DNA of 64,000 nt, taken from an uncultured Candidatus Binatia bacterium (GTDB lineage Bacteria > Desulfobacterota > Binatia > UBA9968 > JAJDTQ01). The stretch covers positions 128,001 through 192,000 of the forward strand of contig OZ243916.1 in NCBI GenBank assembly GCA_965213675.1. Direction: 5' to 3'. This document shows positions 1 to 64,000 of the stretch, piece after piece (position 1 is the stretch's first letter; every line of letters starts with the position of its first letter). Made by a program: the position numbers and the translations under genes. The notes below the pieces were generated by a model that was given only the letters and a program-made list of their open reading frames with translations, was not told the origin of the DNA and searched no databases.

Positions 1-183
1 CATGTGCAGGTACCTTCCGCTCGAGGCCTGCTTCTTGCCGCTCCAGTGATGGCCGCCTTCCCGGTGGGGACGCCATGGGCCGCCCCAGAGTTCTCTTGCG
101 GGAAAGACGTTTCCGATGACGGCGCCGCCCATGAGTCCGAGCAGGAATACGCCCACCACTGCAATCAAGGCTTTTCTCTTCAT
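1..183 (-). CDS. 5' part of an exported protein, probably Spy/CpxP or periplasmic heavy-metal-sensor family; runs off the window edge
   Basis: Manual translation MKRKALIAVVGVFLLGLMGGAVIGNVF... gives a signal/TM segment. ATGA overlap with the anti-sigma stop. Typical third gene of ECF/anti-sigma operons (inference). Confidence 0.6.
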   Translation of the reverse strand, partial: MKRKALIAVVGVFLLGLMGGAVIGNVFPARELWGGPWRPHREGGHHWSGKKQASSGRYLHM

Positions 184-638
184 GGCATCCCTGCTCCCAC
201 CCAAGCGATCAGCGCCGCGTCGGGTTCGTCGGCGGATACGACGTCCTGGCCCGTTCCGTCTTCCAGCATGGTGAGGGTGGCGGGCGTCCGCTCCAGGGAC
301 TGCGTTGGCATGCCGCGCCAGAGACCGATGCCGCCGAGAAGCACCACCACCAGCACAAAGGCCGGGGCGAGCCGGCGACTGAACAGCAGGAGGGCGGCGC
401 TCCACGACGCGCGCCGGTTCTCTTCCTCACGAATTCGAGCGAGCACTCCCGGCCACGCGGGCCGTTGCGGCGCCGGCGCCGGCGCCGCGGAGAAGAAACG
501 CCGCCAGAGCCGTTCCTCCTCCAGGGCCGCGCGGCAGCCGGCGCACGAACCGATGTGTGCCGCGTGTGTTTCGGGGAGATCCTCCGTGCGCTTGGCGCCG
601 GCGGATTCCAGCCACTGCGTGAAATCATCACAGGTCAC
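180..638 (-). CDS. Zinc-finger (zf-HC2/ZAS) membrane anti-sigma factor
   Basis: HIGSCAGC (HxxxCxxC), one TM helix, directly downstream of an ECF sigma gene. Confidence 0.8.
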   Translation of the reverse strand: MTCDDFTQWLESAGAKRTEDLPETHAAHIGSCAGCRAALEEERLWRRFFSAAPAPAPQRPAWPGVLARIREEENRRASWSAALLLFSRRLAPAFVLVVVLLGGIGLWRGMPTQSLERTPATLTMLEDGTGQDVVSADEPDAALIAWVGAGMP

Positions 639-1300
639 GACTCACCTCCCTGGCCTTCTGGACCCGGGCCGTCGTGCGGGCCACGGAACAGTTCGTTTAC
701 GTGGGGCGCGAGCATCTGTCGCAGGCGCGCGCGTCCCCGGGCGTGGCGCGATTTGACCGTGCCCAGGGCACAATTCAGGATATCGGCGATTTCCTGGTAC
801 GAATTTCCTTCCAAGTCCTTCAACGTCACGACGACGCGCAGCCGGTCGGGCAGGCGGGCGACCGTCCGGGCCACCAGGCCGCTGACAGCGGCCTCGCGGG
901 CTTCGTCCATGTCGCCATCGCGCTGCCCGTCGTCGGCGAGCCGGTCGCGCAGACCGTCTGCGGCTTCCTCCGCGGGTTCCGCGTCCAGGGACACCTTGCC
1001 CGATTGCCGTTTGAGTTCGTCCCGGGCGCGGTTGATGGCGATGCGCGTGATCCAGGTGCCGAAGGCCGCGTCTTCCCGGAACTTGCCCAGCGAGAAGAAC
1101 GCCTTGACGAACACCTCCTGGACGACGTCGTCCACGTCACCATGGTCCGGTCCCAGGAGGCGGCCGACGAGCCGGTGAATGCGCGCTTGGTGACGCTCCA
1201 CCAGCAGCCGGTAGGCGTCCGCATCGCCGCTCCGGATCCGTCGCACCACGTCGCGTTCCGCATCTTCCAACGTCAGGCGATACGGCAGCGTCTCCGTCAT
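635..1300 (-). CDS. ECF sigma-70 family RNA polymerase sigma factor (RpoE-like)
   Basis: DDVVQEVFVKAF, FGTWITRIAIN (region 2); SYQEIADILNCALGTVKSR (region 4). Start estimated at MTETLP. Confidence 0.92.
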   Translation of the reverse strand: MTETLPYRLTLEDAERDVVRRIRSGDADAYRLLVERHQARIHRLVGRLLGPDHGDVDDVVQEVFVKAFFSLGKFREDAAFGTWITRIAINRARDELKRQSGKVSLDAEPAEEAADGLRDRLADDGQRDGDMDEAREAAVSGLVARTVARLPDRLRVVVTLKDLEGNSYQEIADILNCALGTVKSRHARGRARLRQMLAPHVNELFRGPHDGPGPEGQGGES

Positions 1301-1637
1301 CCTCAAACTGTGGTCCTCGCTCAACCGGACTTGACTCGATTCCCCATTTAGACGAGATGGGGTTCCCGGCGGCCGCCCGTGAAGCCGCCGCGACCACGAG
1401 CCCGGGGTCGCCGAAGGGGATGCAAGGGTAGTTCGCCAGCGTCCAGCGACTTCGGCGCGGGTGGTGTGGACGCCGGCGTTGGCGTCGAAGCGGAGGTTCA
1501 GGCGTGGAGCCACGGCTCCGTTTGTCCCGAGTTCTTCGACTTCACCTCAAACGAGGCCAGCGACGTTGCCGTTTCCCTTGACTGTGTGGAAGGCGTTGAC
1601 ACGGCAGCCGCACCCCGCGTTGCCATGCGCTCTCGAA

Positions 1638-3566
1638 TCAGGCCGCGACCTTGGCCGTGGACATCCGCCGCGCCAGTGGCCGTGCCAGCCCGGCCGCGGC
1701 CAGAAGCACGCCGATGATGTCGGTCATCATGCCCGGCGCGATGAGCATGATGGCGGCCACGAACACCACCACCCGCTCCACCGCCTCGGTCCGGTCCTTC
1801 AAGTCGCCGACCAGGGCATAGGCATTGAGGATCACCCCGGCGGCCGCCGTCGCCGTGGTCAGAACGATGTCAACGGGATGCCCGCGCATCAGCAACGGCG
1901 TGCCGAACACGAAGGCGTAGGGGAGGATGTAGACCGGCAACGAAATCAGTCCCGCGAACAGGCTGGTGCGCCAGAAATCGCTGCCGGCGACGGTGGCGCC
2001 GGCATAGGCGGCCAAGGCCACGGGCGGCGTCACCATGGACAGCATGCCGGAGAAGAAGATGAACAGATGCGCGGCCATGGGCCAGACGCCCACCTTGATG
2101 AGCACGGGCGCCACCATCAGGGCCAGAATGATATAAGCGATGCTGGTGGGCAGTCCCATGCCCAGAATCATGGAGGCGAACATGGTGAGCAGCAGAATGA
2201 TGATCAGTTCTCCCCCCGCCATGCCGATGACGAGACCCGAGAAGCGCGTGGCCAGACCGGTCATCAGGATGGTGCCCATGATGATGCCGACGCACGCCAC
2301 CGCGGTGCCCAAGGTGACGAAGTCCCGGCCAGTACCCTCGAATACGTCGATGCCCTTCTTGACGGCGCGCCAGGCTCCGGCGGGGGCCGTCTTCACGAAC
2401 CCGCGCCGGTCCCGCACGAACATGGCAATGGCCGCGATGCTCACCCCCAGCACCGCGATGACCGTCATGGCCCGCAACACCGCCTGGACCGGCGACATCC
2501 GCGCCAGCAGCAGCACGATGAGCAGGCCGATGCCGGCGATGAACGTCAGCCCCTGGGGCTCGCGCACGACTTCCCGGATGTTGGGCAGTTCGGACTTCGG
2601 CAAACCCGTGAGCCCGGAGCGCAACGCGTAGAAGTAGACGCCCGCCAGAACCCCGATGAAGTACAGCACTGCCGGAATGAGTGCGGCCTTGACGATCTGG
2701 AGATAGTCCACTGCCAGGAACTGCATCATCAGGAACGCCGCGGCCCCCATCACCGGCGGCATGAACTGCCCGCCCGTGGACGCGGCCGCCTCCACCGCTC
2801 CAGCCACGTGAGGCTGGAACCCCACGCGTTTCATGAGCGGGATGGTGATGGACCCCGTGACCATGACGTTGGCCACGGCGCTGCCGCTCACCGATCCCAT
2901 CATGCCGCTGGAAACCACGGCCATCATGGCGGGGCCGCCGCGGTATCGTCCCACGAGGGAACGGGTGAACTCCATGATGAACGCCAGCGCTCCGGTGGCC
3001 TCCAGCAGCTTGCCGAACATCACGAACAGGTACACGAACTTGAAGGTGATGTAGGTGGCGACGCCGAAGACGCCGTTGCCGGACAGGTAGACGGTGGTGA
3101 CGATGCGGTCGAGGTCGAAGCCGCCGTGGCCCCCCACCCAGCGCGGCAGGTGCTGGCCGTAGAAGACGTAGACCAGAAACACCAGTGCGGTGACAACCAG
3201 CGCCATGCCGACGATGCGCCGGGTGGCCTCCAGCACCACGATGACACAGATGACCCCCAGCACCAGGTCGGTCTGGGTGACGAGTCCCGACTTGAAGGCG
3301 ATCTCCTCGTGCTCGATGAACACGTAGCCGAAGGTCGCCAGACTGAGCGCCAGCCAGAAGAGGTCCAACGCCACCTGGGCTGGCCGCTCACGCTCCGTCG
3401 CCTGGGTCAGGAACAACAGGACGAACAGGACGAGCAGGAAAAGGCTGCGTTCCTGAAGCGGCGGCAACGGACTGAAGGCGTTCCACACGGCGTAAGCCGA
3501 CAGTCCGATGGCCAACACCCGCGTGAGGGTCCGGCCTATGGCTCTCAGGGCGCCTTCTCCTTCCAA
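1638..3566 (-). CDS. TRAP transporter fused 4TM/12TM permease
   Basis: GSVSGSAVANV, ASTGGQFMPPVMGAAAF, GMGLPT, TPPVALAAY motifs. Confidence 0.93.
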   Translation of the reverse strand: MEGEGALRAIGRTLTRVLAIGLSAYAVWNAFSPLPPLQERSLFLLVLFVLLFLTQATERERPAQVALDLFWLALSLATFGYVFIEHEEIAFKSGLVTQTDLVLGVICVIVVLEATRRIVGMALVVTALVFLVYVFYGQHLPRWVGGHGGFDLDRIVTTVYLSGNGVFGVATYITFKFVYLFVMFGKLLEATGALAFIMEFTRSLVGRYRGGPAMMAVVSSGMMGSVSGSAVANVMVTGSITIPLMKRVGFQPHVAGAVEAAASTGGQFMPPVMGAAAFLMMQFLAVDYLQIVKAALIPAVLYFIGVLAGVYFYALRSGLTGLPKSELPNIREVVREPQGLTFIAGIGLLIVLLLARMSPVQAVLRAMTVIAVLGVSIAAIAMFVRDRRGFVKTAPAGAWRAVKKGIDVFEGTGRDFVTLGTAVACVGIIMGTILMTGLATRFSGLVIGMAGGELIIILLLTMFASMILGMGLPTSIAYIILALMVAPVLIKVGVWPMAAHLFIFFSGMLSMVTPPVALAAYAGATVAGSDFWRTSLFAGLISLPVYILPYAFVFGTPLLMRGHPVDIVLTTATAAAGVILNAYALVGDLKDRTEAVERVVVFVAAIMLIAPGMMTDIIGVLLAAAGLARPLARRMSTAKVAA

Positions 3567-3697
3567 GACCTCACCTCGTCCTTCCGAAAGGGTGCGTCTA
3601 ACTCTTTGGTCATGGCGATACCGGCGGCATCGGACCGGCGGCGCCGCAAACGATGGGCGCCGGCGGTCCGATTGCCGCGATCACGTGACCATGAAGC

Positions 3698-4681
3698 CTA
3701 CTCCTTCCAGAGACCGGCTTCCTTCCAGTAGCGCACGGCCCCCGGATGATAGGGAACGCCGATCTGGGTGGTCAGGACCGCAGGGTTGAGTTGGGCGTAC
3801 TTGAAGTAGCGCACGTCCTCCGCCAACTTGCCCAGGTTTTGGTGAATCATCTTGATGACGTTGTAGACCAGTTCCTCGTCAGCGTCCGCCCGGACGGTGA
3901 GCAGGGGGCCGCCGATGTCGAACGTCTCGACCGCCTTGTCGAAGGTGGGCGTGTTGGCGGGAATGGTCTGCCGCGTCATGTACGGAAACTGCTCGACCAT
4001 CTTGTCGACGGCCTGGGGCTCCGGCGCCAGATACCGCGCGCCCTTTTCGGCGTGCAGGCGCAGGGCCGCGGGGATCGGGCTCAGCCCGGAAACCATGGTC
4101 GGCATGGCCACGATGTTGCCGTCGCCGAGTTGCGTGTAGAGGTCGCTCATGCCCGCGTACACGGGCTTGAAGTCCTCCTTGTAGGTCAGGCCGTGAGCCT
4201 TCATCAACGGGACCATGAAGGCGTCCCAGGTGCGGCCGGTGCCCACGCCCACGCGATGTCCCTTGAGGTCGGCGAACGAGTTGATGGGGCTGCCGGGCAG
4301 GGTGTGAAGCGTGAAGGCGTTGGGGTAAAGGCCCATGACCAGGGCCAGGGGATGCTTTTTCTTGAACGTCAGGACTCCGTGGTACGCCGGGTACGAGTTG
4401 TTGGACGCGATGACGCCCATGAAGATCTGTTTGCGGTCGATCAGGCGCACGTTCTCGCGCGAGCCTTCGGTCACCGCCGCGGTTACCGGGATCTTCATCT
4501 GATCTTCCAGCAGCTTGGCGACGCCCCCCGCCACCACGTAGAACGCGCCGCCGATGCTGGCGCCGCCGATCTCGAGGCTGGACGGCATCTCCGCCGCGGT
4601 TGCCCGCTGGGGGCCGGATGCCCACGCCATGGCCGCCACGGCCACCGCTGCGAGCAGCGTCTTGAATCTCGGACTCTTCAT
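3698..4681 (-). CDS. TAXI family TRAP solute-binding subunit
   Basis: Signal peptide, GGAFY, TEGSRENV, PYHPGAVRYWKE; upstream of the fused permease. Confidence 0.93.
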   Translation of the reverse strand: MKSPRFKTLLAAVAVAAMAWASGPQRATAAEMPSSLEIGGASIGGAFYVVAGGVAKLLEDQMKIPVTAAVTEGSRENVRLIDRKQIFMGVIASNNSYPAYHGVLTFKKKHPLALVMGLYPNAFTLHTLPGSPINSFADLKGHRVGVGTGRTWDAFMVPLMKAHGLTYKEDFKPVYAGMSDLYTQLGDGNIVAMPTMVSGLSPIPAALRLHAEKGARYLAPEPQAVDKMVEQFPYMTRQTIPANTPTFDKAVETFDIGGPLLTVRADADEELVYNVIKMIHQNLGKLAEDVRYFKYAQLNPAVLTTQIGVPYHPGAVRYWKEAGLWKE

Positions 4682-4818
4682 GCAAAACCTCCTTCTGGGT
4701 AGAAGTTACGACGCGCCGCCATGGATATGCGGCCGGACGAATTGGCGTAAAATAGGATGGATCGGGGTGCCGGTCAAGCCAAAAGAAACGCTCGTGTCGC
4801 GGCTGCGTTCGGAGGAAA

Positions 4819-5616
4819 TTACTGGAACGGCCCACCGCGGTAACCCAGCACCACGATCTCGGTCTTGCGCGGCAGCGCCGCCTTGCTGAGGGGTAGGGAT
4901 CCGTGGGGCACGGTGCGCATGGGGAAGCCTTCGGTGAAGATGCGCACGCGCTCGAGATCGTCGCGGTAGTGCATGGGGATCGCGATCTTCGGTTCGAGTT
5001 GTTCCACCACGCTACGGGCGGTCCAGGGTCCCATGGTGGTGCGCCCGCCGATGGGCACCAGCGCCACGTCCACCTTGCCGAACTGCTGCAGTTGCTTGTC
5101 CGTGAGCCGGTGGGCCAGGTCTCCCAGGTGCGCCACGCACAGCCGGCCGAGATCGTACACAAAGGCCGCGCCCTTGAAGAGGTCGCCGTTGGGCCGGCTG
5201 ACGTAGATGGGCACACTGGAGATGCGCACGTCCTTGACCGTGGCGCGCACCTGGTTCCATTCGTATGCGACCGGGGTTTCCCGAAGGCCTCGGAGAATCA
5301 GCGGCCGGCCGCGCACGATGGGGATCCAGTTGTGGTTCTCGTGCTCCCTGCCGATGGTGACGGCGTCCGCGGACACGTCCGGCGTGGGGTACCAGCCCGG
5401 CGCGAGCGGATCCATGACGATGCGCGTGCCCCGATGGGTGACGAGTTGAAAAAAGCTGTGGCCGAAGTAGTTCAAGGTGGCGTCGGGCGCGGCGGCATAC
5501 GCGGGCCGGAAGAAGCGGCTCGCGAAGCTCTCCTCCTTGCAGGCGGCGAACAGCGCGCCGTGGCAGAACACGAGGAAAACGGTGGCGATGATCGCGGCAC
5601 GGCGCGCTGTACGCAT
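4819..5616 (-). CDS. Exported MBL-fold metallo-hydrolase (Lactamase_B_3-like)
   Basis: YFGHSFF, VMDP, REHENHN, HLGDL, IPMHY; signal peptide from MRTARR. Confidence 0.85.
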   Translation of the reverse strand: MRTARRAAIIATVFLVFCHGALFAACKEESFASRFFRPAYAAAPDATLNYFGHSFFQLVTHRGTRIVMDPLAPGWYPTPDVSADAVTIGREHENHNWIPIVRGRPLILRGLRETPVAYEWNQVRATVKDVRISSVPIYVSRPNGDLFKGAAFVYDLGRLCVAHLGDLAHRLTDKQLQQFGKVDVALVPIGGRTTMGPWTARSVVEQLEPKIAIPMHYRDDLERVRIFTEGFPMRTVPHGSLPLSKAALPRKTEIVVLGYRGGPFQ

Positions 5617-5830
5617 CTCCCCAACCTTTCCGACAAGACCGACGCCGGCGTTGTGAACCGGAATTCCGGGAAAAGGCACGGAACCGCAGCCATCTTCGCC
5701 CAAGGTTTTTCGTTTGACAAGCTCACGGTCCCTGCCATAGAAGGGGCGTTGAGCGTAGCCAAAGGCAGGTGCCCGCCCATGCGCGCGCCGAGCTCCCACA
5801 GGAGTCAAACCCGAAAAGGAGGACATCCTT

Positions 5831-6865
5831 ATGAAGGCATTATACCTGACCGTCGCGCTTCTCTTCCTGACCGCATCCGCGGCGTGGGGCCAGAGCGAAA
5901 TGGTCAAGAAGCTGGCCAACTACAAGGGAGCGGATTACCACCAGATGCTGGAGGCGGGCGCCAAGAAAGAAGGCAAGGTGGTGTGGTACACGTCGCTGAG
6001 CGGCAAGTCCTACAAGACCATCCAGTCGGGCTTTGCCAAGAAATACCCGGACGTGAAGATTGAGGTCTACCGCGCGGGCAGCAAGGATATCGCCGCCAAG
6101 ATCCTCGCCGAGCACAAGGCCGGCAAATACCTCGTGGACGCCATCGAGAGCACGCCGGGGATCCTGCAGTTGCTCCGTGAGCGGAACATCATCACTCCCT
6201 ACAGCAGCCCGGAGCACAAGAGATGGCCGGATGAACACCAGACCAAGGCCAGTAGCGGCGGGGTTTGGTGGGTCACCGACCGCGAATCTTTCATCGGCCT
6301 CGGATACAACACCGACAAGATGCCCAAGGACAAGGCGCCCAAGAGCTTCGACGACCTCCTGGACCCTTCTCTCAAGGGCAAGATCGTCATGAGCGTGCAG
6401 AGCACCGGCGACCGGATGCTGTCGAGCATGATCAAGGTCAAGGGCGAGGAATACGTCGAGCAGCTCAAGAAGCAGCAGGTCAAGCTCGTGAAGATCTCGG
6501 GTACGGCCACTCGCGACCTGATCATCTCGGGCGAGTTCGTGGTGTCGCCTTCCGTGTTCCGCAATCACGCCCTCGTGAAGATCGCCGAGGGCGCCCCCAT
6601 CGGTTGGAACGCGTTGGACGAAGTTCCGACCAACGCCGGCGGCTCCGCGATTTTCGCGAATTCGCCGCACCCTCATGCCGCGTTGCTTCTTACCAACTTC
6701 GTCCTGACCGAGGGACAGCAGATCCTGCAGAAGTTCCACTACGGCATGGCGTGGCTGGACTATCCGTTCAAGCGGGTGTACCCCGAACGGGGAATGAGCT
6801 CGAAGGACTACAACAGGGTCTCCAAGAAGCTCAACAAGCAGTTGCGTTCCATCGGCCGCCGCTGA
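5831..6865 (+). CDS. ABC transporter extracellular solute-binding protein (Fe3+/thiamine-like family)
   Basis: Signal peptide, AKKEGKVVWYTS, PHPHAALL, EGQ; SD AGGAGG. Confidence 0.9.
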   Translation: MKALYLTVALLFLTASAAWGQSEMVKKLANYKGADYHQMLEAGAKKEGKVVWYTSLSGKSYKTIQSGFAKKYPDVKIEVYRAGSKDIAAKILAEHKAGKYLVDAIESTPGILQLLRERNIITPYSSPEHKRWPDEHQTKASSGGVWWVTDRESFIGLGYNTDKMPKDKAPKSFDDLLDPSLKGKIVMSVQSTGDRMLSSMIKVKGEEYVEQLKKQQVKLVKISGTATRDLIISGEFVVSPSVFRNHALVKIAEGAPIGWNALDEVPTNAGGSAIFANSPHPHAALLLTNFVLTEGQQILQKFHYGMAWLDYPFKRVYPERGMSSKDYNRVSKKLNKQLRSIGRR

Positions 6866-7004
6866 TGGACTTTACCGGCCACCTTCCCTTGGCGTTCCGT
6901 GCGGATCACCGCGGCGCCCCGGGGCAGCGACCCCGCCCCCGGGCGCCCGGTGAGTGCACGCCACGGCCGTGCACGGGCCAGAGTATCACCAGGAAACTCC
7001 GACG

Positions 7005-8780
7005 TTGAGCAAAGACGAAGCAGCGCTCAGGGAACCCGGTTTCGCCAGCGGCCGCGCCTGGGCATTTCTCGACATCTTCCGTCCCAGCAGGCAGGGCCGC
7101 GACTTCCCGTTGTGGTTGTTCATACCCTGTGCGCTGGTGCTCCTGTATCTCGTCATCCCGCCGCTGGTTTTCATCATCTATTCGAGTTTCGTTCCTTCGG
7201 AAGACTCGGACATCGTCGGCCTCACGATTCAGAATTATTTCGATATCTTCGAGGGTCTGGATGAGTTCCGGGGTTTGGTCTGGAACTCCGTCGTGTTTTC
7301 CGTGGGCAGCGCTGGCTGGGCGCTGGTCTTCGGCACGGCCATGGCCTGGCTGGCGGAGCGCAGCAATGCGCCGTTCCGCGCGGTGGCCTACCTGGCGGCT
7401 TTCGTGTCGTTCGCCGTCCCGGGCCTGGTCAAGGTCATCGGCTGGATTCTGCTGCTGGGGCCGGAGGCGGGCTTCCTCAACATCGCCGTGAATTCCGTCA
7501 CCGGAATCATGCCCATCTTCAACTTGTTCTCCATGAGCGGCATGATCCTGGTGGAGGGATTTCTCTGGACCCCCATCGTGTTTCTGCTCATGGCGACGCC
7601 GTTCCGGTCCATGGATCCGTCGCTGGAGGAAGCCGCGGTGGTGGCGGGCAGCAGCGACTGGCAGGTGTTCTGGAAGGTGACCCTGCCCATGGCCATGCCC
7701 AGTCTTCTCTCCGTGCTGATCCTCACCTTCATCCGCAGCATGGAGGCCTTCGAGATTCCCGCGCTGGTGGGTCTTCCCGCGGGCATCGAGGTCATGACCA
7801 CCCAGATCTACCTCCAGTTGATCGAGGGGTTCGTGCCCGAGTACGGCTATGCCAGCGCCTACTCCGTGCTGCTCATCGCCTTGGTGGCCCTGTGCCTGGT
7901 TCCCTACTATCGCGTTACCCAGCACGCGCACCGGTTCACGACCATCACCGGCAAGGGGTTCCAGCCCCGGCGCAAGGATCTGGGACGTTGGCGCTGGTTG
8001 GGTGGACTGGCTTTGCTGGGCCTGCCGATGCTCCAGCTCCTCCCGCTTACCGCGCTCATCTGGTCGAGCTTCATGCCCTACCTCGTCGTGCCCTCCTGGG
8101 ACGCGCTCTCCATGTTCACCCTGAACAACTACGTGGAAGCGTTCAGCGACGACAAGATACTGCGTTCCATCACCAACAACGTCACCATCAGCATGGTGTC
8201 CGCCACCGCGTGCGTGGGCGTCGCCTTCGTCACGGCCTGGCTGGTGACGCGGACCAACATCAAGATGCGCTGGAGCCTGGACCGCCTCACCATGGTGCCG
8301 CTGGTCTTCCCGGGCATCGTCATGGGCGTGGCCGTGCTGCAGACCTACCTCGTGGTGCCCATTCCCGTGTACGGCACCATCTGGATCATGGTCATCGCCT
8401 TTTCGGCGCGCTATCTTCCCTACGCCATGCGCTTCAGCCACGCCGGACTCATCGGCATCCACAAGGAGCTGGAGGAAAGCGCCACCGCCAGCGGCGCGAG
8501 CTGGGGCAACGTGGCCCGGCGGATCATGGTGCCGCTGATGATGCCGGCCCTGTTCGCCGGGTGGATCTACATCTTCCTCATCACCATCCGGGAGCTGTCC
8601 GTGGCGCTGTTGCTCTACAGCCCCGGTTCCGAAGTGATCTCGGTGGTCATCTGGGAGCTCTGGGACAACGGCCACATCGGGAGTCTGTCGGCCTTCGCTC
8701 TGGGCATCAGTGTAGGCACGGTTGTCCTCGCCAGCCTCTTCTACAAGCTCAGCCGGCGCCACGGCCTGGACGTCCGTTAG
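7005..8780 (+). CDS. Iron(III)-type ABC transporter permease (FbpB-like, duplicated TM domain)
   Basis: Two EAA motifs (DPSLEEAAVVAG, KELEESATASG); probable TTG start at 7005. Confidence 0.9.
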   Translation: MSKDEAALREPGFASGRAWAFLDIFRPSRQGRDFPLWLFIPCALVLLYLVIPPLVFIIYSSFVPSEDSDIVGLTIQNYFDIFEGLDEFRGLVWNSVVFSVGSAGWALVFGTAMAWLAERSNAPFRAVAYLAAFVSFAVPGLVKVIGWILLLGPEAGFLNIAVNSVTGIMPIFNLFSMSGMILVEGFLWTPIVFLLMATPFRSMDPSLEEAAVVAGSSDWQVFWKVTLPMAMPSLLSVLILTFIRSMEAFEIPALVGLPAGIEVMTTQIYLQLIEGFVPEYGYASAYSVLLIALVALCLVPYYRVTQHAHRFTTITGKGFQPRRKDLGRWRWLGGLALLGLPMLQLLPLTALIWSSFMPYLVVPSWDALSMFTLNNYVEAFSDDKILRSITNNVTISMVSATACVGVAFVTAWLVTRTNIKMRWSLDRLTMVPLVFPGIVMGVAVLQTYLVVPIPVYGTIWIMVIAFSARYLPYAMRFSHAGLIGIHKELEESATASGASWGNVARRIMVPLMMPALFAGWIYIFLITIRELSVALLLYSPGSEVISVVIWELWDNGHIGSLSAFALGISVGTVVLASLFYKLSRRHGLDVR

Positions 8781-8937
8781 TGTCGTGTCCCGCAAATTAC
8801 TGCGATAATTTGCGGGTCTGTTTCGCCGTCGGCTGCGTGGCTCTTCCTCGCGTGGTGCCCGGCACTGCTTGTCATCGCGCCTTGCCGGCAACAAAAAACC
8901 TGCGCAACTTGTCGCAGGAATTTACGGGACACGACAC
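8780..8937. mobile_element. MITE family A, copy 1
   Basis: Terminal inverted repeats GTGTCGTGTCCCGCAAATT...AATTTACGGGACACGACAC; core shared with 18659-18817. Confidence 0.8.
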
Positions 8938-8938
8938 C

Positions 8939-9007
8939 AGGAGCTTGCGCCGAAGGGACGGATGAGAGCGAAGTTTCGCTTTCGCGAATTCCTGCCGCAC
9001 AAGCTCC
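8939..9007. mobile_element. MITE family B, internally deleted copy
   Basis: AGGAGCTTGCGCCG...GCACAAGCTCC ends; CCGAAGGGACGGATGAGAGCG shared with 23985-24148. Confidence 0.75.
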
Positions 9008-9092
9008 ATTGCGGGGATTTTCCCTGCAGGGCATAGGGTGCTGCGTTTGCCGGCCCTGTTCAAGATTGTCTCAATCGCCCGAGGAAGCCGCC

Positions 9093-10109
9093 ATGACCAC
9101 ACGGATCGCCATCAACGGATTTGGCCGCATCGGCCGTCTCAGCTTGCGCGCCATGCTGCAAAGACACCGGGAGAGTCTCTCCGTCGTCGCCATCAACGAC
9201 ATCGCGGACCTGGAAGTGGGCGCGCACCTGCTCAAGTACGACACGAACTATGGCATGTTCCCCGGCGCGGTAACGGTGGGCGAGGGCGTGATGGAGGTGG
9301 ACGGCGGCGCCATCCGCGTCACCCGTGAACTCGACCCGTCCCGTCTCCCCTGGAAGAAGCTGGGGGTGGACGTGGTCATCGAGTCCACCGGGGCCTTCAC
9401 CGACGCCGGCGCGGCATCGGCCCACCTTCAGGCCGGGGCGCGGAGCGCGGTGATCACGGCGCCCTCCGCCAACGCGGACATGACCGTCGTCATGGGTGTC
9501 AACGATTCCCGGTACGATCCCGGCAAACATCGCATCGTCTCCAACGCGTCCTGCACCACCAACTGTCTGGCGCCGGTGGCGAAAGTGCTCCACGACCGCT
9601 TCGGCATCGAAAGAGGCATGATGACCACGACCCATGCCTACACCGGCGACCAGCGCATCCTGGACGTGGCGCACAAGGACCTCCGGCGCGCCCGGGCCGC
9701 GGCCATGAACATCGTGCCCACCACGACCGGAGCCGCCCGCGCCATCGCGCGCGTCATTCCCGAACTCGAAGGCAAGCTGCGCGGAATGGCGCTGCGTGTG
9801 CCCACCGCCACCGTTTCGGTGGTGGACCTCGTGGCCGACCTCAAGCGACCAGGCACAGCGGACGACGTCAACGCCGCCCTGGCCGAAGCCGCACAAGGGT
9901 CCATGAACGGTATACTGGATTACTGCGACGAGCCGCTGGTCTCGAGCGACTTCAAGGGGAGTGCGGCATCTTCCATCGTCGACGGACTGTCCACCGTCGC
10001 CGTGGACGAGAGCATGGTGAAGGTTCTGTCATGGTACGACAACGAATGGGGCTACAGTTGCCGTGTGGCGGACCTCGTCGCCATGATGGCCGAGAGAGCG
10101 GCGGCGTGA
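9093..10109 (+). CDS. gap: Type I glyceraldehyde-3-phosphate dehydrogenase
   Basis: INGFGRIGR, ASCTTNCLAP, WYDNEWGYS. Confidence 0.97.
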   Translation: MTTRIAINGFGRIGRLSLRAMLQRHRESLSVVAINDIADLEVGAHLLKYDTNYGMFPGAVTVGEGVMEVDGGAIRVTRELDPSRLPWKKLGVDVVIESTGAFTDAGAASAHLQAGARSAVITAPSANADMTVVMGVNDSRYDPGKHRIVSNASCTTNCLAPVAKVLHDRFGIERGMMTTTHAYTGDQRILDVAHKDLRRARAAAMNIVPTTTGAARAIARVIPELEGKLRGMALRVPTATVSVVDLVADLKRPGTADDVNAALAEAAQGSMNGILDYCDEPLVSSDFKGSAASSIVDGLSTVAVDESMVKVLSWYDNEWGYSCRVADLVAMMAERAAA

Positions 10110-10139
10110 CAGCCTCGCATGCCCACGAGAACCACGCCG

Positions 10140-10244
10140 TCCGAAGAACTCGCCCTCCTCGACGCCTTGCGTGACGCCACCCAACGCGGCCACTTCATTG
10201 CCGCCGACGCTGAAGATCTTTTGAAGTTCCTTGACCTGGAGCAT
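10140..10244 (-). pseudogene. 5' remnant of an ABC transporter ATP-binding gene
   Basis: MLQVKELQKIFSVGGNEVAALGGVTQGVEEGEFF, then similarity is lost before Walker A. Confidence 0.7.
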
Positions 10245-10264
10245 GTGGGCATCCGGTTGGCCGC

Positions 10265-11098
10265 CTATCCGATGGGATGGCGTGTCAGGAAGTCCTCCAA
10301 CGCGGCGATGGCGCCGGCGCCGTCCCAGAAGGTCATGTGGCGCACGCCCGCAATGAGGGCCAATTCGGCTCCGGGTATGGCCTGTCCGAGGCGCCGGGCG
10401 GTGTCCACTGGCGTGCTGCCCTGCCGTTCCACCTTGTCATCCTCGCCGCACAGCACCAGGGTGGGCGCCCCGACCCGTGGCGCCATGGCCAGTGCGTCCC
10501 AGGTGAGGCGCGCGTACTCGTGGCGGCGGAACATTTCGACGGTGGACTGTCCGGACCACAGAGCATCGGCGAGCGCGGCGGCCGCCGCGCGGTTGGCGTG
10601 ATAGAAGGTGGGGTTGAAGGCCATGCCGTCATTGTCCACGTGGGACTTGATGTAGTGCTCGAATCCCAGTTCCTGAATCCGGGCGTGGGTTCTCGGAGAC
10701 ACTTCCCGCGGAGCGCCGCTCAGATTGCGGGCGCCCGGGCCGGTGGCGGCCATGGTGAGGCTGGCCACCAGGTCCGGGCGCTCGATGGCCAAGGCCTGAA
10801 GGATTTGACCCCCGATGGCGAAACCCACCACGTGGCAGCGCGTGATCCCGAGATGCGCCAGCAACGCGGCGCAGTCGCCGGCGAACCGGCTCACGGTGTA
10901 GCCGTCCGCGGGTGCGCTGCTGCGGCCGGTGCCGCGGCAGTCCATGATGATCGTTTCCCAGCGCCGGCTCAGGGCTGGCACCACCTGAAGCTTCCAGGGA
11001 TCCAACGGCCACCAGGATGCCGGAACGAGCAGTACGGGCTCACCCGATCCCGCCCTTTCGTAGAAAATGTCCACTCCCTCCAGCTTCGCTGTCGGCAT
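10265..11098 (-). CDS. Alpha/beta-fold hydrolase with atypical nucleophile elbow (GFAIGG)
   Basis: DCRGTGRS, HVVGFAIGG, LVLCGEDD, GVRHM. Confidence 0.88.
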   Translation of the reverse strand: MPTAKLEGVDIFYERAGSGEPVLLVPASWWPLDPWKLQVVPALSRRWETIIMDCRGTGRSSAPADGYTVSRFAGDCAALLAHLGITRCHVVGFAIGGQILQALAIERPDLVASLTMAATGPGARNLSGAPREVSPRTHARIQELGFEHYIKSHVDNDGMAFNPTFYHANRAAAAALADALWSGQSTVEMFRRHEYARLTWDALAMAPRVGAPTLVLCGEDDKVERQGSTPVDTARRLGQAIPGAELALIAGVRHMTFWDGAGAIAALEDFLTRHPIG

Positions 11099-11303
11099 GT
11101 CGATCTCCGCTTGTTCGTTTGGCGGATACAGCAGGGTCGGACGGGACACGGACGACGCCTAACGCCAACGTGACCCCACGTTCGTTTCGCTGCCGACGAT
11201 AGGACACGCAACGCGCTTGTGCAACCCCGACGTCCAGTCCTCAAGGGTCGCAAAACGCGGTTCCGGGCGCACGGAAAGCAGCGGCGGGGGCGGCTCCGTT
11301 GCC

Positions 11304-12578
11304 CTACTCCGGGGGTGGAACAGGCGCTTGCGCGTCGGAGCGCAGCAACTCCAGGAACTTCCGCCGTGGAAACCCGTCGGCGCGCTGTCCCTTGCTCGCC
11401 TGATAGTGTCGAACGGCCGCGCGCGTCTTCGGACCAATGATGCCGTCGATCTCGCCGATGGCGTATCCCCGCGCCGCCAGCAGGCGCTGCAGTTCGACGC
11501 GCTCGGCTTCGGCGATGGGGGCGATGCCGTCAGGCCATACGAGGACGTTTTCCTGGCCACGCAACCGTTCGGAGAGATGCCCCACCGCGAGGGCGTACTT
11601 GTGAGCCGGGTTGTAGCGCATGATCGCGCGGAAATTCGCGCGCAACAGGAAGGCAGGTCCCTCGATGCCCGCGGGAAGGTCGAGGAACGCCGGCTCCGTG
11701 GGACGAGTGAACGCGTTGCCGTCGGTCCGCCGAACCCCCAGTTGCTCCCAGTCCCGGATGCTCCGCTCCCCCTTGCGGCCGGCGAGTCCGGCGTCGAACC
11801 CCTTCGGGAGGACGACCCTGTCGCCCCAAGGCCTTTGCGGCGCCCACCCGTTGCGGCGCAGATAGTTGGCGGCGGATGCGAGCGCGTCCCGCGGCTCGTC
11901 CCAGATGTCGCGCCGGCCGTCACCGGTGAAGTCCACCGCGTAGGCCAGGTAGCTCGTGGGAATGAACTGCACGTGGCCCATGGCGCCTGCCCACGAGCCG
12001 TTCATGCGCTCCAGCGCGATGTCGCCGGCCTTGAGAATATTCAGGGCCGCCAGCAATTGGTTGCGTCCGAACTTCGCCCGGCGTCCCTGGTAGGCCAGGG
12101 TCGAGAGGGATCGGATGACGTTACGCTTGCCCTGCAACTTGCCGTACAGCGTCTCCATGCCCCAGATGGCGGCCAGCACGTGGCGATCCACCCCGTAGCG
12201 CTCCTCAATGCGTCTCAGGTCGGCGGCGTGTTCCGAAAGCTTGACGCGCCCGTCGCGCACGCGCGTATCGGTGACTACCAGGGCTACGTACTGGGAGGCG
12301 GGCAATATGAACTCCGGTTGCCGGTTGTTCCTTTCGATGACTTCCGGGTCAGGGGTGAGGCCGCGAAACGCGCGGTCATAGAGTGCTTCCGGAATGCCGC
12401 GCCCCAACGCCGCCGAGCGGAATTCGCGCACGAAGGACGCATAGGCGGCGTGGTCGGAGGTGAGCGGCTGGCCTGGGGAAGTGGACGGCGCCACGAAAGC
12501 GGCGATGATCGCGGAAGCGAAGATCGCCAGCACCGGAGCCCGGCGGCGAAAGTTCTTTACGGTGGTGCGTCCTTTCAT
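11304..12578 (-). CDS. Lytic murein transglycosylase (MltB/SLT_2) with C-terminal peptidoglycan-binding domain
   Basis: AIWGMET, GSWAGAMGHVQFIPTSY, YNPAHKYALAV, DGIIGPKTRAA. Confidence 0.95.
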   Translation of the reverse strand: MKGRTTVKNFRRRAPVLAIFASAIIAAFVAPSTSPGQPLTSDHAAYASFVREFRSAALGRGIPEALYDRAFRGLTPDPEVIERNNRQPEFILPASQYVALVVTDTRVRDGRVKLSEHAADLRRIEERYGVDRHVLAAIWGMETLYGKLQGKRNVIRSLSTLAYQGRRAKFGRNQLLAALNILKAGDIALERMNGSWAGAMGHVQFIPTSYLAYAVDFTGDGRRDIWDEPRDALASAANYLRRNGWAPQRPWGDRVVLPKGFDAGLAGRKGERSIRDWEQLGVRRTDGNAFTRPTEPAFLDLPAGIEGPAFLLRANFRAIMRYNPAHKYALAVGHLSERLRGQENVLVWPDGIAPIAEAERVELQRLLAARGYAIGEIDGIIGPKTRAAVRHYQASKGQRADGFPRRKFLELLRSDAQAPVPPPE

Positions 12579-12602
12579 GAAGTATACGGGTCCTTCCGCA
12601 GC

Positions 12603-12833
12603 CTACGTGAACAGTTTTACGATGATGGCGATGAGTCCCGCAAGTATGGTCAGGGCCCCCAAAGCCATTTTGCTCTCGAGCTTGGAAATGTCCGCCTTTG
12701 TGGCCAGGTGCGGAAGAGTCGATTCAAAGGCCGTCTCCAGCCGGGTGATGTCCGTCTTGGTGGCCAAGTGCGGAAGAGTCGATTCGAAGCCTGCCTCCAG
12801 CCGCGTGATGCGTTCTTCCGTTCCGTTCGCCAT
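12603..12833 (-). CDS. Small coiled-coil repeat membrane-anchored protein (DUF1640/CCDC90/Bdr-like)
   Basis: SD GGAGG; two 20-aa repeats ITRLExxFESTLPHLATKxD; C-terminal TM helix. Confidence 0.8.
   Translation of the reverse strand: MANGTEERITRLEAGFESTLPHLATKTDITRLETAFESTLPHLATKADISKLESKMALGALTILAGLIAIIVKLFT
12691..12810. repeat. 2 x 60-bp intragenic tandem repeat
   Basis: Units 12691-12750 and 12751-12810 are near-identical. Confidence 0.9.
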
Positions 12834-13037
12834 GATTGCCAACCTCCCGTTATCCAACCCTGCCGCCATCTTGACCGCGGCCGCCATGAAAATCAACGGT
12901 TTTGAACATGGGTCCACCCCAAGAGCCTTCGCGGTAGTTTGCCCAACGAATCCCTGCTGACTATATTTGGAAGCGCGTTGCTTCCCAGCTCCGCGCACAC
13001 ATGCCTTCAGCGACATCACACGAGAGGAGAATGCACC

Positions 13038-13898
13038 ATGCCCAGACCGCGCCCCATCCAGTGGCCGGACAATGCCAAGATTTGCGTCACTTTCATCATT
13101 CCGTGGGAGGTGTGGCCGGACAACTACGCCACCCGCGGTTCCCTCCAGCGCGTCAGCCATCCGCTGCCGCCGGAGAACGCCGTCTTCAAGCAGAACATGG
13201 CCGCGGTCACCGAGCGCGAGTACGGGGACCGGGTCGGCATCTGGCGCATCATGGACATGTTCGAGCGGCACAATCTCAAGGTCACCTTCCTGATGAACGG
13301 CAAGAAGGTGGAGCAGTTCCCCGACGAGTGCAAGGAGTTTCAGGCCCAGGGGCACGAGTTTTCCTCGGAGTGTTACGAGCACGAATACGCGTTCATGTAC
13401 ACGCGGGAAGAAGAGCGGAAATCCATCCAGGATACGGTGGCCGCCTTCAGGAACGTCCTCGGCGCGCCTCCCACCGGCTATCTGTCGCCCGGTCACGCGT
13501 CCACGAACAACACGCTGGACTTGGTGGCGGAGGCTGGGTTCGTGTGGTGGGCCGACCCGCTCAATTCGGACATCCCCTATACCGTCGAGGCCGGCGGACG
13601 CAAGGTCGCGGTGGTGCCGTACAACGTGCCGGGGTGCAACGACTACTCCACCTACGGCGGTGGTCGCACGCCTCGTGACCTGCTCCAGATCATGAAGGAT
13701 CAGTTCGACTACCTCTATTGGGAAGGTGAACAGGGCGCGCCCAAGTTCTTCGCCTTCAATCTCCACCCGTTCGTCTCCGGTGTGCCCTACCGCACCCGGA
13801 TCGTCGACGAGTTCATCAAGTACGCCAAGGGCTTCAGCGATGTCTGGTTCGCGCGCCGTCTGGAGATCGCCAACTGGGTGCTGGATCAGGGTTACTGA
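13038..13898 (+). CDS. Polysaccharide deacetylase family protein (PuuE-like)
   Basis: IQWPDNAKI, EYGDRVGIWRI, PTGYLSPG, NLHPFVSGVPYR, VWFA. Confidence 0.9.
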   Translation: MPRPRPIQWPDNAKICVTFIIPWEVWPDNYATRGSLQRVSHPLPPENAVFKQNMAAVTEREYGDRVGIWRIMDMFERHNLKVTFLMNGKKVEQFPDECKEFQAQGHEFSSECYEHEYAFMYTREEERKSIQDTVAAFRNVLGAPPTGYLSPGHASTNNTLDLVAEAGFVWWADPLNSDIPYTVEAGGRKVAVVPYNVPGCNDYSTYGGGRTPRDLLQIMKDQFDYLYWEGEQGAPKFFAFNLHPFVSGVPYRTRIVDEFIKYAKGFSDVWFARRLEIANWVLDQGY

Positions 13899-13910
13899 CA
13901 CCGTGTCTCG

Positions 13911-14723
13911 TCATGGTGGCGGGTCGTTGGGAAGACGGCTCATGACGGCGCCGAGTTCCAGAGTCCTGCCGTACACGCTGCGCGCACAGTCGCTGAGGAG
14001 GAAGGCCGCCACCGCGGCGACCTCCCCGGCCGACGGGACGTCACTTTCCCGGCACGGGCGCCTGTCCCCGATTGCCGTCCCCGCGGGCGGCGGTTCCGGC
14101 TCACCCGGCGCCGGATCGGACTCGGGCCGCACCCGGCCGGCGCGTATGGGGCGCCGCCAGAAGGGCGGCGGCTTCAGGACGTTCAGGGTGACATTATCCT
14201 GAGCGGCTTCCGTGGCGACGCCATGCAACCATGCCGTGAGCGCGGCGTCGGTGGCGGCACGGACGCTGCCCCCAGCGCCGTTGCGATCCTCCGGCCATGG
14301 AACCATCCAGAGGACGCGCCCCCAGCACCGGCTCCGCATTCCGCGAAGAAGAGTCTCCGTGAGCGCCCTGAAGCGCAGGAATCCGTCGTCGAGCCGGGCG
14401 CTCCAGTCGGGGTTGCCCTGTCCATCGTCCCGCAAGGCGTGCCGGACGATGCCGAACAGGATATCGATGGCGCCGAAGTCGCGTGCGATCCGCTCCACCT
14501 GGCCGCCGGCCGACGCTTCGCTCCACGCCTCCAGGGGGTAGCCGGCGGTCCGGACGCCACCCCGCTCCGCGGCTTCGGCGGCCACCCGTCGCGCCGCCCA
14601 TTCCTTGCGCGCGCACACGGCCACGTTGGCGCCCTCGGCGGCCAGCGCTCCGGCCACGGCCCGGCCGATGCCGCGAGATCCGCCGAAGACCAGTGCGCTG
14701 CGGCCCTTGATGCCCAGGTCCAT
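13911..14723 (-). CDS. SDR-family protein, catalytically degenerate
   Basis: MDLGIKGRSALVFGGSRGIG Rossmann start; NAG and YxxxK motifs absent. Confidence 0.8.
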   Translation of the reverse strand: MDLGIKGRSALVFGGSRGIGRAVAGALAAEGANVAVCARKEWAARRVAAEAAERGGVRTAGYPLEAWSEASAGGQVERIARDFGAIDILFGIVRHALRDDGQGNPDWSARLDDGFLRFRALTETLLRGMRSRCWGRVLWMVPWPEDRNGAGGSVRAATDAALTAWLHGVATEAAQDNVTLNVLKPPPFWRRPIRAGRVRPESDPAPGEPEPPPAGTAIGDRRPCRESDVPSAGEVAAVAAFLLSDCARSVYGRTLELGAVMSRLPNDPPP

Positions 14724-14735
14724 GCGTCTCTCCGT

Positions 14736-16655
14736 TCATCCTGAATGCGCGAGCGCCGCCGGGGGCGGACCGCTCAGGGCCTCTACCAACTCTGTTTCCC
14801 GGGACATCATGTCGGCGAAGTAGCCGTTTCCGCGGACGAGTTCCGCGGGAGATCCCTGCTCGGTGATCTTTCCCTGGTCGAGACAGATGACCCGGTCCAC
14901 GTGGCGCAGCGCGGACAACCGGTGGGCGATGATGATGACCGTCCGCCCTTGTGCCAAGCCCTGCAGGTTCCGCTGGATGCGCAGCTCGTCCTCCTTGTCC
15001 AGGGCGCTCGTGGCTTCATCCAGAATGAGCAACGCACGCGCATGAAACAACCCGCGCGCCAGCGCCAGCCGCTGCCGTTCACCGCCCGAGAGAAGGCTGC
15101 CGCGGGCGCCGATGGTGGTGGCGTAGCCCTTGGGCATGCGGGTGATGAACTCGTGGGCGCACGCCGCCTTGGCGGCCGCGGTCACCTGCGGCATCTGGCG
15201 CTCGCCCGGTCCCAGCGCGATGTTGTCGGCGATGCTGCGCCGGAAGATCGGATAGTCCTGCTCCACTGCGCCGATGTGAGCGCGCAGCCACGCGGGATCG
15301 ATGATCGTCGCGTCGACGTTGTCGAGGAGCACGCGCCCCTCGTTGGCCAGGTAGAGTCTCTGAATCAACCGGCTGAGGGTGCTCTTGCCTGAGCCCGACG
15401 GCCCTGCGATGCCCACGGTTTCGCCGGGCGCGACATCGAAGGTCACGCCGTCGAGTGCCATCCGGTCGGTGTCCGGATAGCGGAAGCGGACGTCCTCGAA
15501 ACGAATGCCCCCCGTGAAAGCGGGCGGCCGGATGAGGTGCCCGCCGTGGCGCTCCGTCTCCTCGTTGAGCACGGTGGCCAGTTCCTTCACCAGCCCGCGT
15601 GACCGGCCGAAGTCGTACGCGAACAGGCACAGGCGCATCATGGGCTGGGAAAAGCGCATGTTGACCAGGTTGACCGCCACGAGCTGGCCCAGGGTGAGTT
15701 GGCCGTCCAGGACCATGGAGGCGCCGAACCAGAGCAGCCCGGCCGTGGCGAGACGGTTCACGAACTGGTTGTACTGGGTCGTGGATTCGCGCAGGTCTTG
15801 CGTGTCCTCCTCCGATGCCACCGCGGCGTCCACACGGTCGACGAGGAAGTCTTCCTGGGCCCTCACCTCGTTCATGCCCTTGACGGTCTCGATGCCGGTG
15901 AAGGTGTCGAGCACCGCCTCGTTGCTTTCCCGCCGGTTCCCGCGGGTGCGCCGGGTCCATCGCCGCAATGTCGGCATCACCACAAAGGCCGGAGCGATGT
16001 AGAGGGGAAGGGAGGCCAGGATGATCATCGACAACGTCAGGCTGAAATTCAGCATCAGCGCCAGGAAGACGACCACGAAGACGACGTCGACGAACACGAA
16101 CACCACGGCGTTGGTGAGGAAGCGCCGCAGTTGCTGAAGCTCCTCGATGCGGGAGAGGGTCTCCACCGGGGTGTTGCGGAGGTAGAAGGACGCGGGCAGC
16201 TCCAGCGAGTGACGAATGAGCCGCGACAGCAGCGTGCGGTCCATGTGGCGCACGGCCCGGCGCAGCGCGCGGTGGCGCGCCGCGCGCAGGATGGCTTCGA
16301 ACAACAGGAAGAAGAGCAGGCTGACGATAATGACGTCGAGGGTGGCGGCGCCCCGGTTGGACAGGACCTTGTCGATGATGATCAGGAAGGCGAAAGGGTA
16401 GATGTAACCCAGGAGGTTGACGAAGAAGGACGCCGCCACCAACGGTCCGAAGACAGCCTTGTTGTGGAATATGTGCTTCGCGACGGAGGCGAGCGAGAAC
16501 TCCGCGTCTTCCCCTTCGACGGGACTCGCCGGCCTCTCCGCGGGATCGCCGGTGGGCTCCACGCGCGGTCGGGCCCGGCCCGGCGCACCCGCGCCCCGGG
16601 GGCGGGCGCCGGCCGGCCCACGGCCCTCAAGCCTGTGCTGCGTCGCGGGCGTCAT
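14736..16655 (-). CDS. HlyB/bacteriocin-type ABC exporter (TMD+NBD) without C39 peptidase domain
   Basis: IIIDKVL, GQLTLGQLVA, GPSGSGKSTL, LSGGERQR, ILDEATSALD, IIAHRL. Confidence 0.92.
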   Translation of the reverse strand: MTPATQHRLEGRGPAGARPRGAGAPGRARPRVEPTGDPAERPASPVEGEDAEFSLASVAKHIFHNKAVFGPLVAASFFVNLLGYIYPFAFLIIIDKVLSNRGAATLDVIIVSLLFFLLFEAILRAARHRALRRAVRHMDRTLLSRLIRHSLELPASFYLRNTPVETLSRIEELQQLRRFLTNAVVFVFVDVVFVVVFLALMLNFSLTLSMIILASLPLYIAPAFVVMPTLRRWTRRTRGNRRESNEAVLDTFTGIETVKGMNEVRAQEDFLVDRVDAAVASEEDTQDLRESTTQYNQFVNRLATAGLLWFGASMVLDGQLTLGQLVAVNLVNMRFSQPMMRLCLFAYDFGRSRGLVKELATVLNEETERHGGHLIRPPAFTGGIRFEDVRFRYPDTDRMALDGVTFDVAPGETVGIAGPSGSGKSTLSRLIQRLYLANEGRVLLDNVDATIIDPAWLRAHIGAVEQDYPIFRRSIADNIALGPGERQMPQVTAAAKAACAHEFITRMPKGYATTIGARGSLLSGGERQRLALARGLFHARALLILDEATSALDKEDELRIQRNLQGLAQGRTVIIIAHRLSALRHVDRVICLDQGKITEQGSPAELVRGNGYFADMMSRETELVEALSGPPPAALAHSG

Positions 16656-17487
16656 CGGTGCTCACCAGTGCGAGGCCTTGCGCCGCAAGCTCCTTGATCA
16701 GGTGCCTGCGGGGGTCGTCGGCTTCCGCGCGGGCACTCTCCGCCAACGGTGTCGGATTGCCCGCAGGACCATTTGCCGGGCTTGTCGCGGCAGCAGTCCT
16801 GTCGCCCACGGCCCCGGCGGCGAGGGAACGCCATTCTCGGGAGCCTTCCAGCAGGGTGAAGGCCTCCGGCGCCAACTCCAGAACCCTGGGACGTCGCCGT
16901 CCACGGGTCGCGAGTATCACCATGTGCACCCTTCGTTCCGTCACCGGCTCACGGGAGCGGGTGGGCTCGAACAGGGCGCGCACGTCGTGCCGGCATTGCA
17001 CGAGGCCCGCGCACGGATGTGTCCGGTACCAGAAGCCCGGCTCTTGGGGCCGCGCCGCCAATACATCGCTCTCCATGCCTGCGGGGCGCAGCGTCCGTGC
17101 CCATGCCAGCGCCAGCTCGATGGCCGCGACGTCCGCGGTCCAGGGCGGCCGCGGCGGTTGGTCGACGTCCGGTGCGAGGAACCGTTGGAAGAAACGTTCA
17201 GCGTCCGGGTAGCGCTCATAGGTCCGCGGCGGGCACGCCGTGGCGTAGTCGCGGGCGAGGGCCGGGAACCCGTGTCCCAGCAGCGTGGCGGTGCGCTCGA
17301 ACGTCTGGCGGAGGCGCGCCATGCGCTTGTTGTACGAGAATTCGGCTTCCAGGCGCAGCCGCCCCACATCCATGCCATGAAGCTCGGGGTCCCGGACCGC
17401 GGAGTCGAGGTCGGGAGTCCCGAAGATGAGGGCCGGGCTGGTCAGGTGCCGCAGCAGATGGGTCTGTCTGTCAATGAGCCGGTGCAT
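16627..17487 (-). CDS. MNIO partner protein (DUF2063/HvfC/BufC-like)
   Basis: RLRQTFERTATLLG..FPALARDY...PP, W.ADVAAIELAL; C-terminal winged-helix-like LIKELAAQGL; overlaps the DUF692 stop. Confidence 0.75.
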   Translation of the reverse strand: MHRLIDRQTHLLRHLTSPALIFGTPDLDSAVRDPELHGMDVGRLRLEAEFSYNKRMARLRQTFERTATLLGHGFPALARDYATACPPRTYERYPDAERFFQRFLAPDVDQPPRPPWTADVAAIELALAWARTLRPAGMESDVLAARPQEPGFWYRTHPCAGLVQCRHDVRALFEPTRSREPVTERRVHMVILATRGRRRPRVLELAPEAFTLLEGSREWRSLAAGAVGDRTAAATSPANGPAGNPTPLAESARAEADDPRRHLIKELAAQGLALVSTDDARDAAQA

Positions 17488-18358
17488 GAATCATACTCCC
17501 TTCGCTTGTGGAGGCGGCTCTGGCCACCTGCCGGCGGAGCCGCGTCACGTCCGCCAGAAGCTCATCTCCCTGTTCGTAGTCGTTGTCCCGCTCCAGGATC
17601 ACCGTTCGGGGGCGCTGGCGGTCGAGGGCGTACTCCAGGAGATCCAGTGCTTGTTGGGGCACGGGGTGGCTGTGGTTGTCGGCGTGGAAGGGTACGTCGA
17701 GGTAGGGCCGCTGGATGAGAGGACCCCCGGCCGCATGCACCCCGGTCACCACGCCCTCGGGCAGTTGGTCGAGAAACGCCAGCGGATCGACGCCATGGTT
17801 CGAGGCGTTGACGAACAGGTTCTCCACGTCCAGCAGCATGCCCACGCCGGTCTCGCGGAACAGCAGGTTGAAGAACTCCGCGTCGTTCATCTCCGCGTTC
17901 GGAAAGTCGAAGACGTACGAGATGTTCTCGATGGCGAAGGGCACCGGCAAGTGCGCCTGGACCCGCTCGATCTTGCGGATGAGCATGTCCGCGGCGGCGC
18001 GGGTCTTGGGCACCGGCAGCAGGTTGGCGAGGTCGATGCCGGGAACCTTGGTCCAGGCGAGGTGTTCGCTGTAGGACGGAATCTTCAGGTCCTCGATGGT
18101 TTCCGCCACCGCGTCGAGATAGGCCTCGTCCAGGGGAGCGTCGGTGCCGATGGAAAGCCCCACGCCGTGCAGGACAAGGGGCACCCGGTCCACCAGGTTT
18201 TGGATGGCCCGGCGCGCGTAGTCGCCGCCCTTGATGTAGTGGTCCACCGTGACCTCCAGCACGTCGAAGCGGTGCAGGTTCGCCAGCGTCCACTTGGCGA
18301 CGGGAACACGGAAGCCGATGCCGATAAGGGGGGACTCGGATGGAATTGAACTGTTCAT
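17471..18358 (-). CDS. DUF692 family multinuclear non-heme iron oxidative enzyme (MNIO; MbnB/TglH/ChrH/HvfB/BufB family)
   Basis: GIGFR, HGVGLSIG, SEHL, IENIS, LLDVENL, HAAGG, DNH, LERD; SD GGAGG. Confidence 0.95.
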   Translation of the reverse strand: MNSSIPSESPLIGIGFRVPVAKWTLANLHRFDVLEVTVDHYIKGGDYARRAIQNLVDRVPLVLHGVGLSIGTDAPLDEAYLDAVAETIEDLKIPSYSEHLAWTKVPGIDLANLLPVPKTRAAADMLIRKIERVQAHLPVPFAIENISYVFDFPNAEMNDAEFFNLLFRETGVGMLLDVENLFVNASNHGVDPLAFLDQLPEGVVTGVHAAGGPLIQRPYLDVPFHADNHSHPVPQQALDLLEYALDRQRPRTVILERDNDYEQGDELLADVTRLRRQVARAASTSEGSMIHAPAH

Positions 18359-18658
18359 GGAACCTCCCGACTCGAAATGAAATCATGAGCCCGGCGCTTG
18401 CCGCGTCCGGCACGCACCGGTCTTTGCGAGCGCTGCGCCGCCTTTCACGGCCGCGCTACGTCCTCACAAGTATCAATCGAAAGGTGGTCGCTGAACTTTA
18501 GCCCCGGCCGCTGAAAAACTCCGCGAGCGGCCGGGTCGGTGTGGAACGGAGCGCTATGCGAAAGCTGTGGTATCCGCTTGCGCTCCGACAGGGGAGGTCT
18601 GAAATGGTCAGGGAATTGGCAGGGCCGCCTGTGTGGGGCAACCCTACCGGGCTAACTA

Positions 18659-18817
18659 GTGTGGTGTCTGGTTAATACGCGTCATAATCTGCGGGTCTTT
18701 TTCGCCGTCGGCTGCGTTGCTCTTCCTCGCGTGGTACACGCCACTGCTCGTCATCGCGCCTTGCCGACGACAAAAAATCCTCCGCAGATTATGACGCGAA
18801 TTAACCAGACACCACAC
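18659..18817. mobile_element. MITE family A, copy 2; supplies the last codons and stop of the 18801-19826 gene
   Basis: TIR GTGTGGTGTCTGGTTAAT...ATTAACCAGACACCACAC; CTAG at left junction; same core as copy 1. Confidence 0.8.
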
Positions 18818-19826
18818 TGGCGAGTTCCATGCCCACAATCCGTGCCGGATTGCGGGTGCAGACCGTATACAACTCGTCCTGGTGCAACCCGAATGCCTCC
18901 ATGTAGCCGCGGATAAGGCGCATGGCTTCCACGGAGTCGGGAAACAGCGGCTCGCCGGCATCGCTCGACAGCGCGAAGTGCTCGACCCCCACCTCGCGGA
19001 TGGTGTTGTACATGATCTGGGGATCGACGCCGAGAAGCGGCGACAACTCATCGAAGGTGAAGTTGAACAGGACGCCCAGGGGCGCCAGCTCCTTCATCTG
19101 CTCCACCGATACGTCGAGAAAGGGGCTGTAGGGATGGTCGATGACCAGCCGTGCGAGCCCCGCCTTGTGCGCCTCCTCGGCGATCTTGAAGATCTCCTTG
19201 TGGGTGGGGTGGCCGAAGAACAGCGCCACGTCCCGCTCCACGCACAGCCGGATGACATCCCTGACCTCGGGCTTCAACGTCCCCGATGCGTCGAGGTTGT
19301 AGCGGCCGTGCTCCAGGGCCTTTTCCCAGGAAAGGGGACCCATCCAGCCCTGAGCGTTCATGTCGTGCTCGATGAGTTCCCGGCGGCTGCCCACGATGTG
19401 CATGGTGTTCGCGTGGTTGAAGACCGGCAGCCACAAGGCGACGACGCCGTCGTCGATGGCTCGTTCCGCCAGCTCCGCCGACACCGGTTCGTCGTTGCGG
19501 CCGCACACGAAGCCGGCGAACAGGGCCACTGGCGCGACCCCTTCCTCCGCGGCCCACGCGTCGAGTTGCGCTTGCAGTTCGCGAACCGCCGTCCCTGCCT
19601 TGCCCACGATGGACTTGAACAGGATGCCCTTCATCCCGGCCCGGGAAGCCTTCTTCACCAGGTCCAGGGCATCCTGCTGGCCGGCGTGGGCGTGGCAGTG
19701 GATGTCGATGGCGTCCTGGACCTTGACGTGGCCGGGATGGACCACGCCGGGCTTGTACTGGGTGCGCGCCGCGTAGGAGGTGACGCACCGCTCCTGGGTC
19801 GGGGTAGAGACCACGTTGTCACTCAT
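18801..19826 (-). CDS. DUF6282-like amidohydrolase-fold metalloprotein
   Basis: IDIHCH, WLPV, FFGH, IDHP, SSDAG, NPARI. Confidence 0.8.
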   Translation of the reverse strand: MSDNVVSTPTQERCVTSYAARTQYKPGVVHPGHVKVQDAIDIHCHAHAGQQDALDLVKKASRAGMKGILFKSIVGKAGTAVRELQAQLDAWAAEEGVAPVALFAGFVCGRNDEPVSAELAERAIDDGVVALWLPVFNHANTMHIVGSRRELIEHDMNAQGWMGPLSWEKALEHGRYNLDASGTLKPEVRDVIRLCVERDVALFFGHPTHKEIFKIAEEAHKAGLARLVIDHPYSPFLDVSVEQMKELAPLGVLFNFTFDELSPLLGVDPQIMYNTIREVGVEHFALSSDAGEPLFPDSVEAMRLIRGYMEAFGLHQDELYTVCTRNPARIVGMELASVVSG

Positions 19827-19932
19827 CGCCTTCTCCCTTCACTGGCCAGGCACGGCCGCCGGAACCGGCTTGCCGTGCGCCATGAGACCGGTTCATATTA
19901 GACCCTCGAAAACCGGAACGGAAGAGGCGGAC

Positions 19933-20946
19933 ATGGATGGAACCGAGTATCTCACGCCCCTCGAGGCGTCGGTGGCGCTGGGCCTTGCCCTGGGCGCCGT
20001 CTACGGCGCGCTGGCCCAGCGCAGCCGATTCTGCCTGCGCCGCAGCCTGGTGGGGCAATGGAGGGAATGCCGGCCGGCGCTCGGCGTCTGGGCCATGGCG
20101 TTTGCCCTGGCCATCGCCGGCACGCAAGGCGCGGTGTCCGCGGGGTGGATCTCCTTCGATGCGCACCGGTTCCTGGCCCCCGACCTGCCCGTCGTCGCGG
20201 TTGTCGTGGGCGGCGCCCTGTTCGGCGCCGGCATGGTGCTCAGCGGCGGCTGCGCCTCCCGGCTCGCGGTGCTGAGCGGTTCCGGCAACCTGCGCGCAGC
20301 CCTTGTTCTGGTGGTCTTCGCGGTGGTCGCGTACGCGATGATGAAGGGTGTGCTGGCGCCGCTGCGCTCGGCGCTCGCCGGGTGGACGCTGGATCCCGGC
20401 GGCAGAGTGACACTGGCGGCTCTGCCCGGCGGGGACGTCTGGATCTGGGGCCTGGCGCTCGCTGCGGGGACCCTGGCGTTCCGCTCCGGAGCGGACCCGC
20501 GCCATGTCGCCATGGGCGCCGCCATCGGGCTGCTGGTGCCGCTGGGGTGGGTCGGCACCGGTTTTGTTCTCCTGGACGACTTCGATCCCGTGCCGCTTCA
20601 GTCCTTGAGTTTCACCGGACCCATGGCCGACACGCTGTTCTGGAGCATGGCGGCCACCGCGGTTCCGGCGGGCTTCGGCACCGGCCTGGCCGCCGGCGTA
20701 TTGGGTGGCAGCCTTGTGGCGGCGGTCCGCGCGGGCGAGTTCCGTTGGATCAGCCTGGAAGGGCCGCGGCAGACCGGACGTTACATGGCCGGCGCGGCGT
20801 TGATGGGGACGGGCGGCGTGCTGGCGGGTGGATGCACGGTGGGGGCCGGACTGTCGGGCGTGTCCACCGGCAGCATCGCCGCGACCCTGGCGCTCATGGC
20901 CATGGCGCTGTCAGCCAGGACGGTGGGGAAGCTGATCCGAGGATAG
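19933..20946 (+). CDS. YeeE/YedE family sulfur-compound transporter
   Basis: RFCLR, GMVLSGGCAS, GGVLAGGCTVG; many TM helices. Confidence 0.92.
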   Translation: MDGTEYLTPLEASVALGLALGAVYGALAQRSRFCLRRSLVGQWRECRPALGVWAMAFALAIAGTQGAVSAGWISFDAHRFLAPDLPVVAVVVGGALFGAGMVLSGGCASRLAVLSGSGNLRAALVLVVFAVVAYAMMKGVLAPLRSALAGWTLDPGGRVTLAALPGGDVWIWGLALAAGTLAFRSGADPRHVAMGAAIGLLVPLGWVGTGFVLLDDFDPVPLQSLSFTGPMADTLFWSMAATAVPAGFGTGLAAGVLGGSLVAAVRAGEFRWISLEGPRQTGRYMAGAALMGTGGVLAGGCTVGAGLSGVSTGSIAATLALMAMALSARTVGKLIRG

Positions 20947-20985
20947 CCGCCCCTCAAACGCTTTCCGTTCATGGCCTCTGGAGGA

Positions 20986-22275
20986 TCAGCCGAAGAGGTC
21001 CCTGGAGAAGGCCGCGTACCAACCGACGGATTCCTCGTAGGTGGCCTTGCGTACCTCGGCGCTCTCTCCGGTCTTGGAGATGAAGCCGTCGGTCTTGGCG
21101 ATCTTCTCGTCGGTGGCCTTGTAGGAGGCGCCGACCTTGACGCCGTCATCGGTGGCGATCAGCGACCAGCAGGTGTTGCGGAAGCGCGCCGGGAATGCCT
21201 TCGAGCCGGTCAGCGCCGCGCGCACCGCCATGGCGCACACCTTGGCCTGACTGTTGGCGGAGAACCCGGACTTGGGCATGTCCCCTTGCTGGGAAGCGTC
21301 GCCGAGCACGTGAATGTTCTCGTCCGCACGGCTTTGCATGGTGTGGGGCGCCACCGGCGCCCAGCCCGCTTCGTTGGTGATCCCGGCCGCCGCCGCGATG
21401 CGGCCCGCCTGCTGCGCCGGAATCACGTTGCAGACATCCACCTTGGTGACCTCGCCGTCGATCACCACCTCCATGGAACCCGGGCGCACCGCCACCTTGT
21501 CGCCGCCGAAGTCCGGACCGACCCGCTCGATCATGCCGGGGTAGTGGCGCTGCCAGCCTTCCTCGAATAGCCCCTGCTTGGAAAACTTCGCCTTGGGGTC
21601 GACGATCAGTATCTTGGCCGTCGGGTTGGATTGCTTCAGCGTGTGCGCGACCATCGAGATGCGTTCGTACGGTCCCGGGGGGCAGCGAAAGGGGTTCGGC
21701 GGCGCCACCATGCAATAGACGCCGCCCTGTCGCATGGCCGCCACCTGGGCCTTGAGGAGCTGGGTCTGCGAGCCCGCCTTGTAGGCGTGGGGCATGCGGT
21801 TCTGATGCGACAGGTCCCAACCAGGCACCGAACCTGGGCGGAAGTCGATGCCGGGGGAGAGGATCAACCGGTCGTAGGCGAGGCTGCCGCCGCCGGCGAG
21901 TCCGATCCGCTTCTTTCCCCTATCCACGGACACGGCCCAGTCGTGGACCACGTTGATACCGTAGGCCGACGCCAGGGTTCCGTAGGAATGCCCGATGGAC
22001 GCGAAGCTGCGGAACCCGCCGAGGTAGAGGTTCGAGAAGAAGCATGAGTAATAGTGCCGGGAGGGCTCCACCAGGGTCACGTCGATGGCGCCTTTCGAGT
22101 CCTTGGCGAGGTAGCGCGCGGCCGTGGCTCCGCCGGCGCCGCCGCCGATCACCACCACCCGCGGGCGGCTCTGGCCGAGGATGGGTGAGGCCCACAACGC
22201 CGCCGACGTGGCGGCGGTGGATGCCAAAAAGCGGCGCCGGCTCAGGCCGCGGTTCTTGTGATCCCTTTTCGACAT
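20986..22275 (-). CDS. soxF: Flavocytochrome c sulfide dehydrogenase flavoprotein subunit
   Basis: Tat signal SRRRFL, GGGAGG, CFFSN, CPPGPYER, MPKSGFSANSQAKVC. Confidence 0.93.
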   Translation of the reverse strand: MSKRDHKNRGLSRRRFLASTAATSAALWASPILGQSRPRVVVIGGGAGGATAARYLAKDSKGAIDVTLVEPSRHYYSCFFSNLYLGGFRSFASIGHSYGTLASAYGINVVHDWAVSVDRGKKRIGLAGGGSLAYDRLILSPGIDFRPGSVPGWDLSHQNRMPHAYKAGSQTQLLKAQVAAMRQGGVYCMVAPPNPFRCPPGPYERISMVAHTLKQSNPTAKILIVDPKAKFSKQGLFEEGWQRHYPGMIERVGPDFGGDKVAVRPGSMEVVIDGEVTKVDVCNVIPAQQAGRIAAAAGITNEAGWAPVAPHTMQSRADENIHVLGDASQQGDMPKSGFSANSQAKVCAMAVRAALTGSKAFPARFRNTCWSLIATDDGVKVGASYKATDEKIAKTDGFISKTGESAEVRKATYEESVGWYAAFSRDLFG

Positions 22276-22290
22276 GGCTCCCCCCTTTTC

Positions 22291-23004
22291 TCATGGCCCG
22301 TCGGCCGGCCTTGCGAAATACGCGGCCAGCGACGCGATCTCCTCGTTGGATAAACGCCTGGCGATGGTCTGCATGGCCTGATGCTTCCGCTTGCCATGCT
22401 TGTACGCTTGCAGCGTTATCACGAAGTCCTCCACCGGCCAACCGGCAATGGCGGGGATGCCTTGCTCGGCGCCGCCGGCGTGGTGGCAGGTGACGCATTC
22501 ACTCGCCAGCCAAGCGCCGTATTCGAGGTCGCCCGGAATGGTGAGGAGGCGCGGGTCGAGGCCGTATTCGGCGGCGGTCATGGTCGGTTCCGCCGCCGGA
22601 AGGCGGGAGCCGGACAGGGAGCGCAGCCACGCCACAAGATCCGCCCGGTCGTCCGCCGCCATGCCGGCGTAGCTCATGCGTGACCGCGGCACCGCCTTGC
22701 GAGGGTCTGCCAGAAAGGTATCCAGCGTCGCTTCCGTCCACACCAGTCCGGCGGTTCCGGCCCTGCGCATGGCCCGAGAGTAACGAAAGTCCGGGAGCGA
22801 ACCGGCGCGGCGACCGAACAGGTCGTTCAGGTGGGGGCCGATGCGGTGCCTTGCGCCACGGCCGGTCTGGTGACAACGCTTGCATTCCTGGTAGAGCGCC
22901 TTCCCGCGTTGCGTATCCGCGCCATGGGCTCCGGTGGCGGCCAGAAGCAGAAGAAGAACCAACGCGAGCACAGGGAAAGCCGCGGGCTTCGTGATGCTCT
23001 TCAT
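22291..23004 (-). CDS. soxE: Diheme cytochrome c, partner of SoxF
   Basis: Signal peptide; two CxxCH motifs (CKRCH, CVTCH). Confidence 0.85.
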   Translation of the reverse strand: MKSITKPAAFPVLALVLLLLLAATGAHGADTQRGKALYQECKRCHQTGRGARHRIGPHLNDLFGRRAGSLPDFRYSRAMRRAGTAGLVWTEATLDTFLADPRKAVPRSRMSYAGMAADDRADLVAWLRSLSGSRLPAAEPTMTAAEYGLDPRLLTIPGDLEYGAWLASECVTCHHAGGAEQGIPAIAGWPVEDFVITLQAYKHGKRKHQAMQTIARRLSNEEIASLAAYFARPADGP

Positions 23005-23026
23005 GCGCAGTGGGGCGCCCGGAAGG

Positions 23027-23356
23027 TCAAGACTTGACCGTGACTCGCCGGCCGAGGCGGTATACAGAGCCATCGTCATCGACCCACTCGAATTCCATCT
23101 CGCCCGATTCCCGCACCGCCATTTCGAAACTGAAATACGGATCCGCGGACACCGCCCGTTCGAGATCCACGGAGATGGCCTCCTCGCCGTTGTAGCGCAC
23201 CACGAACTGGTTGATGATCCGCCGGGGAATGCGTTTCCCGTCACGGTCCTGGCGGAGCCCGGTGTGCATGGGGTGGGTGATGCGGGTCCTGACGGTGAAG
23301 GGAACTCCGGCGGACACCGACTTCGGCAGTTTCACGCGCGGCCTGGGATTCTGCAT
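23027..23356 (-). CDS. soxZ: Sulfur carrier complex protein SoxZ
   Basis: THPMHTGLRQD, IPRRII, VSADPYFSF, WVDDDG. Confidence 0.93.
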   Translation of the reverse strand: MQNPRPRVKLPKSVSAGVPFTVRTRITHPMHTGLRQDRDGKRIPRRIINQFVVRYNGEEAISVDLERAVSADPYFSFEMAVRESGEMEFEWVDDDGSVYRLGRRVTVKS

Positions 23357-23416
23357 TTCAAACACCTGGTGCGCTGTGTCACGAACATGTTCGTGAATCA
23401 CACCGCCGTCGGATCA

Positions 23417-23851
23417 TCAGCAACCGCCCGCCGTCACCTTGATCGCGTGGGACGTCGTGCGGAACGCGCCGTCGGCCATTTCCGCCACGGCGATGAGTTT
23501 CTGGCTCCCGGCCAGCCGGATGCGCGTCGACGCCGCGGGCGTGACCCACTTGCCGAATGTGAAGACGGCGACGCCCGGACTCGGGTTGCCGTCGGCGAAC
23601 AGGGCGATGCGGCGCGCACCTTCGGCGGAGACCCGCACCGGCACCGCCCCGCCGTTGTCGGCGATCTCCGCGGCTTCGATGCGGACGCCGCCCTCCACCG
23701 GCAGCGCGCCCTTGGTGAAAAGCGCGATGGCGAGCTGGGTCTCATTGGCCGCCCGTGCCGGCCGGACCCGAAACAAGCCGGCGAGACCCGCGGTCGCTGC
23801 GGCCACGGCAACGCCGGCGAACGAGAGTATTTGCCTGCGTGTGGTACTCAT
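23417..23851 (-). CDS. soxY: Sulfur carrier protein SoxY (C-terminus GGC, lacking the final GG)
   Basis: Tat signal TRRQIL, EIADNGGAVPV, GNPSP, TRIRL, KVTAGGC. Confidence 0.92.
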   Translation of the reverse strand: MSTTRRQILSFAGVAVAAATAGLAGLFRVRPARAANETQLAIALFTKGALPVEGGVRIEAAEIADNGGAVPVRVSAEGARRIALFADGNPSPGVAVFTFGKWVTPAASTRIRLAGSQKLIAVAEMADGAFRTTSHAIKVTAGGC

Positions 23852-23984
23852 GTGGAAACGCTTTCGGCTTATCGGGTAGACGCCACCGGAGCCTTGGGTG
23901 ACCGCGCCTGCCGGCGGCACCCGGGCCTCCGCCGGTTGCCGGAACCCGCGGGGCAGCGTCTTGCCGCCCCTGCCATCCATTCCC

Positions 23985-24148
23985 AGGAGCTTGCGCCGCA
24001 TGAATTCGCGCGAGCGAAAATTCGTGCGCCGCCTTCCCTCGGCCCGGTCGATTGAGGACAATATCATGTCATATTTGACGAAATCGAGCGACCGAAGGGA
24101 CGGATGAGAGCGGATTTGGAGCCGTGAATTCCTGCGGCGCAAGCTCCT
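23985..24148. mobile_element. MITE family B, full copy
   Basis: AGGAGCTTGCGCCGCATGAATTC...GAATTCCTGCGGCGCAAGCTCCT terminal inverted repeats. Confidence 0.8.
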
Positions 24149-24187
24149 CTCGTAGACGCTCGAAATCGGCAACGAAAGAAGGCGCTC

Positions 24188-25186
24188 ATGAAATTCGGTC
24201 TATTCATCATCGGCGAGGACGACCCCGAACTTCAACTCGACCTCAAGCGTTATTACGAACGGATGCTGGAGCAGGTCCGCTGCGGCGAGTCCCTGGGCTA
24301 CGAATGCTTCTGGTTCGGCGAGCATCACTTCGATTTCCATGGCGTCATTCCATCGCCCACGGTGCTCATGTCCGCGGCGGCCGCGTGCACCGATACCATC
24401 CGCCTGGGCGTTGCGGTGGCGCTCTTGCCCTACCGGAATCCCATCCTCACCGCAGAGGAATACGCCATGATCGACGTGTTGAGCGGCGGCCGGCTCGACT
24501 TCGGCGTCGGCCGCGGCACGCCCCCGGAACTGGTGGGCTTCGGCGTCAAGGAGGACAACCGCGACCGGCTGGTGGAGAGCCTCGAAGTGGTGGAAATGGC
24601 ATGGCGCGACGGAACGGTGTCCTACCAGGGACAGTTTCACCACATCGACGACGTGTCGCTTAACGTGCAACCTGTCCAGCGGCCGTCGCCGCCGGTGTAC
24701 TTCGCCACCTTGAGCCAAGGCTCCTATCAGGTGGCCGGCGAACGCGGCTACCCCATTCTCGGCATCCCCTTCGCGAGCTGCAAGGACATGGCCGAAGTCA
24801 GGCGCAAGGTGACCTTCTACAAGGAAGCCCTGAGTCAGAATGGCCACAACCCCGACGCCGTGGACGTGGGCCAGACCATTCACACCCACGTGGCCGAAAC
24901 CGACGCCGCCGCCCGGCGCCGCGCCCGCCCCGCCATGAGCCGCTACTACGAAGCCCGCAAAAGCGTGCGCCCGCGCGGCTACGATGCACTCGACCAGGCA
25001 CGCATGCTCATGGTCGGCGGCCCCGCCCGTTGCATCGAGCAGATCGAAGAGATCGCCGGCACCGGCTCCAACTACATCATCTTCTCCATGAACTTCGCCG
25101 GCCTCGACCAGGCCTGTATCCTGGAGTCCATGGCGATGATGGCGGAGGAGGTGCTGCCCAAGGTCGAAGGCTTGGACGGCTCGTAG
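24188..25186 (+). CDS. LLM-class (luciferase-like) flavin-dependent oxidoreductase
   Basis: MKFGLF, WFGEHHF, AEEYAMIDVLSGGRLDFGVGRG, PVQRPSPP. Confidence 0.93.
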   Translation: MKFGLFIIGEDDPELQLDLKRYYERMLEQVRCGESLGYECFWFGEHHFDFHGVIPSPTVLMSAAAACTDTIRLGVAVALLPYRNPILTAEEYAMIDVLSGGRLDFGVGRGTPPELVGFGVKEDNRDRLVESLEVVEMAWRDGTVSYQGQFHHIDDVSLNVQPVQRPSPPVYFATLSQGSYQVAGERGYPILGIPFASCKDMAEVRRKVTFYKEALSQNGHNPDAVDVGQTIHTHVAETDAAARRRARPAMSRYYEARKSVRPRGYDALDQARMLMVGGPARCIEQIEEIAGTGSNYIIFSMNFAGLDQACILESMAMMAEEVLPKVEGLDGS

Positions 25187-25221
25187 CGGATTTCTCGATC
25201 GAGTCGACGTGGGGCGAACGG

Positions 25222-26538
25222 CTACCGCATCAAACCCGGCAGCCAGATGGCGATGGGCGGGAACAGCATTACCAGAGCCAGGGCGATGATGTTGATGAGG
25301 ACGAAGGGGATGACGCCGCGGTAGATGGCGCCCAAGGTGACGTCGGGCGGGGAGACGCCCTTGAGCACGAAGAGGTTCATGCCAAAGGGCGGGGTGATGA
25401 GGGACAGCTCGATGTTCACCATGGTGACAATGGCGAACCACAAAGGGTCGAGGCCCAGGGAGCGGATCACGGGGAAGAAGATGGGCACGGTGATGAGCAT
25501 GATGGAGATGGGCTCCATGAACGCGCCCATGATGAGGATCACGATCTGCATGGCGGCAATGATGATCCACTGGGACACGGCCAGCTCGGTGGCGAAGGTG
25601 GACAGGCCCATGGCCGCGCCGGAGTGGGCGAGGATCTGGCTGAAGGCGGTGGCGCTGGTGACGATGAGCAGGGCGAAGCCGGAGACCTCCACGGTGCCCA
25701 GGAGCGACTTTTGCAGGATCTCCCACGACACGCGCCGGTAGGCCACGGCCAGGCAGAAAGCCCCGGCGACCCCCATGGCGGCGGACTCGCTGGGGGTGGC
25801 GATGCCCATGAAGATCGAGCCCAGCACCACGAGCACCAGCACCACCAGCGGCAGGAAGTACTTGAGGGCGGTCAGGCGCTCGCCCCAGGACACCTTCTCG
25901 ACGTCCACGGCGGGGGCCAGTTGCGGCCAGATCGTGCAGGCGATGACGATGTAGCCGAACAGCAGCGACGCCAGCAGCAGCCCCGGCAGCACGCCGCCGA
26001 TCAGCAGGTCGCCCACCGAGAGCTGGCTGATGCCGCCGAAGATAACCATGAGCGCGCTGGGCGGGATCAGCACGGCCAGACCCCCCGACGTGGCCAGGGT
26101 GCCAACGGCCAGGCCCGTGTCGTAGCCCTGCCTGCGCATTTCCGGGATCAGGATGGTTCCCAGGGTGGCGGAGCTGGCCATGCTCGAGCCGCTGCCCGCG
26201 CCGAAGGCCGTTCCCGCGAGCACGGCCAGCACCGCGAGACGGCCGGGCATCTTGCCCAACCATTTGCCGATGGAGGTGATGGCGAGGGCGGCGAGACCCG
26301 AATGGAGTACCAGTTCGCCCATCAGCACGAACAGGGGCAGGGCGATGAAGGCGAAGGTGCCGACGCTCGTGAAGCTGCTCAGGGCCACGGCCTGGACCGC
26401 GCCCGGACCCACGAGCACGTACAGAAAGGCGATGTTCAGGACGCCGAAGGCGAACGCGATGGGAATGCCCGACGCCATCAGCAGGAGAAGGGCGCCGAAC
26501 ATGACCACCAGAACGATCCACCACTCGAGGATAATCAG
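25222..26538 (-). CDS. dctM: TRAP transporter large permease DctM (probable non-canonical start)
   Basis: ALPLFVLMG, GSS, LIPPS, ATPSES, ITPPFGMNLF. Confidence 0.92.
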   Translation of the reverse strand: MIILEWWIVLVVMFGALLLLMASGIPIAFAFGVLNIAFLYVLVGPGAVQAVALSSFTSVGTFAFIALPLFVLMGELVLHSGLAALAITSIGKWLGKMPGRLAVLAVLAGTAFGAGSGSSMASSATLGTILIPEMRRQGYDTGLAVGTLATSGGLAVLIPPSALMVIFGGISQLSVGDLLIGGVLPGLLLASLLFGYIVIACTIWPQLAPAVDVEKVSWGERLTALKYFLPLVVLVLVVLGSIFMGIATPSESAAMGVAGAFCLAVAYRRVSWEILQKSLLGTVEVSGFALLIVTSATAFSQILAHSGAAMGLSTFATELAVSQWIIIAAMQIVILIMGAFMEPISIMLITVPIFFPVIRSLGLDPLWFAIVTMVNIELSLITPPFGMNLFVLKGVSPPDVTLGAIYRGVIPFVLINIIALALVMLFPPIAIWLPGLMR

Positions 26539-27050
26539 AGGCCTCCTTCTCCGGGCGCGACCTCCGTGGGCCCGCGCTCCCCGGCGAGGATTCGGAAGAC
26601 AAAACCCAGCGCGAGCCAGGCCGCTCCGATGGGGATAATGATCAGCACCGGGAATTTGGGGAAGTTGAGGGCGGTGGAGAAGCGGTAGCCGTTCTCCAGC
26701 GCGTGCCATGCCACCGCCCAGCCCTGCCACGCCAGCACCACGCAATAGAGCAGCCCGAAAATGTCCGTCACCACCCGAAGCCGCCGTTGCGCCGGCGCCT
26801 TGAGGCGCGCGGTGACGAGTTCGACCTTCACGTGATGGTCGTTCATGAGGATCCACGCGGCGGGAACGAAGGTGAGATACACCAACAGGTACTCGTTCAT
26901 GTCGATCACCCAGATGGTGGGCGCGCGGAAGAGCAGGCGGGCGAAGACATCGTAGAGAACGGACACCGTCATCACCACCACGAACGCGGCAGCGACGGCA
27001 CTGAGCGCGCGGTTCGCCCTGTCGAAGGCGAGGCTCAGGTATTGCATCAT
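26535..27050 (-). CDS. dctQ: TRAP transporter small permease DctQ
   Basis: Four TM helices, HVKVEL; lies between dctP and dctM. Confidence 0.9.
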   Translation of the reverse strand: MMQYLSLAFDRANRALSAVAAAFVVVMTVSVLYDVFARLLFRAPTIWVIDMNEYLLVYLTFVPAAWILMNDHHVKVELVTARLKAPAQRRLRVVTDIFGLLYCVVLAWQGWAVAWHALENGYRFSTALNFPKFPVLIIIPIGAAWLALGFVFRILAGERGPTEVAPGEGGL

Positions 27051-27133
27051 GGGGCGAGCCGTGGGCAGCGGCGGCCGGCGGCCCGCATCAACGGGACCGG
27101 CAGCCGCCGCGCGTCACGTCCGGCGAGACCGGT

Positions 27134-28150
27134 TCAGTTGTAGGGCTCCAGGGCTTTCTGGATACGTGGACCGTACTTGGGCGACTGCTTGAGCAGCTCG
27201 GCCCAGTAGGCGTTGCGCGCCGCCGCCAGCCGTTTTTTGGCGGCGGCGTCCACCTGGATGATCTTCATGCCGTTGGCCTGAAGCTTCTGGATGGAGGCCT
27301 GGTCGGCGTTGAAATAGTAGTCCAGCACCTCGCGCTCCATCCCTTCGGCGGTGTCCGTCACGATTTTCCGGGCGGCGTCCGACAGCTTGTCCCAGACCCG
27401 CGTGGCAATGTAGACGCCGCCCGGCGAAAGCTGCATGGGCGTGGCGATCATGGCCTTGTAGACGTCTCTCTCGCCGAAGCTCCAGGCGTCGTTGGGCGCC
27501 CGGTAGGCGCCGTCCACCACGCCGCGCTGCAGTGCCGTGTACAGTTCGTTGGCCGGGATGGTCTGGGGCGAACCGCCGAGGAACTGAATGGCGCGGGCGT
27601 CCTGGGCTCCCGAGGCGCGGATGCGTTTGCCCTTGAGGTCTCCGAGACTCGCGATGGGCTTGGCCATGAGAAAGCGGAATCCGGTCCCGCCCACCAGGAT
27701 GCCGACGAAGCGCGTGGCCGATTTCTCGGCGTAGGCCTCGTTGATGATGTTCATGGCCTGGGTCGTGCGCAACGCTTCCAGCCACTTGTAGATGTCGTCG
27801 GGCTTGACCAGGCTCATGGCCGCGCCTTCGATGGTCTCGCCGGCGTAGTACGCGCCGGCGGAGTGGGTCATGTCGGCGATGCCGGTGCGCAGGGCCTGGA
27901 ACTGCTCAAAGGCCGGGGCCACCTCCGGTCCGCCCAGAAGGCGGATCTGCACCACGCCCTTGCCCGCCTTGTTCACCCGTTCGATGTACTTCTTGTACAT
28001 GAGATCGCAGTCGCAACTCAGCGGCCAGGCGGCGATGGCGCGGAGCACCGCTTCCTTGGCGCCCGCGGTCGGGACCATTGCGAGGGTCGACAGAGGCACG
28101 GCCAGCAGGAACGCGAGGATCGACTTTCTCAGAAAGGATGGGTTTCGCAT
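27134..28150 (-). CDS. dctP: TRAP transporter solute-binding protein DctP
   Basis: Signal peptide, DLKGKRIR, ELYTALQRGVVDG. Confidence 0.92.
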   Translation of the reverse strand: MRNPSFLRKSILAFLLAVPLSTLAMVPTAGAKEAVLRAIAAWPLSCDCDLMYKKYIERVNKAGKGVVQIRLLGGPEVAPAFEQFQALRTGIADMTHSAGAYYAGETIEGAAMSLVKPDDIYKWLEALRTTQAMNIINEAYAEKSATRFVGILVGGTGFRFLMAKPIASLGDLKGKRIRASGAQDARAIQFLGGSPQTIPANELYTALQRGVVDGAYRAPNDAWSFGERDVYKAMIATPMQLSPGGVYIATRVWDKLSDAARKIVTDTAEGMEREVLDYYFNADQASIQKLQANGMKIIQVDAAAKKRLAAARNAYWAELLKQSPKYGPRIQKALEPYN

Positions 28151-28233
28151 TGTGTACCTCCGGTTTTGGGCCCGTGTCGTGTCCGGACGATTCATGCTCC
28201 GGGATGCGGTGGCGCTGGCCGCCGCACGCACTG

Positions 28234-28734
28234 TCAGATCGCCTCGTACGGAAACCGTTTCACTTTCGCCATGTTCTTCCCTTCGATGCGGATCAGCTTG
28301 GTGGTGTCGGCGCGCCAGGGCGAGTGCAGGTCGCCTTCATTGTAGAGATGGGCCATGCCCGGCTTGAGCGTGTAGGTGCGGAGCTTGCGCGCCTTGCCCT
28401 TCTTGCCCTCGCCCGCGGGCTCGACTTTTTCCCAGTCGGTCATCTCGGTTTCGCCCGAGGCTTGGCCGTAGATCGCCCAGGCCGGACCGTGGTCGTGAGG
28501 GTTGCTGCCCTTGGCGCCCTTGTTGTGATGCGCGAGGATGCAAAACCCCAGTTCGTCATCCTCATAGATCACCTTCCGCTCCGGCTGGTCGTCTTCGACG
28601 TGCTCGTCGATGAATTCCTGATCCTTGCAGATCTCTGCCACCAGCGAGACCACCTTCTGCCGCCCCTCGGGGCCAGGGTCCGCCTTGAGGATGCTGTGAC
28701 AGTCGGCGGCAAACTGTTCGAGTGTGTGGCTCAT
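28234..28734 (-). CDS. Cupin / cysteine-dioxygenase-like metalloprotein
   Basis: PHDHGPAWAIYG...GDLHSP. Confidence 0.75.
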   Translation of the reverse strand: MSHTLEQFAADCHSILKADPGPEGRQKVVSLVAEICKDQEFIDEHVEDDQPERKVIYEDDELGFCILAHHNKGAKGSNPHDHGPAWAIYGQASGETEMTDWEKVEPAGEGKKGKARKLRTYTLKPGMAHLYNEGDLHSPWRADTTKLIRIEGKNMAKVKRFPYEAI

Positions 28735-28873
28735 GGTACGACTCCTCCGAGAATGTATTTCCGGTCCGCCGAACGGCCCGGCGTTGCGCTTGCTGAAATG
28801 CTTGTACGTCGTCTGCCGCGAGAGTGTCAAGCCGGTTCGAGCGGCGGATGGCGCGGAGCCGAATGCGGCCTCG

Positions 28874-29866
28874 CTATTCGCTCCACCCCACGATGGGTGT
28901 GAACAGGTCCTCCAGCGCGGGCCTCGGTTCCGCCACGAAACCCTGCTCCACCAGGTACTGCATGAATGTTTCCAGCGTCTCCCGGTTGGCTTCCACCCCG
29001 TAGGGGTAGGGGTCGCCGCCGAACAGCTCACGGATTTCGTCCATCTCGGCGTTGAGCCACGGGACCATGTACGCCATGGTGCCGCTGAAGCTCATGTGTC
29101 TCAGCGCCCACGCCTTGGCCGCCTGAAACGCCTTGAACATGGTTTCGGCGATCCACGGGTGTTGCGCGTGCAGTTCCTCGCGCATGACGATGGTGTGCAT
29201 GATGGGAAAGATGCCGGTAGCCTGGAAGTACTCCCGCTCGGTGCGGCGGTAGTCCGGGAAGAGCCGGAGCACGGCTGGATGCGTTGCCAGGGAATCCGGC
29301 TGCCGCGCGCCCAGATAGGCGGCGATGGCGCCCTCCGCCAGCAGGTCGTTGATGGACTTGTCCGCGGGGCCCGGCTCGAGTTCCAGTGCGCCCAGCGGGC
29401 GCAGGTCCACTTCGTCGTCGGGCGGCCGCGGTGCGTTGACGCCGCCCTCGACCCAGCGGATGCTGGACAGGTCCACGCCATGCCGGTGTTGCAGAATGCC
29501 GCGAATCCATACGGCGGCGGTCTGTCCATATTCCTGGACGCCCACGCGCTTGCCGTTGAGGTCGGCCGGCTCGGCGACCCCCTGTTCCCGGTTGACGTAG
29601 ATGTACGCGTGACGAAAGAGGCGCGACGGGAACACCGGCAGCGCGATGAACGGAAACCCGCCGCGTGCGCGCCGGGTCAGGTAGGTGGACAGCGACATCT
29701 CGCACAGGTCGAAGGCCCGGGTCTTCATCATGCGGGTGAAGATCTCCGGCGGCGACTGAATCTGCAAGCAAGTAACGTCGATGCCCTCGGGCCGGACCTC
29801 GCCCTTGGCAATGGCGTCGACGCGATCATAGGGCCCGGTGGCCAGAGTCAGTGACAGGTTCCCCAA
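28874..29866 (-). CDS. 4,5-dihydroxyphthalate-decarboxylase-like (PBP2-fold) protein, paralogue 1
   Basis: EMSLSTY, PVFPSRLFRH, EYGQTAAVWIRGIL, IFPIMH, PYGVEANR; TTG start. Confidence 0.85.
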   Translation of the reverse strand: MGNLSLTLATGPYDRVDAIAKGEVRPEGIDVTCLQIQSPPEIFTRMMKTRAFDLCEMSLSTYLTRRARGGFPFIALPVFPSRLFRHAYIYVNREQGVAEPADLNGKRVGVQEYGQTAAVWIRGILQHRHGVDLSSIRWVEGGVNAPRPPDDEVDLRPLGALELEPGPADKSINDLLAEGAIAAYLGARQPDSLATHPAVLRLFPDYRRTEREYFQATGIFPIMHTIVMREELHAQHPWIAETMFKAFQAAKAWALRHMSFSGTMAYMVPWLNAEMDEIRELFGGDPYPYGVEANRETLETFMQYLVEQGFVAEPRPALEDLFTPIVGWSE

Positions 29867-30119
29867 GGTCGTTCCTCCATGGCAAGGGCAATTGAGAACG
29901 CGTCCCGAGTGAGTCTTACATCAGGGGGGCGCAACCGATATGCTGCCGGGCGGTTGTTCTTCAGGTTTGAGGTCAACTTTCCAAAGTCAGGCAGCAACCG
30001 CAAGCTTCGCCCCGCGATGGTGGAGTAGGGCCGGTGTCCCGCGTCACATGGAGCCGCGAGAGCATTCAGTCATTTGCGGCGCACGAACTTTGCGGTACAC
30101 GACACCAGGGAGGTCCATC

Positions 30120-31115
30120 ATGCAGATGCAGTTCAGTCTTCACAGTCCCAACGGCGGCCTGAAGGAGGCGGCGCGGATCCGCGACCGTGTGGTGCGGGCG
30201 GAGCAACTCGGCTTTGAAGGGATTTACCTGGGCTGCAGCCAGCTCAGCACCCCGGAACCCTTTCAGATCCTGGCCATGTGCGCCGTGGCCACAAGCCGTC
30301 TGAAGCTCGGCACGGCCGTGACCAACATGGTCTACCAGGACCCCACCGTCCTGGCGGGCTCCGCCGCGACCTTGAGTGACATCTCCGACGGCCGCGCCGT
30401 CCTCGGCCTCGGCACCGGCGACGGCCCGGTGTACGCCATGGGCCGCAGGGCCACCCGGCTCAGGGAGTTCGAAGAAGGCATCCGCACCATCCGCAACGTG
30501 CTGCAAGGCGGCGAGTTGACCACTCCCAACAACCGTGTGCGCGTGAACTACCGCATGCTGCCGACGCCGGTCTACCTCTCCATGGAGGGACCCAAGGGCC
30601 TGCGCCTCGCGGGCCGGGTGGCCGACGGCGTGTTTCTCGGGAGCGGCGTGGAGCCTCGCGCGGTGGGGTGGGCGCTGGGGCGCATTGCCGAGGGCGCGGC
30701 CGAGGCCGGGCGCTCGCCCGACGAGATCGCCGCCCTGGCGTGCGGCATGGTGTGCATCAAGGACGACGGCGACGAGGCGCGCCAGATCGTGCGCCGCCGC
30801 CTCGCCAACCGCGCGCACCATAACTTCCAGTCCACCCTCCAGACCGTGCCCGAGGAAGAGATGGCGAGCATCCGGAAGTTCATGGCCGCCTTCGATCAGT
30901 CCAAGCCCATGGAAGAGCGCTCCGACCCGGCGCTCATCACCGACTATCTCGTGCGCCGCTTCGCCATCGCCGGCACCCCCACGGAGTGCATCGCGCGCCT
31001 CGAGGAGCTGTCGGACGCCGGGGTCAACCGCGTCATGCTCACCCCCGCCCGGCGCGTCTACGAGGAAACCGTGGAGGCCCTGGCCGAGAAGGTGATGCCC
31101 GCTTTCGGCGCGTAG
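30120..31115 (+). CDS. LLM-class oxidoreductase (Mer-like)
   Basis: KLGTAVTN, SDGRAVLGLGTGD, GPKGLRLAGRVADG, AGTP. Confidence 0.9.
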   Translation: MQMQFSLHSPNGGLKEAARIRDRVVRAEQLGFEGIYLGCSQLSTPEPFQILAMCAVATSRLKLGTAVTNMVYQDPTVLAGSAATLSDISDGRAVLGLGTGDGPVYAMGRRATRLREFEEGIRTIRNVLQGGELTTPNNRVRVNYRMLPTPVYLSMEGPKGLRLAGRVADGVFLGSGVEPRAVGWALGRIAEGAAEAGRSPDEIAALACGMVCIKDDGDEARQIVRRRLANRAHHNFQSTLQTVPEEEMASIRKFMAAFDQSKPMEERSDPALITDYLVRRFAIAGTPTECIARLEELSDAGVNRVMLTPARRVYEETVEALAEKVMPAFGA

Positions 31116-31199
31116 CGCACGGCTTCCCGTCCCCCGGACGATCCGGCCCGGGTGCGGCCGGCTCGCGGCCAGGGAGTCGGCGGTTTTCTGCGTGGTGTC

Positions 31200-32192
31200 C
31201 TACAGATTCACCCGCGCCATGCCGTCGGGCGGGTAACGGTCGCCGGCGGCCGCGCCGGGCGGGAATGCCGCGTCGAGTGCGGCGAGGTCTTCCGCGCTGA
31301 GCGCGATGTCCGGAGCCTTGAGGTTCTCTTCCAGGTGGGAGCGCCGCTTGCAGCCGGGAATGGGGAAGACACGACTTCCCTGGGCCAGCACCCAGGCGAT
31401 GGCGATCTGCGCGGACGTCGCCCGGTGGATGCGGGCGACCCTGCGGATGGCCGCCACGCGCTCGCGGTTGGCCACGGCGTTGGCGTCCGCGAAACGCGGG
31501 AACTTGTGGCGCGTGTCGCCTTGTTCCAGCGCGTCCCGACCCGCCACCGTTCCGGCCAGAAAGCCGTAGCCCAAGGGCGCGTAGGCCATCAGGCCGAGGC
31601 CCAGTTCATCGCACGCTTCGAGATGGCCGCTTTCCACGTCACGGGTCCAGAGCGAGTACTCGTACTGCAGCGATACCAGTGGATGGACCGTCATGGCCCG
31701 ACGCAGCGTGCCGGGGGCGGCTTCCGACAGCCCGATGAAGCGCGTCTTGCCTTCTTCCACCAAGCGGGCCATGGCGCCCACGGACTCTTCGATGGGCACG
31801 GTGGGGTCCACACGGGACAGGCAGAATGCGTCCAACGCATCGATGCCGAGGTTCCTGAGGCTGGTCTCGCATATCTGCCGCAGCCGGTCCGGCGCGCCGC
31901 TGCCCTGCGCCACCGACGAGCCGTCATCGGCCCGGATGGTGCCGGTCTTCGAGTGGATGAATACCTTGTGGCGCTTGCCGTCCTTCAGCGCGCGGCCTAT
32001 GAGCCGGTGGTTGTGCCCGCGGCCGTAGCTGGCCGACGTGTCCAGCAGCGTAACGCCGAGATCCATGGCGCGGTGGATGGTGGCGATGGATTCGGCATCG
32101 TCGGCCGCGCCGTACGCCCCCGACATGGAGAAACAACCGAGCCCGATGCGCGAGAGTTTCTCGCCCGTGTTGCCGAATGTCGCGGTTTCCAT
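31200..32192 (-). CDS. Aldo/keto reductase
   Basis: IGLGC, LDTS, IGLSE, QYEYSLWTR, YAPLG, PIPG. Confidence 0.93.
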   Translation of the reverse strand: METATFGNTGEKLSRIGLGCFSMSGAYGAADDAESIATIHRAMDLGVTLLDTSASYGRGHNHRLIGRALKDGKRHKVFIHSKTGTIRADDGSSVAQGSGAPDRLRQICETSLRNLGIDALDAFCLSRVDPTVPIEESVGAMARLVEEGKTRFIGLSEAAPGTLRRAMTVHPLVSLQYEYSLWTRDVESGHLEACDELGLGLMAYAPLGYGFLAGTVAGRDALEQGDTRHKFPRFADANAVANRERVAAIRRVARIHRATSAQIAIAWVLAQGSRVFPIPGCKRRSHLEENLKAPDIALSAEDLAALDAAFPPGAAAGDRYPPDGMARVNL

Positions 32193-32368
32193 GGGATGCG
32201 TCCTGCGGCGCAAGCTCCTGGTTGGAGCTGCGTTTGGAAATACGTTGACGACGATGTGCGGGAATAACTGTCACCGGCATGATCGGCAAGGCGCGATGAC
32301 TTCCACGGGCGACCTGCGGTCATCCCTGGGTAGGCTCTGTTCCTTCCGAAGCCGCGGCACGAGTCCTC

Positions 32369-33379
32369 TCACAGGTCCAGGGTGCTGGGCGCGAAGATCT
32401 CGTCCAGCGCGAGTTTGCGCGGCGTGAGTTTCTGCTCGAACGAGTAATCGATGAGGGTCTCGAGCATGGCCGCGTTGTCCCGGATGCCGTAGGGGAAGGG
32501 TTCTGGGCCGACGATGGCGCGGGTCTGTTCCAGGTACTGCGGGCCGAAGAAAAGGTCCGACGGGATGGCCTGCGGCAGTTGTTGCAGCCAGTGCTCCCTG
32601 GCTTTGGTGAAGGCCGCGTAGAGGTTGAAGGCGAGCCACGGGTGCTTCTCGTACACGTCGCCGCGGATCACGTAGCAGTGGTTGATGGGTACGAAACCGT
32701 GGGCCTCGACGTAGCGCCGGCCCTCGGCCATGGCGTCCGGAAACAGCGGCCGCACCGTGTCGGCGTCGCCCTCCCGGCGAACGTGCGTGGAGCGGTCGAT
32801 GACATTGCGCCCGGCGTGGAATGCGCTCAGCACCATGGCGGTGTCGAGTTCGCGGTCCACCAGCATGGAGATCAGGCTCTTGTTCTTGGGGATGCGATGG
32901 AAGCGGATCCCTTCCGGCGGCGCAAACCCGGTGGCGCCGCCGTGGCTCAGTTCCTCGCTGCGTTCCATGTACCAGTCCACGCCGAATTGAGACACGCCGA
33001 AGTCGTGCTCCAGGGTGCCCCGGGTCCACAGCGCCGCGGTCTGCTGGTACTCGCCGACGCCGATGCGCTTGCCCGCCAGCTCTCCCGCGTCCGTGATGCC
33101 GGAATCCCTGTGGACGTAGAGCGCCAGGTGCATGAAGCGGCGCGAAGGGAACACGGGGATGGCCACCATGTCGTGTCCCCGGGACTTGGCGATGAGCAGG
33201 GAGGACATGGACATCTCCGCCACCTGGAACTCGCCGAACCGGAGCTGCCGCCAGAAGGTCTCGGACGGATGCGATTCGGACCACACCAGCTCGGCGCCTT
33301 CCACGGGAACGGCGCCGTCGAGCAGCGGGGCGATGCGTTCGTATTTTGAGGAGACCAGGCTGAGTTGGAGTTTCTTCAT
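32369..33379 (-). CDS. 4,5-dihydroxyphthalate-decarboxylase-like protein, paralogue 2
   Basis: EMSMSS, PVFPSRRF, EYQQTAALWTRG, PINH, PFPYG. Confidence 0.85.
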   Translation of the reverse strand: MKKLQLSLVSSKYERIAPLLDGAVPVEGAELVWSESHPSETFWRQLRFGEFQVAEMSMSSLLIAKSRGHDMVAIPVFPSRRFMHLALYVHRDSGITDAGELAGKRIGVGEYQQTAALWTRGTLEHDFGVSQFGVDWYMERSEELSHGGATGFAPPEGIRFHRIPKNKSLISMLVDRELDTAMVLSAFHAGRNVIDRSTHVRREGDADTVRPLFPDAMAEGRRYVEAHGFVPINHCYVIRGDVYEKHPWLAFNLYAAFTKAREHWLQQLPQAIPSDLFFGPQYLEQTRAIVGPEPFPYGIRDNAAMLETLIDYSFEQKLTPRKLALDEIFAPSTLDL

Positions 33380-33490
33380 GGTCGGCGTGTCAACGAGAGC
33401 CGTGCGGGCGATGTGGCGCGCGCTGTCGAGGGCGGTCCGGCCTCGATGACCCGGAGCCCGGGGTGACGAGGCCGGAGTTGCCCGGCTTGG

Positions 33491-34570
33491 CTACTGCGGG
33501 GTCACGCACGTGGTCAGCACCGACGGAAGCTCCGGCAGCACCGGTTCCCAGGAGTCGCCGCGGTCGCGGGTGACGTAAAGCGCGCCCATGCCCCGGTCCT
33601 TGGGATCGAACCCGAAGCCGCGGGAGCCGTCCCCCATGGCGGCGAAGACCGCGTTGGGGTCCTCGGGGTGGCGCTGCAGCGTCCATGGCATGTACGGCAT
33701 CATCTCCGTCAGGCCATTGGTGGCGGTGCGCCAGGTCGCGCCCTCGTCATCGCTCAGCAGGATCACGCCGTGGGGATGGGTGCTCTCGCCGCGCCAGACT
33801 CCGGGGGAGCCGCGCCCGCCGCACACCATCATCCGCGGGGCGTCCCCGGGCAGGAAGTACCAGTCGTGGGTGTAGCTGTACTTCTCGGTATAGCCCCACG
33901 GCATGCCATCCTCCACCCGGCGCCACTGGCGACCGCGGTCGTCGCTGCGGAAGAAGCCCCGGGCGCACGACACGTAGTAGCGGTCCTTGCTGCCCGGGTA
34001 GTTGTAGATATGGTGCATGTCGAGATAGTCGATGCCCGCGCTGGCGTCCTCCCAGGTCTTGCCCCGGTCCTCGCTGCGCACGACCCCGCCGTGCTCCAGC
34101 GTCAGCAGCAGTAGGTTGGCGTCGTCCGGATGGATGAAGATGTTGCAGACGTGCGGGAACTGTATACCGACGTACGGTCCCGGAACGCACCACTGGTTCT
34201 GCACATCCTCGGGCATCTGCCGCAGGCTCTCCAGGTTCTCCCAGGTGTCGCCGCTGTCCTCGCTGCGCATGAGCTGCACCGGACCGAGTCCGGCATAGAC
34301 CACGCGGTCGTCATGGGGATCCACGGCGAAACAGCGGGCGTCGCCGTCGATGACCTTTTCCCAGCTCCTGCCCGCGTCGTTCGTGCGGTAGGCGCCGTCG
34401 AAGGGTACGGCGGCGAAAACGCGCTCGGGTCGGGTCCTGCAGCGCGCCAGCCCGTCCACGGTCTGTCCGGAAAAATGTTCGGCGCGCGTCTCCAACCGGC
34501 CGCCGCGGTCCTCCTCGTACACGGTGAGCCCGCCGTTGAAAGCCACGTAATAACGGAGTGAATCACCCAT
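33491..34570 (-). CDS. BNR/Asp-box repeat beta-propeller protein (WD40/YVTN/YCF48-like)
   Basis: Repeated S/TxDxGxxW (TNDAGRSW, SEDSGDTW, SEDRGKTW, SDDRGRQW, SDDEGATW, TRDRGDSW). Confidence 0.88.
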   Translation of the reverse strand: MGDSLRYYVAFNGGLTVYEEDRGGRLETRAEHFSGQTVDGLARCRTRPERVFAAVPFDGAYRTNDAGRSWEKVIDGDARCFAVDPHDDRVVYAGLGPVQLMRSEDSGDTWENLESLRQMPEDVQNQWCVPGPYVGIQFPHVCNIFIHPDDANLLLLTLEHGGVVRSEDRGKTWEDASAGIDYLDMHHIYNYPGSKDRYYVSCARGFFRSDDRGRQWRRVEDGMPWGYTEKYSYTHDWYFLPGDAPRMMVCGGRGSPGVWRGESTHPHGVILLSDDEGATWRTATNGLTEMMPYMPWTLQRHPEDPNAVFAAMGDGSRGFGFDPKDRGMGALYVTRDRGDSWEPVLPELPSVLTTCVTPQ

Positions 34571-34637
34571 GGTTCTCTCCTTTCACGAATGCCGGATCGA
34601 AGGACAATCCCCAGGAGCCTGCGCGGCAGACACCACA

Positions 34638-35891
34638 CTAGCGCGGCGCCACCAGGATTTCCTCCCTGGGAAAATGGTCCATGATCTCGGCGCCATCCTT
34701 GGTCACCACCACCATGTTTTCCAGCCGCACGCCGCCCACGCGGGTCTCGCCCTCACGGCTCTCGATGGCGATGGTCATGCCCTCCTCGAACACCTGCGGG
34801 TGCTTGAGGGACCACTGCCGGTTGATGATGGGAATGTCGTAGTTGGTGCTTCCCTGGGTGAGTCCGATGCCGTGGCCGATCTCGCTGGCCAGGACCTCGC
34901 ATTCTTCGTCGTAACCCCAACTCGATGCGGGTGGGAAGTGCTTGGCGGCGTCCGCGGTGGTGGCGCCGGGCTTGATGGCGTCGATGACGCCGTCGATGCT
35001 GTCACGGACGCGCTTGTACCAGTCCTGCTCCGTGGGCGTGGGTTTCCGGCCGACGATGAACGTGCGGTACGTGCAGGTGGCGTAACCCTGGTAGGTGAGG
35101 CCGCAGAGCGAGCCGTACAGCAGGTCGCCGGTTTGCAGCAGCCGGCTGGACTGGTGGAAGCCGCGGTCGAAGGTGCTGGGGCCGGAGCGCCAGCCTCCCG
35201 GCGGCGCCGACTCCGCGCCCATGTCGTAGCCCGCCTTGGTGGCGACGCCCGACAGCTCGGTGTCGCGCACGCCCGGCTTGGCGGCTTCCCAGATGCGGTA
35301 CCACACGCCTTCCACGATGGCCGCCGCGGTCTTGAGGCAATCGATCTCGTCCGCCGTCTTTATCTTGCGGATCTCCTTCATCACCAGGCTGAAGTCCACG
35401 AGGTTCTTGACCCCGGCGTTGGTGAGCGCCTCCCGCGCGATTCCGTCGAACGCGCTGAAGCCGATCTTCTCGTCGAGCAGGCCCCGGCTCTTCAATTCGT
35501 CGTGAATGTCGGCGGCGAACTGCCGCGCCTCGTCCCGGGCGGCCTCGATGCCGCAGGCCGCGGTGAGCCAGGCCCGGGCCGGCCGCCACTCCTTGATCCA
35601 GGGCGCCTGGTCCGGCATCTGGTGGAAGTGGCCGCTGTGCTCGAACATGATCGGGTCGTGGTCCGCGAAGAACAACGTGTAGCGGCACATGGGGTAGTTG
35701 AAGCCCTTGAGGCCCGTGAGGTAGCGGATATTGGCCGAGTTGGCTTCCAGCAACGCGGGAATGCCGTGCTCGCGCATGATGCGCTTGGCGCGCTCGGCCC
35801 GTTGCCGCCGCATGCGGTCCGTGTTGAGCCGCTCCTGCCAGTCCGAAATCTCGTTGCCGTAGATGAGCTTCGATGCGTACCGTGGCGCCAT
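34638..35891 (-). CDS. M24 (Xaa-Pro peptidase/creatinase-like) family hydrolase
   Basis: NIRYLTG, IKTADEI, GHGIGL, GMTIAIE, GVRLEN. Confidence 0.9.
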   Translation of the reverse strand: MAPRYASKLIYGNEISDWQERLNTDRMRRQRAERAKRIMREHGIPALLEANSANIRYLTGLKGFNYPMCRYTLFFADHDPIMFEHSGHFHQMPDQAPWIKEWRPARAWLTAACGIEAARDEARQFAADIHDELKSRGLLDEKIGFSAFDGIAREALTNAGVKNLVDFSLVMKEIRKIKTADEIDCLKTAAAIVEGVWYRIWEAAKPGVRDTELSGVATKAGYDMGAESAPPGGWRSGPSTFDRGFHQSSRLLQTGDLLYGSLCGLTYQGYATCTYRTFIVGRKPTPTEQDWYKRVRDSIDGVIDAIKPGATTADAAKHFPPASSWGYDEECEVLASEIGHGIGLTQGSTNYDIPIINRQWSLKHPQVFEEGMTIAIESREGETRVGGVRLENMVVVTKDGAEIMDHFPREEILVAPR

Positions 35892-35940
35892 GAATGAAAC
35901 CTCCCTTGGTGAGCGCGAGAAACAGGATCCGTGCGACGAG

Positions 35941-35963
35941 GTGGGTTCGAAACCCGCCCCTAC
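35941..35963 (-). repeat. Single GTAG-type REP-like palindrome
   Basis: Minus strand GTAGGGGCGGGTTTCGAACCCAC forms a hairpin behind a GTAG tetranucleotide. Confidence 0.45.
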
Positions 35964-36096
35964 ATGGCCACATGCGCCGGTCCTTGTCAAGATTCGGGGG
36001 CGGTAATAGGATGGCCGTCGGGATCCGGCGAATGCGTCCCGCGGCAAGTGTCCACGGGGGCGCGTTCAAGGAATCGGTGAGCACAGGAGACGAACG

Positions 36097-37128
36097 ATGA
36101 GTGAATATCGAGCCGTGGACGCCGACGGCCACGTGATGGAGCACCCGGCCGAGATCAAGGAATTCTTCGAGCCGCCCTACAACCAACTGCCGTGGACCGT
36201 CTATTCGCTGTTCCCCAGCGTGGATGGCTTCGTCCGCGGCTTCTCGCGCCCCACCGAGGACGACGACCCCGACGCCGAGCGCTGGATCGCCTTCCTGGAC
36301 CGGTGCGGCATCGAGACCTCCTATCTGTATCCGTCGGTGGGGCTTGCCAGCGGCATGATCCAGGACCGGGATTACGCCGCCGCCATTGCCCGGGCCTACA
36401 ACCGTTGGGTGCACGCGAAGTTCATGCAGGCCAGCGAACGCCTGCGCGCGGTGGCGCTGATCCCGGCCCAGAACATCCCGGAGGCGGTCACCGAGCTTCG
36501 CGCCGCGGTGACGGAGTTGGGCATGCCGGGGGCAATGCTGCCCGCGGTCACGGCCGCCGGCAAGCACTACGGCCACCGCGACTTCGACCCGCTCTACGAG
36601 GAGGCCCAGCGCCTCGGCTGCGGCCTCGCCATCCACGGCGCCGTGAGCCAGCGCATCGGCATCGACAATTCGGACAACCTCTTCAAGACCACGACGCTGG
36701 AGCACCCCGTGTCCCAACTCATCCAGTTCACCGACATGATGGCCGAGGGCGTGTTCGAACGTTTCCCCGACCTGCGTTTCGCCTTTCTGGAGGCGGGCGC
36801 CGGATGGGCGCCCTACATGATGGACCGCATGGACGAGAACTACGAGCGCCGCGGCAAGCGCTGGTGCCCGGCGCTGACCAAACGCCCCAGCGAGTACGTG
36901 CGCGACGGCCACATCTACTTCAGTTGCGAGGTGGAGGAGAGGACGCTGCCCGCCGTGCTGCAACTTGTGGGCGAGGACCGCATTTTCTTTGCGTCCGACT
37001 ACCCCCACGAGCGCCACAAGGGCGAGTTCTACGGCGACATCGACGAGTTGAGCGCCCGGCAGGACCTCTCGGACGCGCAGAAGCACAAGGTTCTCTACGC
37101 CAACGCCGACCGCTTCTACAACGGGTAG
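36097..37128 (+). CDS. Amidohydrolase_2 family protein
   Basis: DADGHV, YPS, IHG, GVFERFPDLRFAFLEAG, ASDYPH. Confidence 0.93.
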   Translation: MSEYRAVDADGHVMEHPAEIKEFFEPPYNQLPWTVYSLFPSVDGFVRGFSRPTEDDDPDAERWIAFLDRCGIETSYLYPSVGLASGMIQDRDYAAAIARAYNRWVHAKFMQASERLRAVALIPAQNIPEAVTELRAAVTELGMPGAMLPAVTAAGKHYGHRDFDPLYEEAQRLGCGLAIHGAVSQRIGIDNSDNLFKTTTLEHPVSQLIQFTDMMAEGVFERFPDLRFAFLEAGAGWAPYMMDRMDENYERRGKRWCPALTKRPSEYVRDGHIYFSCEVEERTLPAVLQLVGEDRIFFASDYPHERHKGEFYGDIDELSARQDLSDAQKHKVLYANADRFYNG

Positions 37129-37167
37129 GGCGAGCCGCCCGGAGACGCTCGCAGGAGGAATCGCATC

Positions 37168-37629
37168 ATGCCGAAGGTGACATCACTGGGCCACATCGGT
37201 CTGCTGGTCCACGATATCGAACGCTCCAAGGCCTTCTACCGCGACGTGCTGGGCATGACCGTCAGCGACGAGAGCGACACCGGCACCGTATTCATGACCG
37301 CCCAGGAGCGCGATCAGGAGCACCACGAACTGCAACTGCGTCCCGGGCGGGCACAGGGCGCAGAAGGCAACGGCAACATCGTCACGCAGATTTCCTTCCG
37401 CTGCGGTACCCTGGCGGAACTCAAGGCCTTCCACCGTGACTTCCTTGACCGCGGCGTCCCCGTCGAGCGCGTTGCCAGCCACGGCAACGCCATCGGCATC
37501 TATTTCCACGACCCCGACGGCAACACCGTCGAAGTCTACTGGCCCACCGGCATCGACTGGCCCCAGCCGTTCCGGAAGCCGGTGGATCTCACAGCGGCCG
37601 ACGAGGAGATCCTGGCGAATCTGACGTAA
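37168..37629 (+). CDS. VOC/glyoxalase family protein
   Basis: LGHIGL, FYRDVLG, HHEL, IYFHDPDGNTVEV. Confidence 0.92.
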   Translation: MPKVTSLGHIGLLVHDIERSKAFYRDVLGMTVSDESDTGTVFMTAQERDQEHHELQLRPGRAQGAEGNGNIVTQISFRCGTLAELKAFHRDFLDRGVPVERVASHGNAIGIYFHDPDGNTVEVYWPTGIDWPQPFRKPVDLTAADEEILANLT

Positions 37630-37683
37630 AACTAAAGTTCCTCCCGACACTGCCGAACAGGACAGTAGCGGGAGGAAGAAACC

Positions 37684-38643
37684 TTGGCAAATGAAGTCGA
37701 TCGCCCTCATGACAGCCTGTTTCGCAAGGTGTTCTCTGACGTAGGAGAAGCTGTCGGCCTGTTGCGCACGGCGTTGCCCGGTGTTCTCCAGGAGCGCGTG
37801 GATTGGACCAGCCTCAAGCTCCTGGACGGGAGCTTCGTGGACGAAAACCTGAGACAGAGCCAAACGGACCTCCTGTACGAGGTGGCGTACGGCGAAGGCG
37901 CTGAACCGGTGTGGCTTTACGTGCTGCTGGAACATCAATCGACCCCGGACGCCCGAATGTCGTTTCGCATGTTGAAATACTGCTGCCGCATCTGGGACAC
38001 CGGAGTACAGGACGGAGCCGGGCCATCCTGGTTTCGCCCCATCGTGCCCATGGTTTTCTACCAAGGCCGCGACGGATGGACGCATTCCACCCAGTTCGCG
38101 GACCTGTTCCCCGAGGTGGCGCGGGAGTGGCCGTGGGTTCCCCGGTTCGCCCATCTGCTGCTGGACCAGACCAGTCTGAAACCCGACGAGGTGGAAGGGG
38201 CAGCAAGGGGACGGGTCGCGCAGTGGTTGATGATGGCCGCGTATGGGCGACACGTGACGTTGGCGATGGACATGGCGGCGCAGTTGTTGCGCCAGTTGAG
38301 TTTGCAGAGAGAGATCGATTACTTTGAACTGTTCGTCTTGTACGTCATGGCGACTCAGGACACCGCAGGCACCGAGGCATTTGGCGATGCGCTGCGGCGA
38401 CACGGACACGGGCAGGGAGGAATGATCATGTCATACGCTCAGCAGCTTCTGGCGGAGGGCGAAGCAAAGGGCCGAGTCGAAGGCGAACGCCTCGGACAGT
38501 TGAAGACGGTCGAAGGCTTTTTGCGCGCTGGTGTGGGCTGGGACGTGATCGAGGAAGCGACGGGCCTGAACGAGTCTGGATTTATGGCTCTCAAGGAACG
38601 GTTGTCCGCAGGGGATGACGTGACTCCTGGCCCATCACAGTGA
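37684..38643 (+). CDS. Rpn family PD-(D/E)XK nuclease (YhgA-like)
   Basis: HDSLFRKVF, GSFVDENL, TDLLY, LLEHQS, PMVFYQG, C-terminal EGxxxG segment. Confidence 0.93.
   Translation: MANEVDRPHDSLFRKVFSDVGEAVGLLRTALPGVLQERVDWTSLKLLDGSFVDENLRQSQTDLLYEVAYGEGAEPVWLYVLLEHQSTPDARMSFRMLKYCCRIWDTGVQDGAGPSWFRPIVPMVFYQGRDGWTHSTQFADLFPEVAREWPWVPRFAHLLLDQTSLKPDEVEGAARGRVAQWLMMAAYGRHVTLAMDMAAQLLRQLSLQREIDYFELFVLYVMATQDTAGTEAFGDALRRHGHGQGGMIMSYAQQLLAEGEAKGRVEGERLGQLKTVEGFLRAGVGWDVIEEATGLNESGFMALKERLSAGDDVTPGPSQ
38428..38643 (+). CDS. Putative intragenic small protein RpnS (in-frame internal start)
   Basis: GGAGG at 38416-38420, ATG at 38428 (7-nt spacing), 71 aa starting MSYAQQLLAEG. Confidence 0.65.
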   Translation: MSYAQQLLAEGEAKGRVEGERLGQLKTVEGFLRAGVGWDVIEEATGLNESGFMALKERLSAGDDVTPGPSQ

Positions 38644-38682
38644 ATCTGTACGAAACGCTGAACTGATCGACGGCAATGACGG

Positions 38683-39280
38683 TCATTCGTCGTCGAGCAT
38701 GTCTATGCGTTGTATGATGTTGGGGTTGCCGCCTTCGCGAAGGATGAAGCCTTTCAGGTCGCGGATTATATCAGCGTTAGCGTGAAAACGCTTGGCCGCA
38801 CGCGATAACGGACGAGTCGTTCCGTGGTAAGGAGGGGCCGACTGTTCGATGCGCCTAGCGAGGTCAACGTTGCGTTCCCCGGCCGTATCCAGTGCGGCCA
38901 GAAGCCGTCCTGCGGCCGGCTCGTGATCCGGGTCGAGGAAGCCCGGGCGCGCCTCGCGGTGCCTCAGAAGCGCCGCCAGCATCCGTAGCGCAGTCTTGAA
39001 CCGTACTTTGTAACATCTTGCGGGACCCCTCCTGTTCTCATCTTGGAGAGTCTCCACGGTCGCTTCCACGATATGCTCAGCGAGCGAGGGGTTGAGGTTG
39101 ACAGCCGCCTTGTCCGAAGTGCCCAGAACCCGGGCCAAGCCCGCGCGGTCCGGCGATATCATCCGTTTCCTGCGTCTGAGTCGTTGTTCCAACCCCGCGA
39201 AATACCGTCTCAACTGGTTCTCTCCCTCGACAACGCGCGCCACACCTTCGCACAAGAGCGTGGCGTTGATGTCGTAGGAG
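38683..39280 (-). pseudogene. 3' remnant of an unknown helical protein (possibly the C-terminus of a large Hsp70-family accessory protein), cut at the palindrome
   Basis: Open frame runs from the palindrome edge to a natural-looking end GGNPNIIQRIDMLDDE; visibly lower GC than the flanking genes. Confidence 0.55.
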
Positions 39281-39381
39281 TGAGGTGGTCCCGGAAAAAC
39301 GGACAGGTTGTTAAGGTGTATCCCTCCCTCAGTCGGTGGGATACACCTTAACAACCTGTCCGTTTTTCCGGGACCACCTCA
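39281..39381. mobile_element. 101-bp palindrome of two identical IS3-family-like ends (TG...CA)
   Basis: 44-bp perfect inverted repeat TGAGGTGGTCCCGGAAAAACGGACAGGTTGTTAAGGTGTATCCC with a 13-nt spacer; no target duplication. Confidence 0.75.
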
Positions 39382-39613
39382 GAAACTCGGTGGGCTTGCC
39401 GACAAATCGCCGAAGAGCCTGATGCGTATGTTCGGCCCTGGAGGCAAACCCCGAGCCCGTGCTCTGTGTGAGATCATCGACCAGCTTCAGAAGCATAAGG
39501 GGTTTGAAGGTTCAAACAATCAGATGAGGCGCAGGTGGAAGGCACCGCGGCGCCGTTGCCGGCATTACGCTCCGTTGATCCGACCTACGGGTCGCCCGAG
39601 AATCCGCCTGTGA
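39382..39613 (+). pseudogene. 3' remnant of an HTH addiction-module antitoxin/regulator
   Basis: KSPKSLMRMFGPGGKPRARALCEIIDQLQKH resembles the C-terminal half of these antitoxins; N-terminus missing. Confidence 0.65.
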
Positions 39614-39617
39614 AGTG

Positions 39618-39644
39618 GGACCCTGCGCAGAGCGGCGCAGGGTC
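39618..39644 (-). terminator. GC-rich hairpin downstream of the molybdoenzyme gene
   Basis: GGACCCTGCGC-agagcg-GCGCAGGGTCC stem; no clear U-tract. Confidence 0.4.
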
Positions 39645-39659
39645 CGGAGTGGAGTCCCG

Positions 39660-41906
39660 CTACGATTCGTTCAGGGCCGCGTATACTTTCTCCGCCGTAA
39701 GCGGGAGGTCGTAGACGCGCGCGCCGGTGGCGTCGGCCACGGCATTGGCGATGGCGGCGGCGGTGGGGACGTTGGGGAGTTCGCCGATGGCCTTGCCCTG
39801 GAAGGGGACGGGGCCTTGACCCTGGTCGACGAACACGGTGTCGAGACGGGGGATGTCCTTGGCGCAGGGGAGCTTGAAGTCGCCCAGGTTGAGGGTGGTG
39901 ATCCTGCCGTCGGACATGGGGTTGTCTTCCATGAGCGCGAAGCCCACGCCGTTGACCACGCCGCCGTCGATCTGGCCCTGGTAGGTCAGGTGGTTGATGA
40001 TGCGGCCGGAGTCGTGGGCGGTGGTCATGCGCGTGACCTTCACCTGGCCGGTCTCCGGGTCCACCTCGACCTCGGCGACCTGGGCCGCGAACGAAGTGAT
40101 GGGCGGTTGGCCGTCGGGGGCGAAGAGGGTGTCGTGGTGGAATGAGCCCCCGGCCTCGGCGATGGCGGCCCGGGCCACCTCGGCGAAGGACAACTCGCCG
40201 CCCTCGGGCGCGGCAAAGCGGCCGTCCACCCGGCCCACCTGATCGGGCGCGCAGCCAAGCTTCCGGGCGGCGCACTCCACGAGCTTGGCGTGGACCTCCC
40301 GGGCGGCCTTGTGGGCGGCGTGGCCGGTGGTGTTGGTGGACTTGCTGCCGCCGGTGCCGGGATCCCAGGGCGAGTTGTCGGTATCCTCCACGCGAATGCG
40401 AATGGTCTCCGGCGCGGTGCCCAGGGTCTCGCTCACGATCTGCACGATGGCGGTGTGGATGCCGGGCCCGACGTCGGGCACGCCCACCAGGACGGTGACG
40501 GCGCCGTCTTCGTCCAGATCGATGCCGGCGTTGGCGTTGCCGCCGCCGGCGCCGCGCTCGTAGAGGGCGATGCCGCGGCCGCGGTTGGGTCCGGGCGGGC
40601 TGGTGCGCCAACCGGAAGCCTCCACCGCCTTCTCCAGCGTTTCCCTGGCCAGGATGCCGTCCCACTTGGCGCCCAGCGGCGAGGTGTCGCCGGGAACCAC
40701 CAGGTTGCGCATGCGGAAGGCCACCGGGTCGAGACCCATCTCCCTGGCGATGTGGCCCATCTGGGATTCCACCGCGAACACGATCTGCGGGCTTCCCGGC
40801 GTGCGCGTCTGGGTGCATGGCACCTGATTGGTGTAGGCGCACACGGTTTCGATGCGCACGGCCGGAATCCGGTAGTAGCTGCCCAGCCGCTTGGCCCCCA
40901 TCACCGTGATCTCGGGGTTGGCCTTCCACGCCGCGTAGGCGCCGCCGGCGAACGTCACCTTGCCCTCGATGGCCGTGAGGGTGCCGTCGTTCTTGACCCC
41001 GGTGCGCAGGGTGACCACCGCCGGATGGCGGTGGGCGGCGGTGGCGATCTCCTCGGTGTAAGTGAGCACCATGCGCACCGGCCGGCCCGTAGCCTTGGCC
41101 AGATAATAACAAACCGGCGTGTCGATCATGGATGCCTTGCCGCCGAAGTCGCCGCCCACGGAAAGGATGTGAACGTTGACCTTTTCGGGCTCCAGGCCCA
41201 GGTCCGCGCACAGCCGGTTCTTGAGCGCGAACGGTCCCTTGTTGGAGGCCCACACCTCGACGTTGCCGGAAGCATCCACCGCCACGGTGCAGGCGTGGGG
41301 CTCCAGGTAGCCGTGGTGCGCCAGTTGCGTCGCGAAGGTGTTTTCGAACACGCGGTCGGCGGCGGCGAAACCGGCGGCGAGGTCGCCGTTCCGCCACACG
41401 CTGTGGGACTGGAGGTTGGGGCGGTCGGGGTCCACGCCCTCCGCCAGCGGCGGCGCGTTCTTGTACGCCCGCGGCGCGTCGTGCAGGGCCGCGGCGCCGG
41501 GCTTCACCGCTTCCAGCGGATCATACACCCCGGGCAACTCCTCGTAGTCCACCTCGATGAGACGCAGCGCCTCGTCGGCGATCTCGGGAGTATCCGCGGC
41601 CACCGCGGCCACGGGGTCGCTCACGAACCGCACCTTGTCCCGGGCCAGCACCGGCATGTCCTTCATGCGCAGGCCCACGTACACCTCCGGCAGGTCGGCG
41701 CCCGTCAGCACCGCGTGGACCCCGGGCAGCGCCCTGGCCTGGCTGGTGTCGATGCGGCGAATGCGCGCGTGGGGCAGTGGGCTGCGCAACACCTTGGCGC
41801 AAAGGGAATCGGGTATCGGCAGGTCCGCGGCGTAGCGCGTGGCGCCGGTGACTTTTTCTGCGCCTTCGACGCGGGGCATGGATATTCCGACTGTCTGAAA
41901 GGCCAA
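39660..41906 (-). CDS. Xanthine dehydrogenase family molybdopterin-binding large subunit
   Basis: KVTGATRYAAD, RSPLPHARI, YLEPH, GGDFGGK, GQIDGG, KAIGELP. Confidence 0.95.
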   Translation of the reverse strand: MAFQTVGISMPRVEGAEKVTGATRYAADLPIPDSLCAKVLRSPLPHARIRRIDTSQARALPGVHAVLTGADLPEVYVGLRMKDMPVLARDKVRFVSDPVAAVAADTPEIADEALRLIEVDYEELPGVYDPLEAVKPGAAALHDAPRAYKNAPPLAEGVDPDRPNLQSHSVWRNGDLAAGFAAADRVFENTFATQLAHHGYLEPHACTVAVDASGNVEVWASNKGPFALKNRLCADLGLEPEKVNVHILSVGGDFGGKASMIDTPVCYYLAKATGRPVRMVLTYTEEIATAAHRHPAVVTLRTGVKNDGTLTAIEGKVTFAGGAYAAWKANPEITVMGAKRLGSYYRIPAVRIETVCAYTNQVPCTQTRTPGSPQIVFAVESQMGHIAREMGLDPVAFRMRNLVVPGDTSPLGAKWDGILARETLEKAVEASGWRTSPPGPNRGRGIALYERGAGGGNANAGIDLDEDGAVTVLVGVPDVGPGIHTAIVQIVSETLGTAPETIRIRVEDTDNSPWDPGTGGSKSTNTTGHAAHKAAREVHAKLVECAARKLGCAPDQVGRVDGRFAAPEGGELSFAEVARAAIAEAGGSFHHDTLFAPDGQPPITSFAAQVAEVEVDPETGQVKVTRMTTAHDSGRIINHLTYQGQIDGGVVNGVGFALMEDNPMSDGRITTLNLGDFKLPCAKDIPRLDTVFVDQGQGPVPFQGKAIGELPNVPTAAAIANAVADATGARVYDLPLTAEKVYAALNES

Positions 41907-42016
41907 GGTTCACCTCCGGTTGATTCGTTTTCGTGCGCCGGTCGTTGGAATTCGCTGCGCCTCCCGACGCTCAGGACGAACGGCGCTATTCGGGTGCCAG
42001 CTCCTAGTTCAAGCTC

Positions 42017-43099
42017 CTAGTTCAGTATCCGGGCCGCGTTTCCGCCCAGGATCTTGCGCTTGTTCTCTTCGGTAAGCTTGTCGCTTTCCAGAATGGGGCG
42101 GGTCACCGTGCCGGGAGGGGACGAGTCCCAGTGCGGCGTGTCCGTGGCCAGCACCATGTTGTCGTCGCCGAGCATCTCCACCGCCAATTCGAAGTGTTCG
42201 TCCTCGAACGGCTCACAGCCCACGTACACCTGCCGCATGAAGTACTCGCTGGGCTTCATCTTGAGCCACGGCACCAGATGCGGCAGCTTCTCATGGTGCT
42301 CGTCCATGCGCCCCAGCCACCACGGCATCTGCGACGCGCCGGTCTCAAGGCACACGAGGTTCAGCCTGGGAAAGCGTTCGAGCACGCCGCCGCAGATGAA
42401 CGACATCATGCACACCATGGACTCGAAGACGCGGCCCACCATGTGGGAGAAGAAGAAGTTGTCGGCGAACCGCTCCTGGCCCATGGACTCGTGCTTGGTA
42501 TCGTGGATGATGATGGGCCAGCCCAGGTTCTCCAGTTCCGCGTAGATGGGGTCGTAGCAGGGGTCCCACCACTGGCGTCCGGCCACGGGCACCGCTTTCA
42601 TGTTGAGGGCCTGATTGCCCATGTCCGCCATGCGGCGAAGCTCCTGCACCGCCAAGTCCACGTCCTGCCACGGAATGACGCCGGCCCATTGCAGCCGCTC
42701 CGGGAACTCGTTGGCGTATTGCCGCATGTAGTTGTTCTCGGCGCGGCAATAGGCCGCGGCCAGCGCCGGGTCGTCCGGGAACCACACCAAGTCCAGCGCC
42801 GGCGAGTTGGGGGACAGCACCGCCACGTCGATGGCGTCCTTGTCGAGGTTCCGCACCCGCCCCCCGGCCGCCAGGTCCTCCGCGTTGTGCCACTGGGGCT
42901 TCTCGCCGCTCTGCCGGGTCACTTCCGACTGCACCATGATGCGGGTCCCCACCAGGGTCTTGCGCCGTTCGTCCGGCGCTGTCGGCAGGGGGCGCGGAAG
43001 ATGCTCCTTCCACGCATCCTCGATGCAGTCCTTCCAGTTGGCGACGTCGCCCACCAGATGGCTGTCGAGATCGATGACCTTGGTGCCGTTGATGGCCAT
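42017..43099 (-). CDS. Amidohydrolase_2 family protein
   Basis: IDLDSH, IIH, GVLERFPRL, LETG, ATDTPHWD, ILGGNA. Confidence 0.92.
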   Translation of the reverse strand: MAINGTKVIDLDSHLVGDVANWKDCIEDAWKEHLPRPLPTAPDERRKTLVGTRIMVQSEVTRQSGEKPQWHNAEDLAAGGRVRNLDKDAIDVAVLSPNSPALDLVWFPDDPALAAAYCRAENNYMRQYANEFPERLQWAGVIPWQDVDLAVQELRRMADMGNQALNMKAVPVAGRQWWDPCYDPIYAELENLGWPIIIHDTKHESMGQERFADNFFFSHMVGRVFESMVCMMSFICGGVLERFPRLNLVCLETGASQMPWWLGRMDEHHEKLPHLVPWLKMKPSEYFMRQVYVGCEPFEDEHFELAVEMLGDDNMVLATDTPHWDSSPPGTVTRPILESDKLTEENKRKILGGNAARILN

Positions 43100-43603
43100 G
43101 GGAGTCCTCCTTTGCGGGTGGCCGCTGCCCTGTGCCGCGCGGACCGCGCGGTAGCAAGAGCGGATGGGATCGGTCCGTATACCAAGGGATTGGCTTGGGG
43201 CATACCGTCCTGGGCAAGGCCCGTGGGCGATGGGCAGCGATTCGCGGAACGGTACGCGCACCGTTGATGTTGAATAGCGTTCCTGGACGGGCAGTTCAAG
43301 GGATGGCGGACTGTCTGGTGGAGGACCCTCTGGCAACCGGAAGTCCTCTGAACCAGGGGGTTCGTGTGGGCTCGGTTCTTGACTTGTTCGCCCGTGGCGC
43401 AGCATAAACCTTCTTCCAGGACCCTTTCGGGCTTGTCGAATCGCAGCAAGAGGCAGAGAATGGCCCGGTTCGCGCGGATTCAAGGAATACGTGGGTGGCC
43501 TTGGACGAACATCCAACCACCCCTTTCCCTGCTTCGCAATTGATTCTTCATAAGCACGACAGGCTCATGACTAGGCGCCGGGAACGGACTTGCGACGGGT
43601 GCG

Positions 43604-46600
43604 GTGGGTTGTTGCGGTTCGTGGTCGGCAATGCGGGACACAGGGGGCTCGATGCCGATGAGCGGTGACGGTTCGGACACGAACTCAAGAGACACCACTG
43701 TTTCCTGTCGGCGGGGCGTATTGCCTCGTCGGTTGACGCATCGGCTGGGGGAAAGTGACCGCCCGGCGCACCGTGCCGCCGCATTCACCCCGCAGCTTCT
43801 CCGGCTGAGTCTCCCCTCGCGGTCGCCAGCGCCCAGGCGGCCCTCCGGCATGCCCATTGCCTCGACTGCCCCGGCGCCGCTCTTGCGTGTTCCAAGCGCG
43901 TCATTCTCACGGTCACGGTTCTCACTGCCACGCGCGGGTTCCGCCATCTGGGGCCTGTTCGCTGCGCTGGCCCTGCTGCTGCTCGGCCTCGCGCCCGTAG
44001 CCTCTGCGGTCGACGACGATCCGTTGTCGGCCATGCCGGAGGTATCGATCACCGCGGGGCCGGACATCACATTGGGGCGGGAGGCGGTGTTCACGTTGAC
44101 GGCGGCCCCGGCGCCATCGGCGGCGTTGGAGGTCAAGGTGGCGGTGACCGAGACCGATTCGAGCGGCGACGCGGTGGAGAGCACGCGTCGCGTGACCATC
44201 CCGGTGGGCGGAACCGTAGAGTTGCGCCTTGGCACGCCGTACAACAAGGTCGGCGATCCCGACAATCCCGGTGACGCCGACGAACCGGACCGCAGGTACA
44301 CGGCGGCACTCGTTTCCGGGGCGGGCTACGCGGTGTCGGGCGACGCCAGCCGGGCGGAGGTGTCGGTGTTTGATCCGCCAATGGTGGTGTTCCACGACGC
44401 CAAGGGCACGGAGGGGAGCGCTCTCGTATTCACGGCCAAGCTGACGAGTCCTTCGCCTGGGGGTGTGTCGGTTTTCTGGGAGACGGCTGGTTTGTGGGAG
44501 CGGGACATGGTCCGGGAGGCGGAGGCGGGTGTGGACTACGAGACCGCCAGCGGGACGCTGGACTTCGCGTTGGGTGAGGTGGAGAAGACGCTGACGGTGG
44601 AGACGTACGACAACACCCGCAACGACGTGGACAAGCTTTTCCAGGTGAGGATGACTGGCGCGAAACGGATCATGCAAAGCAGGCGATTTCCCCACGCGGT
44701 GGGCACGATCCTGGACGATGACGATCCGGGGGTGAGTGTGCATATACACGACGCGGAGGGCGCGGAGGGGAGCGTCCTGGAGTTTTCGGTGACGTTGTCG
44801 AAGCCGTCGCCTGGGGGAGTGTGGGTCACATGGGTGACGGCGGACGGGGCGGCGAAGGCGGGTGTGGATTACGAGGCGGCCAGCGGCAGGCTGGAATTTG
44901 CGTTGGGCGAGGTGAAGAAGACGCTGTCGGTGCGGACGCTGGACGACGCTCACAATGATTCGGGCGAAACGTTCCATGTGGTGCTTGACGGCACGAAGGG
45001 CGTGAGGAACCCCCGGGTCGGCGGACGCTTCCACGCCACGGGCACTATCCTCGACGACGACAACTGGCCGTCGTTCACGCCGGAGGTTTCGGTTTCCGCC
45101 GGGTCGGACGTCACAGAGGGCGGCGACGCGGTGTTCACGCTCACCGCCGACCCGCCGCCGCAGGCGCCGCTGGCGGTCGAGGTCCAGTTCAAGGCTCCGG
45201 TCGGGGAATTCACCGCGTTGGATTCCCAGCACGCGAAAGTGGAATGGGTGACGATTCCAGCGGGCGGGACGGTGCAATGGAAGGTGTCGACCGAAGACGA
45301 CGAGACCGACGAGCCGGACGGCCTGGTCTCGGCGACGCTCGTCCCCGGCGCGGGCTACACAGTGTCCGCCACCGCTCGCCTGGCCGCGGTGGCGATCACC
45401 GACGACGACGATCCGGATGACGCGGGCGTGAGCGCCACCATCCACGACGCCCAAGCCACGGAGGGGAGCGACATCGTGTTCTCCGTCACCCTGTCGGAGC
45501 CCTCGCCGGGCGGCGTGTGGATCTCTTGGGCGACCCTTGACTGGCCGACCGCCCTGGCGGACATCGACTACGAGTCCGCCAGCGGCAGGCTGGAGTTCGC
45601 TGTGGGTGAGGTGGAGAAAACCCTGTCGGTGCGGACGCTCGGCGATAACCGCCATGAGATGGACGAGGCCTTTCATGTGGTGTTTGAGAACTCGGACGGC
45701 GTGATGAGCCCTTCGGCCGGGGGGCGCTTCCACGCCGCGGGCACCATCCTCGACGACGATCCACCCGCGATCATGCCGGAGGTTTCAGTCGTTGCCGTCG
45801 CGGACGTGACCGAAGGCGGCGACGCGGTGTTTACTTTGACGGCGGACCCGGCGCCGCCGGCGCCGCTGGCGGTCGATGTCCGGATCAATGCCCCGGCCGG
45901 GGATTTCACCGGGTTGGAACCCGGCGGTGCGGCAATCGAATGGGTGATGATTCCACCGAGCGGCACGGCGCAGTGGAAGGTGCCGACCGAAAACGACGAG
46001 ACCGACGAGCCGGACGGCTTGGTTACGGCGACGCTTGTCCCCGGCGCGGGATACACGGTGTCGTCTACCGCCCGCTTGGCCGCGGTGGCGGTCTTCGACG
46101 ATGACGATCCGGAGGCTGCGGGTGTGAGCGCCACCATCCACGACGCGCAAGCCACGGAAGGGAGCGATGTCGTGTTCTCCGTCACTCTGTCCGAGCCCTC
46201 GCCGGGCGGCGTGTGGATATCCTGGTCGACTCTTGACTGGCCGACCGCAGAGGCGGGCGTCGACTACGAGTCCGCCAGCGGCAGGCTGGAGTTCGCGGCA
46301 GGCGAGGTGGAAAAAACCCTGTCGGTGCGGACGCTCGACGATGACCACAACGAGGTGGACGAGGCCTTCCATGTGGTGTTCGACAATTCGGAGGGCGTGA
46401 CGAGTCCTTCGGCGGGTGGGCGCTTTCACGCCACGGGCATCGTCATCGACGACGACGATCCGGGTGTGAGTGCCACCATCCACGACGCGCAAGGCACGGA
46501 GGGGAGCGACATCGTATTCTCCGTCACTCTGTCGGAGCCCTCGCGGGGTGACGTGTGGATCTCTTGGGCGACTTTTGATTGGTCGTCCACCGCCGAGGCG

Positions 46601-49600
46601 GGCATCGACTACGAGTTCGCCAGCGGCAGGCTGGAGTTCGCGGCAGGCGAAGTGAAGAAGACCCTGTCCGTGCGGACGCTCGACGACGACCGCCATGAGG
46701 CAGACGAAGTTTTCCATGTGGTGTTTGGCGGTACGAAGGGCGTGAGGAACGCTCAGGTCAGCGGGCGTTTCAACGCCACTGGCACCATCATTGACGACGA
46801 TCCGGTGGTGCCGGAGGTTACGATCACGGGCGGCGCGGACGTAACGGAGGGCGGCGATGCGCTGTTCACATTGAAGGCGGCCCCGGCGCCGGTGGCGGCG
46901 CTGACGGTGGAGGTTCATTTGAAGGCGCCGACGGGGGAGTTCACGGCGTTGGCGTCTGACGGGGCGAAGGTGGAGCGCGTGACGATACCGACGGGCGGGA
47001 CGGCGCAATTGAAGGTGGCGACCATCGACGACACGACGGACGAGCCTGACGGGTCGGTCAGTGCGACGCTGGTGGCGGGGGAGGGGTACACGGTGTCGGC
47101 GACGGCGGGGCAGGCTGCGGTGTCGGTACTGGACAACGATGACCCGGCGCCGGTGGTGCCGGAGGTTACGATCACGGGCGGCGCGGACGTAACGGAGGGC
47201 GGCGATGCGCTGTTCACATTGAAGGCGGCACCGGCGCCGGTGGCGGCGCTGACGGTGGAGGTTCATTTGAAGGCGCCGACGGGGGAGTTCACGGCGTTGG
47301 CGTCTGACGGGGCGAAGGTGGAGCGCGTGACGATACCGACGGGCGGGACGGCGCAATTGAAGGTGGCGACCATCGACGACACGACGGACGAGCCTGACGG
47401 GTCGGTCAGCGCGACGCTGGTGGCGGGGGATGGTTACACGGTGTCGGCGACGGCGGGGCAGGCTGCGGTGCCGGTACTGGACAACGATGACCCGGCGCCG
47501 GTGGTGCCGGAGGTTACGATCACGGGCGGCGCGGACGTAACGGAGGGCGGCGATGCGCTGTTCACATTGAAGGCGGCACCGGCGCCGGTGGCGGCGCTGA
47601 CGGTGGAGGTTCATTTGAAGGCGCCGACGGGGGAGTTCACGGCGTTGGCGTCTGACGGGGCGAAGGTGGAGCGCGTGACGATACCGACGGGCGGGACGGC
47701 GCAATTGAAGGTGGCGACCATCGACGACACGACGGACGAGCCTGACGGGTCGGTCAGCGCGACGCTGGTGGCGGGGGATGGTTACACGGTGTCGGCGACG
47801 GCGGGGCAGGCTGCGGTGTCGGTACTGGACAACGATGACCCGGCGCCGGTGGTGCCGGAGGTTACGATCACGGGCGGCGCGGACGTAACGGAGGGCGGCG
47901 ATGCGCTGTTCACATTGAAGGCGGCACCGGGGCCTGCGGCGGCGCTGACGGTGGAGGTTCATTTGAAGGCGCCGACAGGGGAGTTCACGGCGTTGGCGTC
48001 CGACGGGGCGAAGGTGGAGCGCGTGACGATACCGACGGGCGGGACGGCGCAATTGAAGGTGGCGACCATCGACGACACGACGGACGAGCCTGACGGGTCG
48101 GTCAGCGCGACGCTGGTGGCGGGGGATGGTTACACGGTGTCGGCGACGGCGGGGCAGGCTGCGGTGTCGGTACTGGACAACGATGACCCGGCGCCGGTGG
48201 TGCCGGAGGTTACGATCACGGGCGGCGCGGACGTAACGGAGGGCGGCGATGCGCTGTTCACATTGAAGGCGGCACCGGCGCCTGCGGCGGCGCTGACGGT
48301 GGAGGTTCATTTGAAGGCGCCGACGGGGGAGTTCACGGCGCTGGCGTCCGACGGGGCGAAGGTGGAGCGCGTGACGATACCGACGGGCGGGACGGCGCAA
48401 TTGAAGGTGGCGACCATCGACGACACGACGGATGAGCCTGACGGGTCGGTCAGCGCGACGCTGGTGGCGGGGGATGGTTACACGGTGTCGGCGACGGCGG
48501 GGCAGGCTGCGGTGTCGGTTCTGGACAACGATGACCCGGCGCCGGTGGTGCCGGAGGTTACGATCACGGGCGGCGCGGACGTAACGGAGGGCGGCGATGC
48601 GCTGTTCACATTGAAGGCGGCACCGGCGCCTGCGGCGGCGCTGACGGTGGAGGTTCATTTGAAGGCGCCGACGGGGGAGTTCACGGCGCTGGCGTCCGAC
48701 GGGGCGAAGGTGGAGCGCGTGACGATACCGACGGGCGGGACGGCGCAATTGAAGGTGGCGACCATCGACGACACGACGGACGAGCCTGACGGGTCGGTCA
48801 GCGCGACGCTGGTGGCGGGGGAGGGGTACACGGTGTCGGCGACGGCGGGGCAGGCTGCGGTGTCGGTTCTCGACAACGATGACCCGGCGCCGGTGGTGCC
48901 GGAGGTTACGATCACGGGCGGCGCGGACGTAACGGAGGGCGGCGATGCGCTGTTCACATTGAAGGCGGCCCCGGCGCCTGCGGCGGCGCTGACGGTGGAG
49001 GTTCATTTGAAGGCGCCGACGGGGGAGTTCACGGCGCTGGTGTCCGACGGGGCGAAGGTGGAGCGCGTGACGATACCGACGGGCGGGACGGCGCAATTGA
49101 AGGTGGCGACCATCGACGACACGACGGACGAGCCTGACGGGTCGGTCAGCGCGACGCTGGTGGCGGGGGAGGGTTACACGGTGTCGGCGACGGCGGGGCA
49201 GGCTGCGGTGTCGGTTCTCGACAACGATGACCCGGCGCCGGTGGTGCCGGAGGTTACGATCACGGGCGGCGCGGACGTAACGGAGGGCGGCGATGCGCTG
49301 TTCACATTGAAGGCGGCCCCGGCGCCTGCGGCGGCGCTGACGGTGGAGGTTCATTTGAAGGCGCCGACGGGGGAGTTCACGGCGCTGGCGTCCGACGGGG
49401 CGAAGGTGGAGCGCGTGACGATACCGACGGGCGGGACGGCGCAATTGAAGGTGGCGACCATCGACGACACGACGGACGAGCCTGACGGGTCGGTCAGCGC
49501 GACGCTGGTGGCGGGGGATGGTTACACGGTGTCGGCGACGGCGGGGCAGGCTGCGGTGTCGGTTCTCGACAACGATGACCCGGCGCCGGTGGTGCCGGAG

Positions 49601-52600
49601 GTTACGATCACGGGCGGCGCGGACGTAACGGAGGGCGGCGATGCGCTGTTCACATTGAAGGCGGCACCGGCGCCTGCGGCGGCGCTGACGGTGGAGGTTC
49701 ATTTGAAGGCGCCGACGGGGGAGTTCACGGCGCTGGCGTCCGACGGGGCGAAGGTGGAGCGCGTGACGATACCGACGGGCGGGACGGCGCAATTGAAGGT
49801 GGCGACCATCGACGACACGACGGATGAGCCTGACGGGTCGGTCAGCGCGACGCTGGTGGCGGGGGATGGTTACACGGTGTCGGCGACGGCGGGGCAGGCT
49901 GCGGTGCCGGTTCTCGACAACGATGACCCGGCGCCGGTGGTGCCGGAGGTTACGATCACGGGCGGCGCGGACGTAACGGAGGGCGGCGATGCGCTGTTCA
50001 CATTGAAGGCGGCACCGGCGCCTGCGGCGGCGCTGACGGTGGAGGTTCATTTGAAGGCGCCGACGGGGGAGTTCACGGCGTTGGCGTCCGACGGGGCGAA
50101 GGTGGAGCGCGTGACGATACCGACGGGCGGGACGGCGCAATTGAAGGTGGCGACCATCGACGACACGACGGACGAGCCTGACGGGTCGGTCAGCGCGACG
50201 CTGGTGGCGGGGGATGATTACACGGTGTCGGCGACGGCGGGGCAGGCTGCGGTGTCGGTTCTCGACAACGATGACCCGGCGCCGGAGGTATCGATCACCG
50301 CGGGGCCGGACATCACATTGGGGCGGGAGGCGGTGTTCACGCTGACGGCGGCCCCGGCGCCATCGGCGGCGTTGGAGGTCAAGGTGGCGGTGACCGAGAC
50401 CGATTCGAGCGGCGACGCGGTGGAGAGCACGCGTCGCGTGACCATCCCGGTGGGCGGAACCGTAGAGTTGCGCCTTGGCACGCCGTACAACAAGGTTGGC
50501 GACCCGGACAATCCTGGTGACGCCGACGAACCGGACCGCAGGTACACGGCGGCACTCGTTTCCGGGGCGGGCTACGCGGTGTCGGGCGACGCCAGCCGGG
50601 CGGAGGTGTCGGTGTTTGATCCGCCAATGGTGGTGTTCCACGACGCCAAGGGCACGGAGGGGAGCGCTCTCGTATTCACGGCCAAGCTGACGAGTCCTTC
50701 GCCTGGGGGTGTGTCGGTTTTCTGGGAGACGGCTGGTTTGTGGGAGCGGGACATGGTCCGGGAGGCGGAGGCGGGTGTGGACTACGAGACCGCCAGCGGG
50801 ACGCTGGACTTCGCGTTGGGTGAGGTGGAGAAGACGCTGACGGTGGAGACGTACGACAACACCCGCAACGACGTGGACAAGCTTTTCCAGGTGAGGATGA
50901 CTGGCGCGAAACGGATCATGCAAAGCAGGCGATTTCCCCACGCGGTGGGCACGATCCTGGACGATGACGATCCGGGGGTGAGTGTGCATATACACGACGC
51001 GGAGGGCGCGGAGGGGAGCGTCCTGGAGTTTTCGGTGACGTTGTCGAAGCCGTCGCCTGGGGGAGTGTGGGTCACATGGGTGACGGCGGACGGGGCGGCG
51101 AAGGCGGGTGTGGATTACGAGGCGGCCAGCGGCAGGCTGGAATTTGCGTTGGGCGAGGTGAAGAAGACGCTGTCGGTGCGGACGCTGGACGACGCTCACA
51201 ATGATTCGGGCGAAACGTTCCATGTGGTGCTTGACGGCACGAAGGGCGTGAGGAACCCCCGGGTCGGCGGACGCTTCAAAGCCACGGGCACTATCCTCAA
51301 CCACGATCCCATGCCCAAGGCCTATATGGCCCGTTTCGGGCGTGCGGTGGCCGAGCAAGCGCTCGACGCCATCGCGAATCGCCTGGAGGCGCCGCGCAGG
51401 GACGGCTTCGAGGCCCGGTTTGCCGGTTACTCGCTCGCGGTGGGCGCGCCAGTGATTGACGCAGCGAATCGTCCGCCGAGCCGCGGCGCGATGGCGCATC
51501 CGCCCGGTATGGCGCCACACAGGGTCGGCGACAGCGTCACGAGACTGAACAGCGCCCCCCATGGCGCCATGGGCGTGAACCTCGGCCACAGGCTCGCGGG
51601 TAGCGCGTTCACGCTGACCGGTAGCGAAGCCGCCGAGGGGGGTAGCGTCGCATTCTGGGGCCGGGGCGCACAAACCCGCTTCGACAGCCGCGACGGCACG
51701 CTCGATCTCGAAGGAGAAATCGCCACCGCCCTGCTCGGCGCGGATTACGCGAAAGACAACTGGCTCGTCGGCGTGACGCTTGCGCACAGCCGGGGCGACG
51801 GCGATTACCGCGACGGGGCCGTTGCAGACCGCATGCCGGCAAATGGCGGTTCCGCGGTCAGATCCGGAATGGACCGATCCGTGGAGACCTCGTTGACGGC
51901 GGCGATTCCCTATGCGGCTTGGCGCGGCTCGGAGCGTTTGCAGGTCTGGGGCGCCACCGGCTACGGCAGGGGCAGGGCGACGCTCGTCCCCGGCGCTGGC
52001 CCGGCGATCAGGACGGACATGGACTGGACGATGGCGGCGGCGGGCCTGAGAAGCGCGCAGATTCTACCCGCCGCGGGCGGCGGCCCCTCGCTGGCGCTGG
52101 TTTCCGATGCGCTTTGGGCGCGCACGACGGCCGAAGCCGCCACCGGCCTCGCGGCAGCGGACGCCGGAGTGACGCGGTTGCGGCTCGGCTTGGAGGGAGG
52201 CTGGGCGTTCAACCTTGGCGACGGCACACTGAAGCCGAAGCTCGAACTCGGCGCCCGTCACGACGCCGGCGACGCCGAGACCGGTTTCGGGGTGGAACTC
52301 GGCGGCGGCCTTGCCTGGGTCGATTGGAATCGCGGCCTGCGCATCGAAATCGACGGCCGCACGCTGGTTGCGCATGCGGACAGTGGGTTCGAAGACCATG
52401 GGTTTTCGGCTTCCCTTGCCTACGACCCGACGCCGGACTCGGCGCGCGGGCTGTCGCTGACCCTACGCCAGGTTGCCGGCGCACCGGCCAAGGGCGGCCT
52501 CGACGCACTGTTCTCGAACAATCCGCTTGGGCATCGTCATGGCGGCGTGTTCGGCCAGGTTTACGCCGCGCGCTGGTCCACCGAGGCCGCCTACGGCCTG

Positions 52601-52804
52601 CCCGCGTTCGGCGGGAGGTTCACCGGTAGCCCGCATGTGGGCTACGGCACCTCAGCCTTTGGCCGCGACCTGAGCGTGGGCTGGCGGCTGACGCCGGCCC
52701 ATGGCGGCCCGGCCCTCTCGCTCGGGGCGCTGCTCACGCGGCGGGAGGCTGTGGCTGCAGCGCTGGAGTACGGCGTCGGCGTGGAGGCCAGGGCCCGGTG
52801 GTGA
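43604..52804 (+). CDS. Giant Calx-beta repeat surface protein with C-terminal autotransporter-like beta-barrel (true start uncertain, about 43652-43850)
   Basis: Signal-like segment AIWGLFAALALLLLGLAPVASA; repeated EG...F.V.L...A.AG.DY...G.L.F..GE...DD...TI.DDD; barrel motifs WGRG, LGADY, GARHDAGDAETGFG; ends in W. Confidence 0.92.
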   Translation: MGCCGSWSAMRDTGGSMPMSGDGSDTNSRDTTVSCRRGVLPRRLTHRLGESDRPAHRAAAFTPQLLRLSLPSRSPAPRRPSGMPIASTAPAPLLRVPSASFSRSRFSLPRAGSAIWGLFAALALLLLGLAPVASAVDDDPLSAMPEVSITAGPDITLGREAVFTLTAAPAPSAALEVKVAVTETDSSGDAVESTRRVTIPVGGTVELRLGTPYNKVGDPDNPGDADEPDRRYTAALVSGAGYAVSGDASRAEVSVFDPPMVVFHDAKGTEGSALVFTAKLTSPSPGGVSVFWETAGLWERDMVREAEAGVDYETASGTLDFALGEVEKTLTVETYDNTRNDVDKLFQVRMTGAKRIMQSRRFPHAVGTILDDDDPGVSVHIHDAEGAEGSVLEFSVTLSKPSPGGVWVTWVTADGAAKAGVDYEAASGRLEFALGEVKKTLSVRTLDDAHNDSGETFHVVLDGTKGVRNPRVGGRFHATGTILDDDNWPSFTPEVSVSAGSDVTEGGDAVFTLTADPPPQAPLAVEVQFKAPVGEFTALDSQHAKVEWVTIPAGGTVQWKVSTEDDETDEPDGLVSATLVPGAGYTVSATARLAAVAITDDDDPDDAGVSATIHDAQATEGSDIVFSVTLSEPSPGGVWISWATLDWPTALADIDYESASGRLEFAVGEVEKTLSVRTLGDNRHEMDEAFHVVFENSDGVMSPSAGGRFHAAGTILDDDPPAIMPEVSVVAVADVTEGGDAVFTLTADPAPPAPLAVDVRINAPAGDFTGLEPGGAAIEWVMIPPSGTAQWKVPTENDETDEPDGLVTATLVPGAGYTVSSTARLAAVAVFDDDDPEAAGVSATIHDAQATEGSDVVFSVTLSEPSPGGVWISWSTLDWPTAEAGVDYESASGRLEFAAGEVEKTLSVRTLDDDHNEVDEAFHVVFDNSEGVTSPSAGGRFHATGIVIDDDDPGVSATIHDAQGTEGSDIVFSVTLSEPSRGDVWISWATFDWSSTAEAGIDYEFASGRLEFAAGEVKKTLSVRTLDDDRHEADEVFHVVFGGTKGVRNAQVSGRFNATGTIIDDDPVVPEVTITGGADVTEGGDALFTLKAAPAPVAALTVEVHLKAPTGEFTALASDGAKVERVTIPTGGTAQLKVATIDDTTDEPDGSVSATLVAGEGYTVSATAGQAAVSVLDNDDPAPVVPEVTITGGADVTEGGDALFTLKAAPAPVAALTVEVHLKAPTGEFTALASDGAKVERVTIPTGGTAQLKVATIDDTTDEPDGSVSATLVAGDGYTVSATAGQAAVPVLDNDDPAPVVPEVTITGGADVTEGGDALFTLKAAPAPVAALTVEVHLKAPTGEFTALASDGAKVERVTIPTGGTAQLKVATIDDTTDEPDGSVSATLVAGDGYTVSATAGQAAVSVLDNDDPAPVVPEVTITGGADVTEGGDALFTLKAAPGPAAALTVEVHLKAPTGEFTALASDGAKVERVTIPTGGTAQLKVATIDDTTDEPDGSVSATLVAGDGYTVSATAGQAAVSVLDNDDPAPVVPEVTITGGADVTEGGDALFTLKAAPAPAAALTVEVHLKAPTGEFTALASDGAKVERVTIPTGGTAQLKVATIDDTTDEPDGSVSATLVAGDGYTVSATAGQAAVSVLDNDDPAPVVPEVTITGGADVTEGGDALFTLKAAPAPAAALTVEVHLKAPTGEFTALASDGAKVERVTIPTGGTAQLKVATIDDTTDEPDGSVSATLVAGEGYTVSATAGQAAVSVLDNDDPAPVVPEVTITGGADVTEGGDALFTLKAAPAPAAALTVEVHLKAPTGEFTALVSDGAKVERVTIPTGGTAQLKVATIDDTTDEPDGSVSATLVAGEGYTVSATAGQAAVSVLDNDDPAPVVPEVTITGGADVTEGGDALFTLKAAPAPAAALTVEVHLKAPTGEFTALASDGAKVERVTIPTGGTAQLKVATIDDTTDEPDGSVSATLVAGDGYTVSATAGQAAVSVLDNDDPAPVVPEVTITGGADVTEGGDALFTLKAAPAPAAALTVEVHLKAPTGEFTALASDGAKVERVTIPTGGTAQLKVATIDDTTDEPDGSVSATLVAGDGYTVSATAGQAAVPVLDNDDPAPVVPEVTITGGADVTEGGDALFTLKAAPAPAAALTVEVHLKAPTGEFTALASDGAKVERVTIPTGGTAQLKVATIDDTTDEPDGSVSATLVAGDDYTVSATAGQAAVSVLDNDDPAPEVSITAGPDITLGREAVFTLTAAPAPSAALEVKVAVTETDSSGDAVESTRRVTIPVGGTVELRLGTPYNKVGDPDNPGDADEPDRRYTAALVSGAGYAVSGDASRAEVSVFDPPMVVFHDAKGTEGSALVFTAKLTSPSPGGVSVFWETAGLWERDMVREAEAGVDYETASGTLDFALGEVEKTLTVETYDNTRNDVDKLFQVRMTGAKRIMQSRRFPHAVGTILDDDDPGVSVHIHDAEGAEGSVLEFSVTLSKPSPGGVWVTWVTADGAAKAGVDYEAASGRLEFALGEVKKTLSVRTLDDAHNDSGETFHVVLDGTKGVRNPRVGGRFKATGTILNHDPMPKAYMARFGRAVAEQALDAIANRLEAPRRDGFEARFAGYSLAVGAPVIDAANRPPSRGAMAHPPGMAPHRVGDSVTRLNSAPHGAMGVNLGHRLAGSAFTLTGSEAAEGGSVAFWGRGAQTRFDSRDGTLDLEGEIATALLGADYAKDNWLVGVTLAHSRGDGDYRDGAVADRMPANGGSAVRSGMDRSVETSLTAAIPYAAWRGSERLQVWGATGYGRGRATLVPGAGPAIRTDMDWTMAAAGLRSAQILPAAGGGPSLALVSDALWARTTAEAATGLAAADAGVTRLRLGLEGGWAFNLGDGTLKPKLELGARHDAGDAETGFGVELGGGLAWVDWNRGLRIEIDGRTLVAHADSGFEDHGFSASLAYDPTPDSARGLSLTLRQVAGAPAKGGLDALFSNNPLGHRHGGVFGQVYAARWSTEAAYGLPAFGGRFTGSPHVGYGTSAFGRDLSVGWRLTPAHGGPALSLGALLTRREAVAAALEYGVGVEARARW
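44035..45052 (+). repeat. ~1.0-kb direct repeat, copy 1
   Basis: Near-identical to 50281-51298 (offset 6246 bp, in frame). Confidence 0.93.
46802..50281 (+). repeat. 10 x 348-bp (116-aa) tandem repeat
   Basis: Unit starts at 46802, 47150, 47498, 47846, 48194, 48542, 48890, 49238, 49586, 49934. Confidence 0.97.
50281..51298 (+). repeat. ~1.0-kb direct repeat, copy 2
   Basis: Near-identical to 44035-45052. Confidence 0.93.
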
Positions 52805-52994
52805 CGGAGATCGTACCCGTGTCGTCACCGGCCGCCGTACTCTCGACAAGCAGATCAATGCACCCGCCGGCAGACTGCCGGTGGGCAAACGGTCCTGCGG
52901 TACGGGGACTTCCGCCGAGCCGCGGGTACCGTGATGCCAGGATCCCCGTACCGGCCACGGCACCGAAGACCGCCACGCGAACGGGAGGTCCTGT

Positions 52995-53945
52995 ATGCTG
53001 TTCATCAAGGAGACCCCGGCGGCGACCCTCATTTCCATGGCGCAGGCCATCGAGGCCGTGGAGGAGTCCCTGGTGGAGACCGCCCGCGGCAACGCCGTGG
53101 TGCTGCCGCGCCGGCGTATCCACCACACCAACCGGATGCTCTTCGGCGTGTTGCCGGGCTCGTTCAAGGGCGCCATGGGCGCGTACCTCCAGACTGACCA
53201 GGACCGCGCCATCCACCACGAAAGCGTCATCCTCTACAGCGTCGACACGGGCGAGCCGCTGATCCTGTTCCAGGACTGCGGCATCAACGAGCTTCGCACC
53301 GGCGCGGCCGGGGGCGTCGGCGCCAGGTATCTGGCTCCTGCCGGTGCCACCCGGGTGGCCGTGATCGGGAGCGAGAAGCACGCCTTCACCCAGCTTGAGG
53401 CGGTGTGCGCCGTGCGCGCCATCGAGGCCGTCCGGGTGTTCAGCCCCACCCAGGCGAACCGGCGTCGTTTCGCCGAACGCGCGGGGCCATCCCTGGACGT
53501 GGAGGCGACGGCGGTGGACAGCGCCGAGGCCGCGTTGGAGGGCGCGGACATCGTCATTACCGCCACCAATGCCCAGAGTCCGGTAGTTGACGGCCGCAGC
53601 CTGGATCCCGGCATGCACGTCACCTCCATCGCCAACGGCGACAAGACCCGCGTGCGCCAGGAACTCGACCACGACGCCATGCGCCGGGCCGCGCGTGTGT
53701 GCGTCACGTCCAAGGCCACCGTGGAAGCCAACGAAAGCGACCTGTTCCGGGCGGCGCGGGACGGGGTGTTGGACTGGGAAGGCGTGTGCGAGCTGGGCGA
53801 CGTCATCCTGGGCAACGCGCCAGGACGCACCGCGCCCGAAGAGATCACGTTGTTCAAGCTTCAGGGAATGGGGATCATGGACCTCGCCGTGGGGCTACGG
53901 GCGTACGAGGCCGTGAAGGACTCGGCGTCCGCGCAGCGGCTGTAA
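52995..53945 (+). CDS. Ornithine cyclodeaminase / mu-crystallin family protein
   Basis: LRTGAAGG, VIGS, ADIVITAT, GR...EITLFK.QGMGIMDL. Confidence 0.92.
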   Translation: MLFIKETPAATLISMAQAIEAVEESLVETARGNAVVLPRRRIHHTNRMLFGVLPGSFKGAMGAYLQTDQDRAIHHESVILYSVDTGEPLILFQDCGINELRTGAAGGVGARYLAPAGATRVAVIGSEKHAFTQLEAVCAVRAIEAVRVFSPTQANRRRFAERAGPSLDVEATAVDSAEAALEGADIVITATNAQSPVVDGRSLDPGMHVTSIANGDKTRVRQELDHDAMRRAARVCVTSKATVEANESDLFRAARDGVLDWEGVCELGDVILGNAPGRTAPEEITLFKLQGMGIMDLAVGLRAYEAVKDSASAQRL

Positions 53946-53961
53946 CGGACGGCGGGCCTCC

Positions 53962-54756
53962 TCAGCGCCGGGGCAGCCGCAGGATTTCCCGCCGCACCAT
54001 GTCCTGCCAGGACGTCCCGGGCCGGTCGGTCCAGTTGCCGGGCAGGTCGATGATCCGACCCTTGCGCTTGAACGCGTGGGCCAGGCCCAGAGCTTCGGCC
54101 AGCAGCGCTTGGTGCCGCCGCCGTGCCCGCGGGCGCCCGAAGGTGCGGCCCACGGGGTTGTCGACGCATACGGCCCGGGGCGGCTTGACCCGTTCCACGA
54201 TGTCGCGCACCGTGCCGATCAGGAGCGTCGGGATGCCCGAGGCTTCCACTGCGTTGGCGACGAGACTCACGGTCTCGTGGCAGTAGGGTCAGTAGGGGAC
54301 CATCAGCGCGAGGTCCACGCGCATGGACGCGAGCTTGCGCGCCAGCTCCGGCGCAAGCTTCCCGTTGACGGCGTCGTGATCGGAGACGCCCCCGTAGATG
54401 GAGAAGTGTCCGGGAGCCACGCTGCCGACCACGCCGTTGGCCGCGAGCTCCTGGAGCGCCCGTCTGGGAAAGGCGACTTCGGCGTCCATGCGCACGTGCC
54501 TGCCCACCGGCGAATGATGATCCACCGTCACGGCCACGTTCGGGTCCGCGGCGATGCGCCGGTGGCTCGTGTCGCCCCCGGCGGTGAAGGCGCGCTGGCG
54601 GGTCTCGCGGATGGCCGCGCTGGTGACCAGGCCGACGCGCATTTCGTTCAACGGCTTGGCGAGAGGCTGCCATGCGATCCTGGGCGCGCGCCGGAGCTTT
54701 CGCGGCGGCTTCGGAGCCGAGCGTTCCGCCAGTATGGGCCGATACTCCATTGCCAT
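53962..54756 (-). CDS. Glycine/betaine/sarcosine/D-proline reductase selenoprotein B-like protein (Sec at codon 156)
   Basis: ORFs 54289-54756 and 53962-54270 are in the same frame, joined by LMVPY-UGA-PYCHETVSLVANAVEASGIPT; KPLNEMRVGLVTSA, GDTSHR, FP, PPR motifs. Confidence 0.88.
54246..54286 (-). promoter_or_regulatory. Bacterial SECIS-like hairpin
   Basis: CUACUGC/GCAGUGG lower stem, ACGAGAC/GUCUCGU upper stem, CGUGA loop starting 17 nt after the UGA. Confidence 0.72.
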
Positions 54757-54935
54757 GTTCCATCCTCCCGGTTCGTTGTCACCGCGCCTTGCGGCGGAAG
54801 CTCCTGGCGCGCGTCACGGCCGCCGCGTCCTGTCCGTCGGATCGGTATCCACCGGCGCCTTCGTCGCGATCCGGTTGCCTTTCTCAAGCGTCGTCCAGTG
54901 AACGCCCCTCAACGCGTTCCTTCCCACGCGCCGCT

Positions 54936-57293
54936 TTACCACCAGCGCAGCAGCGGCACGATGCTCGTGTAGTCGTCCGTCCACAGCCGTCCGTCTCCGG
55001 CGGGTTCCAGCGGGACCCAGCTCGCATCGAGGTCGAGCGCCCGAAGTGTTTCATCCTGCCGGGCGAGCACCACCAGGTGCGAAGACGTCGAGGCCCTGGA
55101 CTTCCTCTGTTCCTCCGACGCGGCGTAGCGCTTGACGCGGGCCGCCATTCCGGTGTGCCTGGCGATGGCGGCGACCACGGGCTCGAGATGAAGATGCCGG
55201 TTGGAGATGTGGACCACGAGGATCCCGTCCGGGGCCAGGATGCGGCGGTAGCTCTGGAAAGCCTCCAGGGTCAGCAGGTGGACCGGGATGGCATCGGAGG
55301 TGAAGGCATCCAGGGCCAGGAAGTGGAACGCCGCCTCCTCGCGCGCCAGCAAGAGCCGCGCGTCGCCTGTGGCGATGAGCGCGTCCGGAGCGCAATTGCG
55401 CAACGCCGCGAAGTGTGTCCGGGCGAGGCGCACCACCGCAGGGTCGATCTCGTAGATGCGCACCTCATCGCCGGGACGCGCGAAACATGCCAGCGAACCG
55501 GTGCCCAGTCCGGCAATGCCCAGGACCAGCGGCGCGGGGCGGCGCGCCAGACTCGTCATGACTTCGGCATACGGGGTGCCCGGGCCGTAATAGGTGGTGA
55601 GGCTGTTGATGGTGCCGTCCGGGAGGCGCCGCTCGGCGCCGTGCAGGGTGGTGCCGTGGTAGAAGGAGCGCAACCCGTCCGAGTCCACGATCCGGTACAC
55701 GCCGAAAAAGGTGCGCTCGCGGGCGACAACCGCTCCGTCCCGGTCCCGCGCCACCAGGGACGGCACCAGGAACACAAGGAGAAGCGCGCCCGCGAGACAG
55801 GCGGGCCGCGACCGGAGGATGAGCAGGAGCGGCGCCGCGAACGCCACCACCACGACGATGGCGATGCTGACGGCGCCCGGCAACCGGGTGTAATAGCCGT
55901 AGAGAATGGCGAGTCCACATGCGACGATTCCCAGCGCGACGGCGACGGTGATCCATTGGCCGCGGCGCAGCACGCCGGCCGCCGCGGGAAGCAGCGCCGC
56001 CGTCATCACCAGGGCGATGGGGTACTCGTGGACATCGTTGAAGACCAGCGGCGCGACGAGCGCCACCAGCAGTCCGCCGATGAGTCCACCGGTGGAGACC
56101 AGGAGGTAGAAACGGGTCAGATCGGCTGCGGGCGGGCGCAGCCGGACCAGCGCCCCGTGGCAGTAGAGCGCGGCCAGCACGAAGACCGCGAGGTGAAAGA
56201 GGCCAAACGCCAGAGGGGCGGGGGAAAGCGGGTATGGAATGGCCAGGATGATGAGCGCCGGTGCGAGCGCACGCGCGAGGAGCCACTGAGGGATCAGCGT
56301 GCGGCGTGCGAAGGCATGCACGAAGGTGGCGAGGTAAAGCGCCAGCGGCACGATCCACAAGAGCGGCACGGCCGCCACGTCGGTGGTGAGAAATTGCGTG
56401 ACTGCAAGCAGCAGCGCGCTGGGCAGCGCGGTCAGCGCCAGGATACGCGCCACCGGCAGCGCGGCGGCGCCGGATTCCGTTGCGGTGATGTCGAGCTTTC
56501 GAGCCTCCTGGCCGGTGATCCGCCCGCCCGCCGTTGCCTCGCCCCGAAGGACAGGCGCGGCATCGGTTTCCCCGGTGCCGTGGCTGCGGGCCTGTCCCCG
56601 GGCGGCCGCGCGCCAAAGAATCGCGAGGAAGGGGGCCAGAGCCAGCGCTGCGGCGCTCCAGAGCCACGCCTGCCGGTCCAGTCCGAGGTAGGGTTCCAGG
56701 AGGAAAGGAAACGCCAGCAACGCGCCGGCGGAGCCCACGTTGGAGGCCGCGTACAGAAAATAGGGGTCGGCGGAAGCCTGTCCGGCGCCCGCCCGCGCGA
56801 GCCAACTCTGAACCAGAGGCGCGAGGGACGCCACCGCGACGAAGGCCACGCCGAGAGCGCCCGCGAGGGTGCCGAGAAGCCACAGGGCGGGCGCCAGGCC
56901 GGCTGGCGGCGTCTCGCCCAGGAGCCGCACTCCGCCGATGGGCGCGGTGACGGCGATGCCGGCCCACAGCGCGCCGAGCACGACAAGTTGCCCGGCGGGG
57001 GTGGCGTGGCGGGCGAGCCCGTGGGCCAGGGCGTAGCCGCCCAGCAGCGCGCCCTGGAAGAACACCATGGCGGTGTTCCACACCGCGGGCGAGCCGCCCA
57101 ACACTGGCAGGACTCCCCGCACCGCCAGCGGCTGCACCCAGAAGACGAGCCACGCGCCGGCGAATACGGCAACCCCGTAGAGCCACGCCGGCGGCGCGCC
57201 GTCACCGGAGGCCGCTGTCATCGTGGGCGGCGCGCCAGCGCGGGCCGTGGCGTGGCTCCGGTCCTGTGCGACTGCGTCGCCGCCCGACTCCAT
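54936..57293 (-). CDS. Fused MFS-like / spermidine-synthase-like SAM-dependent membrane protein
   Basis: GGSPAVW, DPYFLYAASNVGS, CHGAL, HGTTLHG, GLGTGSL, YEID, DAFTSDAIPVHLLT, WTDD. Confidence 0.9.
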   Translation of the reverse strand: MESGGDAVAQDRSHATARAGAPPTMTAASGDGAPPAWLYGVAVFAGAWLVFWVQPLAVRGVLPVLGGSPAVWNTAMVFFQGALLGGYALAHGLARHATPAGQLVVLGALWAGIAVTAPIGGVRLLGETPPAGLAPALWLLGTLAGALGVAFVAVASLAPLVQSWLARAGAGQASADPYFLYAASNVGSAGALLAFPFLLEPYLGLDRQAWLWSAAALALAPFLAILWRAAARGQARSHGTGETDAAPVLRGEATAGGRITGQEARKLDITATESGAAALPVARILALTALPSALLLAVTQFLTTDVAAVPLLWIVPLALYLATFVHAFARRTLIPQWLLARALAPALIILAIPYPLSPAPLAFGLFHLAVFVLAALYCHGALVRLRPPAADLTRFYLLVSTGGLIGGLLVALVAPLVFNDVHEYPIALVMTAALLPAAAGVLRRGQWITVAVALGIVACGLAILYGYYTRLPGAVSIAIVVVVAFAAPLLLILRSRPACLAGALLLVFLVPSLVARDRDGAVVARERTFFGVYRIVDSDGLRSFYHGTTLHGAERRLPDGTINSLTTYYGPGTPYAEVMTSLARRPAPLVLGIAGLGTGSLACFARPGDEVRIYEIDPAVVRLARTHFAALRNCAPDALIATGDARLLLAREEAAFHFLALDAFTSDAIPVHLLTLEAFQSYRRILAPDGILVVHISNRHLHLEPVVAAIARHTGMAARVKRYAASEEQRKSRASTSSHLVVLARQDETLRALDLDASWVPLEPAGDGRLWTDDYTSIVPLLRWW

Positions 57294-57296
57294 GCG

Positions 57297-57737
57297 TCAG
57301 CCCGTTTGGGAGGCGTCCTGGTTGACGTACACCGGTCCGCCCTTGCCGATGCGTTCCCGATCCTCCCGCGGCAGTTCCTTGATGTCCCGGCGCAGTTCGT
57401 AGTTGATGTGTTTGATGTCCTCGGACGGCCCGGAACGGTTGCCCATGAGGATCATCGGTCCGGCGCCGGTGTTCTCGAGCTGATAGAAGTCGCCGCCGTG
57501 AATGAGCGCCGCCATCCCCGGCTTCAGCACCGCCTTGCCGCCGTCGGGGAAATGCATGGTGCACTCGCCCTCCATCACGTAGAAGCTCTGGTCGGCGTTG
57601 TGGCAGTGCATGTCGTCCTTGTCGCCGGGCTCGCGATAGACGTGCACCCAGGTGTGGAAACGCTTGGTGTTCAGCACGACCTCGCGCTTCAGTTCCTTGC
57701 GTCCCTTCTCCATCAGATCCATGACTGCGATGGCCAT
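57297..57737 (-). CDS. Cupin domain protein
   Basis: MHCHNADQSFYVMEG, LKPG, YQLENTG. Confidence 0.88.
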   Translation of the reverse strand: MAIAVMDLMEKGRKELKREVVLNTKRFHTWVHVYREPGDKDDMHCHNADQSFYVMEGECTMHFPDGGKAVLKPGMAALIHGGDFYQLENTGAGPMILMGNRSGPSEDIKHINYELRRDIKELPREDRERIGKGGPVYVNQDASQTG

Positions 57738-57984
57738 GTCGTTTCTCCCTTCCGAGAAAGCTTCTCCGCCGATGCTTTCAACCCGTGACGCGGGCGGCGC
57801 CCGCGCCCACGCGGCCCGGCCTCCGTCACGCGGCGCGGTCCCACTTGTCGGTATCCACTTCCCATGTTCGTCCCTCTGCGTGCGGCGACAGCGCGCCGGT
57901 GCGGTTTGGCCGCGCCGATAGGGGTAGTGTATAGTCGCGTTTCAATCCTCCGCGCAACCTGCGCAAGAAGGGAGCAACCACGAC

Positions 57985-58956
57985 ATGCCGGATCCCAAGC
58001 TGACCATGGCCCTGGCCCATTACGACAGGCACGTGCCCCTGTTCGACGGAAGCGTGAACGCCGAGGGCCTGGACCTCGAGGTGCTGGAGATCGGCCAGTC
58101 GCACCCCTTGAGGCACGGCGCGCGGCGCCACGAACGCATGCTTCAGGGCGAGTTCGACATCGCCGAGCTATCGCTGTCGTCGTATCTCATCTCCCAGAGC
58201 CGCAACATGCCCATCAAGGCCATCCCGGTGTTCCCGCGGCGGCTCTTCAGCCTCTCCCAAATGTGGGTGAACGTGGATGCGGGCATCGAGTCGCCCAGCG
58301 ACCTCGTTGGCCGCACCGTCGGGCTCAGTACCTTCCAGACCACCCTGTCCGTGCTCGCCAAGGGCGACCTGCAAAGCGAGTACGATGTGCCCTGGCGCGA
58401 GATCAACTGGGTCATCGACCGGACCGAGGCGCTGCCCATCCAGGCCGAAGGGGTGAGCATCCGCTACCTGGAGAAGGGCGAGCGCATCGGCGCCATGCTG
58501 GAGCGGGGCGAGATCGACGCCCTGATGATGCCCCATCCGCCGGACGAGGTGGTGGACGGCTCCGACAAGATCCGCCGGCTTTTCCGCAACGCCCGCGCCG
58601 AGGAGCTCAAGTACTACCGCAAGAATGGGTATTACCCCATCATGCATGTGGTGGCCTTCAAGAATGAAGTGCTGGCAAAGTACCCCTCTGCCGTGCAGAG
58701 CGTCATGGACGCTTTCGAGAAAGCCAAGACGGCATGCCGCGAGTACTACGCCGACCCCAACTGGTCCAGCCTGGCCTGGGCGCGTCACCTCTACGAAGAG
58801 GAGAGAGGATCCCTGGGCGAGGACTACTGGCCCTACGGCCTCCAGCGCAACCGCGCCAACCTGGAGCGTTTCATGGGCTACTCCCACGACCAGGGGCTCA
58901 TGGACCGGGCTGTGGCCGTGGAGGAGCTGTTCGTGGAGTCGACGCTGGATTCGTGA
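57985..58956 (+). CDS. 4,5-dihydroxyphthalate-decarboxylase-like protein, paralogue 3
   Basis: YDRH, ELSLSSY, PVFPRRLF, YPIMH, WPYG..NR, DQGL. Confidence 0.85.
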   Translation: MPDPKLTMALAHYDRHVPLFDGSVNAEGLDLEVLEIGQSHPLRHGARRHERMLQGEFDIAELSLSSYLISQSRNMPIKAIPVFPRRLFSLSQMWVNVDAGIESPSDLVGRTVGLSTFQTTLSVLAKGDLQSEYDVPWREINWVIDRTEALPIQAEGVSIRYLEKGERIGAMLERGEIDALMMPHPPDEVVDGSDKIRRLFRNARAEELKYYRKNGYYPIMHVVAFKNEVLAKYPSAVQSVMDAFEKAKTACREYYADPNWSSLAWARHLYEEERGSLGEDYWPYGLQRNRANLERFMGYSHDQGLMDRAVAVEELFVESTLDS

Positions 58957-59095
58957 GCGGCGCGACAGCGTGCGGGTAGATGCCGGTGTCGGACAGGGGA
59001 CTCTGCGACCCCTCATTCGTAGTGGCGGAATTCAGGATATTACGGAATCGAAATCCGGATTTGCAGGGTTTCTGCCAGCTGTGTAAGCTCATGGC

Positions 59096-59179
59096 ATGGT
59101 CCAACGAGAGGCGGAGCCGCTGGTTCGGACACTGGCGCGAGAGTTCAAGGTCGTAGCGGTCTTCGGGCCGCGCCAATCG
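59096..59179 (+). pseudogene. 5' remnant of an AAA_14/DUF4143-type ATPase
   Basis: MVQREAEPLVRTLAREFKVVAVFGPRQS, broken inside Walker A (GPRQS-GKT). Confidence 0.7.
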
Positions 59180-59288
59180 TTATCAATTCCCGCATCAAAC
59201 CGGGCCGGGGTCCCGCATCAAACTGGCCCGGAACTTCCGTACCGGAAAATTGCACACACCAACACGTAGACAATTAAAGAGGTTTGTC

Positions 59289-59936
59289 ATGGACAGTCAC
59301 GAATTCACAAGGAAGGTGCAGCAGCGCGTCAAGGAGTTCTGCCAGGGCCTCGACGACAACCTGCCCGCATACAGCTACATCCCACTTGCCACCGACGAGA
59401 TGCGCGTGAAGGTGATGCAGAGCCGGCTTTTCAACGAGGTGCGCGCCGCCGAGGTGTTCGGCACGTGGCTCAAGACCACGCCCGAGTTGGAGGTGAAGGC
59501 CATTCTGGCGGAAGCGATCCACGAGGAGTTCGTCCACGCGGAATACCTGTGTGAAGCCCTGAAGAGCAAGGGCGCGGTTCCCTACGACTACAAGCCGGTT
59601 CCCGCGCAAATGGCCATGTTCAACGGCTTCGAGGCGTTGAACACCACGTGTGAGCGCATCGCCGCGTTCCCCTTCGCCGGTGAGGGCGTGGCCGACTACC
59701 TCATCGGCAAGAGCCTCACGGCGGGCACCGTTCCCGAATGGGTCACCGGCCCGTACCAGAAGATTCACGACGACGAGGAGGAGCACGGCAACTACCCCTT
59801 CGATCTCCTCGTCAGATACGCCACCACCCCGGAAATCCAGGACCGTGTGTCCCGCGCCGTGGAGATGAGCCTGATGCTCCGGCGCCAGTACTTCGACAAC
59901 CTCGACCGCTGGGTGTACCAGGATAGCTGGTCCTAG
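59289..59936 (+). CDS. Ferritin-like diiron-carboxylate protein
   Basis: NE...EEFVH...GE...DEEEH ligand pattern. Confidence 0.85.
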   Translation: MDSHEFTRKVQQRVKEFCQGLDDNLPAYSYIPLATDEMRVKVMQSRLFNEVRAAEVFGTWLKTTPELEVKAILAEAIHEEFVHAEYLCEALKSKGAVPYDYKPVPAQMAMFNGFEALNTTCERIAAFPFAGEGVADYLIGKSLTAGTVPEWVTGPYQKIHDDEEEHGNYPFDLLVRYATTPEIQDRVSRAVEMSLMLRRQYFDNLDRWVYQDSWS

Positions 59937-60025
59937 TTACCGCGGACCCATTGGCTCGATACCCCGCCGCCCGTTCAACCACAGAGAAGGGCAACTTCGC
60001 TTGGCTGGCCGGTTCCGGGCCGTGG

Positions 60026-60958
60026 TCACGGCAGCAGCAGCCCGGACCGCAGCAGCGCCCGGCGGATGCGCTCGCGCTCGTCGTCGCCGATGCGCCGGAG
60101 GGGCGGGCGCACCACCGCCTTGTCGATGCGTCCGAGCATGGCCAGCGCTTCCTTCATGCGGTTGTGCATGTCCACGAAGGGCGGCGCGTAGAATACCTCC
60201 ACCAGGGGTGCGAGGCGGTCGTTGATGCGGCGGCCGGCATCCAGGTCCCCGGCCTGCACCGCGCGGAAGAGCTCCGCGTGCAGGTCGGCGGTGACGCTGC
60301 CCATTCCCGAGATGGAACCGTCCGCGCCCAGGACGTAGCTCCCGAACAGTGACATGGTGTAGCTGCTCAGCATGGCCACGGGCCGGCCGGTGCCGCGCAG
60401 GGCGCGCAGGTTGGCCTCCAGCGCCGCCATGTCGTTGCTCCAGTCCTTGACTCCCACCACGTGGTCGATCTCCGCCAGCCGCGCCAGCGTATCGGGAGCG
60501 TAGCCGATGCCGATGGCCGGCGGATACTCGAAGACGATCAGCGGCAGGTCGGTGGCCTCCGCGATGGTCTCGAAATGGACCACGGCCATCTCGGGCCGGA
60601 GCCGGGCGCCCCACATGAACAGCGTCGGCGGGAACACCAGGAGACCGGCCGCGCCCTCGGCCTTGGCGTCCCTGGCGAGCTCGGCGGCCTCCAGGGTGTT
60701 GTCCGTGTAGATGCCGGAGATGAGTTCCACGCGGTCGCCCACCGCGTCGGCGGCGAGGGCCAGCGCCCGGCGCCGCTCCTCCCGGTCCAGCGAGGACACC
60801 TCGCCCGCGTGCCCGTTGCACACGATGGCGTCGACGCCGTCCACGTTGGCCAGCCAGGACAGGTGCTTCCGGTAGTTGACCTCGTCGAAGGAGAGGTCCG
60901 CGTGGAAGGGGAGCAGGTTGGCCGGGATGGCGCCTTGGAATCGGAGTGCGCTGGTCAT
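60026..60958 (-). CDS. Dihydrodipicolinate synthase (DapA-like) family aldolase/lyase
   Basis: NGHAGE, PP, GVKDWS Schiff-base lysine, VRPPL. Confidence 0.9.
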   Translation of the reverse strand: MTSALRFQGAIPANLLPFHADLSFDEVNYRKHLSWLANVDGVDAIVCNGHAGEVSSLDREERRRALALAADAVGDRVELISGIYTDNTLEAAELARDAKAEGAAGLLVFPPTLFMWGARLRPEMAVVHFETIAEATDLPLIVFEYPPAIGIGYAPDTLARLAEIDHVVGVKDWSNDMAALEANLRALRGTGRPVAMLSSYTMSLFGSYVLGADGSISGMGSVTADLHAELFRAVQAGDLDAGRRINDRLAPLVEVFYAPPFVDMHNRMKEALAMLGRIDKAVVRPPLRRIGDDERERIRRALLRSGLLLP

Positions 60959-61157
60959 GACGTTCCTCCTGTCGGTTCACAACCATGATAGTGAGCCCCA
61001 CGCCCGTGAACAAGGGGATGGTTCGTGGCCTTCGCGCGATCAGCAGGTGCGCGTGCGGCCTGCGCTCGCCAGGACGTACACGGTGGTGGATGGCTGGACC
61101 TTCATGGCCACCCGCCTGTGAGCGGTTTCCGCCCGTTATGGAGATCGGGTCGAAACA

Positions 61158-62750
61158 TCAGTGAGTGTCGAAGATCTCCTGGTAGCGCGCGATGGCCGCC
61201 ACCGTCGACTCGCGTTCCCGCGCGGAGGGGTTGCGTGGGTCGCGCGCTTTGGGCAGAGGCCCCAGGCGCAACAGCGCGGCGCGCAGCAGCACCCGGGCCT
61301 TGGTGGCGTCGAGGTTGCTTCCCTCGATGGTCAGGTCGTTGGGGTTGGAGGGCAGGGCGCCCTCGGGGTCGCCCCGGCTCACCCGCGCCACCGGCATGCC
61401 GTGGTACGCGGCGATGGCCAGGGCCGCGCTCTGGCTGTGGAGCGCGGAGCCTGTGCCGGCGGCGCCCTCCAGCACGAAGCCGTGGAAGCGCGGAGAGCCC
61501 GGCTCCGCGGACCTTTGCTGCGCGAGCCCGCGCTGGATGCGCGCCATGATGTCCACTTCCACGTCGGGATCGGCGGTGTCCTCCTCCGCCATGTAGTGGC
61601 CGTACTTCACCACATGCACCGGCGCGATGACGTCGCCGCGGAGCAAGCCGTCGCCGTCCTTGATGCGGATGACCGCGGTGGCGGCGCTGTCGCCGAATTC
61701 CTGAAACCGGACCTCCGCTGGCAGGTCCTTCACCGCGAGGGCGGATTCCCCCGTGGTGCGGTACGCGGGCCGGAACCACACGCGCACCTCGTGGCCCGCG
61801 CTGCCGAGCACGCCGCCGTGTCCGCCGGTGGCGCGGTAGCCCCCCGGCCGCGCGTCGCCCTTCTTGAAGTTGCGCGCCGCGAAGATGTGTTCGTCCACGA
61901 TGCCCACCGCGCCGAGTCCGCTCCCCAGCCCCGACGCGATATAGCGCGTGGCGTCCACGATGTTGCGGTCGCCGTCGTTGGCCAGGGCGCCGTGGGGACG
62001 CTGTGACGCAATGCCCACGAAGGGCAGGGGGGTGTCCAGCACGAGGCTCAGCCAGTACAGGGTCTCCTCCACGTGGGGGCTCCCTTCCAGCCAGATGAAA
62101 CCGTCGTAGCGCCCGGAGTCGATGGTGCGTTGCACCAGGTTCACCGCCCGGGCCATGGCCGCCTGGGGCGGAAACTTCCCCAGGGGTCGCGGGCTGTACG
62201 GAAAGAAGTCGCGTCCGGCCGCCTCCCCCTGCTTCAGGTAGCCGGCGGGAGGCAGCACGCGCACGAAGTCGAACTCCGCCAGCCGGTCCAGCGCGCTCGC
62301 CGCGCCGTCGTGTCCGCGCCCGCCCAAGCCGCGGTCAATGTCCTCGAAGAGCCGGGACGCATCGGGAAAGAACGTTTGCCGCCCGCCGTAGCCCAGGGCC
62401 GCGTCGCGCAGGTCGCTCTCCTCGAAGGGCGCGCCCGCCTCCGAGCCGTCGGCCCGGCGCGCCACATAGGGCAGGGGATAGGCGCCGTCCTCCGGGCGCA
62501 GTTCCACCTCGTAGTACGGCTTGCCGTCGTCGTGGTAGACCCCGGACGCGTCGGACTCCAGCGGGTGCGCGCTGAACTTCTCGATGCGCACTCGCACGGG
62601 CTCGTGCAGCCGCTGGGGCACCAAGTGATCGAAGCGGCCTGCCAAGTGCCGGTCACCCGCCACCCGCCCCTTGTTGCTCGTCACCAGCGCGGGCGTATTG
62701 GCAATGGTGGCGCGCGCTCCCGAGAACACCGCGATGCGTGGCTTGGGCAT
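61158..62750 (-). CDS. Asparaginase-domain protein (atypical)
   Basis: FSGARATI, EGSPHVEETLYWL, SQRPHG, DGDRNI, NLDATKARVLL, QEIFDTH. Confidence 0.8.
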   Translation of the reverse strand: MPKPRIAVFSGARATIANTPALVTSNKGRVAGDRHLAGRFDHLVPQRLHEPVRVRIEKFSAHPLESDASGVYHDDGKPYYEVELRPEDGAYPLPYVARRADGSEAGAPFEESDLRDAALGYGGRQTFFPDASRLFEDIDRGLGGRGHDGAASALDRLAEFDFVRVLPPAGYLKQGEAAGRDFFPYSPRPLGKFPPQAAMARAVNLVQRTIDSGRYDGFIWLEGSPHVEETLYWLSLVLDTPLPFVGIASQRPHGALANDGDRNIVDATRYIASGLGSGLGAVGIVDEHIFAARNFKKGDARPGGYRATGGHGGVLGSAGHEVRVWFRPAYRTTGESALAVKDLPAEVRFQEFGDSAATAVIRIKDGDGLLRGDVIAPVHVVKYGHYMAEEDTADPDVEVDIMARIQRGLAQQRSAEPGSPRFHGFVLEGAAGTGSALHSQSAALAIAAYHGMPVARVSRGDPEGALPSNPNDLTIEGSNLDATKARVLLRAALLRLGPLPKARDPRNPSARERESTVAAIARYQEIFDTH

Positions 62751-62862
62751 GAACGTTCTTCTCCCGTGTGCCGGCGGCCGGTAGAACCTCGACGATAGTG
62801 CTATGTGGCACGATCTGGCGCCAATGGTTGATCAAACCAGAGCGCCTGCGCCGCCTCCGCTG

Positions 62863-63786
62863 TCAGAAAACGACCCGCCCTTCCGCCCACGCGCGGATCA
62901 GGTGGTGGGCGATGGCGACGGGGTCGGGCACACGCAGGTTGGGGTTCTGGCCGGCCAGGGCGGAGAGGACTTCCGCCCGGGTGAACCAGCGCACGTCGGT
63001 CATTTCCTCGTCGTCCTTGACGATGTCGGTGGTCAGGGCCTTGCCGTGGCAGCCGATCATGAGGGAGGAGGGGAAGGGCCAGGGTTGCGAGGAGTGGTAG
63101 CGCACCTCGCCCACGGTGATGCCGGCCTCCTCCTGGACCTCCCGCCGCACCGCCTCCTCGATGCACTCGGCCTGGTCGATAAACCCCGCCAGGGCGGAAT
63201 AGCGGCCGGAGCGGGCGAGGCGCCCCCGGGACTGGCCCAGCAGGGCGCGCTCGCCGTCGGTCACGACCATGATGGCCACGGGATCGGTGCGCGGAAAGTG
63301 TTCGGCGTTGCAGGCGCCGCACTTGCGCACCTGTCCGCCGCGTCCCTGCTCGGTGGCGCCGCCGCACAGGCCGCAGAAACGGTGCCGGCGGTGCCAGTCC
63401 ACTTGAGCCTTGGCCTGCGCCAGGATGCCCACGTCCTCGTGCTTGAGTTGGGCCGCCGCCGCCCGCGCCTCGACGAAGCTCCAGGGTTCGCGGACATTCA
63501 AGGCGCGGAGCGGCTCTTCGGCCGCGGACACGTCCACCGCGAAGTGACAGGCGCCGTCCAGGATGCCGAGGAAGACCGGCGGGGCGTCAAGGGCCAGCCG
63601 TTCCATGATCGCGGGTTCCACCCAACCGAGTTGGGCCGCCGCGCCGTTGCGCAGCAGGATTTCGAGCCGCCACAGGGGCAGGTAGCGGGACCGGGGGTCG
63701 CGCGCCGCCTGCCTGAGCCAGTCCTCGTCCCGGCGCGGTACGTCGCCCCGGTCCAGGGGATTGCCGGAGAAAACGTGCTGCGTCAT
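62863..63786 (-). CDS. nudC: NAD(+)/NADH diphosphatase NudC
   Basis: FCGLCG/CGAC zinc ribbon, FPRTDP, Nudix box AGF...EEAVRREVQEEAG, SQPWPFPSSLM. Confidence 0.95.
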   Translation of the reverse strand: MTQHVFSGNPLDRGDVPRRDEDWLRQAARDPRSRYLPLWRLEILLRNGAAAQLGWVEPAIMERLALDAPPVFLGILDGACHFAVDVSAAEEPLRALNVREPWSFVEARAAAAQLKHEDVGILAQAKAQVDWHRRHRFCGLCGGATEQGRGGQVRKCGACNAEHFPRTDPVAIMVVTDGERALLGQSRGRLARSGRYSALAGFIDQAECIEEAVRREVQEEAGITVGEVRYHSSQPWPFPSSLMIGCHGKALTTDIVKDDEEMTDVRWFTRAEVLSALAGQNPNLRVPDPVAIAHHLIRAWAEGRVVF

Positions 63787-64000
63787 GATCGTGGATGACT
63801 CCTGTTCGCGTGTTGCCATGGCATGGGGGCCGGCGCGCCGGAACTGTCCGGCCGATGTTCCGGACGACGACTGGCTCCAAGGCCGGCGGCGTCGCAAGTC
63901 CCCTGGGAGACGCCACATTCGGCTCGGAACGGCAACGCGGCCGGCGCCGGGTTCACACGAGCCCCCAGGTCCGCCGCAGCCACCATTCCGCGCCCAGCAG

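Follow-up and report, generated by a model that had tools for sequence, protein, structure and literature searches.

A four-gene MNIO operon of an uncultured Binatia bacterium as the probable core of a dispersed RiPP-type system with Cys-Gly/Cys-Ser repeat precursors

The four-gene operon described here lies in a 64,000-nt stretch of an uncultured Candidatus Binatia genome (assembly GCA_965213675.1, contig OZ243916.1, positions 128,001 to 192,000; hereafter the window). It probably supplies the central enzymes and the exporter of a dispersed RiPP-type system, whose substrates, peptides made of Cys-Gly (CG) and Cys-Ser (CS) repeats, would be encoded elsewhere in the genome and would have their cysteines converted into thiooxazole-type heterocycles, giving a metal-binding product. 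We put this reading at roughly three chances in four. Work on MNIO enzymes is rapidly yielding new peptide chemistry and copper-binding natural products. To our knowledge, almost all described MNIO families have their precursor encoded beside the enzyme and most of these precursors are Sec-exported. What differs here is an unnamed precursor family with the simplest possible core (CG/CS repeats), an apparently distinct MNIO clade, and an accessory set consisting of an ABC/HlyD exporter, a TauD-like dioxygenase, an S9 peptidase and a pseudo-SDR. With its genes scattered over the genome, the system would escape cluster-based mining, which would label the enzyme an orphan and miss its substrates; such orphan RiPP enzymes can be resolved through paralogous and cross-phylum loci.

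The operon in the window

The initial annotation had described four co-oriented genes that overlap or abut, an MNIO with intact metal-site motifs, no precursor ORF upstream, an exporter devoid of a C39 domain and a degenerate SDR, and the present analysis recovered each of these traits. ORF calls reproduced the coordinates of the four minus-strand genes, in the order MNIO, partner, ABC exporter, pseudo-SDR. The features of the region are as follows.

12939-13898, plus strand: polysaccharide-deacetylase gene, convergent to the operon (PF01522, 61 bits)
13911-14723, minus strand: pseudo-SDR, 270 aa (adh_short)
14736-16655, minus strand: HlyB-like ABC exporter, transmembrane domain and ATPase, 639 aa (ABC_membrane and ABC_tran)
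16627-17487, minus strand: MNIO partner, helical DUF2063-like domain and, after it, a beta-rich C-terminal domain, 286 aa
17471-18358, minus strand: MNIO (DUF692) enzyme, 295 aa (PF05114)
18359-18800, minus strand: intergenic region upstream of the MNIO gene, without a precursor gene, 442 nt
18801-19826, minus strand: DUF6282 gene (PF19799)

The MNIO and partner genes overlap by 17 nt and the partner and ABC genes by 29 nt, while 12 nt separate the ABC gene from that of the pseudo-SDR. The operon is bounded downstream by the deacetylase gene, which forms the same syntenic boundary in the loci of the genus; a 432-aa minus-strand ORF at 12603-13901, considered as a fifth operon gene, was dropped, the plus-strand deacetylase ORF being the real gene there. 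On the other side, the DUF6282 gene is the upstream neighbour of the MNIO gene at the primary locus across the genus. It is missing from the second-copy loci L019, L020, L022, L025, L026 and L029 and from the alphaproteobacterial cluster L059, and is probably a syntenic neighbour lying outside the system.

The 442-nt stretch upstream of the MNIO gene contains no Cys-rich ORF, and a six-frame scan of the whole genome gave no CG-repeat match inside the window. No HlyD or TolC gene was found within the window, nor any Rfam match between its positions 13000 and 20000. A ~165-bp palindromic repeat element occupies part of the upstream region (about 18656-18818). This element also adjoins a precursor remnant, but as a palindromic repeat with well over 50 near-identical copies genome-wide it was ruled out as a shared regulatory site.

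The MNIO enzyme, present in single copy and the sole MNIO of the source genome (G000), matches PF05114 over nearly its full length (model positions 2-260 of 263; 253 bits, cutoff 25; E 3.7e-75). Its motifs HG, SEHL, EN, LDVEN, HAGG, DNH and ERD, with their His, Asp, Glu and Asn residues, are invariant in 14 of 14 members of its clade, as are H64, H99, E144, D177, N180, H208, D227, H229 and E256. The metal-site residues, which we take to be the iron ligands, line up with identical residues in three solved MNIOs (3BWW, TglH and MbnB). At the level of subfamilies, the protein scored under the NCBIfam cutoff for every characterised group, including BufB (206.7 bits against 310), HvfB (187.3 against 360) and MbnB (TIGR04159, 40.4 against 325), so that its reaction type is extrapolated. 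By these scores the clade appears distinct from the characterised ones. The initial annotation had stated that its proposal would fail if the enzyme grouped with a characterised MNIO that had merely lost its precursor, and this is not the case.

BufB and HvfB are nevertheless the top-scoring NCBIfam models, and 3BWW is the best structure, as might be expected of an ordinary bufferin/captophorin-type locus (MNIO, DUF2063 partner and Sec-exported Cys peptide) which has lost its precursor and has ABC and SDR genes as unrelated neighbours. We regard such a locus as highly improbable, given that the MNIO is below both the BufB and the HvfB cutoffs, the partner is below that of DUF2063, the ABC gene follows the partner gene in all 20 genus loci and in L059, and no hydrophobic segment is found at the N-terminus of the associated precursors.

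For the partner protein, Pfam DUF2063 gave a sub-threshold score (19.1 bits against a cutoff of 27.2), which falls short of a bona fide DUF2063 signature (PME-type 1). A search of the partner profile against PDB chain sequences returned no relevant match. The predicted structure (pLDDT 81.5) has as its best PDB matches two MNIO partners, TglI (8hi7_A, E 1.4e-4) and NGO1945 (3dee, E 6.9e-4), and this model indicates an MNIO-partner fold. The protein carries a 25-aa insertion near its C-terminus, and its gene adjoins the MNIO gene in 20/20 genus loci and in the 8 alphaproteobacterial loci.

The ABC exporter scored 532.6 bits on the HlyB model TIGR01846, below the HlyB-type subfamily cutoff of 725.55; its orthologue at L016, which has the N-terminal domain, reached 538.8 bits. 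Walker A, signature, Walker B and H-loop motifs of the ATPase are intact. The HlyB model aligns only from position 120, hence the N-terminal C39-like domain is absent from the window protein, and alignment with orthologues places there a deletion of ~105 aa. This domain is kept in the ABC protein of 13 of the 20 genus loci, and its absence from the window is a loss in one sublineage. In many orthologues the N-terminal domain can be aligned to the corresponding part of the HlyB and LssB models, scores 13-15 bits on Pfam C39 and, judging from its sequence, appears to lack the catalytic Cys and His. Lacking this domain, the window exporter may leave a leader unrecognised.

The SDR retains a TGxxxGxG-type cofactor motif (GGSRGIG, residues 14-20). 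When aligned with FabG (6t7m) it shows a deletion of NNAG and replacement of the Ser, Tyr and Lys by Pro, Arg and Asp, and the same degeneracy was seen in 17/17 aligned orthologues of the genus. The protein is, judging from these alignments, catalytically dead. It accompanies the cluster into second-copy loci, is missing from the alphaproteobacterial cluster L059 and evolves with a dN/dS of 0.34-0.44.

Cys-repeat precursors and other genes of the system elsewhere in the genome

The initial annotation had inferred a substrate in trans, perhaps a type-I-secreted protein or dispersed peptides, and had proposed a scan for small Cys-rich ORFs. Such a scan uncovered CG-repeat precursors in the source genome as well as next to orthologous MNIO genes (L025, L029, L065, L067 and L059). 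The trans location is thereby upheld, while the option of a type-I-secreted protein found no support, the candidate substrates being leader-bearing Cys-repeat proteins of 36-270 aa. Their leader of 31-32 residues follows the pattern M..(A/I)VPWxLD..E(D/E)LDLE(I/V)HG, in which W17, L26-D27-L28-E29 and G32 are invariant in 22/22 precursors, and the core comprises 12-18 Cys in CG/CS dipeptide repeats, followed by an acidic tail. A GGAGG-like site precedes the ATG in 23 of 24 cases, and these sequence features mark the precursors as real genes. Within the first 36 residues the maximal 12-residue Kyte-Doolittle mean is at most 1.23 in 23/23 precursors, so that an N-terminal hydrophobic segment is lacking; the absence of a Sec signal is thus a result of this simple hydropathy check rather than of a signal-peptide predictor. 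NCBIfam and Pfam assigned the precursors to no family, and in the literature searched we found no description of CG-repeat MNIO precursors or of any Binatia RiPP. The family is conserved and, in Pfam and NCBIfam, unnamed.

The source genome has three or four precursor genes which, like the S9 peptidase gene, are found 3.76 Mb from the operon and on contig C17. One of them, of 164 aa, is at G000:C1:3906075-3906569, and a short one is near C1:3910951-3911130. The genome is a MAG with 8% estimated contamination, and C17 duplicates part of the precursor locus. The S9 peptidase gene adjoins precursor B, and its product bears a signal peptide. When the S9 peptidase of L059 was used as a query, the only match in this genome at the threshold used was the precursor-linked enzyme (26% identity, E 5e-32). 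One CG-repeat ORF without the leader motif, the only one in the whole 4.5-Mb genome, was also detected.

That no HlyD or TolC gene is nearby, as first reported, is true of the window, but HlyD is not absent from the genome. An adaptor gene is located at G000:C1:214608-215876, outside the window and 68 kb from the operon, and its product exceeds the TIGR01843 cutoff (329.7 bits against 208.65; 70% identity). With it stands a TauD-like gene (61% identity), the two having been relocated together. Two TolC-like genes of the OEP family are present, far from the operon. The displaced HlyD gene has a transposase ORF 3.3 kb away; one ORF upstream of HlyD was considered as IS5-like, for which Pfam gave no support.

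These rearrangements raise the question of whether the operon is a decaying, non-working remnant left after loss of the C39-like domain, HlyD, TauD and the precursor. The deleted domain, the missing HlyD and TauD genes at the operon locus, the repeat element inserted upstream and the transposase ORF near HlyD would all fit, as would the decay seen in second-copy loci of relatives, where L020 retains an ABC fragment only and L022 shows frame changes. Yet all four ORFs are intact and keep their catalytic or ATPase motifs; dN/dS values of 0.14-0.27 for MNIO, partner and ABC exporter (0.14-0.18 for the MNIO against its nearest relatives, 0.22 for the exporter) denote purifying selection; HlyD, TauD, the S9 peptidase and three to four precursor genes remain intact elsewhere in the genome; and an ABC protein without the C39-like domain also occurs where long loci retain both HlyD and TauD (L030, L031, L032, L054 and L058). 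A non-working remnant is for these reasons quite unlikely. Among sequencing runs, no RNA run was listed as containing the stretch.

The fuller cluster in relatives and its link to the precursors

A fuller cluster, comprising the precursor, S9 peptidase, MNIO, partner, ABC exporter with C39-like domain, HlyD and TauD-like dioxygenase, was identified in an uncultured Binatia genus and in alphaproteobacterial MAGs, with the SDR gene then following in Binatia. Compared with it, the window operon is a cut-down piece of a system of seven to eight genes. The new MNIO architecture put forward in the initial annotation is supported, except that its four genes are not the whole. Nor do the exporter and SDR behave as chance neighbours, a possibility the annotation had allowed for, since they are present in 20/20 and 17/20 genus loci, respectively.

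Several loci place the precursor directly beside the enzyme. At L025, 6 nt separate the end of its ORF from the MNIO start, and at L029 ~86 nt do so; it is directly upstream of the MNIO gene at L065 and L067. At L059, labelled alphaproteobacterial from its MAG bin, the order is precursor, S9 peptidase, MNIO, partner, ABC exporter with C39-like domain, HlyD, TauD, and a (CG)3-9 ORF occurs within 10 kb in 7/8 alphaproteobacterial loci, as against the single leaderless CG-repeat ORF in the whole of the source genome. In addition, the precursor gene is followed by HlyD and TauD in four of the 20 trans loci (L071, L072, L073 and L077), and HlyD and TauD sit between the ABC and SDR genes of the MNIO operon in 8/8 long loci examined; together these arrangements form a chain of linkage from precursor to MNIO. 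The S9 peptidase gene adjoins the precursor gene in only 5/20 trans loci, and its synteny within one genus, like that of an MFS gene, may reflect inherited gene order rather than function.

The two components are also distributed together. A leader-core DNA motif was found in 27/28 genomes of the genus and in 0/63 other genomes of the order, and its reversed-pattern control gave 0 matches. The MNIO clade is represented in 22 of 24 genus genomes and, apart from one match at 30% identity, in 0/16 others. The one genus genome without the precursor motif (G014) is missing the MNIO as well; these counts come from related, non-independent genomes, in which joint absence is seen this once. A predicted complex of MNIO, partner and precursor residues 1-62 scored 0.70, against 0.65 with the MNIO replaced and 0.01 with unrelated partners, and counts neither for nor against this link.

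Most genus genomes encode their precursors far from the MNIO gene, and another enzyme could consequently act on them. The (CG)n proteins might then not be MNIO substrates at all, the window MNIO acting on something else: Cys-rich repeats can bind metals unmodified, as metallothionein-like binders would, or might be modified into thiazoles by, for example, a YcaO cyclodehydratase, one of which is encoded in the source genome. We consider this unlikely. That YcaO is encoded 3.8 Mb from the precursors, next to an NHLP-like gene of its own, and no other modifying enzyme was found conserved in the precursor neighbourhoods. Moreover, the leader shows the strict conservation of RiPP leaders, the precursor gene abuts the MNIO gene in four loci and is part of the L059 cluster, and it forms an operon with HlyD and TauD in four others. 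Taken together, gene neighbourhoods and sequence conservation make the (CG)n/(CS)n peptides most likely the substrates of the MNIO.

Proposed pathway and comparison with known systems

For a dispersed system acting on CG/CS-repeat precursors, we propose the following route. The partner would bind the leader and present the core to the MNIO, which, with its iron cofactor and O2, would oxidatively convert every Cys in the Cys-Gly repeats into a thiooxazole-type heterocycle or, alternatively, into an oxazolone-thioamide. The TauD-like Fe/2-oxoglutarate dioxygenase could add a further modification. The ABC exporter would carry the product out together with HlyD and an outer-membrane factor of TolC type, and the S9 peptidase, which bears a signal peptide, might trim it outside the cytoplasm. 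The resulting peptide would be very cysteine-dense and metal-binding, probably copper-binding. PF02461, taken as a sign of copper enzymes (pMMO/AMO), was unmatched in the source genome and likewise in control genomes, and so tells nothing of a link to such enzymes.

A more far-reaching version is that these peptides constitute a new RiPP class, in which uninterrupted runs of 10-18 Cys-Gly/Cys-Ser dipeptides become a continuous chain of thiooxazole-type (or oxazolone-thioamide) units, oxidised by a TauD-like enzyme, exported by a type-I-like ABC/HlyD system and not by Sec, and trimmed outside the cell by the S9 peptidase, under a regulon scattered over megabases in place of a cluster. The product might chelate soft metals as a polymer or be redox-active. 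We offer this as a tentative proposal, somewhat short of even odds. If it is true, no described MNIO product would come near the density of this heterocycle chain, and its carriers would be uncultured Binatia and some Alphaproteobacteria.

Captophorins (bufferins, oxazolin and fontiphorin) are among the closest known systems; in them an MNIO and a DUF2063 partner convert Cys-rich precursors into copper-binding 5-thiooxazoles. Both systems combine an MNIO with a partner of DUF2063/RRE-like fold and a Cys-rich repetitive core, and BufB and HvfB are the best models for the enzyme described here. The succession of Cys and Gly likewise agrees with the Cys-Gly dyad which FonBC, a BufB/HvfB-like enzyme, reportedly prefers (10.1101/2025.11.18.689057). 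In contrast to captophorins, MNIO and partner both fall below the family cutoffs, the precursors carry a cytoplasmic leader without a Sec signal, the core consists of bare CG/CS repeats instead of EGKCG or DUF2282, and export would rely on an HlyB-like ABC protein and HlyD instead of Sec and DoxX. Among the neighbours scanned with Pfam, DoxX did not appear. Extra TauD-like, S9 peptidase and pseudo-SDR genes and the dispersal of the genes further separate the two.

Methanobactins (MbnA/MbnB/MbnC) share with the present system a leader-bearing precursor without a signal peptide and, under the pathway proposed here, oxidation of Cys by an MNIO and its partner and export of a copper-binding product. 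They differ in the enzyme (40.4 bits on the MbnB model, cutoff 325), in a partner whose predicted fold is nearer to TglI and NGO1945 than to MbnC, in the number of core Cys (2, as compared with 12-18 here) and in their transport genes.

Of possible bearing on novelty, the adjamnio-I group is described in Antoine et al. 2025 (PMC12452194) as having putative precursors of 122-293 aa with 8-21 Cys and no signature, in the order precursor, MNIO, PME-type 2 partner, and this description fits L025 and L029. Five NCBI accessions of MNIO/precursor relatives are not in supplementary file 1 of that paper. The Cluster_I list of adjamnio-I given there is mostly made of RefSeq isolates, whereas our profile search returned only MAG or metagenome proteins. 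Judged from these lists, the CG-repeat family is probably different from adjamnio-I.

Finally, the export genes resemble those of type I secretion and bacteriocin systems (HlyB/HlyD/TolC, and the C39-ABC exporters that handle peptides with double-glycine leaders): the ABC protein is HlyB-like, HlyD is above the TIGR01843 cutoff, and the N-terminal domain of many ABC orthologues aligns with the N-terminal parts of the HlyB and LssB models. They depart from these systems in an ABC protein below the HlyB cutoff, in an N-terminal domain that is weak on Pfam C39 and missing from the window, and in their proposed cargo, a modified Cys-repeat peptide.

The window operon and its counterparts in the genus

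The window operon consists of four co-oriented ORFs, overlapping or 12 nt apart, exactly where the initial annotation had placed them:

17471-18358, minus strand: MNIO (PF05114, 253 bits)
16627-17487, minus strand: partner (DUF2063 at 19.1 bits, below the cutoff of 27.2)
14736-16655, minus strand: ABC exporter (Pfam ABC_membrane and ABC_tran)
13911-14723, minus strand: SDR (Pfam adh_short)

The MNIO gene overlaps the partner gene by 17 nt and the latter overlaps the ABC gene by 29 nt; the 12-nt gap separates the ABC and SDR genes. Downstream, the operon is bordered by a convergent polysaccharide-deacetylase gene. Between this gene and that of a lytic transglycosylase, a short reading frame (window 12603-12900, minus strand) encodes a tandem ..ITRLE.(G/A)FESTLPHLATK.D.. 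unit and a hydrophobic C-terminus. As annotated, no precursor lies upstream: the 442 nt 5' of the MNIO gene contain no Cys-rich ORF, and part of this stretch is filled by a palindromic repeat of ~165 bp (window 18656-18818). This MITE- or REP-like element with long inverted arms is repeated almost unchanged well over 50 times in the source genome (G000); one copy directly follows the stop codon of the DUF6282 gene, and another adjoins a precursor remnant in the precursor-bearing locus L034. The DUF6282 gene belongs to a block (window 18801-22275), syntenic 5' of MNIO genus-wide, which also encodes a Sulf_transp membrane protein and the flavoprotein of a flavocytochrome-c sulfide dehydrogenase. 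As second-copy loci lack this block, it probably has nothing to do with the MNIO system.

The nearest NCBIfam models for the window MNIO are BufB (206.7 bits, cutoff 310) and HvfB (187.3 bits, cutoff 360), and the protein falls under the cutoff of every characterised MNIO subfamily represented there. Its metal-site motifs are intact as first reported, being invariant in the clade and aligned with those of 3BWW, TglH and MbnB. The predicted structure of the partner (pLDDT 81.5) has MNIO partner proteins as its top three PDB matches (TglI twice, NGO1945 once), with MbnC ranked lower. The HlyB model aligns with the window ABC protein only from model position 120; hence the N-terminal C39-like domain is absent, in agreement with the annotation, and the ATPase motifs are intact. 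The degeneracy ascribed to the SDR was borne out by alignment to FabG: GGSRGIG is kept, NNAG is gone, and the catalytic Ser, Tyr and Lys are replaced by Pro, Arg and Asp.

MNIO is a single-copy gene in G000 (4.5 Mb, 21 contigs). Orthologues sharing 78-92% identity occur in 22 of the 24 other genus genomes, and two sister families (16 genomes) yielded none except for a single match at 30% identity. We mapped the window proteins onto 20 loci from 14 genus genomes. MNIO, partner and an ABC match were present in all 20 and the SDR in 17. The degenerate active site is common to all 17 SDR orthologues, and the SDR accompanies the cluster into second-copy loci; judged by these sequences, it is a conserved non-catalytic component in Binatia. 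It is absent from L059, a contig of an alphaproteobacterial MAG.

In 13 of the 20 loci, the ABC gene extends ~400 nt further in the 5' direction, adding an in-frame domain of ~105-130 aa which can be aligned with the N-terminal portions of the HlyB and LssB models and scores 13-15 bits on Pfam Peptidase_C39 in all three proteins tested. The window lacks this domain, as do L014 and L015, the loci closest to it, and several others. Where ABC and SDR are 2.4 kb apart, which is the case in eight loci, the interval always encodes an HlyD-family adaptor and a TauD/TfdA-like dioxygenase, and two further loci (L054, L058) are of the same kind. The description of the system as lacking peptidase and HlyD is true of the window but reflects a local reduction, as relatives have the C39-like domain and HlyD, and the G000 HlyD gene lies 68 kb from MNIO.

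Against its three nearest relatives, dN/dS is 0.14-0.18 for MNIO, 0.17-0.27 for the partner, 0.22 for ABC and 0.34-0.44 for the SDR. These values, the intact motifs and the retention of every other part of the system in G000 contradict the view that the window operon is a dead remnant. By tblastn, HlyD (70% identity) was located at C1:214608-215876 and the TauD-like gene (61% identity) at C1:213606-214562, on contig C1 and outside the window. The HlyD protein scores above the TIGR01843 cutoff. The TauD-like protein exceeds the Pfam TauD cutoff and has the HxD motif (FHAD) as well as a later His, read from the sequence, that would complete the usual iron-binding set. HlyD is preceded, at a distance of 3.3 kb, by a transposase ORF (HTH_Tnp_1), and two TolC-like genes occur elsewhere in G000.

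Cys-repeat precursors encoded away from the MNIO

In the second-copy genus locus L025, an ORF directly 5' of MNIO and ending 6 nt before its start encodes ..WVLDPRNDDLDLEVHG then CGCGCGCDCGCDSC.., and similar ORFs were found in L029 and L019. A six-frame scan of G000 revealed four CG-repeat ORFs, none of them in the window, of which three bear the leader:

C1:3906075-3906593: leader-bearing CG-repeat ORF
C1:3910951-3911130: leader-bearing CG-repeat ORF
C17:72768-72947: leader-bearing CG-repeat ORF

The initial proposal of a substrate encoded in trans holds, and the finding is real: the leader-bearing precursors of G000 are all outside the window. The 164-aa precursor gene starts with ATG seven bases 3' of GGGAGGAG, and the short one with GTG nine bases 3' of AAGGAG.

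We fetched 20 precursor loci away from MNIO (trans loci) from 15 genus genomes, 19 of which contained a precursor passing the filter; with those of L019, L025, L029, L034 and L059, the set comprises 24 precursors, 23 of them with an ATG behind a GGAGG-like site. Alignment of 22 revealed a leader of 31-32 residues with invariant W17, L26-D27-L28-E29 and G32, followed by a core in which CG dipeptides give way to CS dipeptides; the tail is acidic, with abundant Asp, Glu and Ser, and the C-terminal part is often Gly/Ala-rich. The precursors have 12-18 Cys and a net charge between -5 and -46, and match no Pfam or NCBIfam model. No hydrophobic N-terminus was found in them. Although BufB is the nearest model, the interpretation of the window operon as an ordinary bufferin locus fails, as the family cutoffs are not reached and a hydropathy check gave no Sec signal in the precursors. 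A profile search of 5.8 billion proteins gave 45 matches among the 8000 best word-sharing candidates scored; none has a Pfam domain, and the sole name given to any is 'hypothetical protein'. Decay was seen in second or third cluster copies: L020, beside another copy (L019), retains an ABC fragment only; in L022 the ABC match spans two frames, and all that the upstream ORF shares with a precursor is the acidic tail.

The G000 precursor locus (3.906-3.911 Mb) encodes three MFS transporters, precursor A, a Sel1-repeat protein, a shorter precursor remnant, an S9 peptidase and precursor B. The peptidase has GDSYGG and a signal-like N-terminus and, at 26% identity (E 5e-32), is the only G000 match for the L059 S9 peptidase to pass the search threshold. 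The four-gene architecture initially described was observed locally, but the unit is larger, including HlyD, TauD-like, precursor and S9 genes. S9 adjoins the precursor in 5 of the 20 trans loci and MFS arrays do so in 8; within one genus such adjacency may simply have been inherited. The arrays, seen in those 8 trans loci and in G000 (L034, 15236-19694, and relatives among L074-L090), consist of three or four paralogous MFS genes directly 5' of the precursor, and could encode product exporters or importers, if they are not inherited gene order. The end of contig C17 (L035, G000:C17:62000-75173) repeats the short C1 precursor gene and the remnant almost exactly, which may represent strain heterogeneity, given the 8% estimated contamination of the MAG, or duplication.

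Linkage of precursors to the MNIO system

Precursors adjoin MNIO in L025 and L029 of the genus and in L065 and L067 from alphaproteobacterial MAGs, where MNIO identity is 49-50%. L059, with 68% MNIO identity, has the order precursor, S9 peptidase, MNIO, partner, ABC with the N-terminal domain, HlyD and TauD-like. This compact cluster lies between four unknown genes (2088-6978) and, following TauD-like, two phage-type integrase genes (17534-19701), which suggests that it rides on a mobile island. A (CG)3-9 ORF lies within 10 kb of MNIO in seven of eight alphaproteobacterial loci, with differing leaders; as background, the whole of G000 has one leaderless CG-repeat ORF only. In L068 (16065-18425), from an alphaproteobacterial MAG, a 786-aa ORF 6 kb downstream of MNIO has an ..ETEG(CG)7CSC core that leads into very long stretches of Ala/Glu/Asp repeats, and may represent a giant form of the precursors. 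HlyD and TauD-like genes follow the precursor in 4 of the 20 trans loci, and these are the same two genes as inside the long MNIO operons.

The leader-core DNA motif occurs in 27 of 28 genus genomes and in none of 63 other genomes of the order, and a reversed-pattern control gave 0 matches. The sole genus genome without it (G014) also lacks MNIO, while G019 (76% complete) has the motif and no MNIO match. As the genomes are kin, this co-distribution counts as a single evolutionary event, or a small number of them, rather than as 27. The CG-repeat proteins might instead bind metals unmodified or be substrates of a different enzyme, and G000 does encode one YcaO; yet this YcaO lies 3.8 Mb from the precursors and has an NHLP-like neighbour of its own, and precursor-MNIO adjacency in five loci of two phyla argues against both possibilities.

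Putative pathway and described MNIO families

The gene content, homology, synteny, co-distribution and selection observed here can be read as a pathway in which the partner would bind the conserved leader and MNIO would oxidise Cys residues of the repeats. The TauD-like enzyme would add another oxidation, and the product would be exported by ABC, HlyD and a TolC-like factor and trimmed by the secreted S9 peptidase. BufB/HvfB-type MNIOs yield 5-thiooxazoles, and extrapolation from these nearest characterised enzymes would assign the same reaction to the window MNIO; an oxazolone-thioamide, as in methanobactin, would be the alternative product. Following the nearest MNIO families, the putative role of the product is metal binding, most likely of copper. 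The accessible parts of the fontiphorin preprint report that FonBC prefers a Cys-Gly dyad and treat EGKCG-type precursors (bioRxiv 10.1101/2025.11.18.689057), as do those of a Microbulbifer paper (PMC12538549).

The accessible text of Antoine et al. 2025 (PMC12452194) describes an 'adjamnio-I' group of 100 sequences, 122-293 aa long and containing 8-21 Cys, whose loci are ordered precursor, MNIO, PME-type 2; this fits L025 and L029 in outline. However, five NCBI accessions of window-system relatives are absent from its supplementary file 1 as accessible, and that list is rich in RefSeq isolates whereas our profile search recovered metagenome-derived proteins only, among the 8000 best candidates. 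The CG-repeat precursors are therefore probably a different family, judged by accession lists and sequence origin. Among the papers listed by our literature searches, none dealt with CG-repeat precursors of MNIOs or with Binatia RiPPs. Relative to described MNIO RiPPs, the system stands out by an unnamed precursor family and an unusual export and accessory set.

A separate locus outside the window (L091, G000:C1:58000-76000) encodes a 786-aa wHTH-YcaO protein, whose neighbours are an ORF with an N-terminus resembling a nitrile-hydratase leader, a desaturase-GlnE-like fusion, and transporters of the MMPL and ABC types. This locus may be a second RiPP system.

Follow-up and report, generated by a model that had tools for sequence, protein, structure and literature searches.

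Two neighboring open reading frames on the minus strand of the stretch of DNA analyzed here (64,000 nucleotides; hereafter, the window) are most probably a single gene for a PrdB-like selenoprotein of 264 residues. We place this protein in the GrdB/PrdB superfamily, consider it likely to be independent of PrdA, and assign this reading as a whole a probability of roughly 85%. Judged from sequence, the product is almost certainly a genuine selenoprotein, since selenocysteine (Sec) machinery, a conserved TGA, selection downstream of it, a Sec/Cys pair, and a SECIS element all agree. A role as a canonical, PrdA-dependent proline reductase is unlikely. We regard it as a PrdB-like UxxC selenoprotein that is probably not a canonical D-proline reductase because its score falls below the family cut-off, no prdA gene neighbors it, and three genomes with an ortholog gave no PF09338 match.

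The two reading frames, at positions 54289..54756 (155 aa) and 53962..54270 (102 aa, GTG start), are in the same frame, and the sole interruption of the 264 codons between 54756 and 53965 is the TGA at 54289-54291. Across the junction between them, the minus strand reads GTC CCC TAC TGA CCC TAC TGC CAC GAG ACC GTG. The read-through product has 264 residues (...LMVPY-U156-PYCHETVSLVANAVEASGIPT...) and is terminated by a second TGA. The initial annotation had proposed one frame split by a single TGA, in the context VPY-UGA-PYCH, and a read-through protein of 264 aa; translation re-derived the former and reproduced the latter. At the internal TGA, there is no variant letter in contigs of four public runs from one study, a check that is not independent, as these runs may be the source of the assembly itself. 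Features of the locus are collected in Table 1.

Table 1. Coordinates of the selenoprotein gene, its signals, and its neighbors in the window
Feature	Position	Strand	Description	Basis
PrdB-like selenoprotein CDS	53965..54756	-	264 codons, Sec = codon 156	translation
Sec UGA	54289..54291	-	U156 in U-P-Y-C-H	same TGA in orthologs
True stop	53962..53964	-	also TGA	translation
Shine-Dalgarno-like GGGAGGA (putative)	54763..54769	-	6 nt 5' of ATG at 54756	read from the letters
SECIS hairpin	54257..54281	-	2-bp lower stem, 1-nt bulges, 7-bp upper stem, loop CGUGA	fold and pairing conservation
Fused MFS/spermidine-synthase-like membrane protein	54936..57293	-	785 aa	NF037959, 54.6 bits > 40
Cupin	57297..57737	-	146 aa	PF07883
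OCD/mu-crystallin family	52995..53945	+	316 aa, convergent	PF02423, E 2.9e-51
Calx-beta/autotransporter gene	43604-52804		3066 aa; between the amidohydrolase and OCD genes, in the window only relative to the genus order

We compared the read-through protein with curated family models. TIGR04483, the model for PrdB of Clostridioides difficile and Acetoanaerobium sticklandii, is the nearest NCBIfam and a colinear best match (E 1.4e-36), with residues 24-242 aligned to profile positions 15-234 of 238. Its score of 126.1 bits is nevertheless below the 300-bit equivalog cut-off. The same holds for relatives: ten scored PrdB-like proteins of the phylum reach 99.9-210 bits, and a further set of six (three proteins of the order, one of them a paralog, two Cys forms, and the window protein itself) reaches 84-136 bits, all below 300. 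No Pfam family is above threshold, with a Thioredoxin_3 trace (14.2 bits) at residues 151-177, and PF07355 has no match at E <= 0.1.

Clostridial PrdB carries the motif UxxCH..S....AIEEAGIPT around its Sec. C. difficile PrdB is described as a 25.7-kDa protein with Sec at U151 (PMC11229817), as compared with 264 aa and U156 in the window protein, and the UxxC motif is common to PrdB and the window protein, where it reads U156-P-Y-C159 (PMC13188914 and PMC1088965). The kinship with GrdB, GrdF, and GrdH (TIGR01918 and PF07355) is more distant. GrdB-type models match residues 89-196 only, at 21-23.5 bits; for TIGR01918, the match covers profile positions 280-386 only and scores 23.5 bits against a cut-off of 65.45. 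This region is distantly homologous to the C-terminal part of those proteins, with Sec at the equivalent place, whereas the roughly 200-residue N-terminal domain is lacking (264 aa versus about 430 aa). The window protein also reads U-P-Y-C-H-E-T, with Thr at the third position, instead of the UxxCxxC stated for GrdB in the relevant passage of PMC13188914. By comparison, the three real GrdB-family genes of the same genome, selenoproteins that each adjoin a GrdE/G-type alpha subunit, score 425-505 bits on TIGR01918.

An AlphaFold model built on 34 sequences (mean pLDDT 92.4, pTM 0.91) predicts an alternating beta/alpha domain in which U156 lies between a strand (149-153) and a helix (157-172). 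A sequence search of the PDB returned 0 matches at E <= 1, and Foldseek found nothing in the PDB at E <= 0.001. We rejected the candidates for a fold-based functional relative: the best VIA-align Z, 8.6, went to generic Rossmann-like, LacI, and periplasmic-binding folds and is in the range that the tool calls common.

The canonical enzyme depends on a partner. As described in PMC11229817, the Sec of PrdB attacks the alpha-carbon of pyruvoyl-bound D-proline and PrdC re-reduces the enzyme; the pyruvoyl proprotein PrdA is encoded in the PrdB cluster and forms a complex with it. In contrast to PrdB, neither the window gene nor the related loci that we scanned, syntenic ones included, have a prdA gene in the same cluster. 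We found no gene of the PrdA/GrdE family (PF09338) within the window, among 59 neighbors scanned at 12 loci of the order, or among 66 neighbors scanned at 14 loci of the phylum. The phylum survey covered 14 of 20 fetched loci (the motif search missed the gene in the other six, which were dropped) and 66 of 142 candidate ORFs, with short or overlapping ones left out. No recurrent partner emerged across the 14 phylum loci; radical SAM genes occur at 4 of them, not always adjacent. At the level of whole genomes, five were searched. Three drafts that are 98% complete, in 50-190 contigs (G044, G048, and G049), have the Sec ortholog and SelB, and PF09338 was not found in them; G028 and G050 have PF09338 genes and a PrdB-like ortholog. 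Unlike PrdB, the window protein thus has orthologs in genomes in which we found no gene of the PrdA/GrdE family.

The genome as a whole is not devoid of related chemistry. It encodes a TGA-containing GrdA (208 bits; cut-off 130), GrdC-beta (511 bits; cut-off 450), and the three GrdB/alpha pairs; PF09338 has five matches in the genome, one of which has no grdB next to it: an orphan GrdE/GrdG-like gene at C1:2497087-2498427. All prdA/grd-type matches lie outside C1:128001-192000. The initial annotation had stated that the gene has no prdA/grd partners in the window and that its function is probably not Stickland fermentation. The first statement holds; grdA, grdC, and three grdB/alpha pairs lie elsewhere in the genome. 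The second is supported for the PrdB-like gene; extended to the organism, a claim that Stickland-type chemistry is absent would be wrong because of GrdA, GrdC-beta, the three GrdB/alpha sets, and the orphan GrdE-like gene.

These genes bring up the alternative that survives best, although we consider it quite unlikely: that the protein serves as the B subunit in a genuine pyruvoyl-dependent reductase, either D-proline reductase or a Grd-like "protein B", whose partner is encoded elsewhere, for example by the orphan gene, and which draws on GrdA/GrdC or thioredoxin. The idea fits with PrdB as the closest family model, matched along almost its full length, with the PF09338 match not beside grdB, and with a GrdA and a GrdC-beta that exceed their cut-offs. 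It also fits with the syntenic, convergent OCD-family neighbor, since that family includes a proline-forming enzyme. Against it, 126 bits is far from 300, and 10 of 10 scored phylum proteins share the shortfall; the OCD neighbor itself is under all NCBIfam equivalog cut-offs and is not retained outside the genus; and no PF09338 match was found in three genomes with an ortholog. The orphan gene as partner was rejected because the phylogenetic profiles do not match. G010, G014, and G023, where the PrdB-like gene was not found, have an ortholog of the orphan (>= 75% identity); a search with the orphan found none in the G005, G028, G032, and g6 genomes, all of which have the PrdB-like gene. The orphan protein also scores only 49.7 bits on the PrdA model, against a cut-off of 700. 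As far as sequence models can tell, the PrdB-like selenoproteins are a broad radiation and not PrdB equivalogs, and, where tested, they often occur without a PrdA/GrdE-family gene.

Gene context gives leads, not a function. The order typical of the genus has, on one strand, a VOC-family protein, a cupin, and the PrdB-like gene, with an NMT1-like binding protein divergent; it continues with the convergent OCD/mu-crystallin gene, an Amidohydro_2 gene, and a molybdenum hydroxylase. In other genus genomes, the cupin ends 2-3 nt before the PrdB-like start. In the window, the two are separated by the MFS/spermidine-synthase gene, which is inserted relative to the other genus genomes and has no counterpart at their loci, and the VOC gene was not found. 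The OCD gene lies beside the PrdB-like gene in most genus loci. Outside the genus, the gene context changes. Across the order, the vicinity of family members repeatedly holds Amidohydro_2, cupin, OCD-like, and NMT1/TctC binding-protein genes; we did not take this recurrence as evidence because Amidohydro_2-like matches number more than 70 in the window genome alone.

To return to the UGA, we surveyed 60 relatives for matches that span residues 1-264. Of the 27 other genus genomes, 22 have a full-length ortholog with exactly one in-frame TGA (72-86% identity), as do 16 of the 33 other genomes of the order (45-50% identity), which makes 38 genomes at 45-86% identity overall; the TGA occupies the identical codon in all orthologs found. 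In five genus genomes (G010, G014, G017, G019, and G023), a search with the window protein did not find the PrdB-like gene. The motif P[YF]-TGA-P-x-C-H was seen at 51 of 52 loci inspected, including two paralogs at 31-34% identity; 13 of the 52 (L034-L046) repeat genomes already sampled, L042 excepted. Further out, 58 of 201 sampled genomes of the phylum have a PrdB-like family member at E <= 1e-25, and all 76 matches listed for that sample contain an in-frame TGA.

The region beyond the TGA evolves as coding sequence. When codons 157-264 of 14 genus sequences (91 pairs) are compared in frame, 2601 differences are synonymous and 1005 non-synonymous, versus 400:3131 and 221:3304 in the two shifted-frame controls, and 3032 of 4319 base differences 3' of the TGA fall at codon position 3. 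The synonymous bias is in frame on either side of the TGA. By these comparisons, the frame downstream of the TGA is evidently under purifying selection.

More distant homologs have cysteine where the window protein would have Sec. Cys occupies column 156 in 14 of 14 full-length homologs (261-335 aa, 28-36% identity), and nine columns are invariant across their alignment (H80, D91, C156, P157, C159, H160, E171, R194, and D199). The Actinomycetota Cys homologs have Cys for Sec and align over 69-96% of the query; several have a C-terminal extension that ends in C-x-C. They are annotated as [quoted passage not shown] or "D-proline reductase (dithiol) PrdB". Cys-form relatives from Acidimicrobiales and Pseudonocardiales MAGs are variously labeled "selenoprotein B family protein", "PrdB", or "hypothetical". 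On a larger scale, a profile search of 1.84 billion representatives returned 3664 family clusters at E <= 0.001 and 198 at E <= 1e-30. In the alignment of the best matches (150 rows, i.e., 149 representatives and the query), most rows have Cys at column 156; ten have no residue there, and eight of these ten end at or just before the column. Among protein database matches, 43 of 62 are 154-158 residues long and therefore cut at the Sec codon; a truncated Sec-form relative is labeled "hypothetical protein".

Just 3' of the UGA lies a candidate bacterial SECIS element. Folding reproduced the two-stem hairpin that had been described from the letters, with an apical loop CGUGA that starts 17 nt past the UGA. 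The hairpin itself starts 10 nt past the UGA, and its stems pair ACGAGAC with GUCUCGU (upper) and G-C and C-G (lower). An 81-nt segment folds with an MFE of -28.9 kcal/mol (z = -2.69; 2 of 200 shuffles as stable), and the 25-nt hairpin alone, 54281..54257, with -11.2 kcal/mol (z = -2.52; 4 of 200 shuffles as stable). The bSECIS model, as set out in the part of PMC13188914 that defines it, has an apical loop of 3-9 nt, an upper stem of 4-16 bp, a G within the first two loop positions, a UGA-to-loop distance of 16-37 nt, and an MFE <= -7.5 kcal/mol. With a loop of 5 nt that has G at position 2 followed by U, a stem of 7 bp, a spacing of 17 nt, and -11.2 kcal/mol, the hairpin lies within all of these published limits, in agreement with the earlier view of a SECIS just 3' of the UGA with an early loop G. 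Rfam gave no SECIS family match at E <= 10 over 53900-54800, where there is a chance snoRNA trace only.

Pairing in the hairpin is conserved. Over 34 distinct but mutually related sequences, 90.9% of 340 cells are paired, versus 30.0-45.9% when the partners are slid by 1-3 columns. Three of the ten pairs show compensatory changes: CG to UA (8 rows), GC to CG (2 rows), and AU to UA (2 rows). Pair 21-37 is unpaired in 8 of the 34 rows and the innermost pair, 27-31, in 18, the window sequence among them. Part of this conservation reflects the protein because the hairpin sits within a conserved coding stretch, C-H-E-T-V-S-L-V. The paralogs L062 and L063 retain the hairpin with a stem CGGUCC/GGACUG instead of GAGACC/GGUCUC and encode other residues. 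Comparable hairpins follow the UGA by 10-25 nt in five other selenoprotein genes of the window genome (selD, grdA, and three grdB).

The genome is equipped to use such a signal. Genes for selA (592.7 bits), selB (378.6 bits), and selD (377.3 bits), each above its curated cut-off, are clustered at C1:2713784-2718389, on the same 3.97-Mb contig as the window, and ARAGORN found tRNA-Sec on C1 and C4. The selD gene itself has one in-frame TGA. Together with the PrdB-like gene, grdA, and the three grdB genes, this makes at least six Sec genes. Two checks proposed at the outset, a search of the genome for selA, selB, selD, and tRNA-Sec and an inspection of residue 156 in homologs, therefore came out in favor of Sec: all of the machinery is present, and the column holds Cys in the full-length homologs or the TGA in the orthologs. 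A further supposition, that the host is non-clostridial and probably aerobic, is supported as well. The host is a Binatia-like bacterium: the genome's relatives are labeled Candidatus Binatia, some of them Thermodesulfobacteriota or Syntrophobacterales MAGs, and the genome encodes a COX1 heme-copper oxidase, which makes aerobic respiration possible. Clostridial PrdB, in contrast, is found in a fermenting clostridium.

With this evidence in hand, we consider it very improbable that the UGA mostly terminates translation, such that the gene makes a 155-residue protein, with or without a 102-residue product from the GTG at 54270, the locus then being split or recently pseudogenized. Relatives do appear as 155-aa "hypothetical proteins" in gene calls and public records, and the GTG lies only 6 codons past the TGA. 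Yet these six codons encode P-Y-C-H-E-T, including the invariant P157, C159, and H160. The TGA has been retained in orthologs down to 45% and in paralogs down to 31% identity, the in-frame selection 3' of it is strong, homologs have Cys at the column, and both the SECIS hairpin and the Sec machinery are present. Least credible of all is that near-cognate read-through or an alternative code makes the UGA specify Cys, Trp, or Gly: some family representatives have W at the column aligned to U156, as gene calling with TGA = Trp would give, but a complete Sec system and further selenoprotein genes with the same signal speak against it, and TGA is a stop in this genome because the gene's own stop is TGA and orthologs end, at the same or a nearby position, in TGA, TAA, or TAG.

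We suggest the following scheme for the PrdB-like selenoprotein. Given the parts present, the UGA at codon 156 would be read by Sec-tRNA(Sec) delivered by SelB, which would be recruited by the hairpin that begins 10 nt past the UGA. In the predicted model, Sec156 would sit where a beta-strand of a Rossmann-like alpha/beta domain gives way to a helix, at the N-terminal end of the latter, and Sec156 and Cys159 would form a U-x-x-C redox pair, followed by the invariant His160. By analogy with PrdB and GrdB, the selenolate may attack an electrophilic carbon, or the sulfur or selenium, of a small substrate; the adduct may be resolved by Cys159 to a selenenyl-sulfide, and re-reduction may come from a thiol system such as thioredoxin. 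The protein most likely works without a pyruvoyl subunit of the PrdA/GrdE type and would therefore not be a canonical D-proline reductase.

A more specific proposal is that such proteins are self-sufficient PrdB-like selenoenzymes that carry out reductive cleavage of C-N, C-S, or C-halogen bonds without a pyruvoyl partner. We hold it as a speculation and rather doubt it. If it were true, a small catabolic operon of this Binatia genus (VOC protein, cupin, and PrdB-like protein) would have the PrdB-like protein as its final step and would adjoin genes for an OCD-family imine reductase/cyclodeaminase, for an amidohydrolase, and for a molybdenum hydroxylase. For aerobic-capable bacteria of the sea and of sponges, it would also mean a new reaction that depends on selenium, and it would explain the abundance of "PrdB" among the selenoproteins of the oxic ocean.

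The family has been met before. Among the known selenoprotein families of the Sargasso Sea set, PrdB-homologous UxxC proteins ranked third in abundance, with 42 genes and few Cys homologs (PMC1088965). The PrdB family was also prominent in the GOS data, where 38 samples yielded 235 Sec and 110 Cys forms (PMC2398784). An Olavius symbiont, delta-1, was described with five PrdB genes, GrdA/GrdB not being detected (PMC1976440), and PrdB selenoproteins are listed for Anaeromyxobacter and Geobacter (PMC1794560). Matched by description, this survey "PrdB" family has PrdB homology, a UxxC Sec, Cys homologs, and non-clostridial hosts in common with the window protein, and it is abundant in oxic marine samples and present in deltaproteobacteria-like symbionts (PMC1088965, PMC2398784, and PMC1976440). 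In the passages of these three metagenome surveys that we consulted, all PrdB homologs go under the proline-reductase name and the missing PrdA is not addressed. The novelty that had been attached to a non-clostridial protein of this kind was thus overrated, as non-clostridial PrdB-homologous UxxC selenoproteins were published in 2005-2008 (PMC1088965, PMC2398784, PMC1976440, and PMC1794560). A full-text literature search returned no paper that uses "PrdB-like", and one for Binatota with selenocysteine found the word only within the reference list of a single paper. The family is already known; its occurrence in Binatia and the argument from the missing PrdA are small additions.

For the clade, the consequence is that the catalytic half and the Sec are missing from databases because the gene and its relatives are filed as 155-residue "hypothetical proteins". 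For the family, the name "proline reductase" is probably wrong for most marine PrdB homologs, as there are orthologs where no PrdA/GrdE-family gene was found and no scored homolog reaches the PrdB cut-off. For the organism, the retention of a complete Sec system and of six or more Sec genes despite an oxygen reductase bears on the selenium demand of sponge and marine symbionts. The locus, together with closed genomes of many relatives, is not a new type of system but a usable entry point to the chemistry of PrdB homologs.

In the window, the gene order conserved across the genus around the PrdB-like selenoprotein gene is broken by two insertions. On one side, a 3066-aa ORF interrupts the amidohydrolase-OCD gene pair that stands together in the genus synteny. 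It contains many near-identical repeats, each of ~100 residues, and its Calx-beta domains score 250.6 bits. On the other side, an MFS/spermidine-synthase-like gene separates the cupin gene from the PrdB-like gene; in other genomes of the genus, the gap between these two is only 2-3 nt. The VOC gene that lies 5' of the cupin gene in relatives was not found at the window locus. The Amidohydro_2 and molybdenum hydroxylase paralogue families are very large in this organism: across the whole source genome, the Amidohydro_2 query returned >70 tblastn matches and the molybdenum hydroxylase large subunit >30.

Features of the source genome (C1, its 3.97-Mb contig containing the window; C4, a small contig) and of L088, a locus in G120, another genome of the phylum sample
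Feature	Location	Strand	Remark
3066-aa ORF, Calx-beta and C-terminal autotransporter beta-domain	window 43604-52804	+	
Fused MFS/spermidine-synthase-like membrane protein	window 54936-57293	-	NF037959
selA, selB and selD, single cluster	C1:2713784-2718389		outside window
tRNA-Sec genes (n=2)	C1 c[323213,323307]; C4 [3174,3268]		
RnfC gene	L088:8237-9568		1.4 kb downstream of PrdB-like Sec gene
Grd-type genes	C1:11728-14484; C1:1182665-1185330; C1:3018215-3020769; C1:2427130-2429135; C1:2497087-2498427		

Contigs from all four public runs fragment into short pieces over window positions 54163-54305, the most conserved part of the PrdB-like gene (Sec motif and SECIS), as expected if several related strains share identical sequence here. 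Contigs of these runs also carry three single-base variants in the gene region (54532, 54540, and 54556). When database representatives were aligned, tryptophan occupied the Sec column in some family members (P0151, P0157, P0168, and P0201), as in PVW-PVC. A gene caller using a code in which TGA is Trp would yield tryptophan there, so these entries could be selenoproteins that were translated wrongly.

As for the Sec machinery, selD of the source genome has its own in-frame TGA; the hairpin downstream of it, GGUGCAGG-UCC-UGCACC, resembles the E. coli fdhF SECIS. C4 repeats further C1-like tblastn matches, and contamination of the genome is rated at 8%; hence, instead of providing a true second tRNA-Sec copy, C4 may represent another strain or a duplicate.

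At L088, the RnfC protein scored 509 bits on TIGR01945 and 199 bits on the PrdC model, below the cut-off of 490; the PrdB-like Sec gene upstream gave the top score on the PrdB model among those tested (210 bits).

None of the three GrdB-family proteins of the source genome reached the glycine, sarcosine, or betaine equivalog cut-offs. The genome additionally encodes GrdA (Sec), GrdC-beta, and an orphan GrdE/G-like gene, which is adjoined by an SDR gene and, on the opposite strand, by a 394-aa ORF that by eye looks like a TauD-type dioxygenase. The three GrdB-family selenoproteins and their alpha subunits coexist in this genome with a heme-copper oxidase.
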